A DNA stretch of 64,000 nucleotides. Origin: Dictyostelium discoideum (taxonomy: Eukaryota). The position numbers were made by a program, and so were the translations under genes. Under the pieces are notes generated by a model. That model saw nothing but the letters and a program-made list of their open reading frames with translations, searched no databases and was not told where the DNA came from. Positions 1-64,000 of the stretch are shown here, piece after piece; position 1 is the first letter of the stretch; the number at the start of each line of letters is the position of its first letter. The stretch lies in the NCBI GenBank assembly GCA_000004695.1, contig CM000154.2, positions 4,928,001 through 4,992,000 on the forward strand. Direction: 5' to 3'.

Positions 1-460
1 TGCAAATATTTCCATCAACAACTGTAAAAGAAGAATTATTTGAAGGTGTGAGATCTGTAAATTTAAATTGTTGAGCATTCACATTTAATTTCATTATTAT
101 TATTAATAAAATTAAAAAAAAAAAAAAAAAATTCCTTATCATTTTTTATTTGATTTTTTTTTTTTTTTTAGATTAATAAAAAAAAATAATAAAAAAAAAT
201 AATCCAATTTTAGTTTTTTAGAAAAATATACCAAACATAAAAAAAAAAAAAAAATTAGTCACATAGATACATCACCCAAAAAAAAAAAAAAAATAATCAA
301 TATCATTAAAAAAACAATTTTTGTTTTCATCACAAAAGATTTTTTTTCAAAAAAAAAAATATCAATAAATAAAAAGATATTTTTTCATTTATTTTCAAAA
401 AAACAATTGTTTTTCATCACAAAAGATATTTTTTCATTTTTTTTTATTTTTTTTTATTTT

Positions 461-497
<37 letters not shown>

Positions 498-743
498 AAA
501 ACACTGATTCAAATAAATGGAAGATATTCGAAATAATATTTTTTTTTTTTTTTTTTTTTTTTTTTGATTGGCAAGTTAATCATTAAAAATTAAAATTATT
601 TAAACTTAAATTAAGCTTAATAAAAAAAAAGAAATAAAAAAAATTTTTTTTTTTTTTTTTTTTTTTTTTCCTAAGAAAAAAAAAAAAAAAAGAAATTACA
701 AATATTTAATTTATTATATATTATTTTTGATTTTTTAATTTTT

Positions 744-2510
744 TTAATTTATATAACCTTCAGTTCTTAAATGATTTAAAATTAAAAGGATTGCATCTTT
801 TACTGAGGTATGAGTTGTATCAATTCTTAATTCTGGATTTTCTGGAGTTTCATATGGATCATCGATACCAGTGAAACCTTTGAGTTGACCACTTCTAACT
901 TTAGCGTATAAACCTTTACGATCTCTTTTTTCACAAGTTTCAATTGGAGTTGAGATATGAATTTCAATGAAACCACCATTTGGAGTGATTAAATCACGAG
1001 CAAATTTACGAGCACCAGCATAAGGTGCGATTGGGGCACAAATTGCAATACCACCAGCTTTTGAAATTTCAGAGGCAACGAAACCAATACGTTTGATATT
1101 GAGATCACGATGTTCTTTACTGAAACCCAATTCACTTGAGAGGAATGTACGAACGACATCACCATCTAAAAGAGTTATTGAACGACTACCATCTTCAAGG
1201 AGTGCTTCATTTAATGCATTTGCGATTGTACTTTTACCACTACCACTGAAACCTGTAAAGAAAACTGTAAAACCTTGTTTTGAACGTGGTGGACATGAAT
1301 CCCTTAAAATTTTAACCACCTTTTCATAGGTGAACCAATTTGGAATTTCACCACCAGTACGAAGGAGATGACGTAATTTTGTGCCAGAGATATTTGCAGT
1401 TTCTAAACCCTCTGGAACTTCATCGACTGGATAATATTTATCGTGTGCTGGTACGTAAACCATCATTTGGAATGGAAGGATTTTAATTGATAAACGATTG
1501 GCTAATTTAAGTGCCAATTCTTGAGCTTCGTATGGTTGATAAAATAGGTTGCCTTGTTTGTCCTCACCTGGACCTGCATGATCTCTACCAACGATGAAAT
1601 GATTACAACCGAAATTCTTTCTAATAATTGCGTGCCAAACTGCCTCTCTTGGTCCACCCATTCTCATGGCCAATGGCAAGAGTGAGAGTGTTGCCAATCC
1701 CTCTGGATAGGAGTCCATGATCTCTTTATAACATTTAACACGTGTGTGGTAATCGATATCGCCTGGTTTGGTCATGCCAACTACTGGTTGAATTAAAAGG
1801 TGACAATTTGCATTCAACTCGGCTGCTCTAACTGTAAGTTCTCTGTGTGCTCTATGCATTGGATTACGAGTTTGGAAGGCGATAACGTTCTCCCAACCTT
1901 TGGTTTTAAATAATTCTCTCACTTGAATTGGTGTACGACGGAGACCGTTGTAATCGTAGTGTACTGGTAATTGGGCACCCTCAAGCTTGCCGCTTACATA
2001 GTACTCTTTGGTATTGAAAATTGTGGAAACACCTGGATGGTATGGGTCAATGGATCCCATTGTCTTTTTGGCTTCGTTCTCTTTATTTGGTGTATAATAA
2101 TTTGAAACGGTTAAAACTGCTATTAAATTTCCCTCTTCATCACGTAATGCCATTTGTTTACTATCGGTTGCTAAAACTGTATCCAAGCATTCCTTGCTTA
2201 TATCCAATACTATTGGCATTGGGAATAATAATCCCTCATCTTTATCACCATCGATTGTCATGGTTTCAACAACATTATTATAGATGGTTTCGTCCATAAA
2301 TGTACTCAATGGTGAGAAACCACCATTCATCAATAATTCTATATCACATAATTGCTTCTTTGTTAATAATAAACTTGGTAATGAAATTGATCTTTGTTTT
2401 AATTCTACTAATTCTTCTCCTTCTAAAATTAAATTTATTAATTCTCCGCCATGTGGGATTGAACCATAAAGTTTGGAATTATTTGTTGTTAAAATATCTG
2501 GTGATACCAT
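744..2510 (-). CDS. Bifunctional PAPS synthase. The N-terminal ATP sulfurylase domain (QTRN and GRDHAG motifs) is fused to a C-terminal APS kinase domain (P-loop GFSGSGKST, LDGD and KGFTGIDDPYE motifs). Single exon, 588 aa.
   Basis: One continuous ORF on the minus strand. The motifs were recognised by eye in the translated ORF. Typical AT-rich flanks. Confidence 0.88.
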   Translation of the reverse strand: MVSPDILTTNNSKLYGSIPHGGELINLILEGEELVELKQRSISLPSLLLTKKQLCDIELLMNGGFSPLSTFMDETIYNNVVETMTIDGDKDEGLLFPMPIVLDISKECLDTVLATDSKQMALRDEEGNLIAVLTVSNYYTPNKENEAKKTMGSIDPYHPGVSTIFNTKEYYVSGKLEGAQLPVHYDYNGLRRTPIQVRELFKTKGWENVIAFQTRNPMHRAHRELTVRAAELNANCHLLIQPVVGMTKPGDIDYHTRVKCYKEIMDSYPEGLATLSLLPLAMRMGGPREAVWHAIIRKNFGCNHFIVGRDHAGPGEDKQGNLFYQPYEAQELALKLANRLSIKILPFQMMVYVPAHDKYYPVDEVPEGLETANISGTKLRHLLRTGGEIPNWFTYEKVVKILRDSCPPRSKQGFTVFFTGFSGSGKSTIANALNEALLEDGSRSITLLDGDVVRTFLSSELGFSKEHRDLNIKRIGFVASEISKAGGIAICAPIAPYAGARKFARDLITPNGGFIEIHISTPIETCEKRDRKGLYAKVRSGQLKGFTGIDDPYETPENPELRIDTTHTSVKDAILLILNHLRTEGYIN

Positions 2511-2749
2511 TTTTTAAATTTCTATTTATATATAATTTTACAAAAAAAAAAAAAAAAAAAAAATATATTTAATTTTACAAAAACAAAATAAAATGTTTAA
2601 ATAATTTAATTTAAAAATTAAGAGAAAGGAAATAAAGAATTTGCTTAAAAAAAAAAAAAAAAGGAATCGTTTTGGGAGAAAAAAAAAATAAAAAAAAAAA
2701 AAATATAAAAAAAATTTAAAAAAAATAAAAAAAATTAGTTTTGAAAATA

Positions 2750-2784
<35 letters not shown>

Positions 2785-3619
2785 CAACGTTGTCAGTTTT
2801 ATAAAAGTTGAAGAAAAAATTTAATTGTGACATAATTACTTTTTGAAAATTAAAATGATTTTTCGTTTTTTGAAAACTGCAAATTTTTAAGATTCTTTTT
2901 TAGAATTGTGTGTTAACCCGACCTGGGTTTTTTTTTTGATGTGAAAAAAAAAAAAAATAAAAAAAAATAAAAAAATAAAAATAAATAAAATAAAAATAAA
3001 AAAAATTTAATAAATAAAAATAAAATTAAAAGTTGATATAATACAATAAAATGTTGACTATGTGGAAATAAAAAAAAAAAAAAAAAAAAGTTTAAATATA
3101 AAAAATAATGTTAAAAAAAAAAAAAAAAGTGTAAAAAAAATCAAAAAGAAATTAATAAAAACAGATAATTATTATTATTTTATTTTTTTTTTTTTTATTT
3201 TATTTTATTTTATTTTATTTTATTTTTTTTTGTTCAATGGTGTGTCGAGATAACATCTTAGTCTTTGTGATATGTATGAAAGTGTAAATATATGATTGAT
3301 TAACACACCTATGTCTTATTTTTATTTAAATTTTTTATTTTTTTATTTTTTTTTTAATTTTATTGGTTGGGTGGTATTTTTTTTTTTTTTTTTTTTTATT
3401 TTTTTTTAGCTTTTGTTTGACATTTAATCTTGATCAAGATAACATTATTAGAAAAAATAAAAAAAAATCTAATTTTAGTGATAATAAAAAAATAAAAATA
3501 AAAATAAAATGAATGAATGAATAATTTGCCATTTACTTTTAAAATTAAAAATAAAATAATAAAGTTATTTTAAAATTAATTATTTATTAATTAATTTTTA
3601 TTTATATGTATATATGTAT

Positions 3620-3941
3620 TTAAATTGCAGTAGTTCCATCACAGGGACATACTTTTTTATGATTTTGACCAATAGAAGCAGCTCTACTAATTATTCCACA
3701 TGCTACACGCTCACCTAAAATTTTATCGCTTTCACTATTTACAATATTTTTATTATTATTATTATTATTTAGATCTTCAATGGGAGAATATTTTGAATCT
3801 TGAGAATGTAATACAATTGAACGACCAATTAAATCCCAAAAATCATATTTATCTGATAAAACTCTAAACTCTGCTTTTCCATCTTGCTTAACATCTGATG
3901 TCCCAATAATTTTATTAAGAATTTCTTTACATTTATTTATA

Positions 3942-4027
<86 letters not shown>

Positions 4028-4570
4028 TTCAACATTTGATATAAATGGTTCACCAAGATCATCGCAACCATTCATTAAATTACCAAATTCGTGAACTACT
4101 AAAGAATGTTTACCAGGTTTCAAACCTGTTATTCTACCTTCAAATAAAGTTTTTGTTGTACTTGCTCTGAGTAATCTAATGACACCATAAACACCTTTAC
4201 TACCAACACCACCACTTCCTCCACAACCTTTTTGCCAATTTTCTATTAATCCTAATGAACATACAGCACTTCCTGATACTGTTTCTTGTTTTTTGTGGCA
4301 TGTTGATGATGATGGTGATGTTGATGTTGTTGTAGTTGTACTACTTAATCCACAAATTGTTGCATTTCTACCTGTATTTTTTATAGTTTCTAATATGTCT
4401 TGTGTTAAATCTGTGCCTTGAAGTACAATTCTTTGTTCTGGAATATCATGTTCTACGAGTTTAGTATTTTCAAGCTTTTCTCTTAATTCTTTACTAATTG
4501 AATCAACACAAGATTGACAACTTATATCAACATTTAATTCTACTTTTATCTCTAAATTCTTATCATCCAT
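3620..4570 (-). CDS. Copper chaperone for superoxide dismutase (CCS). An N-terminal HMA copper-binding motif (SCQSC) is followed by a SOD1-like domain ([17 protein letters not shown]) and a C-terminal CPC motif. A run of 34 Asn is inserted in the SOD-like domain.
   Basis: 316-aa single-exon ORF. The MxCxxC-type motif, SOD1-like core and C-terminal CxC are the CCS architecture. The poly-N is encoded by the (AAT)n run at about 3951-4025. Confidence 0.82.
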
Positions 4571-4901
4571 TTTGTTGGTTTTATATTTGTATGTATATGT
4601 ATATTTATTTTATGGGGGTTTTTTTTTTTATTTTTTTTATATTTTATCTCTTTTGGAAGGGAAAAATTAAAAAAATAAAAAATTAAAAAAAAAATAAAAA
4701 ATAAAAAATAAAAAAAAAAAAAAAAAAAAAAAAAAAATAAAAAAAAAAAAATAAAAAAACTTTTTCTTCTAATGGAAATAGAATAAGTCGACGTAATTAG
4801 TGATTATTATGAAATTTAATAAATTAATTTTTTTTTATAATTTTTTTTTTTTTTTTTTTGTAATTGACCTTTTTTTTTTTTAATATCTTTGTTTTTTGTT
4901 G

Positions 4902-4934
<33 letters not shown>

Positions 4935-5145
4935 ACCTATTTTGGTAATTAAAAAAAAAAAAAAAAAAAAAACAAAAGATATTAAAAAAAAAAAAAGTAT
5001 GGATAAATTAGTATATAATATAATCTATTTTGTTGTTTTTTTTTTTTATTTTCTTTTCTTTTTTTTTTTTTTTAAAGCAATGTTTGATGAAGCTTGTGTT
5101 GATCAACTTATATTTTTTAAAATCATTTTTTTTTAAGCAATGTTT

Positions 5146-6191
5146 CTAAACTTTATCATCATCTGCCTGAGATTCCATCACTTCATCAATTTTATCGCCA
5201 GTGATTGAACCAGGTGGAGGTAGTGGCTTTACACACCTACCAATATCTCCATTCTCAATGTTTGGAAAGAATACTTTCTATTTTTAATAATGGTATTAGA
5301 ATTTAATGAATAAAAAGTAGTGTACAGTTTATATTTTTTAATTATTCTTATAAAACTTACGATAATTTCGGTAACATCATTATAAAATGAAGCTTGGTCA
5401 ATGTTATTAAACACTTGTATATTATTGATTGAATTCATTTTGTAATGACTAAATAGGCAAAATATAAGTTGATCAACACAAGCTTCATCAAACATCACTG
5501 AAATAGAATTACTGGTACCAATTGGAGTGATAGTACAAGGGGTATTGGTACTTGATGGTGAAAATTCAAATTTAAAATTATTTGGAGTTTGAGTCTGCTC
5601 TAAATAAACTCTATTTATATTACCACTAAGTTGGACTATTTTTTCAGTAGCTAAAGAAGAGAAATAATTATTCTTCAATACTTGTGAAACAGTGATAACA
5701 AGATTTGGATTGGAGGAAATTATCATAACAGGTTCTGAGTGTATGTCTTTTTGACTAGGAGTAACAATAAGATTTATATTTGAAATGATATTAAATTTAG
5801 CCGATGATTCATATGGACATTCGGGTGACTGTAGACATATGTGTACTTTATCTTTTACACTTGGGAAAACATCAATTGAAATGTCCTCAGTTTTATAGCC
5901 TACTGTATCAGGTTGGACAAGGAGTGGAGCATTCGTGGTTTTATAGTTTGATTGTTTTGGTTCAATAACTCTTTTTGGAAGTGGGTTTAGTGTTTGTGGT
6001 ATTAAAATTTCAAATCCCATTGGATTATCTAGATTTTGAGCGGCAAATTGATTCATTATCCAAGAAAAGTCTATTTCAGTTCCTATCGTTGATTGTGGGA
6101 CACCAAGTTTTGCAATATTATAGGTTATATCTTTTCTTATCCATGTTACATGTCTTTCCATATAATCAACTAAATATCCAATACCATCCAT
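5146..6191 (-). CDS. Hypothetical protein of about 347 aa in two exons: complement(join(5361..6191,5146..5277)). The 83-nt intron spans 5278-5360 (GTAAGT...AATAG). Function not recognised.
   Basis: The ORF-track ORF 5229..6191 reads through a canonical GTAAGT donor at 5360. Splicing to the AG at 5278 shifts the frame, which then runs cleanly to a TAG at 5146-5148. A possible AATAAA lies at 5045-5050 on the minus strand. Confidence 0.5.
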
Positions 6192-6347
6192 GCAATAAGC
6201 TCCTCCTCCTCTTGATTCTAATTATGAAGTATATCGTATCAAATGGTATATAATAATTAATTAGTTTTAATTATAGTAAAAATAATAATAAAAATAAAAT
6301 ATAATTAAAATAAAAATAAAAATAAAAATAAAAATAATTAATTATGA

Positions 6348-7712
6348 TTAAAATAATATTATTTTTATCTTACCTTGACCTCTTTGCCAATTTAGATCAC
6401 CTAAACAAAAGGTTTTTTGTTGACCATCATCACTGGTACCATACATTAACTTTGAATGATCTTTTGAGGAACTTCTTTGTGGATTTACATCTATGAATGG
6501 ATAATTGAGTCTTAATGCTATTGAGAAACTTGTACCAGAAACTACATTATTAGCAAATCCCTTTATTGTATTTGATGTCATTGTTTGAGACATCCATTTC
6601 GAAATATTTTTGTAATATTTACCAATATATTGCCATAATAATTCAATGTTATTCATTTGAGCAAAGTTTTTTGAAGATGGTTCGGCAATAATTCCTTTCT
6701 TTTGTGGGAGTGAAGTTTGAACAAAATATTCACCAAAGGAATATTTATTTACATGATAATAATGAGAAGATTTGAAGTTTGCATCTGATGAGAATTCAAA
6801 ATTTTCAGAAATATGACCAGCCTGGAAAATAAATAAAAAAAAAGTTGTAAAATTTGAGTGAGTATTTATTATCACAATAAAATAAACAATAATAAAAATA
6901 ATTATACATACCAATTTAGCCCATTGTAAAATTTTAATTTTTCTAGAGAGAGTTGAACCTACAAAAAAATTTTTCTTAATAATTTCATCGATTTCTGAAA
7001 AATATTTCTTTTTCTTTAAATCATCATCTGTTACTGTATCTAATTTTGTTTCGTCTACATCATTGATACCTGTTAGACTTGTTGCGAGTAATTTGCTTAA
7101 CATTTTACCTTTGTCGAATTTATGGTTATTTATTGCTTTAATTGCAGGGTTAGTATATATCAAATATTTTGGAATAATATCTAATTCATTTGGTTTCAAT
7201 GTAATACAAATTGAATGTTGTAAATAACTATCTTCAGAACTATGTAAAAAGAAATCATCAATTTCTTGAGGTGTGTAGGGGATACTATGAATTACGTGAA
7301 TACCACCATGTTCATTCCAAATAAAAAACCCTTTTGCATGTGCACTCCCTTTACCGTCATCAAAAGCATTATTGTAAGAAATACTTGAAAATATATTACC
7401 GTTGGCTTGACCGAATGTTTGAGTAATTGGAGATACCTGGTCTTTAACTCTCATATTATATTTACTTAATTCAAGTATTTTTTCATTTTTGTTCTTTAAA
7501 TTGCTATCTGTATAAAAAGATGAACCACTACCTTTATCTCCAGGTTTATTAAAATGTTCATAAATCCACCAATCAACATAATTTTCAGCGGGTTTTAAGC
7601 TTGGATTTGATGATTTTGCATAAATATCATTGTATAAACATCTCGGAACTTGTTGACATTTAATTATTGAAAATAAAATAAATAATAAAAATATTTTAAT
7701 CAAATTTTTCAT
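6348..7712 (-). CDS. Deoxyribonuclease II (acid DNase) homologue with an N-terminal signal peptide. Two exons: complement(join(6912..7712,6348..6821)). The 90-nt in-frame intron spans 6822-6911.
   Basis: Signal peptide MKNLIKIFLLFILFSIIKC. The first HxK motif GSAHAKGFFIWNEHGGIHVIHSIPYTP resembles human [25 protein letters not shown]. The second catalytic motif DHSKLMYG...CLGDLNWQ lies near the C-terminus. The intron is GTATGT...TTTCCAG and its translation is implausibly hydrophobic (VCIIIFIIVYF...). Confidence 0.83.
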   Translation of the reverse strand: MKNLIKIFLLFILFSIIKCQQVPRCLYNDIYAKSSNPSLKPAENYVDWWIYEHFNKPGDKGSGSSFYTDSNLKNKNEKILELSKYNMRVKDQVSPITQTFGQANGNIFSSISYNNAFDDGKGSAHAKGFFIWNEHGGIHVIHSIPYTPQEIDDFFLHSSEDSYLQHSICITLKPNELDIIPKYLIYTNPAIKAINNHKFDKGKMLSKLLATSLTGINDVDETKLDTVTDDDLKKKKYFSEIDEIIKKNFFVGSTLSRKIKILQWAKLVCIIIFIIVYFIVIINTHSNFTTFFLFIFQAGHISENFEFSSDANFKSSHYYHVNKYSFGEYFVQTSLPQKKGIIAEPSSKNFAQMNNIELLWQYIGKYYKNISKWMSQTMTSNTIKGFANNVVSGTSFSIALRLNYPFIDVNPQRSSSKDHSKLMYGTSDDGQQKTFCLGDLNWQRGQGKIKIILF

Positions 7713-7747
7713 TCTATAATATTATTTAATCGTTTCTTACTTATTTT

Positions 7748-7821
<74 letters not shown>

Positions 7822-7959
7822 ATAAAATAAAATAAAATAAAATAAAATAAAAGAAAATAAAATAAAATGAGTAAATTTTTTTGAAAAATCTTGATTGGTT
7901 TGGTATTTTTAGCATCAAAACCAATTTCAAATAAACAATTTATTTTTTTAATTTTCAAA

Positions 7960-8125
7960 CGATAAAAACTAAATACCAAGGAATTGCTCGTCTTTTTTTT
8001 TGAAATGGTTCACACTAAACACCAAGATATTGCTTTTTTTTTTTTTAAATTTTGGAAAGATATACACTAGATTGCTCGTCTTTTTTATTTTGAAATGATT
8101 TACACTAAATACCAAGATATTGCCC
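7960..8125. repeat. Imperfect tandem repeat of a ~45-50 bp unit in 2-3 copies. The unit reads attgctcgtctttttt..ttgaaatgRttYacactaaaYaccaagRtattgc. It sits about 140 bp upstream of the ATG at 8261.
   Basis: Direct comparison of 7967-8032 with 8071-8123 in the sequence. Confidence 0.6.
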
Positions 8126-8260
8126 ATTTTTTTTATATTTTTTTTTTATTTTATTTTATTTTATGTTATTTAAAATTAATTTTTTCACAGATAGCTCAAT
8201 AGTTTTTTTTTTTTTTTGTTTTTAAAAAAATAGTAAATAAGATATCAAAAACAAATAAAA

Positions 8261-16594
<8,334 letters not shown>

Positions 16595-16640
16595 TATTTA
16601 AAACCAACAAATAAAATAATATCATTTAAAAATTCAGATA

Positions 16641-16645
<5 letters not shown>

Positions 16646-16678
<33 letters not shown>

Positions 16679-18929
16679 TTGATTAACGAGTGTTTATCCA
16701 TTTAAAGAAATAAGCAATAATTAAAAGTTTATTTATAAAAAGGATTTTACCTAAATGTTTTTTCCCTCTTTTTTTTGAAAATTTTTTTAGTTCGAGAAAT
16801 GTTATTTTGTTTTTTTAGATTTTCAAAATTTATGGGATTAAAAATTTTAATGTCTCAATAATAAAATAGTATGTTAGAATTATTATAGCTTAAATAAATT
16901 GATCAACAATTACTCTATTTAGTAAGGTTGTACTTGGTATACAGTAGTCATTGATAATTTATTTTTTAAAAATTTTAATTAGTTTGTTGTATTCCCTTTT
17001 GTTGCAAATTGAAAGTGTGTCCTCTAGTAAAAAAACTTTATTTATGTAATCCAAAGGTGTCCAGAAAATAGTTTCAACGAGGGTGGTTCAAAGACATCTG
17101 CTCATGGTTATGGAGTAGGTCAATGGAACTTTATTTATTCAGAATTAATTCAATTATTCACTGATAGGTCCATTGCGACCAAATTGTTAAAAAAAAAAAA
17201 AAAAAAAAGGAAAATCAGTTTTATAATTTTCATAACAATAATAAATTCTTTATTTGTTTAAAATTATCTCTTTATTTCTTAACATATATTTATATATATT
17301 TATAACTAATAAATTGTAATGAATTACATTGTTTAATAATCATAATATTAATAATAGTAATAATAATAAGAATAATAATGATTAACAATTAAACAATAAT
17401 AATTAAAATAATAATTAATTTATTTAGTTTTTATATATTTTAGAGTTTTCGTTCGAAACTCCTCGGCCGAAAATAACGAAAACTCGAAAATTATAAAAAC
17501 TGAAAAAAATGAAAAAAATAAAGTTAGTTTTGATTCACGCTTTACAGCATTCATATAATATTAATTGTGTGTTCCTTTATTTATTATGATCAATATTTTT
17601 TTTTTTTTTGATATAAATAAACTATTGTAGTATACAATTAGTATGTTATTTTTATTTGTTTAATTTAGGTTTTTTAGTTTTTGTGAATTTAAAATGGTAT
17701 GTTATTTTAGATTAGGTAATTAATAATTAATTGGTGGTAATTGTTGGAATTGATTCATTTGTGTTTATGCTCCATTCTTTTTTAAATTTTTTGATGGTTT
17801 CGGACCATTGGGTTTCTTTTTGAGTTTTTGTGAGGTTGTTTTTAATTGAGTATTGGTTAAAGTTTGATAAAGTTCTTGAATATTCCAATCTTATTAGCTT
17901 GTGCCATTTTGATTTTAATATATCATAATCTAGTGTTGTGTTGTTTATTTGGTTGTTCCAATTATCAATTGATTGAGTTATATTGATGTCAAATAATGAT
18001 TTGCATAACCATATCCATATTTGGTGAATAACTAATGAGATTATGTTCCAATATGCATGTGTTCTGACTAGATCAAGATTTGTGTTTATATAATTCCAGT
18101 TGAACCTGTATTTTTTATATTGTGCGTTTTCTGCAAAATGAAAATTAATATTGATAGTTGGATCTGGTTTAAATGCTTTGTTGTTTGTTTGTGGTTTATA
18201 GATGAGTGTGTATAATTTTGTTGTATGGTTTTTTGTTAGTGACCAGTTTTTGTTTCCATTGCAATTTTTATATATAAAATATTTTAATTTGTCGTGGTTA
18301 ATGAAGTTGATTGTGTGCTGACAATTGAAAAACAAATGACCATAGGGATCATTATTCATTTCATTGTTGCAAATGGGGCAAACTTTGTTGTGTAGATGAT
18401 TAATCGGAAGACATCTAGCATGGAATCTTTGCATTGTATCTCGGCCTTTTGGATCTTTTAATTTTTGAATTTTGACAAAAAGTTGGTCGTATGTGTATTT
18501 CCATAATAGTTGTATTGATTGTTGGTGCGAAGTAAGAAGTAGATCTGAATATTTCTTGCCAATATAGTCTTTTGATTTGCATTGGTGATTGTTTAGTATT
18601 GTCGAGTAGATTTCTTTGAGTGTTGGTGGTAGTGAAATATTATTTGTGTTTAATGTTTGAGAGGGTTGGTTTTTTGTTAATATTGGTTGTAGGATTTGAA
18701 CTTTATCTTTTAGATGTCCAATTTGAGTTGCATAGTTTTCCCATTCTTTTTTTATTTTTATAAGGTATGGAGAAGAGATTGATTTGTTGNNNNNNNNNNN
18801 NNNNNNNNNNNNNNNNNNNNNNNNNNNNNNNNNNNNNNNNNNNNNNNNNNNNNNNNNNNNNNNNNNNNNNNNNNNNNNNNNNNNNNNNNTATGTTGATAT
18901 TTTTGGTTATATTATGATTACTACTACTT

Positions 18930-18964
<35 letters not shown>

Positions 18965-19705
18965 TATAATGGAATTGGGTTTGGAGTGTTCGGGTTATGC
19001 CATGATGTGTTGAAGTTGATTATTAATTGGTCTCTGTTATTTAATTTGTATATTGTTTCATTCCTTTCGATCTTCTTTATTAAAATGAATTTCTCTATTT
19101 TAATTAAGTTGGTTAGTTCTTTTTCAATTAATGTTGGATCAAATGAGGGTGGAGATTTAGATTCGTCTTGATTGAATAGTTTGTGACAAATTATTCTCCA
19201 TAGTTGATGTATAATTATGCCGATTAAATTTGGGTAGATTCTTTCTTTTTTATTTGTTTTGCTAATATCTAGTGAATTGAGATCCCAATTTCTGATCTTG
19301 AAGAATGAGAGATTGTTGAATGTTGAAATTATTATGTTTTCTATTTCTTTTACTTGCATACAGTCTATAAAAAGGTGAGTGTATGGGTCACGGATTATAT
19401 TGTTACAGATTTTGCATGGTACGTTACGTTCATAGTTGATTCCAGGAAGTGACCTTGAGAAAAATCTGAATAGTGTATTTCTACCTTTTTGATGTGATAT
19501 GTGGTTGATATGTTGGAAGATGGATGGTATGTTGATGTTATTTATTGAAATTAGATTTTTTTGTCCATCTGTTTTTCTTATTGATTTGTATTTGTGAGTG
19601 ATTAACATGTTATAGATTTCTTTAAGTTGAAGTGGCTTTTTGTTTTGACCTTTGATACAATCAGGTAGTGATTTTAGTTTATTGTGTTGATTAAAAATTA
19701 ATAAA
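16646..19705 (-). mobile_element. Fragments of a tRNA-gene-targeted non-LTR retrotransposon (TRE family, TRE3-like by position) in minus orientation. Two ORF2 C-terminal segments each carry a C..C....DPY.HLF..C cysteine motif. A long 3' UTR ends in an A-tail at about 16646-16672 (poly-T on the plus strand). An assembly gap interrupts the element.
   Basis: ORFs 18964..19740 and 17727..18434 on the minus strand. Motifs PCKICNNIIRDPYTHLFIDC and CPICNNEMNNDPYGHLFFNC. The element begins within about 10 bp downstream of the tRNA-Lys 3' end. Established knowledge: Dictyostelium TRE3 elements integrate downstream of tRNA genes. Confidence 0.6.
18790..18889. other. Assembly gap: a run of exactly 100 N inside the retroelement fragments.
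   Basis: Seen directly in the sequence. A 100-N spacer is the conventional gap placeholder. Confidence 0.95.
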
Positions 19706-19709
19706 ATTT

Positions 19710-19782
19710 CGCCCAACGGGGGGCTCGAACCCCCGACCACCAGATTAAGAGTCTGGCGCTCTACCGACTGAGCTAGCCGGGC
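19710..19782 (-). tRNA. tRNA-Lys (anticodon CUU), 73 nt, no intron.
   Basis: The reverse complement of 19710-19782 is GCCCGGCTAGCTCAGTCGGTAGAGCGCCAGACTCTTAATCTGGTGGTCGGGGGTTCGAGCCCCCCGTTGGGCG. It has a 7-bp acceptor stem with two G-U pairs, a D-arm GCTC/GAGC, anticodon stem CCAGA/TCTGG with loop CTCTTAA (CTT), a T-arm GGGGG-TTCGAGC-CCCCC, and A/B-box-like internal promoter elements (TAGCTCAGTCGG, GGTTCGAGCC). Confidence 0.9.
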
Positions 19783-19829
19783 ACTTTGGTAAAAAAAATT
19801 TAATTAAGAAACAAAACATTTTAAAAGAT

Positions 19830-20101
19830 GACCCTGTAAAAAAAACTAAAAATAAAATGAGATCTAACATCTCAAGGAGAAGCAACTAATAATTGCGTTA
19901 TCCAATTCAAAAAAAAAAAAAACATTTTAAAAGACAAAAAAAAACAAACAACAACAACAATCTCTTTTTTTGATTATTTCATTTTTCATATAAAAAAGAC
20001 TTAAAAAACAAATAAATAAATAAATAAACTATTTTAAAAAGCCATCTTTTTACTTTATTGTAATTTATTATTTGATTATTTCATTTTTCATATAAAAAAG
20101 A

Positions 20102-20144
<43 letters not shown>

Positions 20145-20427
20145 GGAAATCAGAAAATTTCCAGATTTTTAACTTTTTAAAGAAAAATAAAAAAAATAGA
20201 AAGAAAATAAGATGAAAATCACAAACAACACCACAAATATTAAGCAACACAAATGCCTACAAAAAATAAGCGAAATTGTGGATAAAACTCAATTAAAAAA
20301 AAAACAATTCAAATACGTCATAAACATCAATCACGAACCAGACGATAAAATAAAAAAAGATTTAGAAAAAAGTTTGGACAAAAAAGATGTTTTAATCAAA
20401 AGTAATAATACAATTCAAAATTCGAAA

Positions 20428-20466
<39 letters not shown>

Positions 20467-20596
20467 TAAACCAACCCCTCTTTTAGAGACCCTGTAAAAA
20501 AAAAAAAATAAAATAAAATGAGATCTAGCATCTCAAGGAGAAGCAAATAATAATTGCGTTATCCAATTCAAAAAAAAAAAAAAACATTTTAAAAGA
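19830..20596 (+). repeat. Repeat cluster upstream of the tRNA. It contains a ~106-bp direct repeat (19830-19935 and 20488-20596, over 90% identical, each ending in an A-run) and an internal ~36-bp direct repeat (19971-20008 and 20073-20108). The cluster begins exactly 48 bp upstream of the tRNA 5' end.
   Basis: The copies were aligned by eye: gaccctgtaaaaaaa...aaaatgagatctaRcatctcaaggagaagcaaMtaataattgcgttatccaattcaaaaaaaaaaaaacattttaaaaga. It is consistent with remnants of a TRE5-type insertion, since TRE5 elements target about 48 bp upstream of tRNA genes, but the family is unverified. Confidence 0.5.
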
Positions 20597-20670
20597 ATTC
20601 ATTTTAAAATTTACAAGGAAAATTGTAAATTTATTGATTATTTTAACAAATATTTTTAATTAAGTTTTAA

Positions 20671-22021
20671 TTAATCTAGTTTTATAATACCTAAAACAAT
20701 TAATTGATAAAATAATTTCATAAAAGTATTTCTAAATTTTTCACCAAACCAACCAACTTCATTGGCATGCATTCTTTCAGTACTACTTCTACTAAAACCA
20801 ACAGCTTTGAAACCTCTTGATAACATTTCATTTTCATAGGATGATAATGATTCTATAATTGGTAAACCATTGATAAATATTTTTGTTAATGCATTACCAA
20901 GCTCCAATGCATCTTTAATTGCAGTATTACCACCCATACCAGCATGAGAAGTCATTGCATGAACACTATCACCGAGTAGGGTTACTCTTGAAGTTTTAAA
21001 ATTTAAAATTGGTGATGCTTGAGTTAGAGGAGTTGCATGTGAGTCTAGTAAATGTTGAGGTCCAAGATAATCATTTAATAACTTTAATACCATTGGATGA
21101 TAATTTTTAGTATCACGCCTAATTAAATTTAATAAATCTTGGCGAGTCGTTGGAATTGGATCATTTGTAACATCCTTTGGTCTCCATTCATAGCTTATCA
21201 ATAGAATCTCTGTATGATGTTGATTCTCCTCAATAACTCGTTCAATATTATCAACATCTTCAATACCTAAACTAATTGCATGTTGAATATTCTTTGTTCT
21301 ACCAAAAATAATAGTATTTCTAAAATTACCCAAAGTTTTCAAAATTGTTGAATTTTCATCACCCTGAAAGATTACATCTAAAATATCATTTGTTACATTT
21401 GGTACCAATGCTTGAATTCTAAATACATTTACATCTGCAAATTTAAAATTTGGTAATTTAAAATCACGTACACATGATCTTACACCATCAGCACCAATTA
21501 AAATTTCACCTTTTTCAATTGTACCATCTTCAAATGTTGCTATCACTTCACCATTTACATCATCCTCTATATATGATTGTAATCTTTTACCAAACTCAAC
21601 ATCAATACCTTCCATTAAAATTGATCTTAATTCTGAACGATTTACAGTTCCACCAGATTTAAATTTTAATAAAATTTCAAGGTTACGATCTGCAACTGCA
21701 AATTCACCATCTTTAAATAATTGTTTAATTTTTTCAAATTTCTCTTCACATAATGATGATTTTAATGATTCAATACCAATCTTATTTAATCCAATTAAAT
21801 AACCTTGAATTCTTGATTTTTCACTTGTATCTCTTTCAAATATTTTAAATTTAATATTTTCTCTTTTTAATATATTTGCTAATACTAATCCACCTAAACC
21901 GCCACCAATAATTAAAACTTTAATTTTTTCAATTCCTCTAAATAATAAAAAAAATTAATATATATTAATATATTTTAAAAATTTTAAAAAAATATGTTTA
22001 ACTAATTTATTACTCTTTCAT
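20671..22021 (-). CDS. FAD-dependent aromatic-ring monooxygenase (salicylate hydroxylase / UbiH-like family) of about 424 aa. Model: complement(join(21937..22021... first exon 22014..22021, second exon 20671..21937)).
   Basis: An 8-nt first exon ATGAAAGA is followed by a GTAATA...TTATTTAG intron (21938-22013). The second exon opens with the Rossmann GxGxxG IIGGGLGGL. The DG motif GADGVRS and the FAD-binding GD motif LLGDSVHAMTSHAGMGGNTAIKDALEL are present. Confidence 0.8.
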
Positions 22022-22351
22022 TATTTTTTTTCAATCTAATTATAAAAAATAACTACATTTGCTATGGAAAAAAAAAAAAAAAAAAAAAAAATTTATAATT
22101 GTATTTTATACCTTTGCTATAAAAAATAAAGTTGATACCTAATTATTATGATGATCAATCTTAATTTTAGTTAAGGTTTTTCTTTAATCCCGATACGCAA
22201 TTATTTTTCATTAAAAATAAAAAAAAATTTTGAATTTTCAAGAGGATGAAATTTTAAAAAAAATGTTATGAATAAAAAATTTAAATTAAAAAAAAAAAAT
22301 CTAAAAATAACACATAAGCAAAAATATTTTTTTTTTTTTTTTTTTTTTTTT

Positions 22352-23380
22352 TTATATTAAAATATTAAAATATTTATTTAAAAATTGTTTAGTATTATAG
22401 TTATTTTCTAAATTTACATAATTATATGCAGATGGTGTTGTTGATAATAATGAAGTGAAATCTTTTAATTGAATTTCTCTATCTTTTTTACTATTATTAA
22501 AATATATAATATAAAAACAATCATTTTCAAATAAATAATAACCTTTATCAAATAATTTAAATAAACTTATTGGTGGTATTGATAAAGATGATGATGATGA
22601 TGATGAAGAAGTTGATTGAATTGATGATGATAAATATTTACAATTTAAAATTGAAATTAATTGGTCATTTGATAAAATTAAATTTCTATTAAAATGGCAA
22701 ATCGCTTGAAAAATCGATTGATTATTTTGTTTTTGTTCATAAATAAATGAACCATCAATTAATCTTCTAACTCTATACTCTTTTTGATTGAAATTTACAA
22801 TTGAATTTGAATTTGAATTTGAATTTGTATTATTTATTAATAATTCAATTGGTTGAAAACAAGAATTTACATTTAACCCTACATCAACGAAATAATCATT
22901 TCCATCTTTCCATTGAATAATATTTGAAAAGTGTATAATACCATTTGAATTTAAAACTGTTTTAACTAATTGAACTTTAATACCAATTTCATTTAAAAAT
23001 AACCCAAAAACTATATTTAAATGTGACGAATTACCACCATTACCATCAATTATAATTTTTTTAATTATTTCTTTAATACTTGAAAAACTTTCACCATCAT
23101 TATTATAATTATTATTTATATAATTATCATCATCAATTTGATTTTGATTTTGTTGTTCTTGTTGTTGTTCTTGTTGATTTTGTTGATTATTATAATTATT
23201 ATCAAATTTATTTATTAATGGTATTTGTTGACAAAATAATAATTGGAGTTTTGAAATTTCACTTAATGATCTAATTTTAAAATGTTGAAATTCATTTTCA
23301 TTACAATTTACCATCACTCTTTTTAAAAATTGAATTTTAAAATTAAAACTAAATTTATTTTTTAAAGAACTGTAAAACAT
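22352..23380 (-). CDS. Arylamine N-acetyltransferase (NAT)-fold protein, 342 aa, single exon. Ser occupies the position of the catalytic Cys.
   Basis: GNGGNSSHLNIVFGLFLNEIGIKV aligns with NAT [23 protein letters not shown], so Cys aligns to Ser. IIHFSNIIQWKDGNDYFVDVGLN aligns with [22 protein letters not shown], conserving the His and Asp of the triad. Q/N-rich low-complexity insert near the N-terminus. Confidence 0.5.
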   Translation of the reverse strand: MFYSSLKNKFSFNFKIQFLKRVMVNCNENEFQHFKIRSLSEISKLQLLFCQQIPLINKFDNNYNNQQNQQEQQQEQQNQNQIDDDNYINNNYNNDGESFSSIKEIIKKIIIDGNGGNSSHLNIVFGLFLNEIGIKVQLVKTVLNSNGIIHFSNIIQWKDGNDYFVDVGLNVNSCFQPIELLINNTNSNSNSNSIVNFNQKEYRVRRLIDGSFIYEQKQNNQSIFQAICHFNRNLILSNDQLISILNCKYLSSSIQSTSSSSSSSSLSIPPISLFKLFDKGYYLFENDCFYIIYFNNSKKDREIQLKDFTSLLSTTPSAYNYVNLENNYNTKQFLNKYFNILI

Positions 23381-23425
23381 TTTTATATTAATTTTTATTT
23401 TTTTATTATTATTATAATATTGTAT

Positions 23426-23457
<32 letters not shown>

Positions 23458-23648
23458 TTATAATAATAATTTTAATCTAAATGATTAAATAATTAATTTT
23501 GATAATAAAAAAAAAAAATTTAAAAAAAATAAAAAAATAAATTTAAATTTAATCATTTAAATTTGGAAAAAAAAAAAAATAATAATAAATATATATGCAT
23601 TTATATTTATATAAAGAAATAATATTAAACTAGTAAAATACTTTACCC

Positions 23649-23697
<49 letters not shown>

Positions 23698-24078
23698 CAA
23701 TTGGGTGTATATACTTGTAAAAAATAGAATAAATATTACAGATATATTAACACTTTTATATCATATATGTGTGGTGTGTGGTGTTTTTTGTAAAAAACAA
23801 TTGATTATATATTTATTTATTTTTCTTTGTGGGGTTGTTCAAAAAAGAAAAAAAAAGAAAAAAAAAAAATAAAAAAAAAAAAACGGGTAAAGTAAAATAA
23901 GCAAACATATAAAACTAATATGTTTTTAATTTTAAATTTATTAATCTATTTTTATTTATTTGTTTTTATTTATCTTCTATAAAATTGGTATTATATTTTT
24001 ACTTCTTTTTTTTTTTTTTTATTTTTGTTCTATAAATTTTTTTTTTTTTATTTTTATTTTTTTCAATAACTTTTGTTA

Positions 24079-25439
24079 TTAAGATACTGGATAACCATGA
24101 TAATTTTGATTATTTAAATTATTAAGTTGATTTTGGTTATGAATAATATTGTTTTTTAATTGAGTTATTGATTCATCTACCAATTGTTGTTGATGAGATA
24201 ATTGTTGTTGATGCTGTTGTTGCTTTAATAGTTCAGCAGTATTTGAAATTGATAATGGAATGATATGATCAAGTTCTTGACGTTTTGGAATACCATTTGA
24301 AGATGATAATGGGGTGTCGACACCACCATCACCACCACTACTATTATTGTTGTTATGAGTATTTTGTGCTACATTATCAGCTCCAACATCACCATCCATA
24401 GCATTATCATCATTTGAACTTATCATAAAAGTTGATGATGGTATAATTGTATTTGATTCTCTAATAAAATGATGGTGATGTGATGAACCATTAATTAATG
24501 GAGTTGAATGATTTTCTTCATCATCATTTGCGCCACCACCACTACCACTACCACTACCCTTACCTTTTTTATTAAGTAATATTCCTCCATTATTATTATT
24601 ATTATTATTATTAAATTCTTCATTATTGCTTCCACTACCACCATTTGCTTCAATATCATCATTACAATTATTATTTTTATTAGCACCACCACTACCACTA
24701 CCACCAGTAATTTCATTTAAATCAACCTCAACATTTTCAAATGGAACGAATGGAGAACCAACTCTACTTGATAAACCACCATTTTCTCTATAAGATTTCA
24801 AATTGATTCTCATTACTAATCCGAAAATGATAGCTTGACAAATTGGAACTACGACATAAGTTGAAAAGGACATATAATCGAATGGAACATGGAATACTAA
24901 ACTAAGTATGGAAAATACACCACCAAAGAAATCCATTACAACAAAAATCATACTAAGTCCAACCTTTTCTTGATAAACTTCTAAAATTTGTGGAAAGAAT
25001 CCAACTGCCATTAAACCTGTTGCTGCAATGGTCAATATTAATTGTAAAACAAAGGAATTGGTATGCTTTGCATTCAAAATTGAATAGAGTGAAATAATTG
25101 TTGCAATCGTTACTAAAACACATAATCCTATTGTAAATAATAATCTTTTTAAATTATATTTTCTTTTTTTAAAAAAAAATAAAAAAATCAATTGTTAATT
25201 AAAATAAATAAATGAAAAATAGGGGTGGTAAATATACAAACTTACTTTTGATAAAATAAATGTTGCATGACAATTACTAAACTGAAAAGAGAAAAACATG
25301 AAATTTGAACTACAAGTGCTGGTGGTTCTCTATTAAAAACTAAATTTGTACCTAAAATAACACCACATGCATACCAACATCCAAAACATGTTGGTGATAC
25401 ACCCTTGGTTGATTTTCTTTTGTAATTTAAGTGAACTTT

Positions 25440-25470
<31 letters not shown>

Positions 25471-25631
25471 TTAGTGGTTTTTTTTTTATTTTTTTATTTT
25501 TTTTTGGTGGGGTGGAAGGGGAGTATTTATAAATAATTTAAAATTTAAAACTTACTTTGAGGAACTAATTGAACTGACCAGAGTATAGTACCTACAATTC
25601 CAAAAAGATTTGAGAGAATTTTATTTTCCAT
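24079..25631 (-). CDS. PQ-loop repeat transporter of the PQLC2/Ypq lysosomal cationic amino-acid exporter type. It has a 7TM core plus a long N/G/S/H/Q-rich C-terminal tail, about 443 aa. Model: complement(join(25556..25631,25246..25435,24079..25144)).
   Basis: Exon 1 is MENKILSNLFGIVGTILWSVQLVPQ. It joins exon 2 as VPQ|IHLNYKRKSTKGVS, which is the first PQ-loop motif. The second PQ motif FFPQILEVYQEKVGLS is in exon 3. GTAAGT donors and AG acceptors with consistent phase (1,2). Seven hydrophobic segments. Confidence 0.8.
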
Positions 25632-26388
25632 TTTTTATTTTTTTTATTTATTTTTTGTGTAGGTGTGTGATTTTGGTGAATGAATTTAATTAAATGACTG
25701 AATCAAAATGTGGATGATGTCAATTTTTTTTTTTTTTTTTTTTTGATTTTTTTTTTTTGATTTTGATTTTTTTTAGATTTTTTAAGATTTTTTAAGATTT
25801 TTTTTTATTATTATTGTGAAAGTCTTGAAATGGGAAGAAAAAAAAGTGATGGTGCGTGGTCTGGTAATCTTTTGAGTTAATTATTATTATAATTTAATAT
25901 ATATAAAAAAAAAAAAATTATTTTATTTTTTTTTAAAAAAAGTGATTTTTTTTTTTTAGGAAAAAAAAAAAAAAAAAAAGTGAAGGTAGTAGTGGTGATA
26001 AAATTTAATGCTATTATATAAATATATTTTAAATATTGTGTTTAATCACACTCTTTTGGGATAAAAGTAGAAATATCACAATCAATAATAAATCTAATTT
26101 GTGGAATTGTATAGATAAGAGGGATGATTGTATATGTCGCCAGTTTTATAATATATATAAAAACTAGTTTTATTTAGTTTAAAATGATATAATATTTGGG
26201 TTTATAATATTTGTTTTAATAATATTATAATAATAATATAATTATCTATTTATTTATTATAATTTATTGATTTTATTTATTTGTATAAAAAATAATTTTT
26301 TTTTTTTTTTTAATGATAATGACAAGAATTAATAAAAATGACGTTTTTATATGAAAAAAAAAACCAAAAAAAAAAAAAAAAAAATGTC

Positions 26389-26422
<34 letters not shown>

Positions 26423-26951
26423 AAAAAAAAATATATTTTTCACCAGGTTTCACCAAGATATTTAAATAATAAAAAAAAAAAGATAACAATTAGCGGGTAA
26501 TATATTTAAAAAAAAAAAGAAAAAAGAAAAAAAAAAGAAAAAGAAATTTAAAAATAAAAAAAATAAATAAAAAAAAAAAAAGTAGATTTAATAAAATAAA
26601 AAAAAATAAAAAAAAAAATAAAAAAATGTGTGATGATTTGAAATAAATTTTTATTTTTATTTATTTATTTTTATTTTATTTTTATTTAATTGAAATTTTA
26701 TTATAAAACCATTATAATAACATTTATTTGAATTTGTAGTATTTTTGTTTTTATATTATATTAAAATTTCATTTTAATTTTTTTTTTTTATTATTACTAT
26801 TTTAATTCGACATCATAGATTTAACTGATAAAATCAAGATATTTTTTATATTATTATTATATTATTTTTCTTATTATATTATTTTATTTTATTTTATTTT
26901 ATTTTATTTTATTTTATTTTATTTTTTAATTTTTTTTTTTTTTTATTATTA

Positions 26952-27620
26952 TTATAATTTCTTATAATTTCCAAAATTAATTTCATTTTCTAATTCTTTT
27001 AAATCTTCAGTATAATTTATCCAAACATAGCCTAATAAATCAGAAGGTAAATCATAATTTTGAGATTTACCATTATATGGAACCGATAAATAAATTACAT
27101 TTGATCTACCGAATTTTCCAATTAAATAACCAAATTCGAAAACTACATTTAATCTTGGATATGCAATTTCAACATAATCAGAATTTGAATCTTTTTTAGT
27201 AAAAGCTTTATTATCGGGTGACATTATTACAATACCAAATTTACAATTTGAAATTTCTTTCTCTAATTTTTCAATTATTGTTTGACCATTATTTGGTTTT
27301 TCAAATAATAAAATTGGTTCAAATCCCATTTCAAATAAAAATTTTGAAACTTTTTCTCTTACAATATTATTATGACCATGAACAATGAAAACTTTTATTC
27401 TTTCATTATTCCCATTACTAATACTATTATTATTATAATTATTATTATTATTATTATTAATAACACTACTATTTGTGTTTACTGTTGATACACTATTATT
27501 ATTATTATTATTATTATTTGGTATTATGTCAATTGATTTTATAATATTACTACTATTATTTAATGATATAAAAAAAATTAAAAAATAAAATAAAACTAAT
27601 AGTCTAAAAATATACTTCAT
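26952..27620 (-). CDS. Small secreted or membrane-anchored protein of 222 aa. An N-terminal signal peptide/anchor and an Asn-rich linker precede a bacterial-type TIR-like nucleotide-binding domain of the COG4271/PF10137 kind (Predicted nucleotide-binding protein containing TIR-like domain). Intronless.
   Basis: Signal peptide MKYIFRLLVLFYFLIFFISL. The domain KVFIVHGHNNIVREKVSKFLFEMGFEPILLFEKPNNGQTIIEKLEKEISNCKFGIVIMSPDNKA...RLNVVFEFGYLIGKFGRSNVIYL matches the remembered family consensus KVFIVHGHD..A...V..FLEKLGLEPIIL.EQ.N.GRTIIEKFE......FAVVLLTPDD.....R.NVIFELGYF.GKLGR.RV. Codon usage and the N-linker are host-like. Confidence 0.68.
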   Translation of the reverse strand: MKYIFRLLVLFYFLIFFISLNNSSNIIKSIDIIPNNNNNNNNSVSTVNTNSSVINNNNNNNYNNNSISNGNNERIKVFIVHGHNNIVREKVSKFLFEMGFEPILLFEKPNNGQTIIEKLEKEISNCKFGIVIMSPDNKAFTKKDSNSDYVEIAYPRLNVVFEFGYLIGKFGRSNVIYLSVPYNGKSQNYDLPSDLLGYVWINYTEDLKELENEINFGNYKKL

Positions 27621-27989
27621 TATTTAATATTAAAAAATTATGAAAAATAAGAATAATAAGAACAATAAGAAAAAAAAAAAAAAAAAAAAAAATTTTTTAA
27701 TTTTAATCAAAGGGTTAAATGGTGGAAATAAATAAAAAAAAAAAAAAAAAAAAATTAAATTTAAAAATTAAAACTTAAAAATAAAATGATGACTGTTTTA
27801 AAACAGTATTTTTGTAAATTTTTAAGAATGATTCGGGAAAAAAAAAAAAAAAAAAGATATTTTTATTTTATTTTTATTTTATTTTTATTTTATATTACAT
27901 TGGAAATTGATTAAAAAACTATTACTCTATATTTAATATATTATTATTATTATTACATGTTATTATAATTATTATTTATTTTTATTTTT

Positions 27990-29842
27990 TTAACTTTTCT
28001 TTTCTGAAGAAGCAAATATTGTACTTTTTCTAGGAGGTGGTGGATTTGATTGACTTGGAGATGATTTATTTGTAATTTTACTATTATTTTTAGTTGATGT
28101 TGTTGTTGTACTTTGTGATTTTTTATGATTTTGTGAAGAAGCAGAAGTTGTTGAAGTTGATAAAGAAGTTGAAGATGAAGAAGTTAAATTTGAAAAGAAT
28201 CCTTTACTACCACTGCTGCTGCTTTCAATAGCAGGTCTTAATGATAATACACTTGGTAAATCATCTGCTACTATGTTGTTATTATTGTTATTATTATTTT
28301 CATTATTATCTAAATCTTTCCAATCAGAAGTTGCTTTTGTCATTAATAAAGTTTTAATAAATTTCTCTTTATCAATATTTTTTAATTGAACGAAATAAAT
28401 TGATTTCTCCATAAATAGTAATATTGAATTTGTTAGATTGAAAATATCTAAAACGTCAATAACTCTAATTTTACTTGATAATGAAACATCAATGATATTC
28501 CAAATTCTATTATTTGATTTCAAACCACTTAGTATTGATTTTTGAGCCTTTTGTAATAACACTAAACAATCATTAAACGAATAGAATATTGTCTCTTTTG
28601 AAACTTTAAATTCATCTGGAAATACCCATTGTTCAGTCAATTCATCACTTGATGATTTACCACCTGATCTATATTTCTTTAATCTCTTTAATAATGAATC
28701 CTCTTCTTTTAATGGATAAATTGAATGTATAAAAAATTCACCATCTAAAATATATTTTCTACCATTTTCATGAATATTCTAATAATAAAGTGTGTGTGTG
28801 AGTGTGTGTGAGCAGCTATGTATATACATAAATATATATACATATAAGTTAATTTAATAATACTTACAACTTTATCAATTATTGTTTCTTGAAGTTGTTG
28901 AGTTTTAATTTGATTATCATCATCTCTTTTTGCTTCATTAATGAAAGAAGTAACTTCTTTAATACCTTTTAAACATTTATTTAATAATTTTACATTTGCA
29001 TGATTTGGAGGTGTCTGTTTAATTAATTCACTCAATAATAAAACATAACGTGGTAAACGTTGAACTGGCATAATCAATATTGAATTCAAATCAAGTCCAT
29101 TACATCTACTATCATTTCTACATTTTTCTAAAAAATTTGAAAAATCTTTTTTCTTTCTTAATCTCGCTAATAATGTCACTGATGCATCATATCCAATAAT
29201 ATAATTACTATACATTTTAAAATTTTCTTGCTATTTTTAAAAAATAAAAAAAAAAAAAAAAAAAAGGGGACAGGGGTAGAGCGAAGGAGTTAATAATAAT
29301 AATAATAATATTTATTTATTTATTTGATATATATATATATATAATAAACTTACATTTTTATTAAAAATATTTGTAATTGCAACAGTTGATTCCAATGAGG
29401 TGATTTCTTTTAATTTTTGAGGTTTTGAATTTGGTGATGAGAAAGTGGTTGTAGTGGTGGTAACTGTTGATAATCTATTTTGATTGGTTGTAGTTACTGT
29501 TGTTTTAGTTAGAGAATTGGGAGGTAAGATATCATTTGACCAACTGAAAGAGTTATAACAAATGGCTAACTCTGTAAAGAATTCAACATGAAATTTTAAT
29601 AAATCTTCAGTTAAGAAAATTGATTTAATATGTTCTTCTTTTATTAATGACTTATGTTGATTTCTTAATGGGTCAATATAAACCTCTTGAATCGCTGATA
29701 AATAAGTTACATAAGATTTCTCAGTTTGTATAATTTCTTCTAATATTAATTCTCTCTTTTTTTTAGTTGATTCATCTTCATCATTTTTACTATTACTACC
29801 ACCACCACTATTTGATGATGTTGTAGAATTATTATTACCCAT
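27990..29842 (-). CDS. Rho guanine-nucleotide exchange factor with a DH domain, a PH domain and a Ser/Thr-rich tail. The N-terminus MGNNNST fits an N-myristoylation consensus. Model: complement(join(29354..29842,28868..29230,27990..28778)), about 546 aa.
   Basis: DH motifs ILEEIIQTEKSYVTYL and LNSILIMPVQRLPRYVLLLSELIKQTP. The PH region is RKYILDGEFFIHS...SFNDCLVLLQK. Introns are GTAAGT...TAG with phase 0 at both junctions. Confidence 0.8.
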
Positions 29843-29986
29843 TTTTTGTATTTGAATAAAAAAAAAAAAAGTGGGAAAATAAAAAAATAAAAAAATAAAA
29901 AAATAAAAAAAAAGAATAAAAAAAAAAATCTGAAAAAAAAAAAAAAAAAAATTTAAAAAAATAAAACAAAATAAAAAATCAGATTT

Positions 29987-31180
29987 TTTTTTCAAATAAA
30001 AGAAACTTTTTTTTATTTGCACCATCAAACCTAAAAAGGTTAAAGGGTTAGAAGGTTTACACCAATATTTTTTTTTTTTTTTATTTTTTTTTATTTTTTT
30101 TTTTTTTTTTATTTTTTTTTTTTTTAATTTTTTTTTTTTTTATTTTTTTTTTTTTTAATCAATTTTGTTGTGTTGTTAGGGTCCTTGGAAAAAAAAAAAA
30201 TGAGTCGAAACCGCCACCACCACCCAGATTCTACTGAAAAACTTTTTCAATATGATAACTTAATGGAATTTGAATTTGGGAATGATTGTACAGCAGAATG
30301 TGTCAAGGAAGTAGTGGAAAGACTTGAAATGTATAAAACTGCATCAATACTTTATCAATCACTCAAAGTAAACTAAGATGGTACCTTACCTCTTTTTCAA
30401 CTTAGAGATGTGTTAAACTACAAAAGTGGTAATGATCATTTAGTTCAAAACAAAAATATTCAAGATCTCTTTACAGTCAATATTTTGGATCTTAATTTTC
30501 CTGGTACAAGAAAAAGAACAGATATCAGGCCAACAAAAAAAGAAGAAAATTAATAATAATAAAAAAAATATATATATTTTTTAAAAGATTATTACACAAA
30601 CCTACTACTGGTCGACCATGGCCTCAAATCACTTCAGGTTACATAAATAAACATATAAATAAATAAATAATTTAATTCATTGTTGAAATATAAATTTCTT
30701 TATTATTATCATTTATTAAGTTGAAATTTGAAAAGCATAATTTTAATATTGATTTGGAATAAACTCAAATTCATTTTTAATTTGTTTTTAAGTGATCAAA
30801 AGCAAACAAAAAATTGCTTAAACTGAAGTGATTAAAAAAAAAAAAAAAAAATTTTAAAAGTAATAATGTATTGATATTATAATTTTATTATGTTATGATT
30901 GTGGTGATGTTGTCTTGGTTGGGCTCTCACAGCCAATACTCATTTTATTCGATTACAAACAAATTAAAAATATAATAGTCATATCTGATTTTTTTTTCAA
31001 AATAAAAGAAGTTTTTTTTTTTATTTGCACAGTCAAACCTAAAAAGGTTAAAGGGGTTAGAAGGTTTATGGTATTTTTTTTTATTTTTTTAATTTTTTTA
31101 ATTTTTTTTATTAATTTTTTTTTTTTTTTAATCAATTTTATTGTGTTATTAAGAAAAAGGGTCCTAAGAAAAAAAAAAAA
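29987..31180 (+). repeat. A ~200-bp direct repeat in two copies (about 29987-30190 and about 30975-31180, roughly 85-90% identical outside the homopolymer tracts). The copies bracket a small ORF.
   Basis: Aligned by eye: ...caaataaaagaaRcttttttttatttgcacMRtcaaacctaaaaaggttaaaggg(g)ttagaaggttta...ttaatcaattttRttgtgttRtta...gtcct..gaaaaaaaaaa. Confidence 0.55.
30200..30432 (+). CDS. Possible small protein of about 64 aa in two exons: join(30200..30367,30406..30432). It reads MSRNRHHHPDSTEKLFQYDNLMEFEFGNDCTAECVKEVVERLEMYKTASILYQSLK|RCVKLQKW.
   Basis: The ORF-track ORF 30170..30376 is followed by a GTAAAC donor and a CTTAG acceptor, in frame to a TAA. Not recognised. It may be spurious. Confidence 0.3.
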
Positions 31181-31990
31181 AAAATTAAAAAATAAAAAAA
31201 ATAAAAATAAAAAAAAAAAAAAAAAAAGAAAAAAACAAAAAACAAAAAATAAAAAACAGAAAAAAAAGAAAAAAAAAAAAATAAAAAAAAAAAAAATTTA
31301 AGAATGATACTATTATTAATATTATTGATTTAGTTACTTGATTTTTTTTTTTTTTTTTATTTTATTTTTTTTTTTTTCTCCGGTTTTAAAAATAGTTCCT
31401 TTTTTTTTATTTTTGTAAAAAACAACTGGAAAAAATTTGATCGAAGAGTTATTAACAATCACAAAAATTTGAAAAAAAATTTAAAATTAAAAAAAAATTA
31501 AAAAAAAAAAAAAAAAGAAAAAAACCCCATTTTTAAAAATTTTTTTTTTTTTTCAACAAAATTTTTTTTTTAAAAAAAAAAAGTTATTATAATTAAAAAA
31601 GAAAAAAAAAGAAAATATTAAAAAAAATATATATATATATATTTTATATTTATTTATATTTATTTTTTTATTTATTTTTTTTTTCCAAAAATATATTTCT
31701 ATATTTAATCTGTTTTTTTTTTTTTTCTTGGGAAAATAAAAAAAAATAGAAAAAAAAAAATAGAAAAAAAAAAAAAAAAAAAAAAAAAATCAAATCAAAT
31801 CAAATCACACACAACACACATACACACATATATTTAAATAAATTGTAATAGTAAATATTAGTAAAATAAATAAATAATAATAATAATAATAATAATTGTA
31901 AAAAATTGAAATTTAATTATAATTTTTTTTTTTTTTTTATTTATTTTTTTTAAAAAGATAAATTAAAAAAAGAAAAAAAAAAAAAAAAAA

Positions 31991-34900
31991 ATGTCACAAA
32001 AACAAAAACCAATTAGATTTCAAGATTATCAATTCACAGCAACCAAAGATGAAGCATATGGTAGATCGGATAGATATGTAAAACAATTTTTAAATAAAAA
32101 TTTATTAAAGAAAAAGGATGGAACATTGGGAACTGCTGAAGAGCTATTAACATTGATTCAACAATCCAATATAAATGTTGTGACAGCATCAACGGGTGGA
32201 GCAGCAATGGGTGCAATGTTAAATCATACCGTATCAACCATTAATCTAACTGGTAGTGGTAGTGTACCAACCTATAATCCATCAGATAATAGAAATAGTG
32301 GATCACATGTAATAACAAGTACAAATAGTGTAATTAGTAATTCAAGTATAAGTAGTACTGGTGTAATAAATAATAATATAAATAATAATAGTAATATAAA
32401 TAGTAATACAGGAACGACGACAACAACAATATCATTACCAAATAATACAGAAATAAAAACAGCATTAGTTTCAACTGGTAGTCAAAATGCATCCGATACA
32501 GCACAGATTGATATAGAATTTCATTTATCGTATACACAATTGGTGACATTACCACCAAGTATATTTAGTTTAATTTGGATTCAAAAGTTGGTATTGACTC
32601 ATCATAATATAAAAACATTGAGTGAAGATATTGGAAAGTTACAACAACTTCAAGTGTTGGTATTGGAGAATAATAGATTGATCAATTTACCTCAATCAAT
32701 TGGTGACTTGGTAAATTTGAAGAGATTAGAAGTCGATAACAATCATTTGGTATCACTATGTTCATTGGAGCGATTGTCAAAACTTGAAGTCCTCTCTGTA
32801 AATAATAATAAATTAACCCTATTGCCAACTTCTATCGCTTCCCTCTCTAGTTTGAAAACTTTAAATATTAAATCAAATCCAATCATTACACCACCATCAA
32901 CTGTTGTCTCTAAAGGTTTAAAAGATATTGTATCATTTCTTCGTGAATTAGAAACTGGTGCTAGACCATGTTTAAGATCAAAATTGGTAGTTTTAGGTGA
33001 TCGTAAGTGTTTTTTCGTAAAAATAAATATTAATTTAAATCAAATGATAATTGATAATATATTAATATATGTATTTTTTAATAAAAAAAGCTGGAGTTGG
33101 TAAAACATCAGTTGTACAATGTATGAAAGGTAAAAAGAAAAAAACAAATGTAACAAGTAGTAGTATAAATATTGGTGGATCAAGTGGATCAGAAGTTGGA
33201 ATTGAAATTGATCAATATGATTTTGATGTTGTATTTGATGAAGATGATAAAAAGAGAAGAGTGATAACCTTATCAACATGGGATATCGCTAATCAAGATG
33301 TTTACTTTGCAAGTAGTCAATTGTTTGATTCAGAGAGATCAGTGTATATAGTGGTATTCAATTTGAACAATGATGATTTCTCTGCCATAGAATATTGGTT
33401 ACATTGTATCATGAGTACATCACCAAATTCACCGATTGTATTGGTGGGTACACATATTGATGCATTTGAAAATTTAAATGTTGTCAATGCGGTATTGGAG
33501 AGTGTTGCCTCGAGATTTCAAAAGAGATTCACAAATATTCAAGCCATCATCTCGGTTTCATGTACCACCGGTTACGATGTCGACAAGTTACGTCAACTCA
33601 TTGAGGACATCATAAAGACTCAACCTTATCTCAAAGAGAAAGTCCCAAGTAGTTTCTTTACACTCGAGGAGGCATTGATCGAGGTGAAAAAGAAAAGAAT
33701 TCCACCAGTGATGATGTGGCAAGAATATATCAACCTAGCAAACATTTGTAATCTTAAAGACTCTGTTCAAATTCAACGTGCCACGGAATTCCTTCACAAT
33801 ATTGGCTCCATCGTTTATTTCAATGATTTAAATTCATCAACTGTTGGTAAAATGGTGATTTTGGATCAACAATGGATCATCAATTGTATGTCCTCTTTAA
33901 TCACCTCAAAGTTACTCATAAACAATTGTAATGGTATCGTTAGACAATCCGATTTGGAATTGGTTTGGAAAGCTCCAACTTATCCTGAACATCTTCATCC
34001 AGCTTTACTCTCTATCATGCAAGCATTTGAAATTTGTCGTTCATTATCACCATCGGATCTTGTACGTCCAGAGGAGGTCAATGAAAAAGAGGTCATGGGT
34101 GATCGTAATTTAGTACCAAATCTATTATCTGACAATACAAACATTGTAGCTCAATGGGATGATTTCATCGATCCTGATACAATCTTATTGAATAGACAAT
34201 ATCATTTACCATTTTTACCAGAGAAATTCTTTGGAAAGTTAATCATTCATCTTATGAATTTTACTAAAGTTGAAAGTTGTCAAAAACGTGCCGTTATCTT
34301 AAGAAATCAAGATAATCATGAAGCTTTAATTGAATTGAAAACAATTAAAGATAATAAAGATGGTACTTTTAAAAAGATTCTAACTGTTGATGTTCGTGGT
34401 CTAGTTTCACCAGTTAGTTTATTACGTATTGTAACTGATACAATTGAATCTTTATTTTCACAATGGTACAAATTAGATATTAAAAGGTAAAAATTTAATT
34501 AATTAAAAATAATAATTTTTTTTATTTAATTATTAACATTTTTTTTTTTTTATTTTTTTAATATAGATATATAAGTTGTTATGAATGTGCAATTTTATAT
34601 GATAGAAATCCAACATTATTTACAATTGAAGAATGTGAACTTGCAGTAATTGATGGTAAAACAGTTTTAACATGTAATCAAAAGAGTGATTCAGATAGAG
34701 TTTCAACATCACATAGATTGAAATTGGATATATTGGCACCAGATATTTCAATGGTAGATATACCAATACCAAGATTTAATTTAAGCGAAGTAAAGATCAA
34801 TAAAGAGGTTGGTCGTGGTGCATTTGGTATTGTTTATGAAGCGGAATGGATGAGTGAATGGATAGCATTGAAAAAGTTATTATTACCTTCATCAACCGAT

Positions 34901-37900
34901 ACAACCAATCTCAATGGTAATGGCGAAGTTATGGTCTACGATGATCCAGATCAATTGATTGAAGATCGTTTACGTGTATTTAGAGAGTTTAGACATGAGG
35001 TTTACTATATGAGTGGACTCAATCATCCAAATGTTATGAAAATCAGCGGTTTTTGTATTCAACCTTTATGTATGGCATTAGAGTATGTTCGTTATGGTTC
35101 ATTGTATAGTTTACTCTCAAATTCAAGTATAGAAATTAGTTGGGGACTACGTTTACAAATTGCTAGTGAAATCGCCAAAGGTATGCAACATCTTCATTCT
35201 CATAATCCACCCGTCATTCATAGAGATCTAAAGAGTCCAAATATACTCTTGAATGGTATTACCGAGGGTCAAAACTCAGTGGCCACAATCATTGATTTCG
35301 GTACAAGTACTGCTTTGTATGGTGGTGCCGCTTTAATTCGTTGTGTTGATCAACCACTTTGGTTGGGTCCAGAGGTTTTGGCAGGCACTGCCTATAGTGA
35401 ACCATCAGATGTTTACTCTTTTGGTATCATACTTTGGGAATTGTATACACGTGCTCATCCATTTGATGAGTTTCAATTTGGTCAATGGATGAGTAAATTG
35501 GAAGATGAAATCATTAGAGGTTTACGTCCAACTATTCCACCAACTTGTCCACCAGAATATGTAGAATTAATTCAATCATGTTGGACTCATGAACCAAATA
35601 GTCGTCCAACTTTTACAAGTATTGTCGAAATTTTAGGTCAAATTAAAAAGAAATTTGCTCCTTTACCATTTACTCATCCACCACATATTAGAAATATGAT
35701 GAGAAAATCAAGATCTTCTTCAATTTCTGAAGCAATGTTACCTTCAAATTTATTACATTTAAATTTAAATGGTATTAATAATAATAATAATAATAGCAAT
35801 AATAATAATAATAGCATACCAGTTACAACTATAAGTTTAACATCAAGTGGTACATCACCAACAAATTCACCAGTTGGTGGATTATTATCACAAAGTTTAA
35901 CTCAACCAATAACTTCAGGTGGTAGTACAAGTGGAATTTTATCAACATCAGTTAATAGAGATAATTCATCATTGGTATCAGCATCATCATTAGGTAATAA
36001 TACATCAACATCATCATTGGCTTCATTGGTATCAAATAATAGTGGTTTACATCATTCACCATCAGCTTCAGATGGATTAAATGATTATTATGGTGCGGAT
36101 AATAATAACAATAATAATGATAGTACAATGGATTTCTTCCAAGATATTTTCACAGAGGAAGAGAATGAACAACCTTATCCATTTGCAGATGATGATCAAC
36201 AAAAAGGTATACTCTTTGGTTTCGATGAAGAACAAACCAATCCAAGTGCATCATCCGTTAGTATTATCATTGCTGCAACGATGGCAAAAATGATTGAAAT
36301 GATGACTAAAGGTGAAAGTTCAGCTACATTAAAGAGTGAACATATCTCCACAAGAAGAAGATCAGATACAGCGGGTAAAAATGGTGTACCACCACATTGG
36401 AGAAATTCAGTTCCATTATCAACAAACTCCTCCACCACTTTGGATGAAACTTTTATCGATGATTTCATCTATGTTTATCGTTCATTCACAACACCAAGAA
36501 ATATTTTCAAATTATTGGTTCGTAGATTCTTTGGACCAAGACATACAGATAAAGTTGATACATTTACAATTAAGAAATTTGAACAAAAGAAAGCTGCAAT
36601 TCGTCAAGGTATTGCAGTTTTCTTAAGAAAATGGGTGGCCGATATTACAGAGTTGGAATTTAGACAAGAGGAGTTTTGGTTATATCATAATACCGTGGCT
36701 TTCACTAAACAATTCATTGCATCTGAATTCCCAACTATTGCAACTCAAATCTATGGTACATTAACAACCCATGAGGATGAAGTAAATTTAACCAATCAAA
36801 GATTCCTTCAAATTGCTTTTAGCGAAAGTGAAATTCAAATTGATCGTGCAATGTCTTCAATGCAATTAACAACACCAAAACCATTTAGAAGTCAAAAGAA
36901 TTTAGCGAATAGTTATAACTCTCAAAGTGGTGGCGGTGATTCTTCATTCTATTATCAACCATCATCAAATGATGTATCAAGAGTATTTTTAAATCTTGCA
37001 ACTGGTATGAGAGATCCATTATTAGGTATAACGGTTAAAGAAAAAAAATTCAAAAAAGATAAAGTTTCAACACTTTGTTGTAGTGGTTCAGAGATTATAG
37101 ATTGGATTACCAAATGTATGCCAATTAAAAGAGAAGAAGCATCCATTTTAGTTTTGGATATGTTGATGAAACAATTCTTTATTCAAATTTCAGATGATGG
37201 TATACCCATTTCAAATCAAAAAGGTACCAATCCAACCTTTTCAGATTCACCAACCTCATTCTATATGTTTTTAGAGGACGATCCAGAATTGATTGCTCGT
37301 CAATACACTTTCCTTGAATTGAAATATCTTCAAAATATTCATCCAAGAGAATTGTTGGGTTTCTCTGTTGGTTTGGTAATGCCAAATGAAAATGAAAAGG
37401 ATCCTGAGAAATGGAGACAATCAAATTTCCCACATATCTATGATTATTTTAGATGGTTCAATAAGATGACAATGTTAGTTAGTACAGAAATTTTAAGACA
37501 AAGAGATATTAAACAACGTGCTTCAATCATTGAAAAGTATATCTCTATCGCATTGGAGTATCTTAGTCTTTGGAATTTCAATGGTATCATGCAAGTATTA
37601 AGTTCACTCCATAGTGAACCAATTTCAAGACTCTCTGCAACTTGGGCAAAAGTTTCTCAGAGATCAATGGATTGTTTCTATGAACTCTCACGTCTTATGT
37701 TACCCGAATCCAATTATTTACCACTTCGTACGGCTTTAGCCTCACAAAAACCAAACACTATCATTCAAGCCTCACCACTCTATCCAAATATCTCCGCCTA
37801 TATGGTACATACCGTTTGTCCTACCATTCCATTCCTTGGGGCTTTAATAGCTGATCTCTCTCAAACTTGTACAGAGAATCCAACATTCATTAGTAGTGGC

Positions 37901-40049
37901 GGTGAAAAGATGATCAATATTCTTCGTGTTAAACGTCTCTCTAAAAAGATGAAAATGTTCAAAGAATACAAAGAGATGCCAACTCAATACCTTCCTGCAT
38001 TGACAACCATTCCACTCCAATACTATGAACATTATGTAAATGATTTGAAAGCATTGGATAGTTTACAAATTGATCGTCTATCTGATATCGAAAGAAAACT
38101 TGAAATCATCTGTGAAAAGAATGGCACAACCAATGATGACAAAGAGAAAGGTGATGAGAATGGTGGTGGTTTGACTAGTAGTAATTTCTTTGGTAATGGT
38201 TCCGATGAATTAACTGAACGTGATTGGACTATCCTCTTAACAAATGCTTCTGTCATCGCCTATAATCGTGGTGATGTCGTCATGGAAGAGAATGCTATAA
38301 ACACTCATCTCTATCGTATAAAGAGTGGTGCTATCTCTGTTGAAAAGAAAGATAAAGAAGGTATCAATTGTAAGGTCGCTACGATGTTTGCTCCAAAGAT
38401 GTTTGGTGAAATGTCTTTCCTTGGTAATAAAACAACTGCTCGTTTAACCGTTGATGAAGAATCTGATCTCTACGTTATGGATATTCCTTTCTTAAATAAT
38501 CTATTCAATGGTCATCCACGTTTAGGTGCTAAATTCTATAAGATTATGGCAAATCAATTGGCAATTAGATTAAAGAATTTACCATGGTCAAAACCAAAAA
38601 ATACAACTGGTGGTAGTAGTAGTAGTAATCAATCTGCTGGTCCAGATAATATTTTAGGTACAACTCCAACTGGTATTAGTAGTAGTGGCGGTGGTTTAAC
38701 TTCATTATTAAATCAAAACCTTTCATCCATTATGTCATTATCAAATAGTAATACACCACCAGCATCACCAAGAGTAATGACTACACCAACATTACCATCT
38801 CCACCAGCTCCATTACAATCTCCACCAACCAGTGGTATTAGTTCACCAACAACAACAACATCAACAACAACTGATCAACAAAAAATTAATAATACAATTT
38901 TCCAAAATGTACATCCAACAATTAATGTTCATCGTACATCTTCATCAGCAAATTTAGTTTCTCCACATGGACGTCCATCAAATTCAGGTTTCGGTCATTC
39001 AAGTGGTGGTGAAAGAACCATTAATAAAGATCCACATCAAAGAGATAGTGGTAGTATGGATAAACCAATTCTATCACTTGGAAGTGGTGGTACACCTCGT
39101 GGTGATGGTGCTCGTAGTGGATCCATTAGTTATTTAGGTCGTACTCAAACCTCAACTTCACCATTGAATGAAGGTTTAAGCGGAGGTCAACAACCAGTTA
39201 TGAAAAAGAATGATCAAGAGTTTTGTCAAAGATTTGCATTGGTCGATGAAATTGTCATTAAAGATTATCCATGTTCATTAAACCGTTCCGGTAGATTGTA
39301 TATCTCTCAACAACATGTTTGTTTCTACAGTAAATTCTTTGGTTATAAAACTAAAAAGGTAATTCCATTCAAAAATATTGACAAACTAATTTGTATCAAT
39401 GTCAATCAAATAGAACTCACTCGTCTTAAAAACACCGTACCAAGTAATTATCGTTTAACTTTCCAAACTGGCAAAGATCGTGAAGATGCTTTCAGTATGA
39501 TTCATATCCTTTGGGATTCATCAAAAGTCTCCAATTCCTCCTCTGATGAAATCAAAAATAAATTGGCTGCCGAAAGAAAGAAAGTCAATAATCTTACACT
39601 CAAAACTCGTTCCAATAAAAACAAAGGCGATGAACTCACCAAAGAGGATTGGGAATTAATCGGTTGTGAAGGTTCACGTTCCTCCACTTTCAAAAAGGAT
39701 GAAGTAATCATTCGTGAAGGTGAACGTATGCAAAAGATTTTCCAAATTGGTAAAGGTGTTTGTCGTATTGAAAAATCAGTACCTGTTGCTCCTGGCTCTT
39801 CTGAAATGAAAAAAGTTGTACTTGGAACAATGAAACAAGATGATACCTTTGGTGAAATCACTTACCTCTTAAATGGTGAAACCACTGCTGATGTCATTGC
39901 TGACACTGATCAAACCGAGGTTTATACAATCGAAGGTCAATTTGTAAATATTTTATTCGATTTAAATCCTGCTTTAGCTTCAAAATGGTTTAAATATTTA
40001 GCCACTGCTTTAAACAAAACTTTAATTGAAAGAGAATCACAACTTTATG

Positions 40050-40054
<5 letters not shown>
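31991..40054 (+). CDS. gbpC: Roco-family cGMP-binding kinase GbpC. Domain order is LRR, Roc GTPase, COR, protein kinase, RasGEF-N, DEP, RasGEF, cNMP-binding, GRAM, cNMP-binding. 2631 aa in 3 exons: join(31991..33002,33091..34486,34567..40054).
   Basis: LRRs (LQVLVLENNRLINLPQSIGDL...). The Roc P-loop spans intron 1 (KLVVLGD|PGVGKTS). Kinase motifs VGRGAFGIVYEAEW, HRDLKSPNILL and DFGTS. RasGEF-N (FIYVYRSFTTPRNIFKLLVRRFFGP), DEP, RasGEF (ARQYTFLELKYLQNIHPRELLG), two cNB domains and a GRAM domain (RSGRLYISQQHVCFYSKFFGYKTKKV). Spliced length 7896 nt gives 2631 aa, matching my recollection of GbpC. Confidence 0.88.
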
Positions 40055-40087
<33 letters not shown>

Positions 40088-40618
40088 ATTAGTTTATAGT
40101 AAATAATAATTAATTACATTAATTAAAACTGTATATATAAATATAAAATTTAATATATTCATTTAAAGAAAATAAATAAATAAATAAAATAAATAAAAAA
40201 AAAAAAATTAGTAAAATTACAAATCAATTTAATAAAATCCATAAATTTTAATTCTTAGGAATCAATTTTATTAATATTTTCTTTATTTTATTTTATTTTT
40301 TTTTTTTAAAAGAATCTTTTTAATAATAATTAAAAGTGATGTTTAACTTTAATGATTTACTATTCTTGTAACTTTTAGTATTTCTAGAAAGGAGTTTATC
40401 TATAATTCATAGGTTTACAAAAATTTAAAATAAACTTTAATGATTTACTTTTAAATTTTTGTAATCTTGATAAACCAAATACAATACCAGCAACAAAAAA
40501 ATATTGAAAACCTATGAATCTATTGATGTATTTTATTTTATTTATTGATGTTGTTGCTCATCTTTAGAATAATTTAATATAATCTTATTGAGAATAACAA
40601 TAATAACAATAATAATAT

Positions 40619-42068
40619 TTAAACATATGTTGATAAATCTGTTAAAGTAATAAAAGGGTCTCTAAAAATATTAACTTTTCCAGAAACTTCCAGTGATGCT
40701 TCAGATGTTACAACTCGAACAAATGCTAAAGAATCTAAAGAAAAACCTAAAATTTTTTTAAAATTATTACCTAAAATTTCCATTATTTGATTTGCTTTTA
40801 AACTTTTTTCAAGCGAATTAAATTTTGGATTGACATTATTGCAATGTGAAATTATTCTATACATTGTTTTTGAAGGAACTTTTAAAGTAAGAAGTTGTAA
40901 TGATTGATCATTTTCTTCTTTTTTTTTAATTCTGCCCATAGTAGGACCAAAAGAATATATAAATTCGAATTGTTTCATTGAGATTTTTGATGTATTTTCT
41001 CTCTTTCTTTTTTGATCGTTTTTATTATTTAGTTCTTTATCTTCTTCATCTTCCTCATCATCTGAACACTTATCTTCAGAAACTTCAATGTTTGATAAAT
41101 TCTCTTCCTTATCAATTTCTTCTTCTTTATCAGTTTCTTCTTCTTCTTCCTCCTCTCCTTTTTCTTCTTTTTCTTCATCATCTTCATCATCTTCTTGATT
41201 AGCATAATGCTCATAATCATCAATATCATACTCTTGATCGATATATCGAATTTTTTTATGTTTTTCATCATTAATTATTTTCTTTGGTGTTGTATTTTTT
41301 GTTTCTGTTGATGTTGTTAATCTATTAAAAAATTTATCAGAATTTCTAGTCATCCAAAGTAACATTAATGAATAAATATATGAAGGTTGAATTATAACAT
41401 CGGAAATGGAGCAATCATATTTAAAATGCAACCATTTTGTGGCTTCCTTTATTATTTCTTTATCACCATTTGAAAGTACCATATTATATGAAAGAAGTTG
41501 CGGCTCACTAGAATTATTTTTACATGAAGTTCCTTTTTCTGTATCAATATTTCTACATGAAACCAATACTATTTTTGAAAATTTATTTACATTTGCTTTA
41601 TTTTAAAAATTTGTTTTTAATAATTCTTTTAATATATATGCATGTATATTTTATATGTATGTATTTATTGACCCATTTTTTTTTTTTAAAAAAAAAAAAT
41701 AAATAAATAATCTTACCTTCTATATTTTTTGAAGAAATATAAATACCAATACTTGGAAATAATTCATTTTCTTTGATTATATTTGGATCAAGTTCTATTA
41801 TTAAAATTTTACATTCATAGGCAAAATGACGATTTCTTTTTATTGATGCTAAATTATGACTTAAAAATTGATTTAAATCACTTGTTAATTTATTTAAATA
41901 ATTTCTTTGTAACATTATATCATTACCATATTTTTGAATTTTAAAATTAAAAAGTGGAGTTACTCTATGAATATTCCAAGGAACATTTTTAAATGAATCA
42001 AATGATTTAAATTTTTCACATTCTTTTTGAAGATATATATCTAAATCTTTTAAAATATCATTTTCCAT
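40619..42068 (-). CDS. Hypothetical protein of about 433 aa with a D/E-rich acidic central stretch. Model: complement(join(41717..42068,40619..41568)). Function not recognised.
   Basis: The ORF-track ORFs 41598..42080 and 40619..41566 are joined by a GTAAGA donor at 41716 and a TAG acceptor at 41569-41570 (phase 1). The first in-frame ATG is at 42068 (MENDILKDL); the ORF tool used an upstream TTG. Confidence 0.5.
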
Positions 42069-43036
42069 ATTCGGTTTCAATTTTCATAAAAAAAAAAAAA
42101 AAAAAAAAAACAATTTTCAAAAATAAAAAAAAAAATTATTTCATAAAAACAAAAAATAAAAAATATCTTTTGGATTAAAATGAAGGATAGTAAATAAATC
42201 CAAAGTTCCTTCCAAAAGGCAAAAAATTGTATTATTTTTTTTTTTTTTAGAAAATAATTACCCTAACAATTATTTTACACAAAAAAAAAAATAAAAAAAA
42301 TAATAAAAAACAATTTTAATCCATTATATTTCCTATTTAAAAAATAACCTTATTTATCCCAACTTTTAACACCAAACTTAAATTAAAATTAGAAATTTCT
42401 TACTTTGAAAAAATTATGATCAATATATTTATTTCTTTATTTGAAACAGAGAAAATTTTTTATTATTTATTAATTTTTTTTTTTTTGTTTTTTTTTAATT
42501 TTTTTTCAATAATTTAAAAAACAAATCTATTATTATTTTCCCATTTTTAATTTCATAGTTTTTATTTTATTTAATGGGGAGATTTTCCTAGCAATTATAA
42601 TTCAATGAAAAATTTTATAATTTTTTAAAAAATAAAAAAAATTAAATAATGAAATTGTTAAAATAGGGTAAACACAACTAAATTGGAAGTAATCTTATTT
42701 TTTAATTAATAACCCCCATACCACTTGTGTTAAATTTTTTACCAGGATCCATGTTTTAATTTAATTAATTTATCAAAATTCGATAACTTTTTAATAAAAA
42801 GTAATTGATTAAAATTGTAATAAATTAAATAAAAAATTAAAAAATAAAATAAAAAAAAAGAAATAAAAAAAAAATATAAAAGGGTTGTGTTTTTAATTAA
42901 TTTATTAAATCAAAAAACTAAGTTTAATTAATTAATTAAAAAAAGAAAAACAAAACAAAACAAAACAAAGAAATGGCTTTATTTAGTAATATTAAATTTT
43001 TTTTTTTTTATAAAAAATAATAACTACAAAAATTAA

Positions 43037-43303
43037 TTAAATTATTAACCATAAACCTATATTTTTTATTTTTTGTATTTTTATTTCTATAGACTCAATC
43101 TCTAAAATTGGTTCAATCAACTCCAAATCAAACACTTTAATTAATTCTACAATGAATGGTAATGCATTTGGATCAAATGAAATCTCTGTACTTGCAAATA
43201 CCAATGTAAATGCAGCAACAAATACAAATCTTAGTGTTGCTGGTATCACATTAGTTAATGCCAAGACAAACACCAATGCGTTAAAGTTTAAATCTATTAC
43301 CAA
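43037..43303 (-). CDS. Possible small two-helix membrane protein (88-aa ORF, MVIDLNFNALVFVLALTNVIPATLRFVFVAAFTLVFAS...). Unverified.
   Basis: ORF track only. Two hydrophobic segments. No recognisable motif. Confidence 0.25.
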   Translation of the reverse strand: MVIDLNFNALVFVLALTNVIPATLRFVFVAAFTLVFASTEISFDPNALPFIVELIKVFDLELIEPILEIESIEIKIQKIKNIGLWLII

Positions 43304-43499
43304 ATGTAACAGTTGTTGTAATTACTAAAGATAACAATGATATATTGTATCCCATAAATACTATTACCTTATTATTATTATGATTTTATCCACACATACA
43401 TACACACCATCATAACTACATTGATTAATTTTTTTTTTTATATAATTTTTTTTTTTATTTTATTTTATTTTTTTTTTACACTATATTACTATATATAAT

Positions 43500-44203
43500 T
43501 TATTGTACGTGTTCTACTTTACTAAGTGGTTCTTCTAAATATTCACGTAATTTTTGTGTCTATAGTAATAATAATAAAAATTAGTAAAGAATAAAATAAT
43601 TAATGAAATCTGAAACTAAGTTTATATAGAGATATACCTTTAATTTTAATAAACCAAATTCAGTATTGATATCGCTATATACACATAATAAAAGAGATGC
43701 AANCTCTTGTAATTACAAATCTTCCCTCCTTTTATATAATAATAAAAATAAAACTATTAGTATGCATGTTTTAAACCAAAGTGCGTAAAAATGTTTTATA
43801 TGTTTATAATGCATTTAATATTGTATATTATTAATACGAACTTCACAATCAATTAATTGATATTGTAAATCTGAATTTCTATTATAAGCAGTCCAAATAT
43901 TTGAAGTAATGGCTGCAACAATTTTTGAGGTATTGTGTGATGATGTTGTAGCATCTGAACATGCAATTAATGAGCCATCATCTTTCATTAATCTGTTTAA
44001 ATAGCAACAATTAATTAATAAACAAATAATAATGTTCATAAAGAAATAGTTAGTATTATGGTTTTTTTTTTTTTTTTTTTTCATTTTTTTTCGGTCGGGG
44101 AAAAAAGATTTTGTATTATAAAATATACACACAATACACCTTTAGTATCTGTATTGTTTATGGCTTGATTTAAAATTTGTGGTAAAATCTTTGATCTTAA
44201 CAT
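43500..44203 (-). CDS. Ragulator subunit LAMTOR2 (p14/ROBLD3) homologue, about 124 aa in 4 exons: complement(join(44133..44203,43842..43992,43638..43728,43500..43559)). The reading frame in exon 3 is disturbed by the ambiguous base at 43703.
   Basis: MLRSKILPQILNQAINNTDTKGV|LLMKDDGSLIACSDATTSSHNTSKIVAAITSNIWTAYNRNSDLQYQLIDCE|EGRFVITR(V)ASLLLCVYSDINTEFGLLKLK|TQKLREYLEEPLSKVEHVQ aligns along its length with human LAMTOR2 (MLRPKALTQVLSQANTGGVQ...EGSLLAYSG...TAAIASNIWAAYDRNG...LMDCMEGRVAITRVANLLLCMY...LVQYLEEPLTQV). Confidence 0.78.
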
Positions 44204-44811
44204 TCTAGTATACGTCTATTTTTATTTTAATTTTAGTTCTTGAAACAAATATAAAAAAAAAAAAAAAAAAATATTTTGAAAAAAAAAGAAAAAAAAAAAT
44301 AAAAAATAAAAAAAAATAAAAATAAAATAAAAAAAATTAAAAAAAAAAAAAATTTTAAAATAAAACTCATTTTAAATTTCCATCCCTAAACAAAACAAAT
44401 AAAATGAATAATCAACAATATTGTTTTTTACAAAATGTGGCAAATTAAAGAAACAATTGTTACCTTTGTTGTTTTTTTAATTTGTCGCATTTGGTAAAAA
44501 AAAAAAAAAAAAAAAAAAAAAATGAAAATTTGATTATTGAATAAATCAAATTTTCATTTTTTTTATTTTATTTTATTTTATTTTTTTTTGGTTCAATGAT
44601 TTTCTTATAGTTGTGTTCTTCCTTTTTCATTTCATTAAATATATTTAAAAAATTTTTCAAAAAAAAGATTTCCAGAAAAAAAAAAAAAAAAATTATGATA
44701 ATATCAATTTTCAAGAAAAATATTTCAAGAAAAAAAAATTAAAAAAAAGGGATAAAAATAGATCAATTTTTTTTTTTTTTTTAGGATCATGGTTTAAATA
44801 GATACCAAAAA

Positions 44812-44863
<52 letters not shown>

Positions 44864-45538
44864 AATAAACTTAATAAAAAATAATAACTAAGAAAAAAAA
44901 AAAAAAAAAAATAAAAAAATGGTCTCATTGCATTATAAACCCATAAAAAATAATAATTAAGAAAAAATTAAAAAAAAAAAAAAAAATTAAAAAAAATTAA
45001 AAAAAATTAAAAAAAATTAAAAAAAATTAAAAAAAACTAAAAAAAATTAAAAAAAAAATTTAATTATTTGAAAAATGGTTGTGTGTGAACTAAATCACTT
45101 TTTTTTTTTTTTAAATTTTTTTTTTTTTGATATTTTTTTTTTTAAAAAATTTTTTTTTTTTTCTTTTTTATAATTTTTTATAAAGTCAATTTGTTGTAAT
45201 ATATTTGTTGTATCTATATCTCTTTTTTAAATTAATATGTAAGTTTCTTTAATTTTTTTTATTTTATTTTTATTTTTATTTTTTTATTCAATTTGAATTT
45301 AGTTTATCAAATTTGATTATATATATTATTTTTTACAAATAAAATTAATATAAAAAGATTATTCAAAGAATTGAGTCTAACCAATTTTTTTTTTTTTTTC
45401 TTTTTTTTTCTTTTTTTTTTTTTTTTTAAATTAAAATTAAAAAAATTAATTAAATTATCAATTTTTTTATTTTATTTTTTTTATTTTTTTATTTTTTTTT
45501 TTTATATTTAACAAATTAATAAATATAATTTTTAAAGA

Positions 45539-46132
45539 ATGTCAGATAATCACGAAGAAGAATCAAACGTACCAGCCTACGTCCCAGGTAAACACGTTTC
45601 AGTCGATCAATTAAAACAACAAGATGCTGAAGATGAAGCATTAAAACGTTATAAAGAATCACTTTTGGGTACTGGTGTTCATGCCCCAAAGGATGACCCA
45701 AGAAAATTGGTTATCAAAGAAATGAAAATCCAAATCGAAGGTAGACCAGATACTATTTATCCACTCGACACAAAAGAATTAATTAAAGAAATGAAAACCA
45801 AGCCATTCGTTCTCAAGGAATCATGTCACTACAAGATCACCTTAACTTTTAACATTCAACACGATATCGTTTCTGGTCTCAAACAAACCAACACTGTCTA
45901 CAGAAAAGGTATCAAAGTTTCAACTGAAAAACACATGCTTGGTTCATTTGCCCCACAAGCTCTTGCTCACTCTGTCACCAACCCAAGACATGGTTGGGAA
46001 GAAGCTCCATCAGGTATGTTAGCTCGTGGTAGTTACACCGCCAAAGTCGTTTTCACTGATGATGATAACGAAGAACATTTATCAGTTGAATATGCTTTCT
46101 CAATTAAATCTGACTGGAAGAGTGATGATTAA
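45539..46132 (+). CDS. rdiA: Rho GDP-dissociation inhibitor (RhoGDI), 197 aa, single exon.
   Basis: Full-length match by eye to RhoGDI (…KYKITLTFNIQHDIVSGLKQTNTVYRKGIKV…WEEAPSGMLARGSYTAKVVFTDDDNEEHLSVEYAFSIKSDW). The symbol is from memory of the Dictyostelium RhoGDI1 name. Confidence 0.85.
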   Translation: MSDNHEEESNVPAYVPGKHVSVDQLKQQDAEDEALKRYKESLLGTGVHAPKDDPRKLVIKEMKIQIEGRPDTIYPLDTKELIKEMKTKPFVLKESCHYKITLTFNIQHDIVSGLKQTNTVYRKGIKVSTEKHMLGSFAPQALAHSVTNPRHGWEEAPSGMLARGSYTAKVVFTDDDNEEHLSVEYAFSIKSDWKSDD

Positions 46133-46209
46133 ATTATTAGTGTTAATATACTTTTAAAAATTTAAATAATAACCAGGAAAATTTTCTAAATCAAAAAAAA
46201 AAAAATATT

Positions 46210-46253
<44 letters not shown>

Positions 46254-46990
46254 CGGTTTTTTTTTTTTTATAATATAAAACCAATAATAAAATAAATATC
46301 TAGATTTGTATCCTTATTGATGAAATTTTAATTTTTTTTTTTTCCTAATCAATTTTCTAATTAGTATTTGGAAATTTCAATTTTATTTTTTAAATTTAAT
46401 TTCCAAAAATTAAAGAGAAATTGTAAATTGGAGTTCAGACAATTATTAGCAGTTGGTATTAATTTATTATTAATATCATTGACTATTATTTAATTATTTT
46501 TATTTTCACCTATTTTTATTTTCACCAAAGCCAAAAAAAAATAAAAAAAAATAAAATAAAATAATTTAAATAAAAAAAAAGAAAAAAAAAAAAAATATGG
46601 AAAATTATTTTTTTTAAATTGGAAGGTTTAAAATTATATTATATTTTGGTCATTGGGATTTGTTTTGTTTCAAAACCATATTAAAAATATTTTTCTTTTT
46701 GTTTAATTTTTATTTTGTATCTCCTGTGTAAAAAAATGGGGTGTTTATTTTTTTTTTTTTGCAAATATTTTTGGATTGTTTCTTAAAACAACAAAATTTT
46801 TATTTTTATTTTTTTCACATTAAAAATAAATAAAATTAAATTGTTGTTATTTTTACAAAAATATTGATAATAATGTCCTAATACTTTTTTTTTTTTTTTT
46901 TTTTAATTTATGGTTTACAATACAAATTAATATTTGTTTAATTTTTATTTTTAATAGAGAAATTATCAAATACAATTATAAAAAGTTTAA

Positions 46991-48066
<1,076 letters not shown>

Positions 48067-48243
48067 TTTTGAAATAGTTTTACAATTAAATAAATAAATA
48101 AACAATTAAATAAAGTTTGAGTTGATTTGATAATAAAATTAAAAAAAATTGGAAATTTGTCAAATTTATACTCTGATTAATATTTTTTTTTTTTTTTTAT
48201 TTTTTAAATTTGGATTAAATTAGATATCTACTACGCCCGAAAA

Positions 48244-48290
<47 letters not shown>

Positions 48291-49010
48291 AAAAAATACT
48301 TTTTCTGAAATCATAAAGTGTGAATTCCTGAGGCTTGATTATTTCACACCATGTTTAGATAATAATTTTGTTTAAAATGGTTGTTTATTTTAAAATTTTT
48401 TAAAAAAGTCTTATTATTTGGTTAAACATAAAAAAAATTATTTGAAAATGTATTAATTCTAACCCTAAAAATTTAAATAAATTTCAGGAGTGTTCACCAG
48501 GTGGAGTGAATTTGTAGAAAAGTGATTAAAAAAATAAATAAAAAAAAAAAAAATAAAAAAAAAAAATCAATGATGATTAATAACAACACTAAGAACAATT
48601 TTAAAATCATATCAATGTCAAACTTTCAAAGGATTTATAATTATATTAATAGCTTTTTATTATATTTTTAAACAGTTGAACATTATCATAAATTTAAGTT
48701 GGTTTTTTTTTTTTTTTTTAAATAATAATTATTAATTATCCGTTTCGGTTTTTTAAAATTAAAATTAATAAATAAAAAATTAAAAACAATTAATTCAAAA
48801 ATTCAGAGGTTTGGAAATATTCTTTGGTAAAAACTTTCATAAAAAAAAAAAAAAAAAAAAAAAGGTATTATTAATTGATTTAATTTATTATATTTAATTT
48901 ATAATTTATTATATTTAATTTATAATTTATTTAAATAATAAATAATAGTTTAATTTTTTAATTTTTTAATTTTTTAATTTTTTAATATTTTTTTAATTTA
49001 TTATGTGTTT

Positions 49011-50032
49011 TTAAGAAGTACCAGTTTTTGATAATTTTGATAAAACCTCGGCATCAGTTAATAAATTTTCTAATTGCATAAAGTAATGAGGTATAATATT
49101 ATTATTTGATTCTAACATGTGAATTAATAATTTTTCATTCTTCCAATTTGGATGATCAGCTTGTAATGCTCTAACATCATTTTTAATATCTCTATACATT
49201 TTATAAGGATAATGATGAAGTTGATGAAATAATTGAGCACGTTTAAAACAAAATGAACCCAATTCATATTGAATTTCATCAGGTTCATCTTTTGATGTAC
49301 CTTTTAAACGTTTTGGATTTTCAAAATAACCATTCCAAAAATCATCGACTGAATAAGAACGACCTGATAAAAATATGATAATTGTAGCAGCATGTTTAAA
49401 TTTATTACAAGATTCACATGGACCACCAGCGACATAATTGATTTCAATCGATCTAAAGAATGGTCTATGAGTAATATCATGTAAAAATCTATCGTGCCAA
49501 AAACTACTCAATACCAATGCTTCCTTTCTTGATGCTATTAAAGTTTGAATTCTTTTTAAAGAATCTAAAAAGTATTCATCCTTTTCTTGAATTGTTTCTT
49601 TTAGAAATTCCTTATCAAGTATACAACTTATAATATATTGAACGAAAATATCAAATGAATCTCTAATTGTTTTTTTTATAGAAAATTGTTTTGATACCAT
49701 CTCTTTAACTTTATCAGGTTCTTGAGAACTAATATCTACAAATTTCTTTGGTGAAAATGGGGATGATCTCTTTGATGGCGAAAATGGTGAATGAGGCTTT
49801 TTTGATGGTGAATTTGTAGGAGAAGGAGTAGAAGGAATTTGAGAAAAAGGATATGCACTCTTTTTATTCAATTTACTTTTATTAAAATCATCATCGTAAT
49901 CATCATATGGTTCCTCATTACCATAATCTCTTTCATTGTCACTATTATAATTATTTAATATATTATTATTATTATTATTAATATCATATCTTTTATCATT
50001 ATCATTATTATTCTTATTCTTTCTTTGAGATG

Positions 50033-50123
<91 letters not shown>

Positions 50124-52576
50124 ATTATTTTCTTCTTCACTACTTGATTCACATAAATCAGAAGCATCACTATTTACAACGAAATCATTATATTCATATT
50201 CTTCTTGTTTGAAATCATCTTGATCACTTTCTTCATCATCAATGAAATAATTTGATTGATTACTAAATTGGTACAATCTTCTTGCTCTTTCTTTTCTTTC
50301 AAAATCGTTTCTAAATTTTTTACTTTCTTTTTCTTTATCTTTTATTTTTTCCATTCTTTTTTTTAGTTGATCTCTCCATCTTTTTTCCTGTTTTCTAATA
50401 TTTTTCATTGTTTCAGAAAAATCTTCATTTATTTCTTTCATCTCTTTTGGTTTGTTAGGAGTGGTTGAAGTGGTATTGGTATTAGTATTGGCATTGGTAT
50501 TGGAAGTAGTGGTGGTGGTAGTAGTTTCTCTAGGACGTGAATTGTAATCTATTCTAATCTTTTCTGATTTTTTCAATGCTTCATATAGATCATCACAATC
50601 TTTTTCTGTTATATTAATTGGTGTTGTGGGGGTGGAGGTAGTGGTTGAATATTTAGGAAGTGGGTTATAATCTATTCTAATCTTTTCATCTTTTTTCTTT
50701 ACTTCAAATAGATCAGTATCACCAATATTACTTTTTTTAAGTTTCTCAAGTAAATTATTGTCTTTATCTTTTTGAGGTTTAATTTCCTCGAAATTAAAAT
50801 CTAGTTGATCATCATCAATAATACCATAAAAATTATTATCTTTAGTATGATTATTGTTGTTTTCTGTAATAATACTTTTTGTAATAATATTATCATCATC
50901 GTCAATAATACCATAAAAACTATTATCTTGTGTATCTTTTTTGTTGCTCTCTTTAATTCCTGTAATATTACTTTTTGTAATATTATCATCACCAATAATA
51001 CCATAAAAACTATTATCTTGAGTATCATTATCGTCACCACCTATATTTTCAAATCCACTACCATCATCTTCAGGAATTGATGAACTTGGAATTGGTTCTT
51101 TCCAACCCAATACAATAATATTATTGTTATTATCATCATTATCGATATCATCATCATCATTATCATTATCATTATCATTATCATCATCACTATTTTCAAT
51201 ATCTTTTAATTTTTTTAATCTTGATTTAGTTGGTAATTTTTCTTGTTTACTTTGTTTTTCTTTTAATAGTTTTTGTATTGCTTTATTTGTAACGATTTGA
51301 GGATTATGGGTACTTATTAAATCATTTTCAATTGCTTGAGTACTGCTTTCACTTAACATTTTTAATCTTTTTAAAATTTTAAGTTTCTCTTCTTGAGTTT
51401 CTGTATCAACTTGATCATTATCATCTTTTTTATCATATTTATCATGAGGATGATGATGGTGATGCTCATTATCATCATCATCGTCATCAAAGGCATTATT
51501 GGTGTTTTTTCTTTTCTTTATTACTCTACAAGGTGAAATGAGGTCATTTATTTCTTGATATCTTTCATTATCTTTATCTTTATCTTTATCTTTATCTTTA
51601 TCAATATCTTTATCAATATCTTTATCTTTATCAATATCTTTATCAATATCTTTATCTTTATCAATATCAATATCACTATCAATACCATCATCTCTATCAT
51701 CATCTTCATCACCATACTTATTATATTTTGTTGTTGTTACTATTAATTTATTTGTTTTTGGTGATTCTTTAATTTTTACTTTATTTTTTTTATTATTATT
51801 ATTAAAATCACTATCATCATTGCTAATACTATAACCACCACTATCATCACTATCATTAACATTACCATTATCATTATCAATTTCATCTTTAATTTCATAT
51901 AATAATCTATTTTTTGCTTTAAAATTTAATAATAAATCTGAATAAGAATCTAAACAATAAAATAAATTACCATGATATATTGGTCTATCTAAATAACTTG
52001 AAAATGGTAAAACTGTACAATAAACCATTTTTTTAATTTCATTTAAATTCATTATCACTGAATCTACACTTGGAATTAACTCTTTTGAACCATGAATTTC
52101 TAATCTACCACCATCAACCTCTTCTGGTCTATAAATTTTAATTAATTCAATAAATAATCCACCATTAAATTTATCTTTAAAAAATGATGATATTTTATAA
52201 ATTGATGGTATTTTTATTCTTTTTTTTTTTTTTTTTTAAAATAAATAAATAAATAAATAATGAATTTTTTTTTAAAAAAAAAAAAGATTTAATAATTTGG
52301 TTATTTTATTTTATTTTATTTTATTTTATTTTATTTTATTTTATTTTATTTTATTTTATTTTATTTTATTTTATTTTAAAATTACTTTTTATTTTGACTT
52401 TTAAAATCAAATAATTTTATTGTTAAATCTAAAAATAAATCTATACCTTCAAATAATAAACCACCATAAAATTCATAATCTCCAACTACTTTAATAGGTT
52501 TTCCTAACCATTGAGTTTCATTTTTATAAGAATTTATTGGTTCACCATCAAAATCATACTCTATTTTACTACCCAT
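49011..52576 (-). CDS. Large low-complexity protein of about 1132 aa. It has conserved-looking N-terminal (~170 aa) and C-terminal (~230 aa, with a CESC motif) domains, a poly-Asn tract and internal tandem peptide repeats. Model: complement(join(52386..52576,49011..52218)). Function not recognised.
   Basis: Exon 1 (MGSKIEYDFDGEPINSYKNETQWLGKPIKVVGDYEFYGG...) ends at a GTAATT donor. The intron of about 167 nt is dominated by (ATTTT)n. An AG acceptor at 52219-52220 restores the frame of the 1015-aa ORF. Repeats: (KDKDIDKDID)n at about 51555-51700, three FYGIIDDD units, and two EKIRIDYN units. Confidence 0.55.
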
Positions 52577-52831
52577 TTATTTTATTTTTTTTTATTTCTA
52601 TTTTTATTTTATTACAAATAATTTAAAAGTAATTTTTTTTTTTTTTACTAAAAATTTAATTTAAAATAATAAAATTTAAAAAAAAAAAAAAAAAAGTAAT
52701 TTGATGTTCGTGGTGTTTTTTTTTTTTATTTTTTTCATTTTTTATTATTTTTTTTTAAGATTTATTAATAATTTTTAAACATTGTGTGGGTATTTGGGGC
52801 ATGTGTTTGTATGAGTTAATGTATATATATT

Positions 52832-58471
<5,640 letters not shown>

Positions 58472-58944
58472 TATGGATAATATGTGTTGAAGGTTGCTTT
58501 GGCAATGGTTTAAAAAAAAAAAACAAAAAAAAAAATTTCAAAAGGAGATTTTTTTTTTTTATTTTTTTTTTTAAATTAAATTTTTTTTTTTTTTTTTTTT
58601 TTTTTAAAATTAATTTAATTAAAAAACTAAAAATATTTTTAAATTTTCAAGTCCACATGTAACCTTTTTTATTTAATTTGAAAAAAAAAAAAAAAAAAAA
58701 ATATCATAACTCTGCCAGCAGTGAGATTTAAGTAATTAAACAATTAAAATAAAAAATAAAAAATAAAAATAAAATGAAATTTAAAAAAAAAAACAGTTTG
58801 GTGGTAAAATGAAATTAAAATAAAAAAAAATAAAAAAAATATATTTTAAAAAAAAGGTGGTAAAAAAAAAAAAAAAAAAAAAAAATAATAATAATAAAAT
58901 ATAAAAATAAATTCATCTCTACTCGAATGTAGGATATAGATTTA

Positions 58945-61900
58945 ATGATGATAAAACTTAAAACTATAATTCTCATTTTATTTTTATTTTTTTCTATTTT
59001 TATTAAAACATCTTTTACCCAGAGCCCTTTCGAAAGTAATTATTAAATAATAAATAAATAAATCAAAAAAATAAAAAAAAAAGTAAATAATAATCAAAGT
59101 ACACCTCTAACCATTGATATTATTATGTATTGTTTATTTTAAAATAATATCTTTTTTTTTTTTTTTTATAGTATATTGGGTAAGTCCTACTAAAGGTGTT
59201 GAAAGTATGGGATGTGGATTGGTTAAAGAATTTCCATGTAAAGATATTGGTTCTATAATTGATAAAATAACACCAAATGTATCAACGATTATTAATTTAA
59301 TGGAAGGTGTTTATAGAGGTAATTTTAGTTATTTAATGACAAATTTCGTTATATTATTTAAAGGTGAGGGTAGAGATAAAACAATAATAGATTTAGAAGG
59401 TAGACAAAGATTTACACTTTGTACAATTAGTGATATTCATTTCAAAGATCTTACAATTAAAAATGGTTTTGGTAATGCAATATCTGGAATTTTTGATGGT
59501 GGTGCTATCTATGCATACGATAGTCAAATTCATTTTGTAAACGTTGCATTAATCGATAACACTTGTAGTGCATCAGGTGGTGGTATATTTCTATACAATT
59601 GTATGTATTTTTAAAAAATATTATCATTATTAAATAGTTTATTAATTATAATGTATTAATAATTTGTTTGTTTGTTTTAAAAAAAAAGGTTATTTTAATG
59701 TTGAGCATAGTTTATTTCAAAATAATACAGCAAATAGTGGAGGTGGATTTATATTATTATTATCAGCTTCAAATATTACAAATTCAAGTTTTTTACATAA
59801 TAGAGTATTTCAAGAAGGTAAAGGTGGTGCAATTCAAGTTTTCATTTCATTTATGAGTATTGAACTTTCACTATTTGCTTATAATATTGCACCATATAGT
59901 GGTGCTATTGATATGGGTATGCTATAGGGATTATTATTATATTTAATATAAACATGTTTATTAATATGTATCTTTCTCTTTTTTTATTATTATTATTGTT
60001 AGTTGGTGGAAATTTAACATCAAAATATTCAAAATTTATAGAAAATCATTCAAATATTGGTGGTGGATTTGGACTTTATTTTATATCAAATGTAATATTT
60101 GAAAGTTGTGAATTCATTGGAAATAGAGCAAATAGTACAGGTGGATTATCATTTTTAACAGCTCAATCAATGTTAAGATTTTCATTATGTATTTTTAAAG
60201 ATAACTTTGCACCAAATTGTGGAATCGTTGAATCACATTCAATATCACCACTATTATTTGAATCATGTTCATTCACTGGTGATGTTCCAACAGCTGTTCA
60301 AATTGCACTATATGATAATTATTGTTTTTTAAAAGTTCAAAATTGTCATTTCTCTGAAATTCAAGGTGTTTTAATGTATGCTGATTCAATTTCAAATATT
60401 ATAATTGATTCTTCTTCATTTACAAGTAAATATTATTTTTATTATTAAAATTAATTATAAAAAACAATATATATATACATGTACTAATAATAATAATAAT
60501 AATAAATAAAAAGATGTTTCAAATAGAATTATTGATGTTGGTAATGAAGCAGATATATTAATTATATCAAGTACATTTTATAATATAACAATTGATGAAT
60601 ATTTAGTATCATTATCAAATGGTAATTTTTTAGCATATAATATGGATTTTAATAATAATATTGTATTGGCATTAATTAAATCAAGTGTTGGTGGATCGGT
60701 AACCATCGTTTCAAGTAGTATGTCAAATAATTATGTTTCAACAAGTTTAATTTCATTAAGTAATGGATATAGTGTTTATATTGAAAATTGTGAAGTTAAA
60801 AATAATACTGGCCTATTTAAAGGTTGTTTCATTGATACAGATCATACAGGTTCAGAAACGATAGTACAATCATTGTTTGAGAATAATAGATCACCATTTG
60901 GTCCAATTTTATATTTTTCAAATCCTGAAACCATGCTATCAACAAATTATTCATCAAATTTTAGAGATATTTTATTTTCAAATAATTTCGCAGCCTATTC
61001 TGGTGCATTGGTTTATTTTAGTCAAAATGTGTCATTACCAAATATAAGTTGTACAAATTGTATTTATGATAATAATACTGCAGTATTTGGTGAGTTGGTT
61101 AATAGTGCTTTCTACTCATTCAATGTTTCGATTACACCAGTGATTTACCCATTTCAAGATTTAATAATTGAAATATTTGCATTGGATTTCTTTGGTAATT
61201 TAGTTAGAGGTACTTCTGATTTAGGTTTTTTTGCAATTCCTTGTTCCGATGCTTATGTTGAAGGTAATTTATTTGCTGTATTAAATGAAAATGGTTCTGC
61301 AATATTTTCAAATATTAAATTATCTTCAAATCCAAATTCAATTTGTAATTTAACTTTTCTATCTGTACCAATTGTTTCTGAAAGTAAGTTATTTTATTTA
61401 TATAAATTAAAAAATAATAATAATAATATATCAATAATAATATACTAATATATATATATATTATAGATGGACCAATAACAATACCAATTACATTTTCTTA
61501 TTGTTCACAAGATAGAGAATTAGTTATGATTAAATCAATTTATTATTGTTTAAAAACTATTAAAGTAACATCATTTGTAAAATTTTTAGTTGGAACATTA
61601 GCAGCGATTCTATTGATAATTTTAATAATTTCAGGATTTATATCATTAAAATATAGGAAAAAAAGAGTTATTAGATATTCAAATCCATTATTTTTATGTA
61701 TTATTTTAGTTGGTTGTATTATATTTTTAATTACTATTCCAGTATTATTTGGATCAACTTCTGCAACTTGTAAAATTAGATTTCCAATCATTGTTATTGG
61801 TAGTTGTTTAGTAACTTCATCAGTATTTATTAAACAATTTAGAATTTGGAGATTAATTAAAGATATACAATTATTAAGAGAAACTAATGTTGAAAATAAA

Positions 61901-63639
61901 TATTTATTAAAATTTATTTCAATATTAATGGTTATACCAATTGTAAGTTATTTTATTTAAAACAATATTTATAATATTAATAATATTAATAATAATTAAA
62001 ATTAGATTATTGTAATTTGTAGTTTCTTTATATTTCCTACACATGAAAAGTATACATTTAATCAAAGAGATATAACTATAACACACTATTGTTCAGATGG
62101 ATCTTATTTAGCTTATGTTATTATATTCTTAGTTTATCAAGTAAGTTCAATATATTTTTAAAAAAAAGAAATACATATCAAATATTAATTATTATTTTTT
62201 TTTTTTTGAAAATTTAATAGATGGCTATTTTACTTTTTGGTTGTTATTTAGTTATAGTTTGTAGAAAATTTAGATCAATTCCTGGTACTTTTAATGAAGC
62301 AACCTATATTGGTATTTTAGTAAGTAACAATAATAACCAAAAAAAAAAAAAAAAAAAAATTAATTATTTTATTTCTAATCAAATAAAAAAAAAAAAGATT
62401 TATAACTATACAGTTGTTTTAATTGTTGCTATACCATTGGCATATGTATTTAATAAGAATCCATTAGCAAATTTTTTAATATTTTCAATATCAATTATAG
62501 TATTTGTTTTAAGTACTATAATTTTATTATTTATACCGAAATTTCATTTCTTATTAAGAAAGAAAGTAATTATATCATCACTTGAAAAACTAATTAAAGA
62601 ACAAGAAGCAATTGTACAAAGAAATAAAGATATTCTTTATTTTTATGATATGTATTTAGCTGAAGAAAGAACTGGTATTCAACAACAACAACGACAAGGA
62701 AATTTATATAATAATAATAGCCTTGGTAGAAGTATTTCAAGTAACACTAGAAAAAGGTCAAATAATAATATTAATAATAATAATAATAATAACAGTTTCA
62801 ATATGACGGGTTTTTCAGATTCCAGTTCAACAATTTCTAATCCAAATTTAACATCATTTACTTCATCCCCCTCTTCATTGAATAGTAGTAGTGATTCAGA
62901 TTCAACACCTGATTTTAATGATCCAAATTTTTTGGAATATTATAATGAAAGAGTCAAAAATTATGGAAAAAGAAAATCAATTGAAAAAAATAAAATTAAT
63001 AATAGTATTCCAAATTCACCAAAATCAACAACATCATTGCCAACATCATTACCATCATCTTCTTCTTCTTCTTCTTCTTCTTCTTCTTCTTCTTCTTCTT
63101 CTTCTTCTTCTTCTTCTTCATCATCATCAATCACGCCAAAATCAAATACACCAATACTATCTCCATCTTCTCAATCATCAAAAACAATTAATAAAGGTGG
63201 TAGTGGTAGTGGTAATAGTAGTAGTATTCCAAATTATCAAAATATAAAATCACCAAATACTCCAAAGAGTAATAAATCTTCACCAAATTTATCAATTCCA
63301 GTAAATAAAAATAGTAAAGTTAGTAAATTATCAAGCAATCAAATATCATCACCAAAATCAATTAAATCTGATAAATCACCAATTACAATTAAAGATTTTG
63401 ATAATTCAAGTGATTTAAGTGATTCAAGTAATAGTTTAAAGAGTGATAGTAGCATAGGTTCAGAACAATTCAATGAAAAGGTCATAAATAGAATATTTAA
63501 TATACATCAAGATAAAAAAGTTAAAACAACAAAACAACAATCTGATAGTACTTTATCAAGTATTGGTAGTGATAGTTCTCCAAATTTTAATGAAAATATT
63601 AATAATCCAAATATTAATCCAAATAATAATAATAATCCA

Positions 63640-63697
<58 letters not shown>

Positions 63698-63939
63698 TTA
63701 ATAATAATAATAATAATGCAAATAATAATAATAGTGACACTGATGATTCATCACCAAATTTTAATGAAAATATTGAAAAAAAGAATGTTGTTAAAACAAA
63801 AACAAACTTTTTAAATCAATTTCATCAAAAGAAACAAAAAGATAGTGATAATAGAAAAAATTATAATATATCACCAATTAATATTTCTGATGAAAAGGTA
63901 CCACCATTATCTCCAATTAATTTATCAAAAAGAAAATAA
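58945..63939 (+). CDS. Receptor-like membrane protein of about 1401 aa. A signal peptide is followed by an ectodomain of right-handed parallel beta-helix (Pmp/PbH1-like GGA/GGG/NxxGG) repeats, a 7TM region resembling family C (GABA-B/mGluR-like) GPCRs, and a long Ser/Asn-rich cytoplasmic tail. Proposed model: join(58945..59035,59172..59600,59689..59916,60003..60425,60514..61383,61467..61946,62097..62140,62221..62319,62398..63939).
   Basis: Signal peptide MMIKLKTIILILFLFFSIFIKTSFTQSPFE. Repeats: DGGAIYAYDS, SGGGIFLYNC, NSGGGFILLLSASNITNSSFLHNRVFQEGKGGAIQVF, NIGGGFGLYFISNVIFESCEF, NSTGGLSFLT and GGSVTIVSSSMSNNY. The 7TM is split over exons 6-9 (RYSNPLFLCIILVGCIIFL...TCKIRFPIIVIGSCLV...FRIWRLIKD). 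All junctions are GTAWGT...AG with phase pattern 1,1,1,1,1,1,0,0. The exon 6 donor and exon 7 were chosen by frame and are lower confidence. The 78-nt intron 8 is in frame and could be retained. Confidence 0.58.
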
Positions 63940-64000
63940 AGAAATATTATTATTTATTTATTTATAATTTTATAATTTATTTACTTTTTTTTTTTTTTTT

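Follow-up and report, generated by a model that had tools for sequence, protein, structure and literature searches.

The inverted repeat and its gene

A 37-bp segment of a Dictyostelium discoideum coding sequence recurs in perfect inverted form just past the stop codon of the same gene. The locus raises the question of how the second copy came about and whether it acts on the gene that carries it. As argued below, the copy in the 3′ flank is probably the scar of one lineage-specific, microhomology-mediated templated insertion of the template-switch or fold-back class, and a probably neutral one. The analysis covers one stretch of 64,000 nucleotides, referred to as the window, together with homologous loci from other assemblies.

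The two arms of the repeat are located at 5080–5116 and 5459–5495 of the window. The plus-strand sequence of the first arm, ATGTTTGATGAAGCTTGTGTTGATCAACTTATATTTT, is the reverse complement of the second at 37 of 37 positions, as a preliminary description of this DNA had reported. The boundaries are sharp, with two bases past either end being unpaired. When up to three mismatches are allowed, the 37-mer matches only two sites in the window, which are the arms themselves. Under the same threshold it was recovered in none of 100 dinucleotide-preserving shuffles. An exhaustive scan for exact inverted repeats outside low-complexity sequence identified the 37-nt repeat as the longest in the window, and the runner-up measures 17 nt. 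Other "inverted repeats" called by a repeat finder around 4600–5000 are poly(A)/poly(T) runs.

The assembly GCA_054883475.1 carries an identical repeat, with the arms at 6218 and 6597. Its sequence differs from the window by one mismatch and 65 gap positions over 10.6 kb, indicating that it was sequenced independently. An assembly artefact is excluded by the presence of the repeat in this assembly. The preliminary description had judged a chance origin very unlikely and had named absence from independent assemblies as the sign of an artefact. The shuffles and the 17-nt runner-up bear out the former, and the latter does not apply. A chance match or an assembly artefact, which has nothing in its favour except the AT-rich context, is therefore already refuted as an explanation of the inverted copy.

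Each arm contains a 10-bp perfect palindrome, GTTGATCAAC (5468–5477 and 5098–5107), and the HindIII palindrome AAGCTT. This local self-complementarity might have aided stalling or strand switching.

The gene, DDB_G0291033, runs from 7712 to 5146 on the minus strand. It is composed of four exons (7712–6912, 6821–6374, 6217–5361, and 5277–5146) in the spliced model, which encodes a DNase II-like protein of 745 residues that is 100% identical from end to end to AX4 DDB_G0291033. The gene had at first been delimited as 5146–6191, with the coding arm in exon 1. That interval is a partial open reading frame starting at an internal methionine, and the arm belongs to the third of the four exons. The arm covers codons M658–F669 and the first base of C670 on the minus strand, so that the earlier assignment of this copy as coding, with the translation VMFDEACVDQLIF, is upheld by the spliced model. 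Intron 3 (5278–5360, minus strand) is 83 nt in length, has GT..AG boundaries, restores the reading frame, and lies within the loop that separates the arms.

The stop codon TAG is at 5146–5148 on the minus strand. This places the inverted copy at +30 to +66 past the stop, in agreement with the 30–66 nt given previously; its mRNA strand reads AAAATATAAG...CATCAAACAT. The first canonical AATAAA past the stop is a putative poly(A) signal at 5045–5050 on the minus strand (+96 to +101), seen as TTTATT on the plus strand. The 3′ arm is located upstream of this hexamer, also as described before. The next gene on the same strand encodes a CCS-like copper chaperone (4570–3620) and starts 575 nt past the stop of DDB_G0291033. 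A plus-strand open reading frame at 4864–5136 (90 residues), considered as context, is a low-complexity artefact. A literature search on Dictyostelium poly(A) signals yielded nothing usable.

The N-terminal half of the protein is a DNase_II domain (PF03265, Pfam E = 8e-31), and the Pfam search returned no match in the C-terminal half. The C-terminal ~330 residues (residues ~417–745, exons 3–4, 5146–6217) are nevertheless conserved across the Dictyostelium family. They constitute an uncharacterised domain fused to DNase II. DDB_G0290837 and DDB_G0267616 are paralogues of DDB_G0291033.

Anatomy of the 60-bp insertion

The inverted copy is contained in a lineage-specific insertion of 60 bp that is framed by two copies of an 11-mer, AAGCAATGTTT on the plus strand and AAACATTGCTT on the mRNA strand. 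The distal copy is at 5075–5085 and the proximal copy, which adjoins the stop codon, at 5135–5145. The insertion extends over 5086–5145 or, equally, over 5075–5134, depending on which repeat copy is taken as the original. The 11-mer has just these two occurrences in the 64 kb, separated by 60 nt, where 0.07 would be expected. Together with the adjoining T run, it forms a 20-nt repeat with one mismatch.

The insertion is sequentially composed of 31 nt of inverted copy, the filler TTAAAATCA, a run of nine T residues, and the duplicated 11-mer. On the mRNA strand, the sequence after the coding region reads TAG AAACATTGCTT A9 TGATTTTAA AAAATATAAGTTGATCAACACAAGCTTCATCAAACAT TGCTTT A15 GAAAAG.... 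The last six nucleotides of the distal 11-mer, ATGTTT, are also the first six of the inverted arm. This 6-nt ATGTTT/AAACAT, common to both elements, constitutes the junction microhomology. The second junction of the insert falls within A/T runs and is hence ambiguous.

The filler at 5117–5125 consists of nine orphan bases without a convincing template, and a k-mer search for one returned nothing beyond AT-rich matches of the kind expected by chance. A direct match of 13 nt within intron 3, TTATATTTTTTAA (5329–5341), was considered as the template and rejected, as it would explain only four new bases and is chance-like in AT-rich DNA.

Distribution of the inverted copy

The comparison set comprises nine family genes at eight loci, fetched as the loci encoding the closest homologues. 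Two extracts, L001 and L007, cover the same region of GCA_054883475.1, the near-identical strain in which the inverted copy is present. Four loci are syntenic with the window, sharing with it the TIG gene on the upstream side and, downstream, the genes for CCS and ATP-sulfurylase. L002 and L003 come from D. discoideum isolates and encode orthologues with 80% and 77% protein identity, respectively; L005, from a D. cf. discoideum isolate, contains two tandem family genes at the syntenic site; and L008 is the orthologue in D. citrinum. The remaining loci are L004, the locus of GCA_054883475.1 encoding the AX4 paralogue DDB_G0267616, and L006, another family locus of D. cf. discoideum.

The inverted copy is absent from L002, L003, both L005 genes, L008, L004, and L006. 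The preliminary description had proposed asking whether orthologous genes keep it, and the syntenic ones do not. In L002 and L003, the coding arm is kept with one substitution, the inverted copy is missing, and the 3′ UTR is colinear with that of AX4 minus 60 nt (GTTTCGAACATTTTTTA(n) versus GTTTAGAAACATTGCTTTA(n)). The longest inverted match between coding sequence and 3′ flank in any locus not of the AX4 type is at most 13 nt and AT-rich.

The coding arm is conserved in all family members examined, with 1–10 substitutions, which identifies it as the ancestral source copy. All 37 positions of the 3′ copy agree with the coding allele of AX4 itself, and every other allele or paralogue differs from the copy at 1–10 positions. 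Thus, the template was the adjacent gene itself. On this alignment evidence, the 3′ arm is the derived one, an insertion for which the adjacent gene served as template and which is confined to one haplotype, the AX4 type.

A search for more strains by the exact neighbouring CCS protein found none beyond the two AX4-type assemblies, and metagenome contigs scanned for a 25-mer of the arm gave 0 matches. Between L002 and AX4, mismatches amount to about 2.8% in one flanking block and to 7.5% across the gene-containing block. Because the comparator isolates are fairly diverged from AX4, the event is dated only as later than that split. The complete identity over 37 nt is a weak sign of youth.

A model for the origin of the insertion

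The junctions can be accommodated by a single mutational event in the ancestry of the laboratory strain. A 3′ DNA end in the A/T-rich 3′ UTR, which could belong to a nascent strand at a stalled replication fork or to a resected break, would leave its template. The loose 3′ end would then prime on the gene's own coding sequence, about 350–400 nt away and in the opposite orientation, and 31–37 nt of coding sequence would be copied. The strand would rejoin the original template through the 6-nt ATGTTT/AAACAT, about 11–20 nt behind the point of departure. The expected outcome is an inverted copy accompanied by a short flanking direct duplication and nine orphan bases. A return upstream of the departure point would produce the flanking duplication at 5075–5085 and 5135–5145. 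Since the orphan bases have no convincing template, the model requires additional switches beyond two or some synthesis without a template.

The distance between template and insertion is 343–400 nt. If a long 3′ tail, unwound or resected, folded back within its own strand, both the distance and the order of return would be explained. Several rounds of abortive synthesis at a break would be an alternative account of the same two features. The enzymes involved may have been those of template switching, MMBIR or FoSTeS, or those of fold-back or polymerase-theta-type break repair; the replication-based and break-repair versions are handled here as one class. The insertion is probably selectively neutral, judging from its lack of conservation.

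Two further origins have to be weighed against a templated insertion. The 3′ arm could be what is left of a partial duplication, in inverted orientation, of the gene or of a paralogue (a pseudogene fragment), or else a gene-conversion patch. The family is multi-copy and rapidly diverging, and tandem copies exist at the L005 syntenic site. However, the homology ends abruptly on both sides, with no decayed similarity past the 37 nt, and the copy represents the adjacent gene's own allele, unlike all paralogues. The 11-nt flanking duplication and the 6-nt microhomology are not expected for a decayed duplicate either, and L002, L003, L005, and L008 display only the pre-insertion state and no longer inverted fragment. 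Such a remnant is very unlikely.

Insertion of a small mobile element, or capture of a piece of DNA, with duplication of an 11-bp target site is likewise very unlikely. The AAGCAATGTTT direct repeat does flank the insert in the manner of a target-site duplication, but this 11-mer is the only feature of a transposable element found. The insert measures 49–60 nt, lacks terminal inverted repeats and an open reading frame, and is found nowhere else in the window. What is informative in its sequence derives from the gene 343 nt away, and one repeat copy overlaps the copied segment, which points to microhomology priming rather than a staggered cut.

Comparison with known mutational systems

One-step inverted copies made by template switching or fold-back synthesis with junction microhomology have been documented (PMC5453318, PMC8794818, PMC10710096, PMC11724301, PMC2943611). 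The event class is already known, and the DDB_G0291033 insertion would be a further instance.

In the template-switch model of Ripley and its four-point version by Loytynoja and Goldman (PMC5453318), a perfect inverted repeat arises in a transcribed region, as observed here. The new segment reproduces, exactly and in reverse-complement form, sequence from its own locus, although the template is 343 nt away and typical templates are tens of nucleotides off. The insert is absent from L002, L003, L005, and L008, but a single switch and return would leave over the nine orphan bases at 5117–5125. The order of the points also departs from the four-point scheme, as point 4, the return, is upstream of point 1, the departure. 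This order was not observed in human data and has been tied to reopening of the newly made duplex (PMC5453318). Template switching also gives rise, in a single step, to perfect RNA hairpins and to new miRNAs (PMC8794818, PMC10710096). The 37-bp stem is close to the ~35-bp stems discussed for pri-miRNAs, whereas the loop of 259–342 nt spans part of the coding region together with an intron and the stop codon.

Fold-back or snap-back insertions (SD-MMEJ, PMC2943611; yeast, PMC11724301; PMC7165422) resemble the present one in being short inverted templated inserts. They are typically 5–34 bp and reach up to ~150 bp. They also display junction microhomology, represented here by the 6-nt ATGTTT at the arm end and in the flank repeat, and may mix direct and inverted templated pieces in one insertion, as is the case here. 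Pol-delta together with NHEJ or alt-EJ has been assigned to yeast fold-back inversions (PMC11724301), and polymerase-theta end joining to inserts of this kind (PMC7165422). In fold-back, SD-MMEJ, and TMEJ events, templates are usually found no more than tens of bp from the break, whereas the distance here is 343–400 nt and the break itself is putative.

The locus is a clean, fully resolved natural case in which one templated insertion would have given rise to a perfect 37-bp inverted repeat between the coding sequence and the 3′ UTR of a transcribed gene. The pre-insertion state survives in sister haplotypes. For mutagenesis by template switching or fold-back in a genome of extreme AT richness, the locus may be a useful case to study.

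Predicted RNA structure and regulatory potential

RNAfold was applied to the last 488 nt of the spliced mRNA, extending to about 15 nt past the AATAAA, and to the 571-nt unspliced form. In both cases, all 37 positions are paired in the minimum-free-energy structure with a mean pair probability of 0.98, on the assumption that the 3′ UTR extends to at least +66. The isolated duplex has a free energy of −54.8 kcal/mol and a G+C content of 27%. The loop between the arms is 259 nt in the spliced form and 342 nt with intron 3, and contains the last 76 codons and the stop codon. The suggestion that the mRNA could fold a 37-bp duplex between coding sequence and 3′ UTR is thus matched in silico. Both arms are predicted to reside in the mRNA if the AATAAA at 5045–5050 is used, in which case an A/U-rich 37-bp helix would close the 259-nt loop. 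Formation of the duplex in vivo would depend on the choice of poly(A) site and on ribosome traffic through the coding arm.

A working cis-regulatory element is a further reading of the repeat. The duplex would be diced by DrnA or DrnB to siRNAs, or would hinder translation, and would thereby lower expression of the gene and possibly of its paralogues. The idea is mechanistically possible, since hairpin RNAs give rise to siRNAs in D. discoideum, with spreading that depends on RrpC and DrnB (PMC3661229). The predicted duplex is perfect, the 3′ arm precedes the first AATAAA, and arm bases 14–37 match the paralogue DDB_G0267616 perfectly. Several observations argue the other way, and we regard a working element as unlikely. 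The hairpin has the stable stem, in silico, of a miRNA or hairpin-RNA locus, but it is missing in the related lineages compared. Its absence from the other family genes examined, including the four syntenic orthologues, means that there is no sign of selection. The junctions of a mutational scar explain the existence of the repeat without a function, and ribosomes would be expected to keep the coding arm unwound on a translated mRNA. Neither the table of DrnB-dependent miRNAs (PMC6161686) nor the supplements on Amoebozoa miRNAs (PMC11014262) list the arm core GTTGATCAAC, though a hairpin whose loop spans 259 nt would probably escape their pipelines. An Rfam 15 scan of 4500–5700 on both strands gave no match at E ≤ 1, and none of the papers in the library searched names DDB_G0291033.

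Young plant MIRNA and hpRNA loci are born by inverted duplication of a target gene, and small RNAs from their stems target the founder gene and its close paralogues. The present repeat is similar in that an inverted copy of a coding segment creates a perfectly complementary stem. It differs in that both arms are predicted to lie in the founder's own transcript and the stem is only 37 bp. The repeat might be a newborn, strain-specific, self-targeting hairpin with co-transcribed arms, whose stem is diced to 21-nt siRNAs, with RrpC-dependent spreading dampening DDB_G0291033 and, in trans, DDB_G0267616. The effect in trans is suggested by the perfect match of arm bases 14–37. We consider this version unlikely as well. 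Were it true, the emergence of a small-RNA regulator through template switching could be observed directly at its first stage, here in an amoebozoan and within a nuclease family that diverges fast. The locus also offers a natural test of whether the Dictyostelium RNAi machinery responds to a short dsRNA formed within one mRNA molecule. The inverted repeat by itself does not reveal a new regulatory system, and a probably neutral templated insertion is the preferred reading.

Other features of the family and the window

DDB_G0291033 is strikingly diverged among isolates labelled D. discoideum, with syntenic proteins being only 77–80% identical. The family contains many paralogues, and DDB_G0291033 adjoins a large TIG-domain gene. 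The DNase II-like family may be fast-evolving or diversifying. The two tandem DNase II-like genes at L005 occupy 468–3099 and 4001–6515, against one gene in AX4, and constitute a copy-number variation.

The 3′ UTRs display additional differences. A segment TCACCCGATATATAATCTATATCCAAAT is located between two A runs in L002 (about 6620–6700), L003, and L005, and is absent from AX4. In L002, ATATAATCTAT is complementary to ATAGATTATAT about 50 nt downstream, forming an 11-nt inverted repeat near the poly(A)-signal region. AX4 possesses only the downstream half of this repeat (window about 5020–5030).

Elsewhere in the window, an assembly gap of 100 N is present at 18790–18889. Exact direct repeats of 36–40 nt (19887/20548 and 19969/20071) lie within 19868–20583, about 1 kb downstream of the gap, which suggests that this segment is duplicated or poorly resolved. 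A tandem array at 51587–51668 is built from the units TATCTTTATC and AATATCTTTATC and contains exact direct repeats of up to 52 nt.

Follow-up and report, generated by a model that had tools for sequence, protein, structure and literature searches.

A tRNA-Lys(CUU) gene of Dictyostelium discoideum flanked by TRE5-A and TRE3-type retrotransposon sequences

The tRNA-Lys(CUU) gene described here is very probably a recurrent landing pad of tRNA-gene-targeted non-LTR retrotransposons (TREs), which is the best explanation of the locus as a whole. In the window, that is, the whole stretch of 64,000 nucleotides of D. discoideum DNA that was analysed, it is the sole tRNA gene. FAD-monooxygenase and TIG-domain genes flank the locus. 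Element identities, boundaries, orientation and target-site duplications were established in the analysis, as was, by way of an orthologous locus, the content of the assembly gap. An earlier note on this DNA had proposed that a TRE3-type element downstream and a TRE5 element about 48 bp upstream occupy one tRNA gene, and this core claim was upheld. TREs integrate via target-primed reverse transcription beside pol III transcription complexes, and a role of TFIIIB/TFIIIC at this locus is presumed from the literature. The gene and its remaining 3' flank are as follows.

19710-19782, minus strand: tRNA-Lys(CUU) gene, intact (Rfam RF00005, 66.9 bits)
19690-19709, minus strand: 20-nt remnant of the tRNA 3' flank, AAATTTTATTAATTTTTAAT (direct sequence reading)

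The position and strand of the gene, as first noted, were confirmed by Rfam and by ARAGORN, whose coordinates are 19709-19783. In a B-box scan the internal B box GGTTCGAGCCC was found at 19721-19731 and no external B box was left at the locus. The 20-nt flank retains T-runs and is a candidate pol III terminator; it is absent from an independent copy (L007) of the neighbouring element, here called X. On the upstream side the following features were found.

19816-19828, plus strand: target-site duplication copy 1, ACATTTTAAAAGA, spanning -34 to -46 relative to the tRNA 5' end
19829-19921, plus strand: presumably younger TRE5-A insertion, 93 nt, with extreme 5' truncation, head-to-head with the tRNA
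19922-19934, plus strand: target-site duplication copy 2, ACATTTTAAAAGA (13-mer count)
19935-20583, plus strand: presumably older TRE5-A insertion, an ORF-less "A-B-C" unit of 649 bp with a complete 5' end
about 19935-20140, plus strand: A-module of the older insertion, internally deleted compared with the 199-bp unit
about 20141-20428, plus strand: B-module of the older insertion, with the ORF1 start codon at 20212
about 20429-20569, plus strand: C-module of the older insertion; the tail is A14
20584-20596, plus strand: target-site duplication copy 3, ACATTTTAAAAGA (13-mer count)

The upstream direct repeats (19830-19934 and 20488-20596), previously described as a pair of about 106 bp, are 92.7% identical across 109 bp and have no further copies within the window. 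By sequence comparison the repeat is the TRE5-A C-module, with 91-97% identity to TRE5-A.1/A.2 copies at their 3' ends; a repeat that matches no TRE module, as the earlier note had allowed for, is thus not what was found. The name TRE5-A follows from one of these copies, whose ORF2 is exactly DDB_G0269056, which dictyBase labels "TRE5-A ORF2" (PMC12405889 Table 2). The published mutated positions of the C-module, numbered from the 3' end, are T15, C26, A35 and C38 (PMC3159450), and all four match in both TRE5-A copies. The predicted C-module fold (z = -3.1) has three stems, with these positions in stems I and III, the first and the innermost one.

TRE5-A consists of an A-module of about 200 bp, a B-module of about 290 bp with the ORF1 start and a 3' C-module of about 134-137 bp (PMC3159450). 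At the locus these modules measure about 206, 288 and 141 bp, respectively, and their homology to the TRE5-A loci L004 and L005 is 84-97%. In the older insertion, the identity of the A-module to the nine L005 A units is 84-87%, that of the B-module to the L004 5' B is 96.3%, and that of B and C together to L004 and L003 is 91.6-93.6%; an 85-aa ORF matches the N-terminal 67 aa of TRE5-A ORF1 at 99% identity. The younger insertion is a stub composed of a single additional T, the 3'-terminal 79 nt of the C-module (95% identity to that of L004 and 91.6% to that of L003) and A13. TRE5-A ORF1 and ORF2 (APE-RT-ZF) are absent from both upstream copies. Since neither has a complete ORF1/ORF2, they count as defective rather than autonomous members of TRE5-A.

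In the window the 13-mer ACATTTTAAAAGA has exactly three occurrences, at 19816, 19922 and 20584, against 0.09 expected, and none of 100 shuffles gave three. Between the three copies sit two TRE5-A insertions that share one insertion nucleotide, 46-47 bp from the tRNA 5' end. Position -46 is the last base before the insertion point, the element sequence starts at -47/-48, and the first repeat starts 47-48 nt from the tRNA 5' end, so that the canonical TRE5 distance of 48 bp suggested before agrees with the measurement and with the published integration distance of 44-54 bp upstream of tRNA genes (PMC5911963). The duplication of 13 bp falls inside the published TRE5-A range of 10-16 bp (PMC9012585). 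[quoted passage not shown] The "repeat footprint" of the earlier note is therefore of TRE5 origin but is more than a footprint, namely two complete insertions with a triple target-site duplication. The downstream side comprises the following features.

18890-19689, minus strand: proximal TRE3-type element X, 5'-truncated (TRE3-A or TRE3-C)
18967-19689, minus strand: X, last 241 codons of ORF2 (stop codon 18964-18966)
18931-18962, minus strand: X, internal A-run, a T-run on the plus strand (alignment with L007)
18890-18930, minus strand: X, 3' UTR, first 41 nt past the A-run (alignment with L007)
18790-18889, no strand: assembly gap, 100 N (4,149 bp in the orthologous locus L006)
17610-18789, minus strand: distal TRE3-B, visible 3' part (open frame and homology)
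17730-18788, minus strand: TRE3-B, final 353 ORF2 codons, including the zinc knuckle (open frame)
17727-17729, minus strand: TRE3-B, ORF2 stop codon
17610-17726, minus strand: TRE3-B, 3' UTR
17596-17609, minus strand: distal TRE3-B poly(A) tail, 14 nt (alignments to two L001 copies and the orthologous locus end here)

Both downstream elements lie on the tRNA strand downstream of the gene, as the TRE3 placement rule predicts. The two ORF2/3'-UTR fragments in tRNA orientation that had been noticed were found at 18967-19689 and 17730-18788, both on the minus strand and both with a CCHC/HC zinc knuckle. Their mutual identity is a mere 27-35%, and they belong to different families, as had been suggested; nesting, suggested alongside it, did not hold, as the elements stand in tandem. 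Likewise, 5' truncation, ascribed to both, applies to X but not to TRE3-B, which is full length in L006 and appears truncated because of the gap. The elements of the locus have poly(A) ends, APE and RT, and neither an integrase nor terminal repeats, hallmarks of the LTR or tyrosine-recombinase elements DIRS-1/Skipper/DGLT-A, were seen in them, which rules out the DIRS or Skipper class that the earlier note had named as the alternative.

The visible part of the distal element shows 99.7% identity to AX4 DDB_G0274673 and 97% to AAC27746.1. The ORF2 of its orthologous copy in L006 is 97% identical to DDB_G0291686, which dictyBase names "TRE3-B ORF2" (PMC12405889 Table 2), and on this label the distal element is TRE3-B. 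Assignment to TRE3-A by length (5,234 vs 5,229 bp) was considered and overturned by the same label and by a 1998 GenBank note that reads "similar to HC domain of Tdd-3 and DRE". Two other TRE3-B copies lie downstream of tRNA-Val genes, at 40 and 65 bp, and share the orientation of these genes. At the present locus the original distance from the tRNA is unreadable because X lies between. The element stops at the T-run 17596-17609, so the left boundary first drawn at 16646 was too far out; positions 16646-17595 of the window gave no match to the TRE copies compared and a single 77-bp match (83% identity) to an unrelated locus.

L006, the orthologous locus, comes from a gap-free assembly of another D. 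discoideum strain than that of the window. Positions 16387-18789 of the window correspond to L006 21029-18627 with 100% identity and positions 18890-33417 to L006 14477-1 with 99.57% identity. The 100-N gap, already pointed out in the earlier note, has as its counterpart 4,053 bp of TRE3-B, containing the 5' UTR, ORF1 (314 aa) and the portion of ORF2 that encodes endonuclease and RT, and 96 bp of X, containing the 3' UTR end and an A16 tail. The TRE3-B in L006 is full length (5,234 bp), with ORF1, an endonuclease-reverse-transcriptase ORF2 and an A13-14 tail; its ORF2 has matches to Exo_endo_phos (PF03372) and RVT_1 (PF00078) and a zinc knuckle. Judging from this other strain's assembly, the gap in the window probably holds the 5' part of a full-length TRE3-B.

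X begins 20 nt past the tRNA 3' end, which is inside the observed TRE3 range of 14-305 bp and outside the usual one of 40-150 bp (PMC5006619 Table 1). It is 99.4% identical at the nucleotide level to the L007 copy, the homology beginning at 19689, and the 3' UTR is common to both until A16-18 and divergent beyond. X corresponds to aa 859-1099 of the 1099-aa ORF2 DDB_G0269266 and thus keeps just the zinc-knuckle end, whereas the ORF2s of the family are 1099-1149 aa long and contain the RT. The family copy in L007 follows another tRNA in the same orientation, no more than 59 nt downstream, and a D. firmibasis relative is located 55-79 nt downstream of a tRNA. An exact look-up identified the X ORF with DDB_G0291069/DDB_G0279773, of a 14-member D. 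discoideum cluster; this refuted the idea of a family missing from D. discoideum, which had arisen because a homologue search gave sister-species proteins only (58% identity at most). The T-run 18931-18962 was also considered as the X tail, with the next 137 bp as target DNA; in the alignment with L007 this stretch is X's own 3' UTR.

The upstream repeats might also have arisen by local duplication or unequal recombination of one TRE5-A insertion, with no second integration. The C-module copies and the right-hand 13-mers do lie in the same orientation, 661 bp apart. However, the tRNA-proximal copy is flanked on both sides by the 13-mer, as expected of a separate insertion, and the C copies differ by about 7%, yet each is 95-97% identical to C-modules elsewhere. 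In addition, L005 shows the same tandem TRE5-A arrangement with its own target-site duplication, and re-targeting of occupied tRNA genes, by which tandems form, has been observed (PMC5391098; PMC5006619 Table S2 note), in the former case experimentally. Such a duplication is therefore highly improbable. With two integrations, an A/B/C-only TRE5-A derivative would have inserted first, 46-47 bp upstream with its 5' end toward the tRNA, duplicating 13 bp of target; a later TRE5-A would have inserted at the identical nucleotide and duplicated the same 13 bp once more, its reverse transcription aborting after about 80 nt to leave the C-module stem-loop region and the poly(A). Whether the first insertion arrived as a derivative is a separate point. 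It is quite conceivable, at somewhat under an even chance, that the A-B-C unit is a former full TRE5-A.1 (AB-ORF1-ORF2-BC) whose interior was lost in place via B-B recombination. TRE5-A.1 has two B-modules in direct orientation (PMC3159450; also L004), the unit has a complete 5' end, one B-module and intact target-site duplications, and at the BC junction it shows the undeleted A.1 type. Loss in place is at odds with an A-module that has an internal deletion of about 90 bp and whose identity to standard A units is just 84-87%. In 1992 DRE was reportedly described with a "BC.ABC" form that recurs and has a "slightly altered A module", which would suggest that ABC units propagate as such.

On the downstream side, the poly(A) tail of X (A16) touches the exact first nucleotide of TRE3-B with no target DNA between them in the alignments with L007 and L006, and this first nucleotide was set independently by the L001 copy. 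Most likely, the full-length TRE3-B inserted first in tRNA orientation, and the 5'-truncated X inserted later, primed at the TRE3-B boundary, while the target DNA in between was lost. Target-site deletions are known at 5'-truncated TRE5-A insertions (PMC3159450). The same junction would be produced if X and TRE3-B were a single two-family chimeric insertion made by an end-to-end template jump of the TRE3 reverse transcriptase: the enzyme at the 5' end of the TRE3-B RNA would jump to the poly(A) of the X RNA and copy about 890 nt, and the composite cDNA would be joined 20 nt downstream of the tRNA. The direct abutment and the lack of a target-site duplication at X fit such a jump, as does the other TRE3-B tandem (L001), where a 68-bp spacer indicates that zero spacing is not the rule. 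A search for target-site duplications, successful for TRE5-A, gave none for X or for TRE3-B, just weak AT-rich similarity, and nothing convincing around the composite, which speaks against a single event; without one at X, its integration site cannot be reconstructed. The identity to the nearest compared copies, 99.4% for X and 96.3-98.75% for TRE3-B, weakly fits a younger X, and no report of template jumps for TREs was found in the literature consulted. A chimeric insertion is thus unlikely, and later insertion of X at the TRE3-B boundary is preferred.

The locus is ordinary for D. discoideum, in which 61% of tRNA genes have a TRE and 13% have both TRE5 and TRE3, and both tandem TRE hits and double TRE5/TRE3 occupancy have been published. 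It is a clean teaching example, in which a triple target-site duplication reveals that TRE5-A integrated twice at one and the same nucleotide. Of the two insertions, the smaller keeps just the C-module region that is known to be essential for retrotransposition; a text search of the literature for the C-module sequence strings gave no match. There is also a practical caution: a gap of 100 N masks 4.1 kb, and a seemingly truncated element is full length with open reading frames.

The locus shares with TRE5-A (DRE), forms A.1/A.2, the A/B/C modules, the C-module 3' stem-loop, the oligo(A) tail, a 13-bp duplication within the published range, a position 46-47 bp upstream with the 5' end tRNA-facing, and tandem re-targeting of one site. 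Unlike TRE5-A, both copies here lack ORF1/ORF2, the A-B-C unit has only one B-module and has lost part of its A-module, and the younger copy has just about 80 nt of the C-module. The L006 copy resembles TRE3-B in length (5,234 bp vs the 5,279-bp consensus; PMC5006619 Table 1), in ORF1, the APE-RT-zinc-knuckle ORF2 and poly(A), and in tRNA orientation; it differs in that the frame linking ORF1 and ORF2 is broken by a stop shortly before the first ATG of ORF2, for which a mutation or a homopolymer error in the assembly may be responsible.

As in TRE3-A (Tdd-3) and TRE3-C, the ORF2 C-terminus of X belongs to the TRE clade and includes a zinc knuckle, and the distance of X from the tRNA, 20 nt, is within the observed 14-228 bp (TRE3-A) and 14-305 bp (TRE3-C). 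The TRE3-B ORF2 core exceeds that of X by about 210 aa. The RT domain of X's family is equally far from TRE3-B (46%) and TRE5-A (46%), and X, which appears to be TRE3-A or TRE3-C, therefore leans towards TRE3-C; a search of papers for the gene identifiers gave no match. Finally, the X/TRE3-B junction resembles the template-switch chimeras of L1/R2 type in that a poly(A) is joined precisely to an intact 5' end with no target DNA between, and differs in that sequential insertion with target-site deletion explains the same junction.

Both ARAGORN and Rfam place a tRNA-Lys(CUU) gene on the minus strand, the sole tRNA that either finds in the window (G+C, ~22%). The other elements described in the earlier note are also present: an assembly gap, an upstream direct-repeat pair and, on the minus strand, two C-terminal pieces of ORF2 carrying a zinc knuckle. 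The proteins encoded by the window's repeats share 97-100% identity with proteins of D. discoideum AX4. The assembly also has a lone N at 43703.

Features around the tRNA gene (window positions)
18790-18889: 100-N gap
19710-19782, minus strand: tRNA-Lys(CUU)
19830-19934 and 20488-20596: direct repeats, 92.7% identical, found nowhere else in the window
19931-20141: 84-87% identical to A-module units of L005
20107-20423: 96.3% identical to the 5' B-module of L004
20086-20580: 91.6-93.6% identical to the 3' B+C modules of L004 and L003

The D. discoideum reference loci come from another assembly, GCA_054883475.1. In L004 the element is complete: its ORF1 encodes 444 aa, and its RT-containing ORF2, of 1047 aa, is an exact match to DDB_G0269056, which is 'TRE5-A ORF2' in dictyBase naming (PMC12405889 Table 2). 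L005 carries the TRE5-A.2 form without ORF2, headed by nine tandem 199-bp A-modules. The target-site duplication (TSD) search proposed earlier revealed exactly three copies of the 13-mer ACATTTTAAAAGA in the 64 kb (starts 19816, 19922 and 20584; expected, 0.09), and none of the shuffles gave three. The copies bracket two TRE5-A units, the pattern left when one target is entered twice through an identical staggered cut.

The distal, presumably older unit (19935-20583) is, from its module identities, ORF1 N-terminus and matching first bases, an ORF-less A-B-C derivative of TRE5-A with complete ends. Its opening bases, C(A)9CAAACAACAACAACAATCTC, match those that begin the A-module nearest the tRNA in L005, and its A-module has an internal deletion of roughly 90 bp. 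An 85-aa ORF at 20212 shows 99% identity to TRE5-A ORF1 over the latter's first 67 residues and diverges beyond, as expected where the B-module passes into the C-module; at the BC junction the unit has the undeleted A.1 form, in contrast to L005. The proximal, presumably younger unit (19829-19921) holds the final 79 nt of the C-module, preceded by one extra T and followed by A13. A TRE5 at the canonical upstream distance is thus borne out: insertion was after -46 relative to the tRNA (published span, 44-54 bp; PMC5911963), the units are head-to-head with the tRNA as published (PMC5391098), and the 13-bp TSD is inside the published 10-16 bp (PMC9012585). Re-targeting of occupied tRNA genes and formation of TRE tandems are documented (PMC5391098; PMC5006619 Table S2 note). 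L005 has an equivalent tandem architecture: at 4505-6194 in this second strain, the nine-A-module copy precedes an older A-module variant that shares its target site, and the locus has a TSD of its own, TTCCTATGGAATAC.

Siol et al. 2011 (PMC3159450) mutated C38/A35 (stem I) and C26/T15 (stem III), numbered from the element 3' end. Both window C-module copies have exactly these bases, and the fold predicted for them comprises three stems, the two pairs of positions falling in the first and the innermost one. This agreement is independent support for C-module identity. A more divergent C-module in L001 is 3 nt shorter over the stem-loop region, matching the difference between the published folds of TRE5-A (54 nt) and TRE5-C (51 nt) (PMC3159450). 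This TRE5-C-like 3' end (L001 17605-18083; C-module 79-85% identical to the window copies) has no B-module and lies upstream of a tRNA-Val(AAC) gene that also has a TRE3-B 65 bp downstream.

The gap-free orthologous locus L006 was found through an exact protein match of the neighbouring 342-aa gene (window 22352-23380). Since window 16387-18789 aligns with L006 21029-18627 at 100% identity and 18890-33417 with L006 14477-1 at 99.57%, the gap corresponds to 4,149 bp. The distal downstream element is whole in L006 (5,234 bp plus A13), with a 314-aa ORF1 and an ORF2 carrying Exo_endo_phos and RVT_1 domains. It begins CTGTTATATCTTCACC, and a second copy, in L001, has the same start after unrelated flank. 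The ORF2 of the L006 element shares 97% identity with DDB_G0291686, 'TRE3-B ORF2' in dictyBase (PMC12405889 Table 2). For the window fragment, identity is likewise 97% to AAC27746.1, which its 1998 submitter called no more than 'similar to' Tdd-3. Two more TRE3-B copies lie downstream of tRNA-Val genes, at distances of 40 and 65 bp, and share their orientation. On these sequence comparisons, we identify the distal element as an untruncated TRE3-B. At L006 15425-15871, a -1 frame overlapping the ORF1 end is open for ~148 codons; its stop, just ahead of the first ATG of ORF2 in the next frame, may reflect either a genuine frameshift mutation or a homopolymer error of the long-read assembly.

The TRE3-B tail is the T-run 17596-17609, and 16646-17595 matches no fetched TRE copy, so the span previously drawn from 16646 began too far out. 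An intergenic perfect hairpin (17444-17486; 11-bp stem, GAGTTTTCGTT...AACGAAAACTC; fold z-score -3.2), which is not a B box, lies ~110 nt past this tail. Further out, 77 bp (17056-17132) are 83% identical to L001 13348-13424, inside a YqaJ-domain gene model, and are shortly followed by an A20 run (17189-17208); together they may be a small piece of another repeat. Elsewhere in the window, a 222-aa minus-strand ORF (26952-27620), also called in L006 (5780-6448), strongly matches the CAP12/Pycsar-effector TIR domain (PF10137, E = 4.6e-37), a bacterial-defence-type domain here in an amoeba genome.

The element beside the tRNA, X, has an independent copy in L007, with which it shares 99.4% identity. 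Because homology begins at 19689, X starts 20 nt past the tRNA and leaves the terminator T-runs intact. Of the two downstream elements said to be 5'-truncated, X is so, whereas TRE3-B is not. X corresponds to residues 859-1099 of DDB_G0269266, a 1099-aa RT-containing ORF2; its window ORF is annotated in AX4 as DDB_G0291069/DDB_G0279773. X is TRE3-type by behaviour, since the L007 copy lies <=59 nt downstream of an intron-containing tRNA and a 65% identical D. firmibasis relative 55-79 nt downstream of a tRNA. A DIRS or Skipper identity, the contrary outcome named in the earlier note, is ruled out by poly(A) tails and APE-RT ORF2s. The two downstream elements belong to different families, as the earlier note suggested. 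Across the full ORF2, X has 35% identity to TRE3-B and 32% to TRE5-A. Its RT domain is equally distant from both (46% each) and its ORF2 core falls ~210 aa short of the TRE3-B core; these features lean towards TRE3-C (consensus 4,734 bp, RT placement reported ambiguous; PMC5006619), with TRE3-A the alternative.

Alignment of L006 with L007 indicates that the A-run after the X stop codon is internal: X extends 121 nt further to A16-18, where the two loci diverge. In L006 the next base is TRE3-B base 1. X and TRE3-B thus adjoin end to end, contrary to the suggested nested insertions, with no target DNA between them in L006 and no TSD of X found at the locus. Our preferred reading is that X inserted later, primed at the TRE3-B boundary, and that the intervening target was lost; deletions of this kind are known at 5'-truncated TRE5-A insertions (PMC3159450). 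The zero-spacer join without a TSD would also suit a one-step chimera of X and TRE3-B produced by template jumping, which we consider unlikely.

What this analysis chiefly adds is the triple TSD and the A-B-C unit upstream, the actual sequence content of the gap, revised element boundaries and a zero-spacer junction that is so far unexplained. With TRE5-A upstream and TRE3-B and X downstream, both tRNA-targeting strategies have indeed met at one tRNA gene. In D. discoideum, 61% of tRNA genes have a TRE and 13% have both kinds, and tandem TREs are explicitly noted (PMC5006619 Table S2). All features of the locus fit published TRE biology, and the original finding is correct and ordinary.

Follow-up and report, generated by a model that had tools for sequence, protein, structure and literature searches.

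A single-exon gene of Dictyostelium discoideum, DDB_G0291073 (UniProt Q54F67), encodes a protein of the arylamine N-acetyltransferase (NAT) fold in which serine stands in the place of the catalytic cysteine and the triad histidine and aspartate are kept. The gene lies in the 64,000-nucleotide stretch analysed here (the window; its product is called the window protein below). It is real and selectively maintained, and the serine is shared by its orthologues in D. dimigraforme and D. purpureum. The initial annotation of this stretch, made from the letters alone, posed a Ser-dependent acyltransferase against a dead pseudoenzyme, and that pair is still the right framing. On sequence evidence we favour, only slightly and at a rough probability of 0.45, a Ser–His–Asp acyl-transfer enzyme whose pocket would still be in use; the two functional readings stay close. 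Coordinates are collected in Table 1.

Table 1. Features of the gene and its product, in window coordinates.
Feature	Position	Strand	Remarks
Complete single-exon CDS	22352..23380	minus	342 aa + stop, ATG start, intact ORF
First 22 codons (MFYSSLKNKFSFNFKIQFLKRV)	23315..23380	minus	without counterpart in the 320-aa AX4 model
Met23 codon	23312..23314	minus	start of the 320-aa AX4 model
Q/N-rich insert, residues about 61–95	23096..23200	minus	between the PFENL-type loop and the nucleophile-leading helix
GGNSSHLN motif, residues 115–122	23015..23038	minus	counterpart of NAT motif (R)GG(W/Y/L)C(L/Y)(Q/E)(V/L)N
Ser118 codon TCG	23027..23029	minus	catalytic-cysteine column, human NAT1 Cys68
His150 codon	22931..22933	minus	triad histidine, human NAT1 His107
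Asp166 codon	22883..22885	minus	triad aspartate, human NAT1 Asp122
Cys174 codon in N-S-C-F-Q-P	22859..22861	minus	eight residues past Asp166; human NAT1 Met131 column
N/S repeat insert NNTNSNSNSNS, residues 183–193	22802..22834	minus	(TTGAAT)5 at 22801–22831
Serine-rich tract, residues 250–266	22583..22633	minus	interdomain / domain III region; (GAT)14 at 22587–22631

Databases name DDB_G0291073 only as 'hypothetical' or 'uncharacterized', the identical 342-aa product is already on record (KAM9948484.1), and our literature search found no papers naming the gene. A published NAT annotation procedure searches for an RGGYC motif (PMC11213898), which may be why the gene carries no NAT name. The AX4 gene model begins 22 codons too late. 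The missing codons specify the first helix of NAT domain I (helix 14–22 in the model of the window protein, with a pLDDT of 80 for residues 11–20), and in a 14-sequence MAFFT alignment their product lines up with the paralogues' YNIKELFLKRL block; D. dimigraforme keeps all 22, with differences that are without exception synonymous (ATT/ATC, AGA/AGG, GTG/GTA). No conserved gene cluster surrounds the locus. A pairing with the adjacent FAD-dependent monooxygenase, in a biosynthetic or xenobiotic setting, was considered and dropped, the neighbour being kept only in D. dimigraforme, with none within 6 kb in D. purpureum.

The relationship of the ORF to NATs (PF00797, EC 2.3.1.5) is beyond chance. 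The Pfam profile scores the window ORF alone just above threshold (26.9 bits against a gathering cut-off of 22.8, E = 4.9e-6), a significant family match, and scores the insert-free D. purpureum orthologue, DICPUDRAFT_81051, at 66.1 bits (E = 5.4e-18) across profile positions 4–234 of 240. A profile built from dictyostelid relatives retrieves solved NATs from the PDB (4dmo, 6.2e-40; 3lnb, 1.6e-31; human NAT1, 3.5e-20), and a single-sequence phmmer search with the window protein places GdmF on top of its PDB matches. The AF2 model of the D. purpureum orthologue (pLDDT 80.8) superimposes best on 4dmo (TM 0.80, RMSD 3.7 Å), and every one of its 40 PDB matches with E ≤ 0.001 is a NAT-family structure. 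The window protein's own model, with a core pLDDT of 80–90, returns the same 40 matches, its TM being lower because of the disordered inserts. Both models point to a full three-domain NAT fold of helical bundle, β-barrel and α/β lid.

The closest structures are B. cereus (BACCR)NAT3 (4DMO, whose entry title announces a 'unique Cys-His-Glu' triad) and B. anthracis NAT (3LNB). In common with NATs, the window protein has the three-domain arrangement, a GG-x-[nucleophile]-x-x-L-N helix cap, the triad His and Asp, a V-D-V-G loop, a P-x-E-L block and the conserved C-terminal K-Y-F-N-I. It differs from them in the serine at the nucleophile position, in a divergent PFENL-type motif (IPL..FDN; VPLEN in D. 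purpureum) and, in D. discoideum, in three low-complexity inserts. At the VPFENL position of domain I the window protein reads IPLINKFDN and the D. purpureum orthologue VPLENVN. The aromatic position aligns ambiguously there, with an alternative F-D-N four residues downstream in D. discoideum, and a PFENL Phe-to-Leu replacement was dropped as a second clade-specific change for this reason.

The inserts (Q/N, N/S and poly-Ser, none of them in the D. purpureum orthologue) are lineage-specific microsatellite expansions in loops, outside the conserved design, and would have no role in the mechanism proposed below. The Q/N-rich insert, which the initial annotation had correctly picked out, includes (TTG)12 and related repeats at 23144–23188; model confidence falls below pLDDT 50 over residues 59–99, and omega is about 2 for this poorly alignable stretch. 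The N/S insert is shorter in D. dimigraforme. The serine-rich tract varies in length between D. discoideum strains, and residues 234–269 around it also model at pLDDT below 50.

Three independent alignments place Ser118 in the catalytic-cysteine column: a phmmer alignment with GdmF (GHGGVCYELN against GNGGNSSHLN), the 14-sequence MAFFT alignment, and a MAFFT alignment with human NAT1 (C68), B. cereus NAT3 and B. anthracis NAT. The motifs on which the serine replacement was originally proposed are all present (GGNSSHLN at 115–122, IIHFSNI at 148–154 and YFVDVGLN at 163–170), His150 aligns with H107 and Asp166 with D122, and the proposal is borne out by profile, pairwise and structure-based comparison alike. 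Ser118 opens helix 118–131 in the model of the window protein, His150 sits in strand 148–156 and Asp166 follows strand 162–165, a predicted placement that agrees with the NAT triad. The His column is invariant among all family members aligned. Three columns score as specific to the serine-bearing clade, the cysteine column being the sole family-wide invariant among them; the Gly-Gly before the nucleophile, Asn122 and the remaining family-wide conserved residues are all retained.

Reviews hold the catalytic cysteine to be essential in NATs, and solved NATs have Cys at this column in 21 sequences, save for one engineered C70Q. A literature search for an arylamine N-acetyltransferase with Ser–His–Asp found no paper describing a serine-type NAT (its match was off-topic), and no report of variation at the NAT cysteine position was found in the literature. 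Our statement of rarity draws on the 21 solved NATs, the motif definition of PMC11213898 and that one search; profile searches for homologous proteins returned five proteins each, the first probably swamped by low-complexity words.

A sequencing error at the Cys codon, or a pseudogene drifting after its function was lost, might be suspected from a Pfam match barely above threshold and from the three repeat tracts that interrupt the ORF. Three species, though, carry serine codons with synonymous variation (TCG in D. discoideum, TCA in D. dimigraforme and TCA in D. purpureum), and GGNSSHLN is also the reading in another D. discoideum strain's protein (P0002). ORFs are intact in all species and strains compared. 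Outside the repeats, omega between D. discoideum and D. dimigraforme is 0.124 (95% CI 0.074–0.196) at a dS of about 0.38, which is purifying selection, and the match of the insert-free orthologue to PF00797 runs from end to end (5.4e-18). An artefact or a dying gene is refuted by the serine codons, the orthologue's Pfam match and omega, and we give it next to no credence. The question raised with the initial annotation, whether serine is fixed in other dictyostelids, is answered positively for D. dimigraforme and D. purpureum.

The gene is one of the NAT paralogues that arose in an expansion specific to Dictyostelium. The serine clade (bootstrap 99% in a neighbour-joining tree) is nested among Cys-bearing Dictyostelium paralogues in a clade with 100% support; it includes NAT5 (DDB_G0276993) and NAT6 (DDB_G0277549), which share 30–43% identity with the window protein in the 219 alignment columns from which the tree was built. 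Both have been formally named by the NAT nomenclature group and keep the catalytic Cys, NAT5 having Glu for Asp. Cysteine gave way to serine by a point change in the orthologue group of D. discoideum, D. dimigraforme and D. purpureum, and sequence comparison places serine at this column before the split of two of these amoeba species.

Two further sets of relatives depart from cysteine. A D. discoideum paralogue with Phe at the nucleophile position (P0007) no longer has the GG, PFEN and VG motifs or domain III, all of them lost, and draws no Pfam match; it keeps His and Asp, its omega is 0.21 and its ORF is intact in two species. From its sequence, this paralogue would be unable to use the nucleophile position as a nucleophile. 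It keeps both His and Asp under purifying selection, so we rejected retention of these two residues as proof of catalysis. In Cavenderia fasciculata, two NAT-like proteins (P0012 and P0025) have Ser at the cysteine column and keep the His and an acidic residue (Glu); they form a clade separate from the Dictyostelium serine clade, and the change there is apparently independent. Among the residues one nucleotide away from Cys codons, serine is the most conservative replacement, and its recurrence is thus only weak evidence for selection on a nucleophile.

These relatives also bear on whether another cysteine has taken over. We found no Cys at or adjoining the catalytic column, and it is highly improbable that Cys174 (NSCFQP) or Cys50 (LLFCQQIP) reaches the His–Asp pair and leaves Ser118 a bystander. 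Two observations favour relocation: both cysteines are kept in all three serine-clade species, and among the aligned members the Cys174 column holds Cys only in that clade and in the D. discoideum Phe paralogue. Yet both positions lack Cys in the Cavenderia serine-type proteins, Ser occupies the Cys174 column of the D. dimigraforme Phe paralogue (FNSFSP), and some Cys-bearing paralogues also have Cys50. To our knowledge, the human NAT1 equivalents of Cys174 and Cys50, Met131 and Ile32, are not among the listed active-site-lining residues, which likewise counts against relocation.

A conserved pseudoenzyme is the more serious contender, and one to which we give a chance somewhat short of even. 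It would keep the NAT fold and pocket and no longer form an acyl-enzyme. Its role would then be non-catalytic: it might, for instance, bind or sequester an acyl-CoA, a metabolite resembling an arylamine or a protein partner, or it might modulate those NAT paralogues that are active. Thiol enzymes are usually crippled when their Cys is engineered to Ser, and here the defining nucleophile is replaced throughout a conserved orthologue group, under purifying selection that implies some function. The Phe paralogue offers an example from the same family, maintained at its omega of 0.21 though non-catalytic through the nucleophile position; it adjoins the serine clade in the neighbour-joining tree, without bootstrap support. 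From further afield, the serine-type SERA proteins of Plasmodium are a monophyletic, conserved subfamily with a natural Ser for the catalytic Cys in a Cys–His–Asx fold family (PMC2878606). SERA5 raises the same choice between enzyme and pseudoenzyme, and experiments show that it acts non-enzymatically (PMC4671257, PMC5500368). It is the closest precedent in the wider papain-like/transglutaminase-like fold group; unlike the window protein, it has a papain-family protease domain and is secreted and abundant.

Set against the pseudoenzyme is the state of the rest of the active site. Across the divergence of D. discoideum and D. purpureum, the conserved active-site residues other than the nucleophile show no decay. 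Conservation of the active-site shell equals or exceeds that seen in orthologue pairs with Cys (identity 0.51 between D. discoideum and D. purpureum, as against 0.42 and 0.32), and the omega of the window gene equals, within error, that of Cys-bearing NAT5 (0.096, 0.054–0.154). The Phe paralogue, the only relative that is clearly non-catalytic, presents quite another picture, given its losses in GG, PFEN, VG and domain III. Our test for decay of the remaining catalytic apparatus in the serine clade came out negative by all three measures (columns, shell identity and omega), secondary decay being a supportive and non-obligatory feature of pseudoenzymes. A pocket-dependent binding role would explain the same conservation, which is why the serine enzyme and the pseudoenzyme stay close.

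Were the window protein a serine enzyme, Ser118, His150 and Asp166 would make up a serine-type triad. The reaction would begin with attack by Ser118 on the thioester of an acyl-CoA, or on another acyl thioester, giving an O-acyl-enzyme, which would then hand the acyl group to an amine, a hydroxyl or water. Other families that use thioesters include natural Cys-to-Ser switches that retain acyl transfer; one such case is the KASIII-like DpsC (Ser–His–Asp), a natural Ser variant in an otherwise Cys-using family. The thioesterases of polyketide and non-ribosomal peptide synthesis (PKS/NRPS) also use Ser–His–Asp, and in these enzymes as in DpsC the serine attacks a thioester, forms an O-acyl-enzyme and passes the acyl group to an amine, hydroxyl or water. 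Their folds are unrelated to that of NATs, and the likeness that we propose to the window protein is mechanistic only. It counts against the serine enzyme that in active sites tuned around a thiolate–imidazolium pair, replacement of Cys by Ser usually lowers activity by orders of magnitude. The serine enzyme would probably be slower, with different donor and acceptor preferences. It would also be expected to withstand oxidants and electrophiles, which inactivate the canonical NAT thiol; the sensitivity of this thiol to oxidants has been described (PMC4158862).

The residues beside the nucleophile hint at a changed acyl pocket. The small, polar Asn117 and Ser119 flank Ser118, where the acetyl-specific mycobacterial NAT has Tyr at both positions, and the pocket may for this reason be more open; in M. 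marinum NAT these tyrosines (Y69 and Y71) have acyl-pocket roles, and the long-chain enzyme ColC2 reads N71-C72-L73 (bioRxiv 10.64898/2026.04.15.718676). ColC2 shares with the window protein an Asn directly before the nucleophile, and its C72A mutant is dead (same source). Together with RifF and GdmF, it is one of the amide synthases and N-acyltransferases of secondary metabolism that have the fold of the window protein and take acyl donors other than acetyl-CoA; all three are located in bacterial biosynthetic clusters and, unlike the window protein, use Cys.

Definition, teaching and annotation of the NAT family all start from the Cys–His–Asp triad, and DDB_G0291073 is either a serine-type enzyme of a kind undescribed for the family or a non-catalytic relative. 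A conserved, maintained serine form offers a natural test of serine-type acyl transfer on the NAT fold, in a genetically tractable organism. If such transfer works, it would provide an oxidation-resistant NAT; if it fails, the gene would show a small-molecule enzyme family yielding stable non-catalytic members. Pipelines that require RGGYC may overlook serine-type members, the Cys-bearing paralogues being the ones that carry NAT names. The importance of the finding is moderate rather than broad. More boldly, and tentatively, since we hold it to be somewhat likelier false than true, DDB_G0291073 and its orthologues may be the first switched-nucleophile NAT-fold enzymes, working through an O-acyl-serine intermediate, with the switch made twice in Dictyostelia (Dictyostelium and Cavenderia). 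If so, there may be an advantage in a phagocyte that produces reactive oxygen species: thiol NATs are limited by inactivation through oxidants and electrophiles, and a serine enzyme would escape it.

The open reading frame is D. discoideum DDB_G0291073 (XP_635411, UniProt Q54F67), which the AX4 annotation gives as a 'hypothetical protein' of 320 aa; an identical 342-aa product (KAM9948484.1) comes from another D. discoideum assembly. In the 22 additional N-terminal codons, all differences from D. dimigraforme are synonymous and the translation lines up with helix 1 in the paralogues. These codons are coding and the AX4 model therefore begins too late; in more recent strain annotations the start is placed at the upstream ATG.

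Features of the NAT-like gene, its neighbours and comparison loci (window coordinates unless a locus handle is given; L002 and L004, D. dimigraforme; L003, D. discoideum)
Feature	Position	Strand	Residues	Remarks
NAT-like ORF	22352..23380	-		single uninterrupted, 342 codons + stop
22 extra N-terminal codons	23315..23380	-		absent from AX4 model, which begins at Met23
Q/N-rich insert			about 61-95	microsatellite (TTG)n
N/S repeat insert			183-193	microsatellite (TTGAAT)5
Ser tract			250-266	microsatellite (GAT)14
Cys174 codon	22859..22861	-	174	
FAD_binding_3 aromatic-ring monooxygenase	20671..21615 + upstream exon about 21800-21935	-		directly downstream of NAT-like gene, same strand
PQ-loop repeat membrane protein	24079..25191	-		upstream of NAT-like gene; long N/G/S/Q low-complexity tails; syntenic in D. 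dimigraforme
CAP12/Pycsar-effector TIR domain ORF, bacterial type	26952..27620	-		222 aa; PF10137, E=4.6e-37
TIR ORF orthologue	L002:1979-2548			
Phe paralogue P0007	L003:4143-4838			
Phe paralogue P0018	L004:4191-~4830			

The product is a member of the arylamine N-acetyltransferase (NAT) family by homology, as initially annotated. Alone, it exceeds the PF00797 gathering threshold of 22.8 bits (score 26.9, E=4.9e-6) across residues 101-191 only, because inserts break up the remainder; the insert-free D. purpureum orthologue DICPUDRAFT_81051 covers profile positions 4-234 of 240 (5.4e-18). Among 1.8 billion representative proteins, scanned exhaustively with HMMER, only 12 relatives came up, and all 10 of those looked up by name are dictyostelid. 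A profile built from 14 relatives finds solved NATs from Bacillus cereus (NAT3, 4dmo; 6.2e-40), B. anthracis (3lnb; 1.6e-31) and human (NAT1; 3.5e-20). The AlphaFold model has a confident core (pLDDT 80-90) with disordered inserts, every PDB match at E<=0.001 being a NAT-family structure, and the DICPUDRAFT_81051 model (pLDDT 80.8) superposes all three domains on 4dmo (TM 0.80, rmsd 3.7 Å). The Q/N-rich insert of the initial annotation is one of three that differ among strains and species, are missing in D. purpureum and have pLDDT <50; an additional lineage-specific insertion lies at about residues 298-321. Such repeat expansions in loops are ordinary for Dictyostelium and lie outside the conserved design.

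All three motifs quoted for the active site are found in the ORF (GGNSSHLN 115-122, IIHFSNI 148-154, YFVDVGLN 163-170). Three independent alignments (phmmer against the NAT-fold GdmF, a family MAFFT alignment, and MAFFT including human NAT1, 4dmo and 3lnb) place Ser118 at the column of the nucleophilic Cys, and alignment with human NAT1 pairs His150 with His107 and Asp166 with Asp122. None of the six cysteines of the protein lies near the catalytic column, and there is only a small chance that the nucleophile has moved to Cys174 or Cys50. In solved NAT structures, the triad occupies the first residue of a helix, a strand and the position after the next strand. The predicted placement agrees, with Ser118 opening helix 118-131, His150 within a strand and Asp166 after the next. 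Alignments, cysteine positions and modelled secondary structure therefore confirm the Cys-to-Ser replacement with His and Asp kept.

This replacement is old. Ser is encoded by TCG in D. discoideum and by TCA in the D. dimigraforme and D. purpureum orthologues, and a second D. discoideum strain carries the identical GGNSSHLN motif. In a neighbour-joining tree (219 columns, 200 bootstraps; a distance method with few taxa), the three Ser orthologues form one clade (99%) nested among Cys-bearing Dictyostelium paralogues, NAT5 and NAT6 included, in a larger clade with 100% support, so a single replacement predates the D. discoideum/D. purpureum split. In Cavenderia fasciculata, the proteins P0012 (392 aa) and P0025 (218 aa) also have Ser at the Cys column (GGLS(Y)(H/Q)LN), keep His and have Glu at the Asp column; their gene models are odd, P0012 carrying two tandem copies of the N-terminal NAT half and P0025 being short. 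Both cluster with Bacillus NATs (91%), apart from other dictyostelid NATs, so the same replacement appears to be independent; the grouping may stem from a separate origin, from transfer or from an artefact of the tree. Taken together, dictyostelid NAT-like proteins lie far nearer Bacillus NATs (profile E=6e-40) than human NAT1 (3.5e-20), a hint that the amoebal NAT expansion came from bacteria.

We looked for alignment positions at which 75% or more of the Cys-bearing members have one residue class in common and every Ser-clade member departs from it; only three emerge, the invariant Cys column and two weakly conserved ones. Gly-Gly, Asn122, His, Asp, Gly168 and Pro177 are intact in the Ser clade, and the Ser orthologues of D. 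discoideum and D. purpureum have an identity of 0.51 in the active-site shell, against 0.42 and 0.32 for two Cys-bearing orthologue pairs. Outside repeats, omega between D. discoideum and D. dimigraforme is 0.124 (95% CI 0.074-0.196; dS about 0.38), with 0.03 in the N-terminal domain and 0.12 in the triad core. Selection on the gene is therefore not looser than on the canonical paralogue NAT5 (0.096, 95% CI 0.054-0.154); the ratio against D. purpureum, 0.32, is merely indicative because dS is saturated. Sequencing error or a pseudogene is excluded by the Ser codons in three species, the shared motif in a second strain and the omega of 0.124. As a separate observation, Cys174 (in N-S-C-F-Q-P, eight residues past the triad Asp) is kept in the Ser clade and, of the other family members aligned, is matched by a Cys in the D. 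discoideum Phe paralogue alone; Cys50 (LLFCQQIP), too, is kept within the Ser clade.

The gene order TIR-domain gene, PQ-loop gene, DDB_G0291073, monooxygenase is common to D. dimigraforme and absent within 6 kb of the D. purpureum orthologue; the neighbours therefore give no functional inference. The monooxygenase, whose upstream exon reads GGGLGG, keeps its adjacency in D. dimigraforme (85% protein identity) but not, within 6 kb, in D. purpureum. A syntenic orthologue of the TIR ORF is present in D. dimigraforme; an antiphage-type TIR domain within an amoeba genome may merit its own look.

The initial annotation offered a Ser-dependent acyltransferase or a dead pseudoenzyme, which was the right framing, and the two readings remain close. 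We slightly favour a working Ser-His-Asp triad (probability roughly 0.45), in which Ser118 would take the acyl group from an acyl thioester to form an O-acyl-enzyme, His150 and Asp166 completing the triad. Four points tip the balance: the replacement is limited to the nucleophile; constraint on the pocket matches that in Cys-bearing paralogues; a second lineage likewise combines Ser with His and an acid; and acyl transfer from thioesters to serine has good precedents in folds other than NAT. Small residues flank the nucleophile (Asn117 and Ser119), whereas Mycobacterium marinum NAT has Tyr69 and Tyr71, which close its acetyl pocket; the long-chain enzyme ColC2 likewise has Asn directly ahead of its nucleophile, a Cys (bioRxiv 10.64898/2026.04.15.718676). 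From sequence, these flanking residues support a putatively altered acyl pocket.

A conserved pseudoenzyme or binding protein, for which we would give somewhat less than even odds, accords with the usual cost of Cys-to-Ser swaps and with the Plasmodium papain-like protein SERA5, a natural Ser-for-Cys precedent (PMC2878606, PMC4671257, PMC5500368). It also accords with the maintenance of the Phe paralogue directly downstream of NAT5. This paralogue (211 to 231 aa) carries Phe in place of the catalytic Cys, no longer has domain III or the GG, PFEN and VG motifs, and gives no Pfam match, yet its ORF is intact in two species, with His and Asp kept and omega 0.21 (CI 0.13-0.35). It is apparently a fragment of the NAT fold that persists without catalysis: a non-catalytic protein of this fold can clearly be maintained in Dictyostelium genomes, and His/Asp retention alone is no proof of catalysis. 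Unlike this degenerate paralogue, the Ser clade seems free of decay.

Lacking the Cys that defines the NAT mechanism, the product should not be classed among enzymes of the arylamine N-acetyltransferase type. NAT1 and NAT4 of D. discoideum have formal NAT symbols, and the published annotation procedure searches for an RGGYC motif (PMC11213898); NAT5 and NAT6 carry formal symbols too, whereas DDB_G0291073 is only 'hypothetical' or 'uncharacterized'. The searchable literature yielded no paper on this gene or on any Ser-type NAT, and even the Glu-for-Asp triad of B. cereus NAT3 was described as unique (4dmo title). DDB_G0291073 is a Ser variant within a known family, undescribed in that literature; its importance is moderate, as the NAT family is well understood. 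A serine nucleophile, if used, would be spared the sensitivity to oxidants that is on record for NAT thiols (PMC4158862).

Follow-up and report, generated by a model that had tools for sequence, protein, structure and literature searches.

The tirC locus and gene model

The DNA analysed here is a stretch of 64,000 nucleotides from Dictyostelium discoideum (the window). According to its ORF list, one open reading frame (ORF) of the minus strand starts with ATG and encodes 222 aa without interruption (Table 1). Exact-sequence look-up matched the product to KAM9948518.1 of D. discoideum, which clusters at 90% with DDB_G0291083 / UniProt Q54F65, "Protein tirC". The gene is the already named and biochemically characterized tirC, the subject of a recent preprint (Culbertson et al. 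2026, bioRxiv 10.64898/2026.04.30.722052; PMC13142454). Because both the horizontal transfer of tirC and the NADase activity of its product are reported there, the finding counts as already known and, as far as the gene itself is concerned, our scan adds no new discovery. The name tirC dates from 2008 or earlier (Sillo et al.); no mention of either identifier, DDB_G0291083 or Q54F65, was found in the literature searched.

The initial annotation, made from the DNA letters, had described an intronless ORF of 222 aa. This is borne out by the ORF list, by the annotations of other D. discoideum strains, which carry the same single-exon model, and by cDNA PCR (PMC13142454). The AX4 reference model is 201 aa in length and lacks the hydrophobic N-terminus owing to a mis-called intron; the cDNA PCR backs the single-exon model of AX2 (PMC13142454). 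Both the 222-aa protein and the E162 numbering used here are those of the AX2 model used in PMC13142454.

Table 1. Positions of tirC and of its parts in the window
Feature	Position	Strand	Basis
tirC CDS, single exon, 222 codons + stop	26952..27620	(-)	ORF list; exact protein = KAM9948518.1
N-terminal targeting segment (putative), aa 1-24	27549..27620	(-)	hydropathy and charge, AF2 helix, orthologue conservation
Disordered Asn-rich linker (predicted), aa 25-74	27399..27548	(-)	pLDDT, tandem repeat, strain length variation
CAP12/Pycsar-family TIR domain, aa 76-222	26955..27395	(-)	PF10137, PADLOC PDC-S35, AF2, Foldseek
Catalytic Glu E162 codon GAA, motif NVVFEFGY	27135..27137	(-)	direct read of sequence; alignment

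TirC is composed of a hydrophobic N-terminus, a poly-Asn linker and a C-terminal globular domain (residues 76-222). The conserved blocks quoted earlier, KVFIVHGH, TIIEKLE, FGIVIMSPD and RLNVVFEFGYLIGKFGR, are all present in the translation. The Asn-rich linker was also correctly recognized: its DNA consists in part of a period-3 ATT/AAT repeat at 27414-27518 with 34 copies, an (AAT)n microsatellite, and residues 27-69 have pLDDT values below 50 in the AF2 model, i.e. the linker is predicted to be disordered. Among D. discoideum strains, TirC is 222, 219 or 218 aa in length. The GC content of the ORF is 19%, compared to 23.5% for the window.

Downstream of tirC lies the gene of a PQ-loop protein (24079-25191, minus strand), and upstream lies a multi-exon RhoGEF gene (exons 28745-30028, minus strand). 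The neighbouring genes also include one for an N-acetyltransferase-family protein and one for a Roco-type kinase; no CD-NTase gene adjoins tirC among them. The RhoGEF-tirC-PQ-loop order is kept in D. dimigraforme and D. firmibasis, and in D. dimigraforme the N-acetyltransferase-family gene follows next. These neighbours and the synteny in two sister species agree with the earlier description of tirC as a solo gene, with ordinary host genes around it, and not an operon. Likewise, no bacterial genes were reported near the tirB/tirC/tirD-family loci, which are syntenic amoebal loci (PMC13142454). With the TIR domain as tblastn query, tirC was the sole match in the window; tirB and tirD are therefore located elsewhere.

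Family, fold and catalytic residue of the TIR domain

The Pfam profile PF10137 (CAP12-PCTIR_TIR) matched residues 76-204 of TirC over profile positions 1-118 of 119, with an E-value of 4.6e-37 and a score of 127.1 bits (cut-off 24.7). Two general TIR models, PF01582 and PF13676, gave 18 and 20 bits, respectively, both under their curated cut-offs. The domain belongs to the PF10137/COG4271-type bacterial TIR domains, as the initial annotation had expected of an HMM search, and the match is far beyond chance.

The structure was predicted with AF2 from a 40-sequence alignment. Within the TIR domain (residues 75-222), the mean pLDDT of 10-residue blocks is mostly above 90, with a minimum of 81. 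Strands and helices alternate in the model, and one beta-hairpin (137-142 / 149-154) is located between strand C and helix C. In a Foldseek search against the PDB, cryo-EM structures of TIR-STING (9lmq and 7un8) ranked at the top with E-values of about 1e-6, followed at lower ranks by SPARTA TIR-APAZ, BtTir, AbTir, SARM1 and animal TIR domains; the AF2 model and these matches bear out the TIR fold that had been proposed. A PDB sequence search with TirC gave marginal matches (E about 0.1-0.2), so the link to TIR-STING needed structure prediction and Foldseek. The closest solved structure is TIR-STING from Sphingobacterium faecium (7UN8, CD-NTase-associated protein 12), a CBASS effector with the same FEFG Glu. 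Its TM-score to TirC is about 0.5 when normalised to the 222-aa query, and the identity is about 22-28%.

The Glu of the VVFEFGY motif is E162. Of the 14 columns that are invariant across the 40-sequence alignment, E162 occupies one; it aligns with NVVFEFG of SfTIR-STING (7un8 chain). The Glu of FEFGY had been proposed to occupy the catalytic position of TIR NADases; this invariance and alignment agree with the proposal, as does the inactive E162A mutant (PMC13142454).

Reported activities of TirC

The NADase activity suggested by the initial annotation had been demonstrated with purified protein. Purified TirC is a potent NADase, it degrades NAD+, with nicotinamide and ADP-ribose as the products (PMC13142454). 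Under standard conditions the E162A mutant possesses neither NADase activity nor toxicity; the exception was found in PEG 8000 (PMC13142454). TirC also self-assembles into void-fraction oligomers and filaments, and it is toxic to E. coli and yeast (PMC13142454).

Amoebae tolerate full-length TirC-mNeonGreen, which forms puncta tied to E162-linked oligomerisation; TirC deprived of its N-terminal helix causes rounding and lysis and is lethal in amoebae, and nicotinamide rescues the cells (PMC13142454). In yeast, the N-terminal segment directs full-length TirC to co-localise with the ER; the full-length protein is still toxic there, in an E162-dependent manner, even at the lowest detectable expression (PMC13142454). 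Neither TirB nor TirD was found to inhibit TirC (PMC13142454). The phenotypes of tirC- mutants are mild and vary from clone to clone: their plaques on Klebsiella are smaller, and they take up less Legionella (PMC13142454). Expression of tirC is up during phagocytosis and growth on bacteria, and in hypoxia.

Nearest prokaryotic relatives and relation to known systems

In the PADLOC collection, the best matches of TirC were to the PDC-S35 models, five in number, with E-values from about 1e-41 to 1e-34 (top score 139 bits), followed by a CBASS TIR effector with 60 bits (1e-17) and PycTIR with 48 bits (E = 2e-13). No Thoeris model is included in these matches, and a Thoeris affiliation of TirC was rejected. 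The Thoeris part of the CBASS/Thoeris-type context named in the initial annotation is not supported; PF10137 is the TIR family of Cap12 from CBASS and of PycTIR from Pycsar systems.

TirC covers only profile positions about 63-253 of the PDC-S35 models, which are 231-278 positions long, and their N-terminal region is unmatched; in the model with 278 positions the alignment spans roughly 86-253. Over the TIR domain, the nearest prokaryotic or metagenomic relatives share 40-50% identity with TirC. The eight nearest ones scanned align with PDC-S35 models along their whole sequence or the greater part of it (E-values of 1e-65 to 1e-96), and prokaryotic relatives span these models from end to end. 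By sequence, the closest prokaryotic relatives of TirC are two-domain PDC-S35-type proteins of about 250-280 aa, not TIR-STING. For four of the eight the N-terminal regions (about 110-130 aa) were checked, and no Pfam match was found in them. One relative with 46% identity (P0005) comes from a bacterial metagenome-assembled genome, where its gene is located just after hrcA-grpE-dnaK; an FRG-domain gene and a HinfI-like fragment follow it, and no nucleotide cyclase was called within this 16.8-kb locus. To our knowledge, PDC-S35 is a candidate single-gene defence system only. No mention of it was found in the literature searched.

TirC and the PDC-S35 proteins have the motifs KVFIVHGH, GQTIIEKLE, NVVFE-GY and GKxGR in common, whereas the ~110-aa N-terminal region of the latter is replaced in TirC by a hydrophobic segment and the poly-Asn linker. 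The two groups also differ within the TIR domain: the amoebal clade, including both Dictyostelium TirC and its Polysphondylium violaceum homologue, carries FGIVIMS-DN and YPRLNV, and the prokaryotic proteins carry FAIVLLTPDD and RARQNV.

The preprint names TIR-STING as "one close relative", with 21.7% identity (PMC13142454). Like TIR-STING, TirC behaves as a filament-forming NADase (PMC13142454). In contrast to TIR-STING, TirC lacks a STING sensor domain, is not under cyclic-dinucleotide control and is without a CD-NTase as neighbour. Pfam found neither a STING nor a SAVED domain in TirC, and the NCBIfam Cap12 equivalog NF050172 scored 36.5 bits against its cut-off of 450, with the TIR part alone aligned. 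The PF10137 TIR domain is shared with PycTIR of Pycsar systems, but the match of TirC to PycTIR is far weaker than that to PDC-S35; no cNMP_binding domain was found in TirC by Pfam, and its N-terminus is instead a hydrophobic helix followed by the disordered linker. Since TirC lacks their sensor or N-terminal parts, it falls outside Cap12, PycTIR and full-length PDC-S35.

Distribution in eukaryotes and horizontal transfer

An exhaustive phmmer search with TirC was performed against 1.84 billion representative sequences, and 8232 representatives matched at E <= 0.001. One amoebal cluster scored 324 bits and the next best match 106 bits; the median length of the best 150 matches is 269 aa. Among the named matches listed, the only eukaryotic sources are four species of Dictyostelium and one other amoeba, Polysphondylium violaceum. 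A profile built from the five amoebal sequences brought up no more named eukaryotes among its best 120 matches. As no further dictyostelid homologues were obtained, the survey of N-termini below is based on five species.

Horizontal acquisition, as proposed in the initial annotation, is in line with these named eukaryotic matches, which are all dictyostelid. It had already been reported: TirBCD are nested within the CAP12/Pycsar clade of the phylogeny and were acquired horizontally from CAP12/Pycsar-family prokaryotic TIRs, without a co-transferred operon (PMC13142454). The TIR domain of the dictyostelids was most probably captured, on the sequence comparison, from a two-domain donor of PDC-S35 type whose N-terminal part was lost; because the alignment of TirC is limited to the C-terminal two-thirds of PDC-S35, it was likely the TIR half that was captured.

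Could tirC instead be an old, inherited eukaryotic TIR gene that evolved fast, or bacterial contamination of the assembly? We consider both very improbable. Some eukaryotic-type TIR signal might be read into the PF01582 and PF13676 matches, yet these are sub-threshold, whereas PF10137 stands at 127 bits. Moreover, every non-dictyostelid relative at 40-50% identity is a prokaryotic or metagenomic protein of PDC-S35 type, and the published phylogeny puts TirBCD inside the CAP12/Pycsar clade (PMC13142454). Contamination is ruled out by the low GC content of the ORF, the poly-Asn microsatellite of the linker, the amoebal flanks and the synteny across three genomes; GC content, microsatellite and synteny also speak for domestication of the gene.

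The N-terminal segment in five species

Residues 1-24 of D. discoideum TirC begin with MKYIFR, which contributes K2 and R6, continue with a run of 14 apolar residues, LLVLFYFLIFFISL, and end with the polar NNSS. AF2 predicted one hydrophobic helix for residues 2-25. The 15 residues past the apolar core have a net charge of 0, and no obvious cleavage site with small residues at (-3,-1) follows the core in D. discoideum. Met occurs in D. discoideum TirC at positions 1, 98 and 133 only, and thus nowhere in the stretch that leads from the helix to the TIR domain.

The segment is kept in D. cf. discoideum and D. firmibasis, and also in D. dimigraforme after extension of its gene model: the annotation of the latter starts at an internal Met, and in-frame extension to the ATG at L004:4950 gives MKTILLFFIYYLIFFISMIYIV... 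and a corrected protein of 206 aa. Three species, D. discoideum, D. cf. discoideum and D. firmibasis, have an apolar core of 13-14 residues. The apolar segment of D. dimigraforme has 20 residues, and its charge difference is -1. All four Dictyostelium orthologues have an N-flank that is more positive than the following 15 residues (delta -1 to -3).

The P. violaceum homologue KAF2075049.1 is encoded by one continuous ORF of 360 codons. Its hydrophobic core, FLFLLLLTL, is short and ends in NINA|LP. This core is followed by 145 residues with 10 Cys and 10 sequons of the type N-X-S/T, and immediately thereafter by the TIR domain; no second hydrophobic segment is found in KAF2075049.1. In D. discoideum TirC, sequons are located at N21/22, N41, N50, N64 and N202. 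Within the TIR domain itself no sequon is conserved: the NYT at 202 is replaced by HYT in D. dimigraforme and by RYK in P. violaceum.

Predicted side of the membrane

Positive-inside and charge-difference rules, which reportedly go back to von Heijne and to Hartmann, Rapoport and Lodish in 1989, are used to orient segments of this kind. By these charge rules, the more positive N-flank would leave the N-terminus in the cytoplasm and place the C-terminus on the translocated side. Signal-peptide cores are usually 7-15 residues in length, and typical membrane anchors are longer. The N-terminal segment of TirC may function as a signal peptide or, alternatively, as a signal anchor; its topology is read from rules of thumb, and the secretion that the initial annotation had assumed is putative. 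The Cys- and sequon-rich stretch of the P. violaceum homologue appears typical in composition of extracellular or luminal regions, and because no second hydrophobic segment is present in KAF2075049.1, the TIR domain must share its side of the membrane with this stretch. The flanking charges, the core of 13-14 residues and the P. violaceum homologue would all favour a luminal TIR domain. Our tentative reading, to which we give slightly less than even odds, is that the TIR NADase of TirC is translocated into the secretory or endolysosomal lumen, or secreted, and not tethered to a membrane on its cytosolic side. A luminal or exoplasmic orientation as such we rate at about even odds, or a little above. 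A luminal location would also account for the observation that amoebae tolerate the C-terminally tagged full-length protein, in the form of puncta, and are killed by the cytosolic truncation.

The preprint itself takes the N-terminus for a hypothesised transmembrane helix and speaks of a "transmembrane tether" from which a "cytoplasmic TIR domain" is freed; none of the words signal peptide, secretion, lumen or topology is used in the preprint (PMC13142454). According to this model, the TIR domain sits on the cytoplasmic face, where an amoebal factor or the geometry of the tether holds it inactive, until proteolytic release or an alternative transcript leads to depletion of cytosolic NAD+ and cell death. 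We regard it as a possible but rather doubtful account. The single hydrophobic helix predicted by AF2 for residues 2-25 would suit it, and so would the 20 apolar residues of D. dimigraforme, which have the length of a transmembrane helix; this segment, with its charge difference of -1, would be compatible with a stable membrane anchor. Full-length TirC at the yeast ER is still toxic, which is simplest to understand with a cytosol-facing TIR domain, and E162-linked oligomerisation underlies the puncta of the full-length protein. However, a cytoplasmic C-terminus corresponds to an N-out/C-in orientation, for which the side after the helix is normally the more positive; in TirC, K2 and R6 precede the helix and the net charge after it is 0. 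In D. discoideum and D. firmibasis the core is just 13-14 residues in length, and the Cys/sequon region of P. violaceum is located on the TIR side. As for activation, the missing Met between helix and TIR domain means that a transcript without the helix would have no ATG giving an intact TIR domain, and the idea of an inhibitor found no candidate among TirB and TirD (PMC13142454).

The luminal reading has difficulties of its own, among them the anchor-like segment of D. dimigraforme, the lack of a clear cleavage site in D. discoideum and the lack of a conserved sequon inside the TIR domain. A luminal NADase would be without an obvious substrate pool, and the E162-dependent toxicity of full-length TirC in yeast implies that some of the TIR domain reaches cytosolic NAD+ there. 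Under a luminal model this toxicity would need incomplete translocation in the heterologous host, a plausible assumption since toxicity shows already at the lowest detectable expression.

Proposed model and significance

Taken together, we propose, with a probability of about 0.9, that tirC encodes a TIR NADase of the prokaryotic CAP12/Pycsar family that was acquired by dictyostelids and is kept off cytosolic NAD+ by N-terminal targeting. The dictyostelids acquired the C-terminal TIR domain of 147 residues from a prokaryote, most probably a PDC-S35-type donor. The domain oligomerises or forms filaments and hydrolyses NAD+ through E162 (PMC13142454). In the amoebae it would have been fused to the poly-Asn linker and the hydrophobic segment, which, judging from the sequence, may direct it to the ER and the secretory membrane system. 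Confined there, an NADase that is constitutively active and lethal would be separated from cytosolic NAD+, which would explain why the full-length protein is tolerated and the version without the N-terminus is lethal. The sequence rules favour a cleaved signal or else an N-in/C-out orientation, and in either case the TIR domain would be luminal or extracellular, as the initial annotation had proposed. If N-in/C-out, TirC would be analogous to CD38/ADP-ribosyl cyclase ecto-NADases, whose catalytic domain likewise faces the lumen or the exterior and follows an N-terminal signal or anchor; the two are unrelated in both fold and evolutionary origin.

Two points extend what the preprint reports: the affinity to PDC-S35 among the nearest prokaryotic relatives, and the argument from sequence for a TIR domain that is luminal or secreted and not cytoplasmic. 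PDC-S35-type relatives may be a better model of the donor than TIR-STING, and TirC would be the first biochemically characterized relative of this candidate defence family. If the TIR domain is luminal, simple compartmentalisation would explain the tolerance of full-length TirC. The protein might then serve as a membrane-integrity 'booby trap' that reaches cytosolic NAD+ upon rupture by a pathogen or failed translocation; an alternative role would be action on extracellular or phagosomal NAD+. A luminal or secreted location would mean that TirC was domesticated by topological sequestration and not by an inhibitor, and its role, whether in the handling of prey, in phagosome surveillance or on extracellular NAD+, would have to be rethought. 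For the dictyostelids, TirC represents a rare and recent eukaryotic capture of a bacterial anti-phage effector domain, in which a lethal NAD+-depleting enzyme has been made safe.

Closest prokaryotic relative of TirC and host genes around tirC

The closest prokaryotic relative of TirC is P0005, a PDC-S35-type protein that shares 46% identity with it. The P0005 gene comes immediately after hrcA-grpE-dnaK, and it is followed by genes for one FRG-domain protein, one HinfI-like fragment and one LPD3-domain protein; gene calling gave no nucleotide cyclase for the displayed locus around P0005. These surroundings look like a small variable islet.

In the D. discoideum window, the gene at 31991–40054 (+) is an ordinary host gene, located two genes upstream of tirC. 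The syntenic D. firmibasis gene contains Ras/Roc and COR domains in addition; we take the D. discoideum gene to be, apparently, gbpC, the Roco-family cGMP-binding kinase. Further ordinary amoebal genes of the window are listed in the table.

Features of the window and of the homologous loci
Feature	Sequence	Position	Strand	Remarks
PAPS synthase-type bifunctional ATP-sulfurylase/APS-kinase	window	744–2510	-	
DNase II family protein	window	6348–7712	-	
IPT/TIG-repeat protein	window	13889–16594	+	
LRR-domain ORFs	window	31991–33103	+	domain content
Kinase, RasGEF_N, DEP, RasGEF, GRAM, two cNMP-binding domains	window	34718–40054	+	ORF domain content
PH-domain PI3-kinase	window	52832–58090	-	
P0005 locus	L001	8001–11800		bacterial metagenome contig; GCA_002372485.1 likewise
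D. dimigraforme extended tirC ORF	L004	4950–5570		in-frame upstream extension to ATG at 4950
Polysphondylium violaceum TirC-family homologue KAF2075049.1	L006	5001–6083		single ORF, 360 aa

Gene models and N-terminal segments of TirC proteins

The AX4 reference/UniProt model of TirC (Q54F65; window 26952–27620) is 201 residues in length and starts with MNSNIIKS; it lacks the hydrophobic N-terminus because an intron was mis-called, and the targeting segment is therefore hidden in the UniProt entry. The poly-Asn linker is encoded by one (AAT)n microsatellite (window 27414–27518). TirC proteins of D. discoideum strains are 222, 219 and 218 residues in length, indicating that the linker length is polymorphic.

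In the P. violaceum homologue, the region separating the short signal-like hydrophobic core from the TIR domain contains 10 Cys residues and 10 N-X-S/T sequons, and it has no Pfam match. Its architecture is of the secretory type, and the preprint text (PMC13142454) contains no discussion of it.

The annotated D. dimigraforme orthologue (P0003; GCA_054859025.1) is 189 residues in size and starts at an internal Met. The ORF extends in frame beyond this start to an upstream ATG, showing that the deposited gene model is truncated. The extended protein is 206 residues in length; since the extension adds a hydrophobic N-terminus of 20 residues (MKTILLFFIYYLIFFISMIYIV), the targeting segment is conserved.

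Follow-up and report, generated by a model that had tools for sequence, protein, structure and literature searches.

A single ambiguous base in exon 3 of a Dictyostelium discoideum LAMTOR2 gene as a very probable assembly artefact

In the window, by which we mean the whole 64,000-nucleotide stretch of Dictyostelium discoideum DNA analysed here (A+T content 76%), exactly two stretches of N are present: a gap of 100 N spanning 18790-18889 and one N standing alone at 43703. The latter, the only isolated N in the 64 kb, lies inside exon 3 of a LAMTOR2 gene, at a point where the reading frame changes by one. Does this gene carry a genuine lesion in the sequenced strain, or does the extra position belong to the sequence file alone? 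Reading frames and GT/AG signals served to place the exon ends, and the gene is composed of the following parts.

44203-43500, minus strand: LAMTOR2 gene (Roadblock/LC7), four exons
44133-44203, minus strand: LAMTOR2 exon 1, 71 nt; ATG at 44203-44201; codes MLRSKILPQILNQAINNTDTKGV and contributes 2 nt to a Leu codon
43842-43992, minus strand: LAMTOR2 exon 2, 151 nt; codes ...LMKDDGSLIACSDATTSSHNTSKIVAAITSNIWTAYNRNSDLQYQLIDCE; AG and GT ends kept in the six comparison assemblies (L001-L006)
43638-43728, minus strand: LAMTOR2 exon 3, 91 nt in the window; codes, without the N, EGRFVITR-V-ASLLLCVYSDINTEFGLLKLK
43703, minus strand: ambiguous base N; extra position shifting the frame by +1, within g-n-t-t (43704-43701)
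43500-43559, minus strand: LAMTOR2 exon 4, 60 nt including TAA (43502-43500); codes TQKLREYLEEPLSKVEHVQ followed by the stop; in phase with exon 3

The preliminary description had placed exon 3 of a LAMTOR2 homologue at 43638-43728; this span is exact, and the identity of the gene is corroborated by Pfam and PDB matches. Other phases for the junction of exons 1 and 2 were tried and rejected: only with the donor tt/gtgtgt (phase 2) is the frame maintained across the junction to the one AG acceptor in front of exon 2. The boundary of exon 1 with its GT donor recurs in the six other assemblies. Where the window has GTGTGT as donor, L001 and L003 have GTATGT, and the junction is confirmed in the other assemblies both by this donor and by gene calls with the same ends.

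On the minus strand exon 3 reads GAG GGA AGA TTT GTA ATT ACA AGA G-N-T-T GCA TCT CTT TTA TTA TGT ..., with AGA at 43707-43705, g-n-t-t at 43704-43701 and GCA at 43700-43698; the earlier position of gnt-t, 43702-43705, was off by one. The translation gives EGRFVITR, then the four bases gntt, then ASLLLCVYSDINTEFGLLKLK one frame on. It had been claimed that the exon starts in the frame of EGRFVITR, is shifted by one and then runs cleanly into exon 4, and that the shift falls at the ambiguous base. The translation and the human alignments agree with the former, and the N at 43703 does lie between the codons AGA and GCA. In BLASTP comparisons the peptide upstream of the N matches residues 1-85 of human LAMTOR2 (E 7e-21), and the peptide downstream of it, read in the +1 frame and into exon 4, matches residues 87-122 (E 4e-13). 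With human V86 as the one residue unaccounted for, the four bases are one too many, and the match on the two sides is far beyond chance.

The consequences of the extra position for the coding sequence are simple. With the N the raw spliced coding sequence has 373 nt and meets a stop nine codons past the N (...EGRFVITRXCISFIMCI, then stop), and without it 372 nt remain open and encode 123 amino acids. Other repairs were also considered, in which the N was replaced by each base and one of the following T residues was deleted; the residue encoded there then becomes D, A, G or V, of which V alone fits the six other assemblies and human LAMTOR2. To read the N as T and drop one T, or to delete the N, leads to one and the same DNA (GTT = Val); the two repairs are therefore interchangeable.

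The identity of the repaired protein was established at several levels. It matches the Pfam family Robl_LC7 (PF03259) over residues 16-91 with 34.9 bits and E 1.3e-8, the threshold being the gathering score of 23 bits, and it aligns over residues 1-119 with the solved human and mouse LAMTOR2 chains (best E 4.9e-26). At E<=1e-3 the PDB search yielded 12 sequences; each of them is LAMTOR2/p14/MAPBPIP, and all other Roadblock proteins stay outside this limit. After repair the protein has 123 aa and a single domain, and its orthologues have 122-124 aa. Domain match, full-length similarity to solved structures and size place the window gene in the LAMTOR2 branch of the Roadblock/LC7 family, and DDB_G0291091, by the same sequence comparisons, is orthologous to LAMTOR2 (p14, Roadblock/LC7 fold), a subunit of Ragulator. 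As a LAMTOR2 protein it would be predicted to form a heterodimer with LAMTOR3 within Ragulator on late endosomes and lysosomes.

In a search of a large protein collection one cluster (P0001) showed 100% identity over 100% coverage to the repaired protein of 123 aa. Among its accessions is EAL61893.2 ('hypothetical protein DDB_G0291091 [Dictyostelium discoideum AX4]'), and three further ones belong to proteins of more recent D. discoideum assemblies. The repaired translation equals EAL61893.2, which assigns the window to D. discoideum and shows that the gene has been catalogued before, with a correct protein publicly available for AX4. Two orthologue records in the same collection are unusual: that of D. 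purpureum (P0006, 92 aa) is without precisely that part which exon 3 encodes (EGRFVITRVASLLLCVYSD...LKLK), and that of D. citrinum (P0008) has 200 aa vs 123. Both oddities are probably annotation errors in the gene models. A literature search on DDB_G0291091 and on Dictyostelium together with LAMTOR2 returned nothing on the gene, LAMTOR2 or Dictyostelium being mentioned just in passing or in reference lists, and in a search on the handling of sequencing errors at dictyBase the transcriptome-annotation paper was silent about the N site.

Independent DNA sequences of the locus were then compared with the window. Six assemblies were used, coding for the repaired protein or for near-identical cluster members; L001-L003 and L006 are from D. 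discoideum, L004 is from D. firmibasis and L005 from D. dimigraforme. The site reads ATTACAAGAGTTGCATCTCTT (AGAG-TTGCA), without an extra base, in six out of six, and the codons are AGAGTTGCA, i.e. R V A. Each assembly has four exons, a 90-nt exon 3 and GT-AG introns at the same positions, and the gene calls have 123 aa; exon 3 is thus 91 nt long in the window vs 90 nt in every other assembly. The proposal that deletion of the N restores R V A as in the human protein is borne out by these six readings and by the identity of the repaired 123 aa with EAL61893.2.

The closest comparison is provided by L002 (GCA_054883475.1, a chromosome-scale record of 5.29 Mb), the strain of which may not be AX4: it shares 99.5% identity with 10.7 kb of the window (38495-49239). 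Base by base there are 17 differences, and the N is the sole one within a LAMTOR2 exon. The remaining 16, none of them in the LAMTOR2 exons, are half differences in the length of A/T runs and half point substitutions or a small rearrangement; some of them may reflect differences between strains or additional errors in the reference. A rearranged patch is seen at about 46246-46262, where ACCGGGTT is present in the window and missing from L002.

The pattern of substitution in the exons was informative as well. Compared with the window, L001 and L003 have many indels in the introns, and the exons differ at no position in L001 and at one, synonymous, position in L003. The exons of D. firmibasis show 15 nucleotide differences with a single amino-acid change, and those of D. 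dimigraforme 17 nucleotide differences with three amino-acid changes. Since the differences between species are mostly synonymous, LAMTOR2 is under purifying selection. At the repaired position Val is found in human LAMTOR2 and in four of the five orthologues from more distant dictyostelids in which this column is covered, with Cys in the remaining one. By this pattern LAMTOR2 is a constrained, functional gene without pseudogene decay: the lesion consists of an N that none of the six other assemblies contains, and the constraint is not relaxed. The suggestion that the N is a spurious inserted base and not a pseudogenising mutation is supported on both counts.

The neighbourhood of the gene was annotated by scanning the larger open reading frames against Pfam, and the gene order around LAMTOR2 is the same in L001-L003.

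34718-40054, plus strand: large ORF, C-terminal part of a GbpC-type Roco kinase (Pfam: kinase, RasGEF_N, DEP, RasGEF, GRAM, two cNMP-binding domains)
40619-41566, minus strand: CENP-L-like protein (Pfam)
45539-46132, plus strand: RhoGDI (Pfam)
49011-52058, minus strand: DUF4211 protein (Pfam)
52832-58090, minus strand: PI3-kinase-like protein (Pfam)

The Roco kinase has 2631 aa in the gene call of L002 and stands three genes from RhoGDI.

The other stretch of N in the window lies in a region (16640-19790) of a different kind. The gap at 18790-18889 is situated between the minus-strand ORFs 17727-18434 and 18964-19740, which have a common Cys/His motif, C-x2-C...DPYxHLFxxC (BLASTP E 3e-8); the Pfam scan of these two ORFs gave no match. 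ORF 18964-19740 runs straight into a long poly(A) tract (poly-T on the plus strand at about 18930-18963), and a second tract of the poly(A) type is found at about 16645-16671, roughly 1 kb past the end of ORF 17727-18434. Both ORFs are immediately downstream of a tRNA-Lys(CUU) gene (19709-19783, minus strand). The two look like tandem 5'-truncated copies of a tRNA-targeted non-LTR retrotransposon, which we take to be TRE3-like; if so, such tandem copies would account for the 100-N gap. Furthermore, a 95-nt direct repeat with 91% identity (19838-19932 and 20499-20593, 661 nt apart) is located in A-rich intergenic DNA just upstream of the tRNA-Lys gene.

Several explanations for the N at 43703 have to be weighed together. 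The AX4 clone that was sequenced might truly possess an extra nucleotide, whether fixed as a 1-nt insertion or present in a mixed population that gave rise to the N, with LAMTOR2 truncated after ...EGRFVITR. The deposited sequence does hold an extra position, as this explanation demands, but an N is by definition no confident base call, the AX4 record EAL61893.2 is an uninterrupted protein, the base is missing even from the assembly that is 99.5% identical to the window, and all other isolates and the sister species are without it while the exons are strongly constrained. We therefore regard such an insertion as very unlikely, and a slightly smaller chance is given to the statement that the AX4 laboratory strain or a sequenced sub-population carries a genuine 1-nt insertion in LAMTOR2. 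If it were true, the axenic reference strain would be a partial or complete Ragulator mutant, which could bear on macropinocytosis-dependent axenic growth and on TORC1 signalling.

A different exon structure, in which alternative splicing or a very short intron avoids the site, would make a repair unneeded. It is a formal possibility, resting on the circumstance that 'gnt' might be taken for a GT donor were the N absent, but both flanks of the N are coding and are contiguous to human LAMTOR2 residues 85 and 87 with a gap of one residue, and the same 90-nt exon, flanked by AG and GT, is uninterrupted in the six other assemblies, with gene calls of 123 aa; we consider it exceedingly improbable. 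The smallest probability of all, close to nil, is assigned to programmed +1 ribosomal frameshifting or transcript editing, for which no supporting point was found: a programmed shift site should be kept in close relatives, but all orthologous loci are in frame, the near-identical D. discoideum assemblies included. The uninterrupted, conserved exon in all relatives directly contradicts both the alternative exon structure and programmed frameshifting.

Compared with these alternatives, it is almost certain from the sequence comparisons that the N at 43703 represents an uncalled consensus position without a real nucleotide, so that the true sequence would be AGA GTT GCA (R V A) and the gene would be intact. 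The change of frame coincides with the ambiguous call, and independent sequences of the locus are without the base. Because the other assemblies lack it and the curated AX4 protein record is uninterrupted, AX4 itself would be expected to have no extra base here. In the Sanger era, when a consensus was built, a pad column with an extra peak in a minority of reads was exported as an undetermined base. The N would most likely go back to such a pad column, formed when the Sanger reads were originally assembled and exported as N, and the column itself might have arisen from a minority of reads with an extra peak beside TT. The extra column would then lengthen exon 3 from 90 to 91 nt, and the apparent +1 frameshift would be confined to the sequence file. 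The practical weight of this conclusion is one of data hygiene only: automated gene finders applied to the reference would be expected to truncate or mis-splice DDB_G0291091 as long as the N is retained. The newer assemblies already give the correct DNA, and the N in LAMTOR2 holds no new biology.

The window protein can finally be set beside what is known. Human and mouse LAMTOR2 (p14, ROBLD3, MAPBPIP; PDB 5x6u_B, 1vet_B and others) likewise consist of one Roadblock/LC7 domain of about 125 aa, and in the alignment residues 1-119 of the query correspond to chain residues 1-122 with an identity of about 45-50%. The motifs MLR.K.L.Q.L.QA, AAI.SNIW.AY, DC.EGR..ITRVA.LLLC.Y, FG.LK.K and YLEEPL are common to these proteins and the window protein; relative to the human one, the latter has three additional residues after ACSD and lacks seven after NRN. 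The protein of DDB_G0291091 (EAL61893.2; 'Roadblock/LAMTOR2 domain-containing protein' in UniRef) is identical to the repaired translation, and the extra N sits in the window DNA only. As regards the lesion itself, isolated ambiguous or pad bases of the Sanger era are known to make artificial frameshifts, and the N in LAMTOR2 shares with them a single N at the change of frame, the restoration of a conserved protein upon its removal and the absence of the position from later assemblies, which makes it a textbook match.
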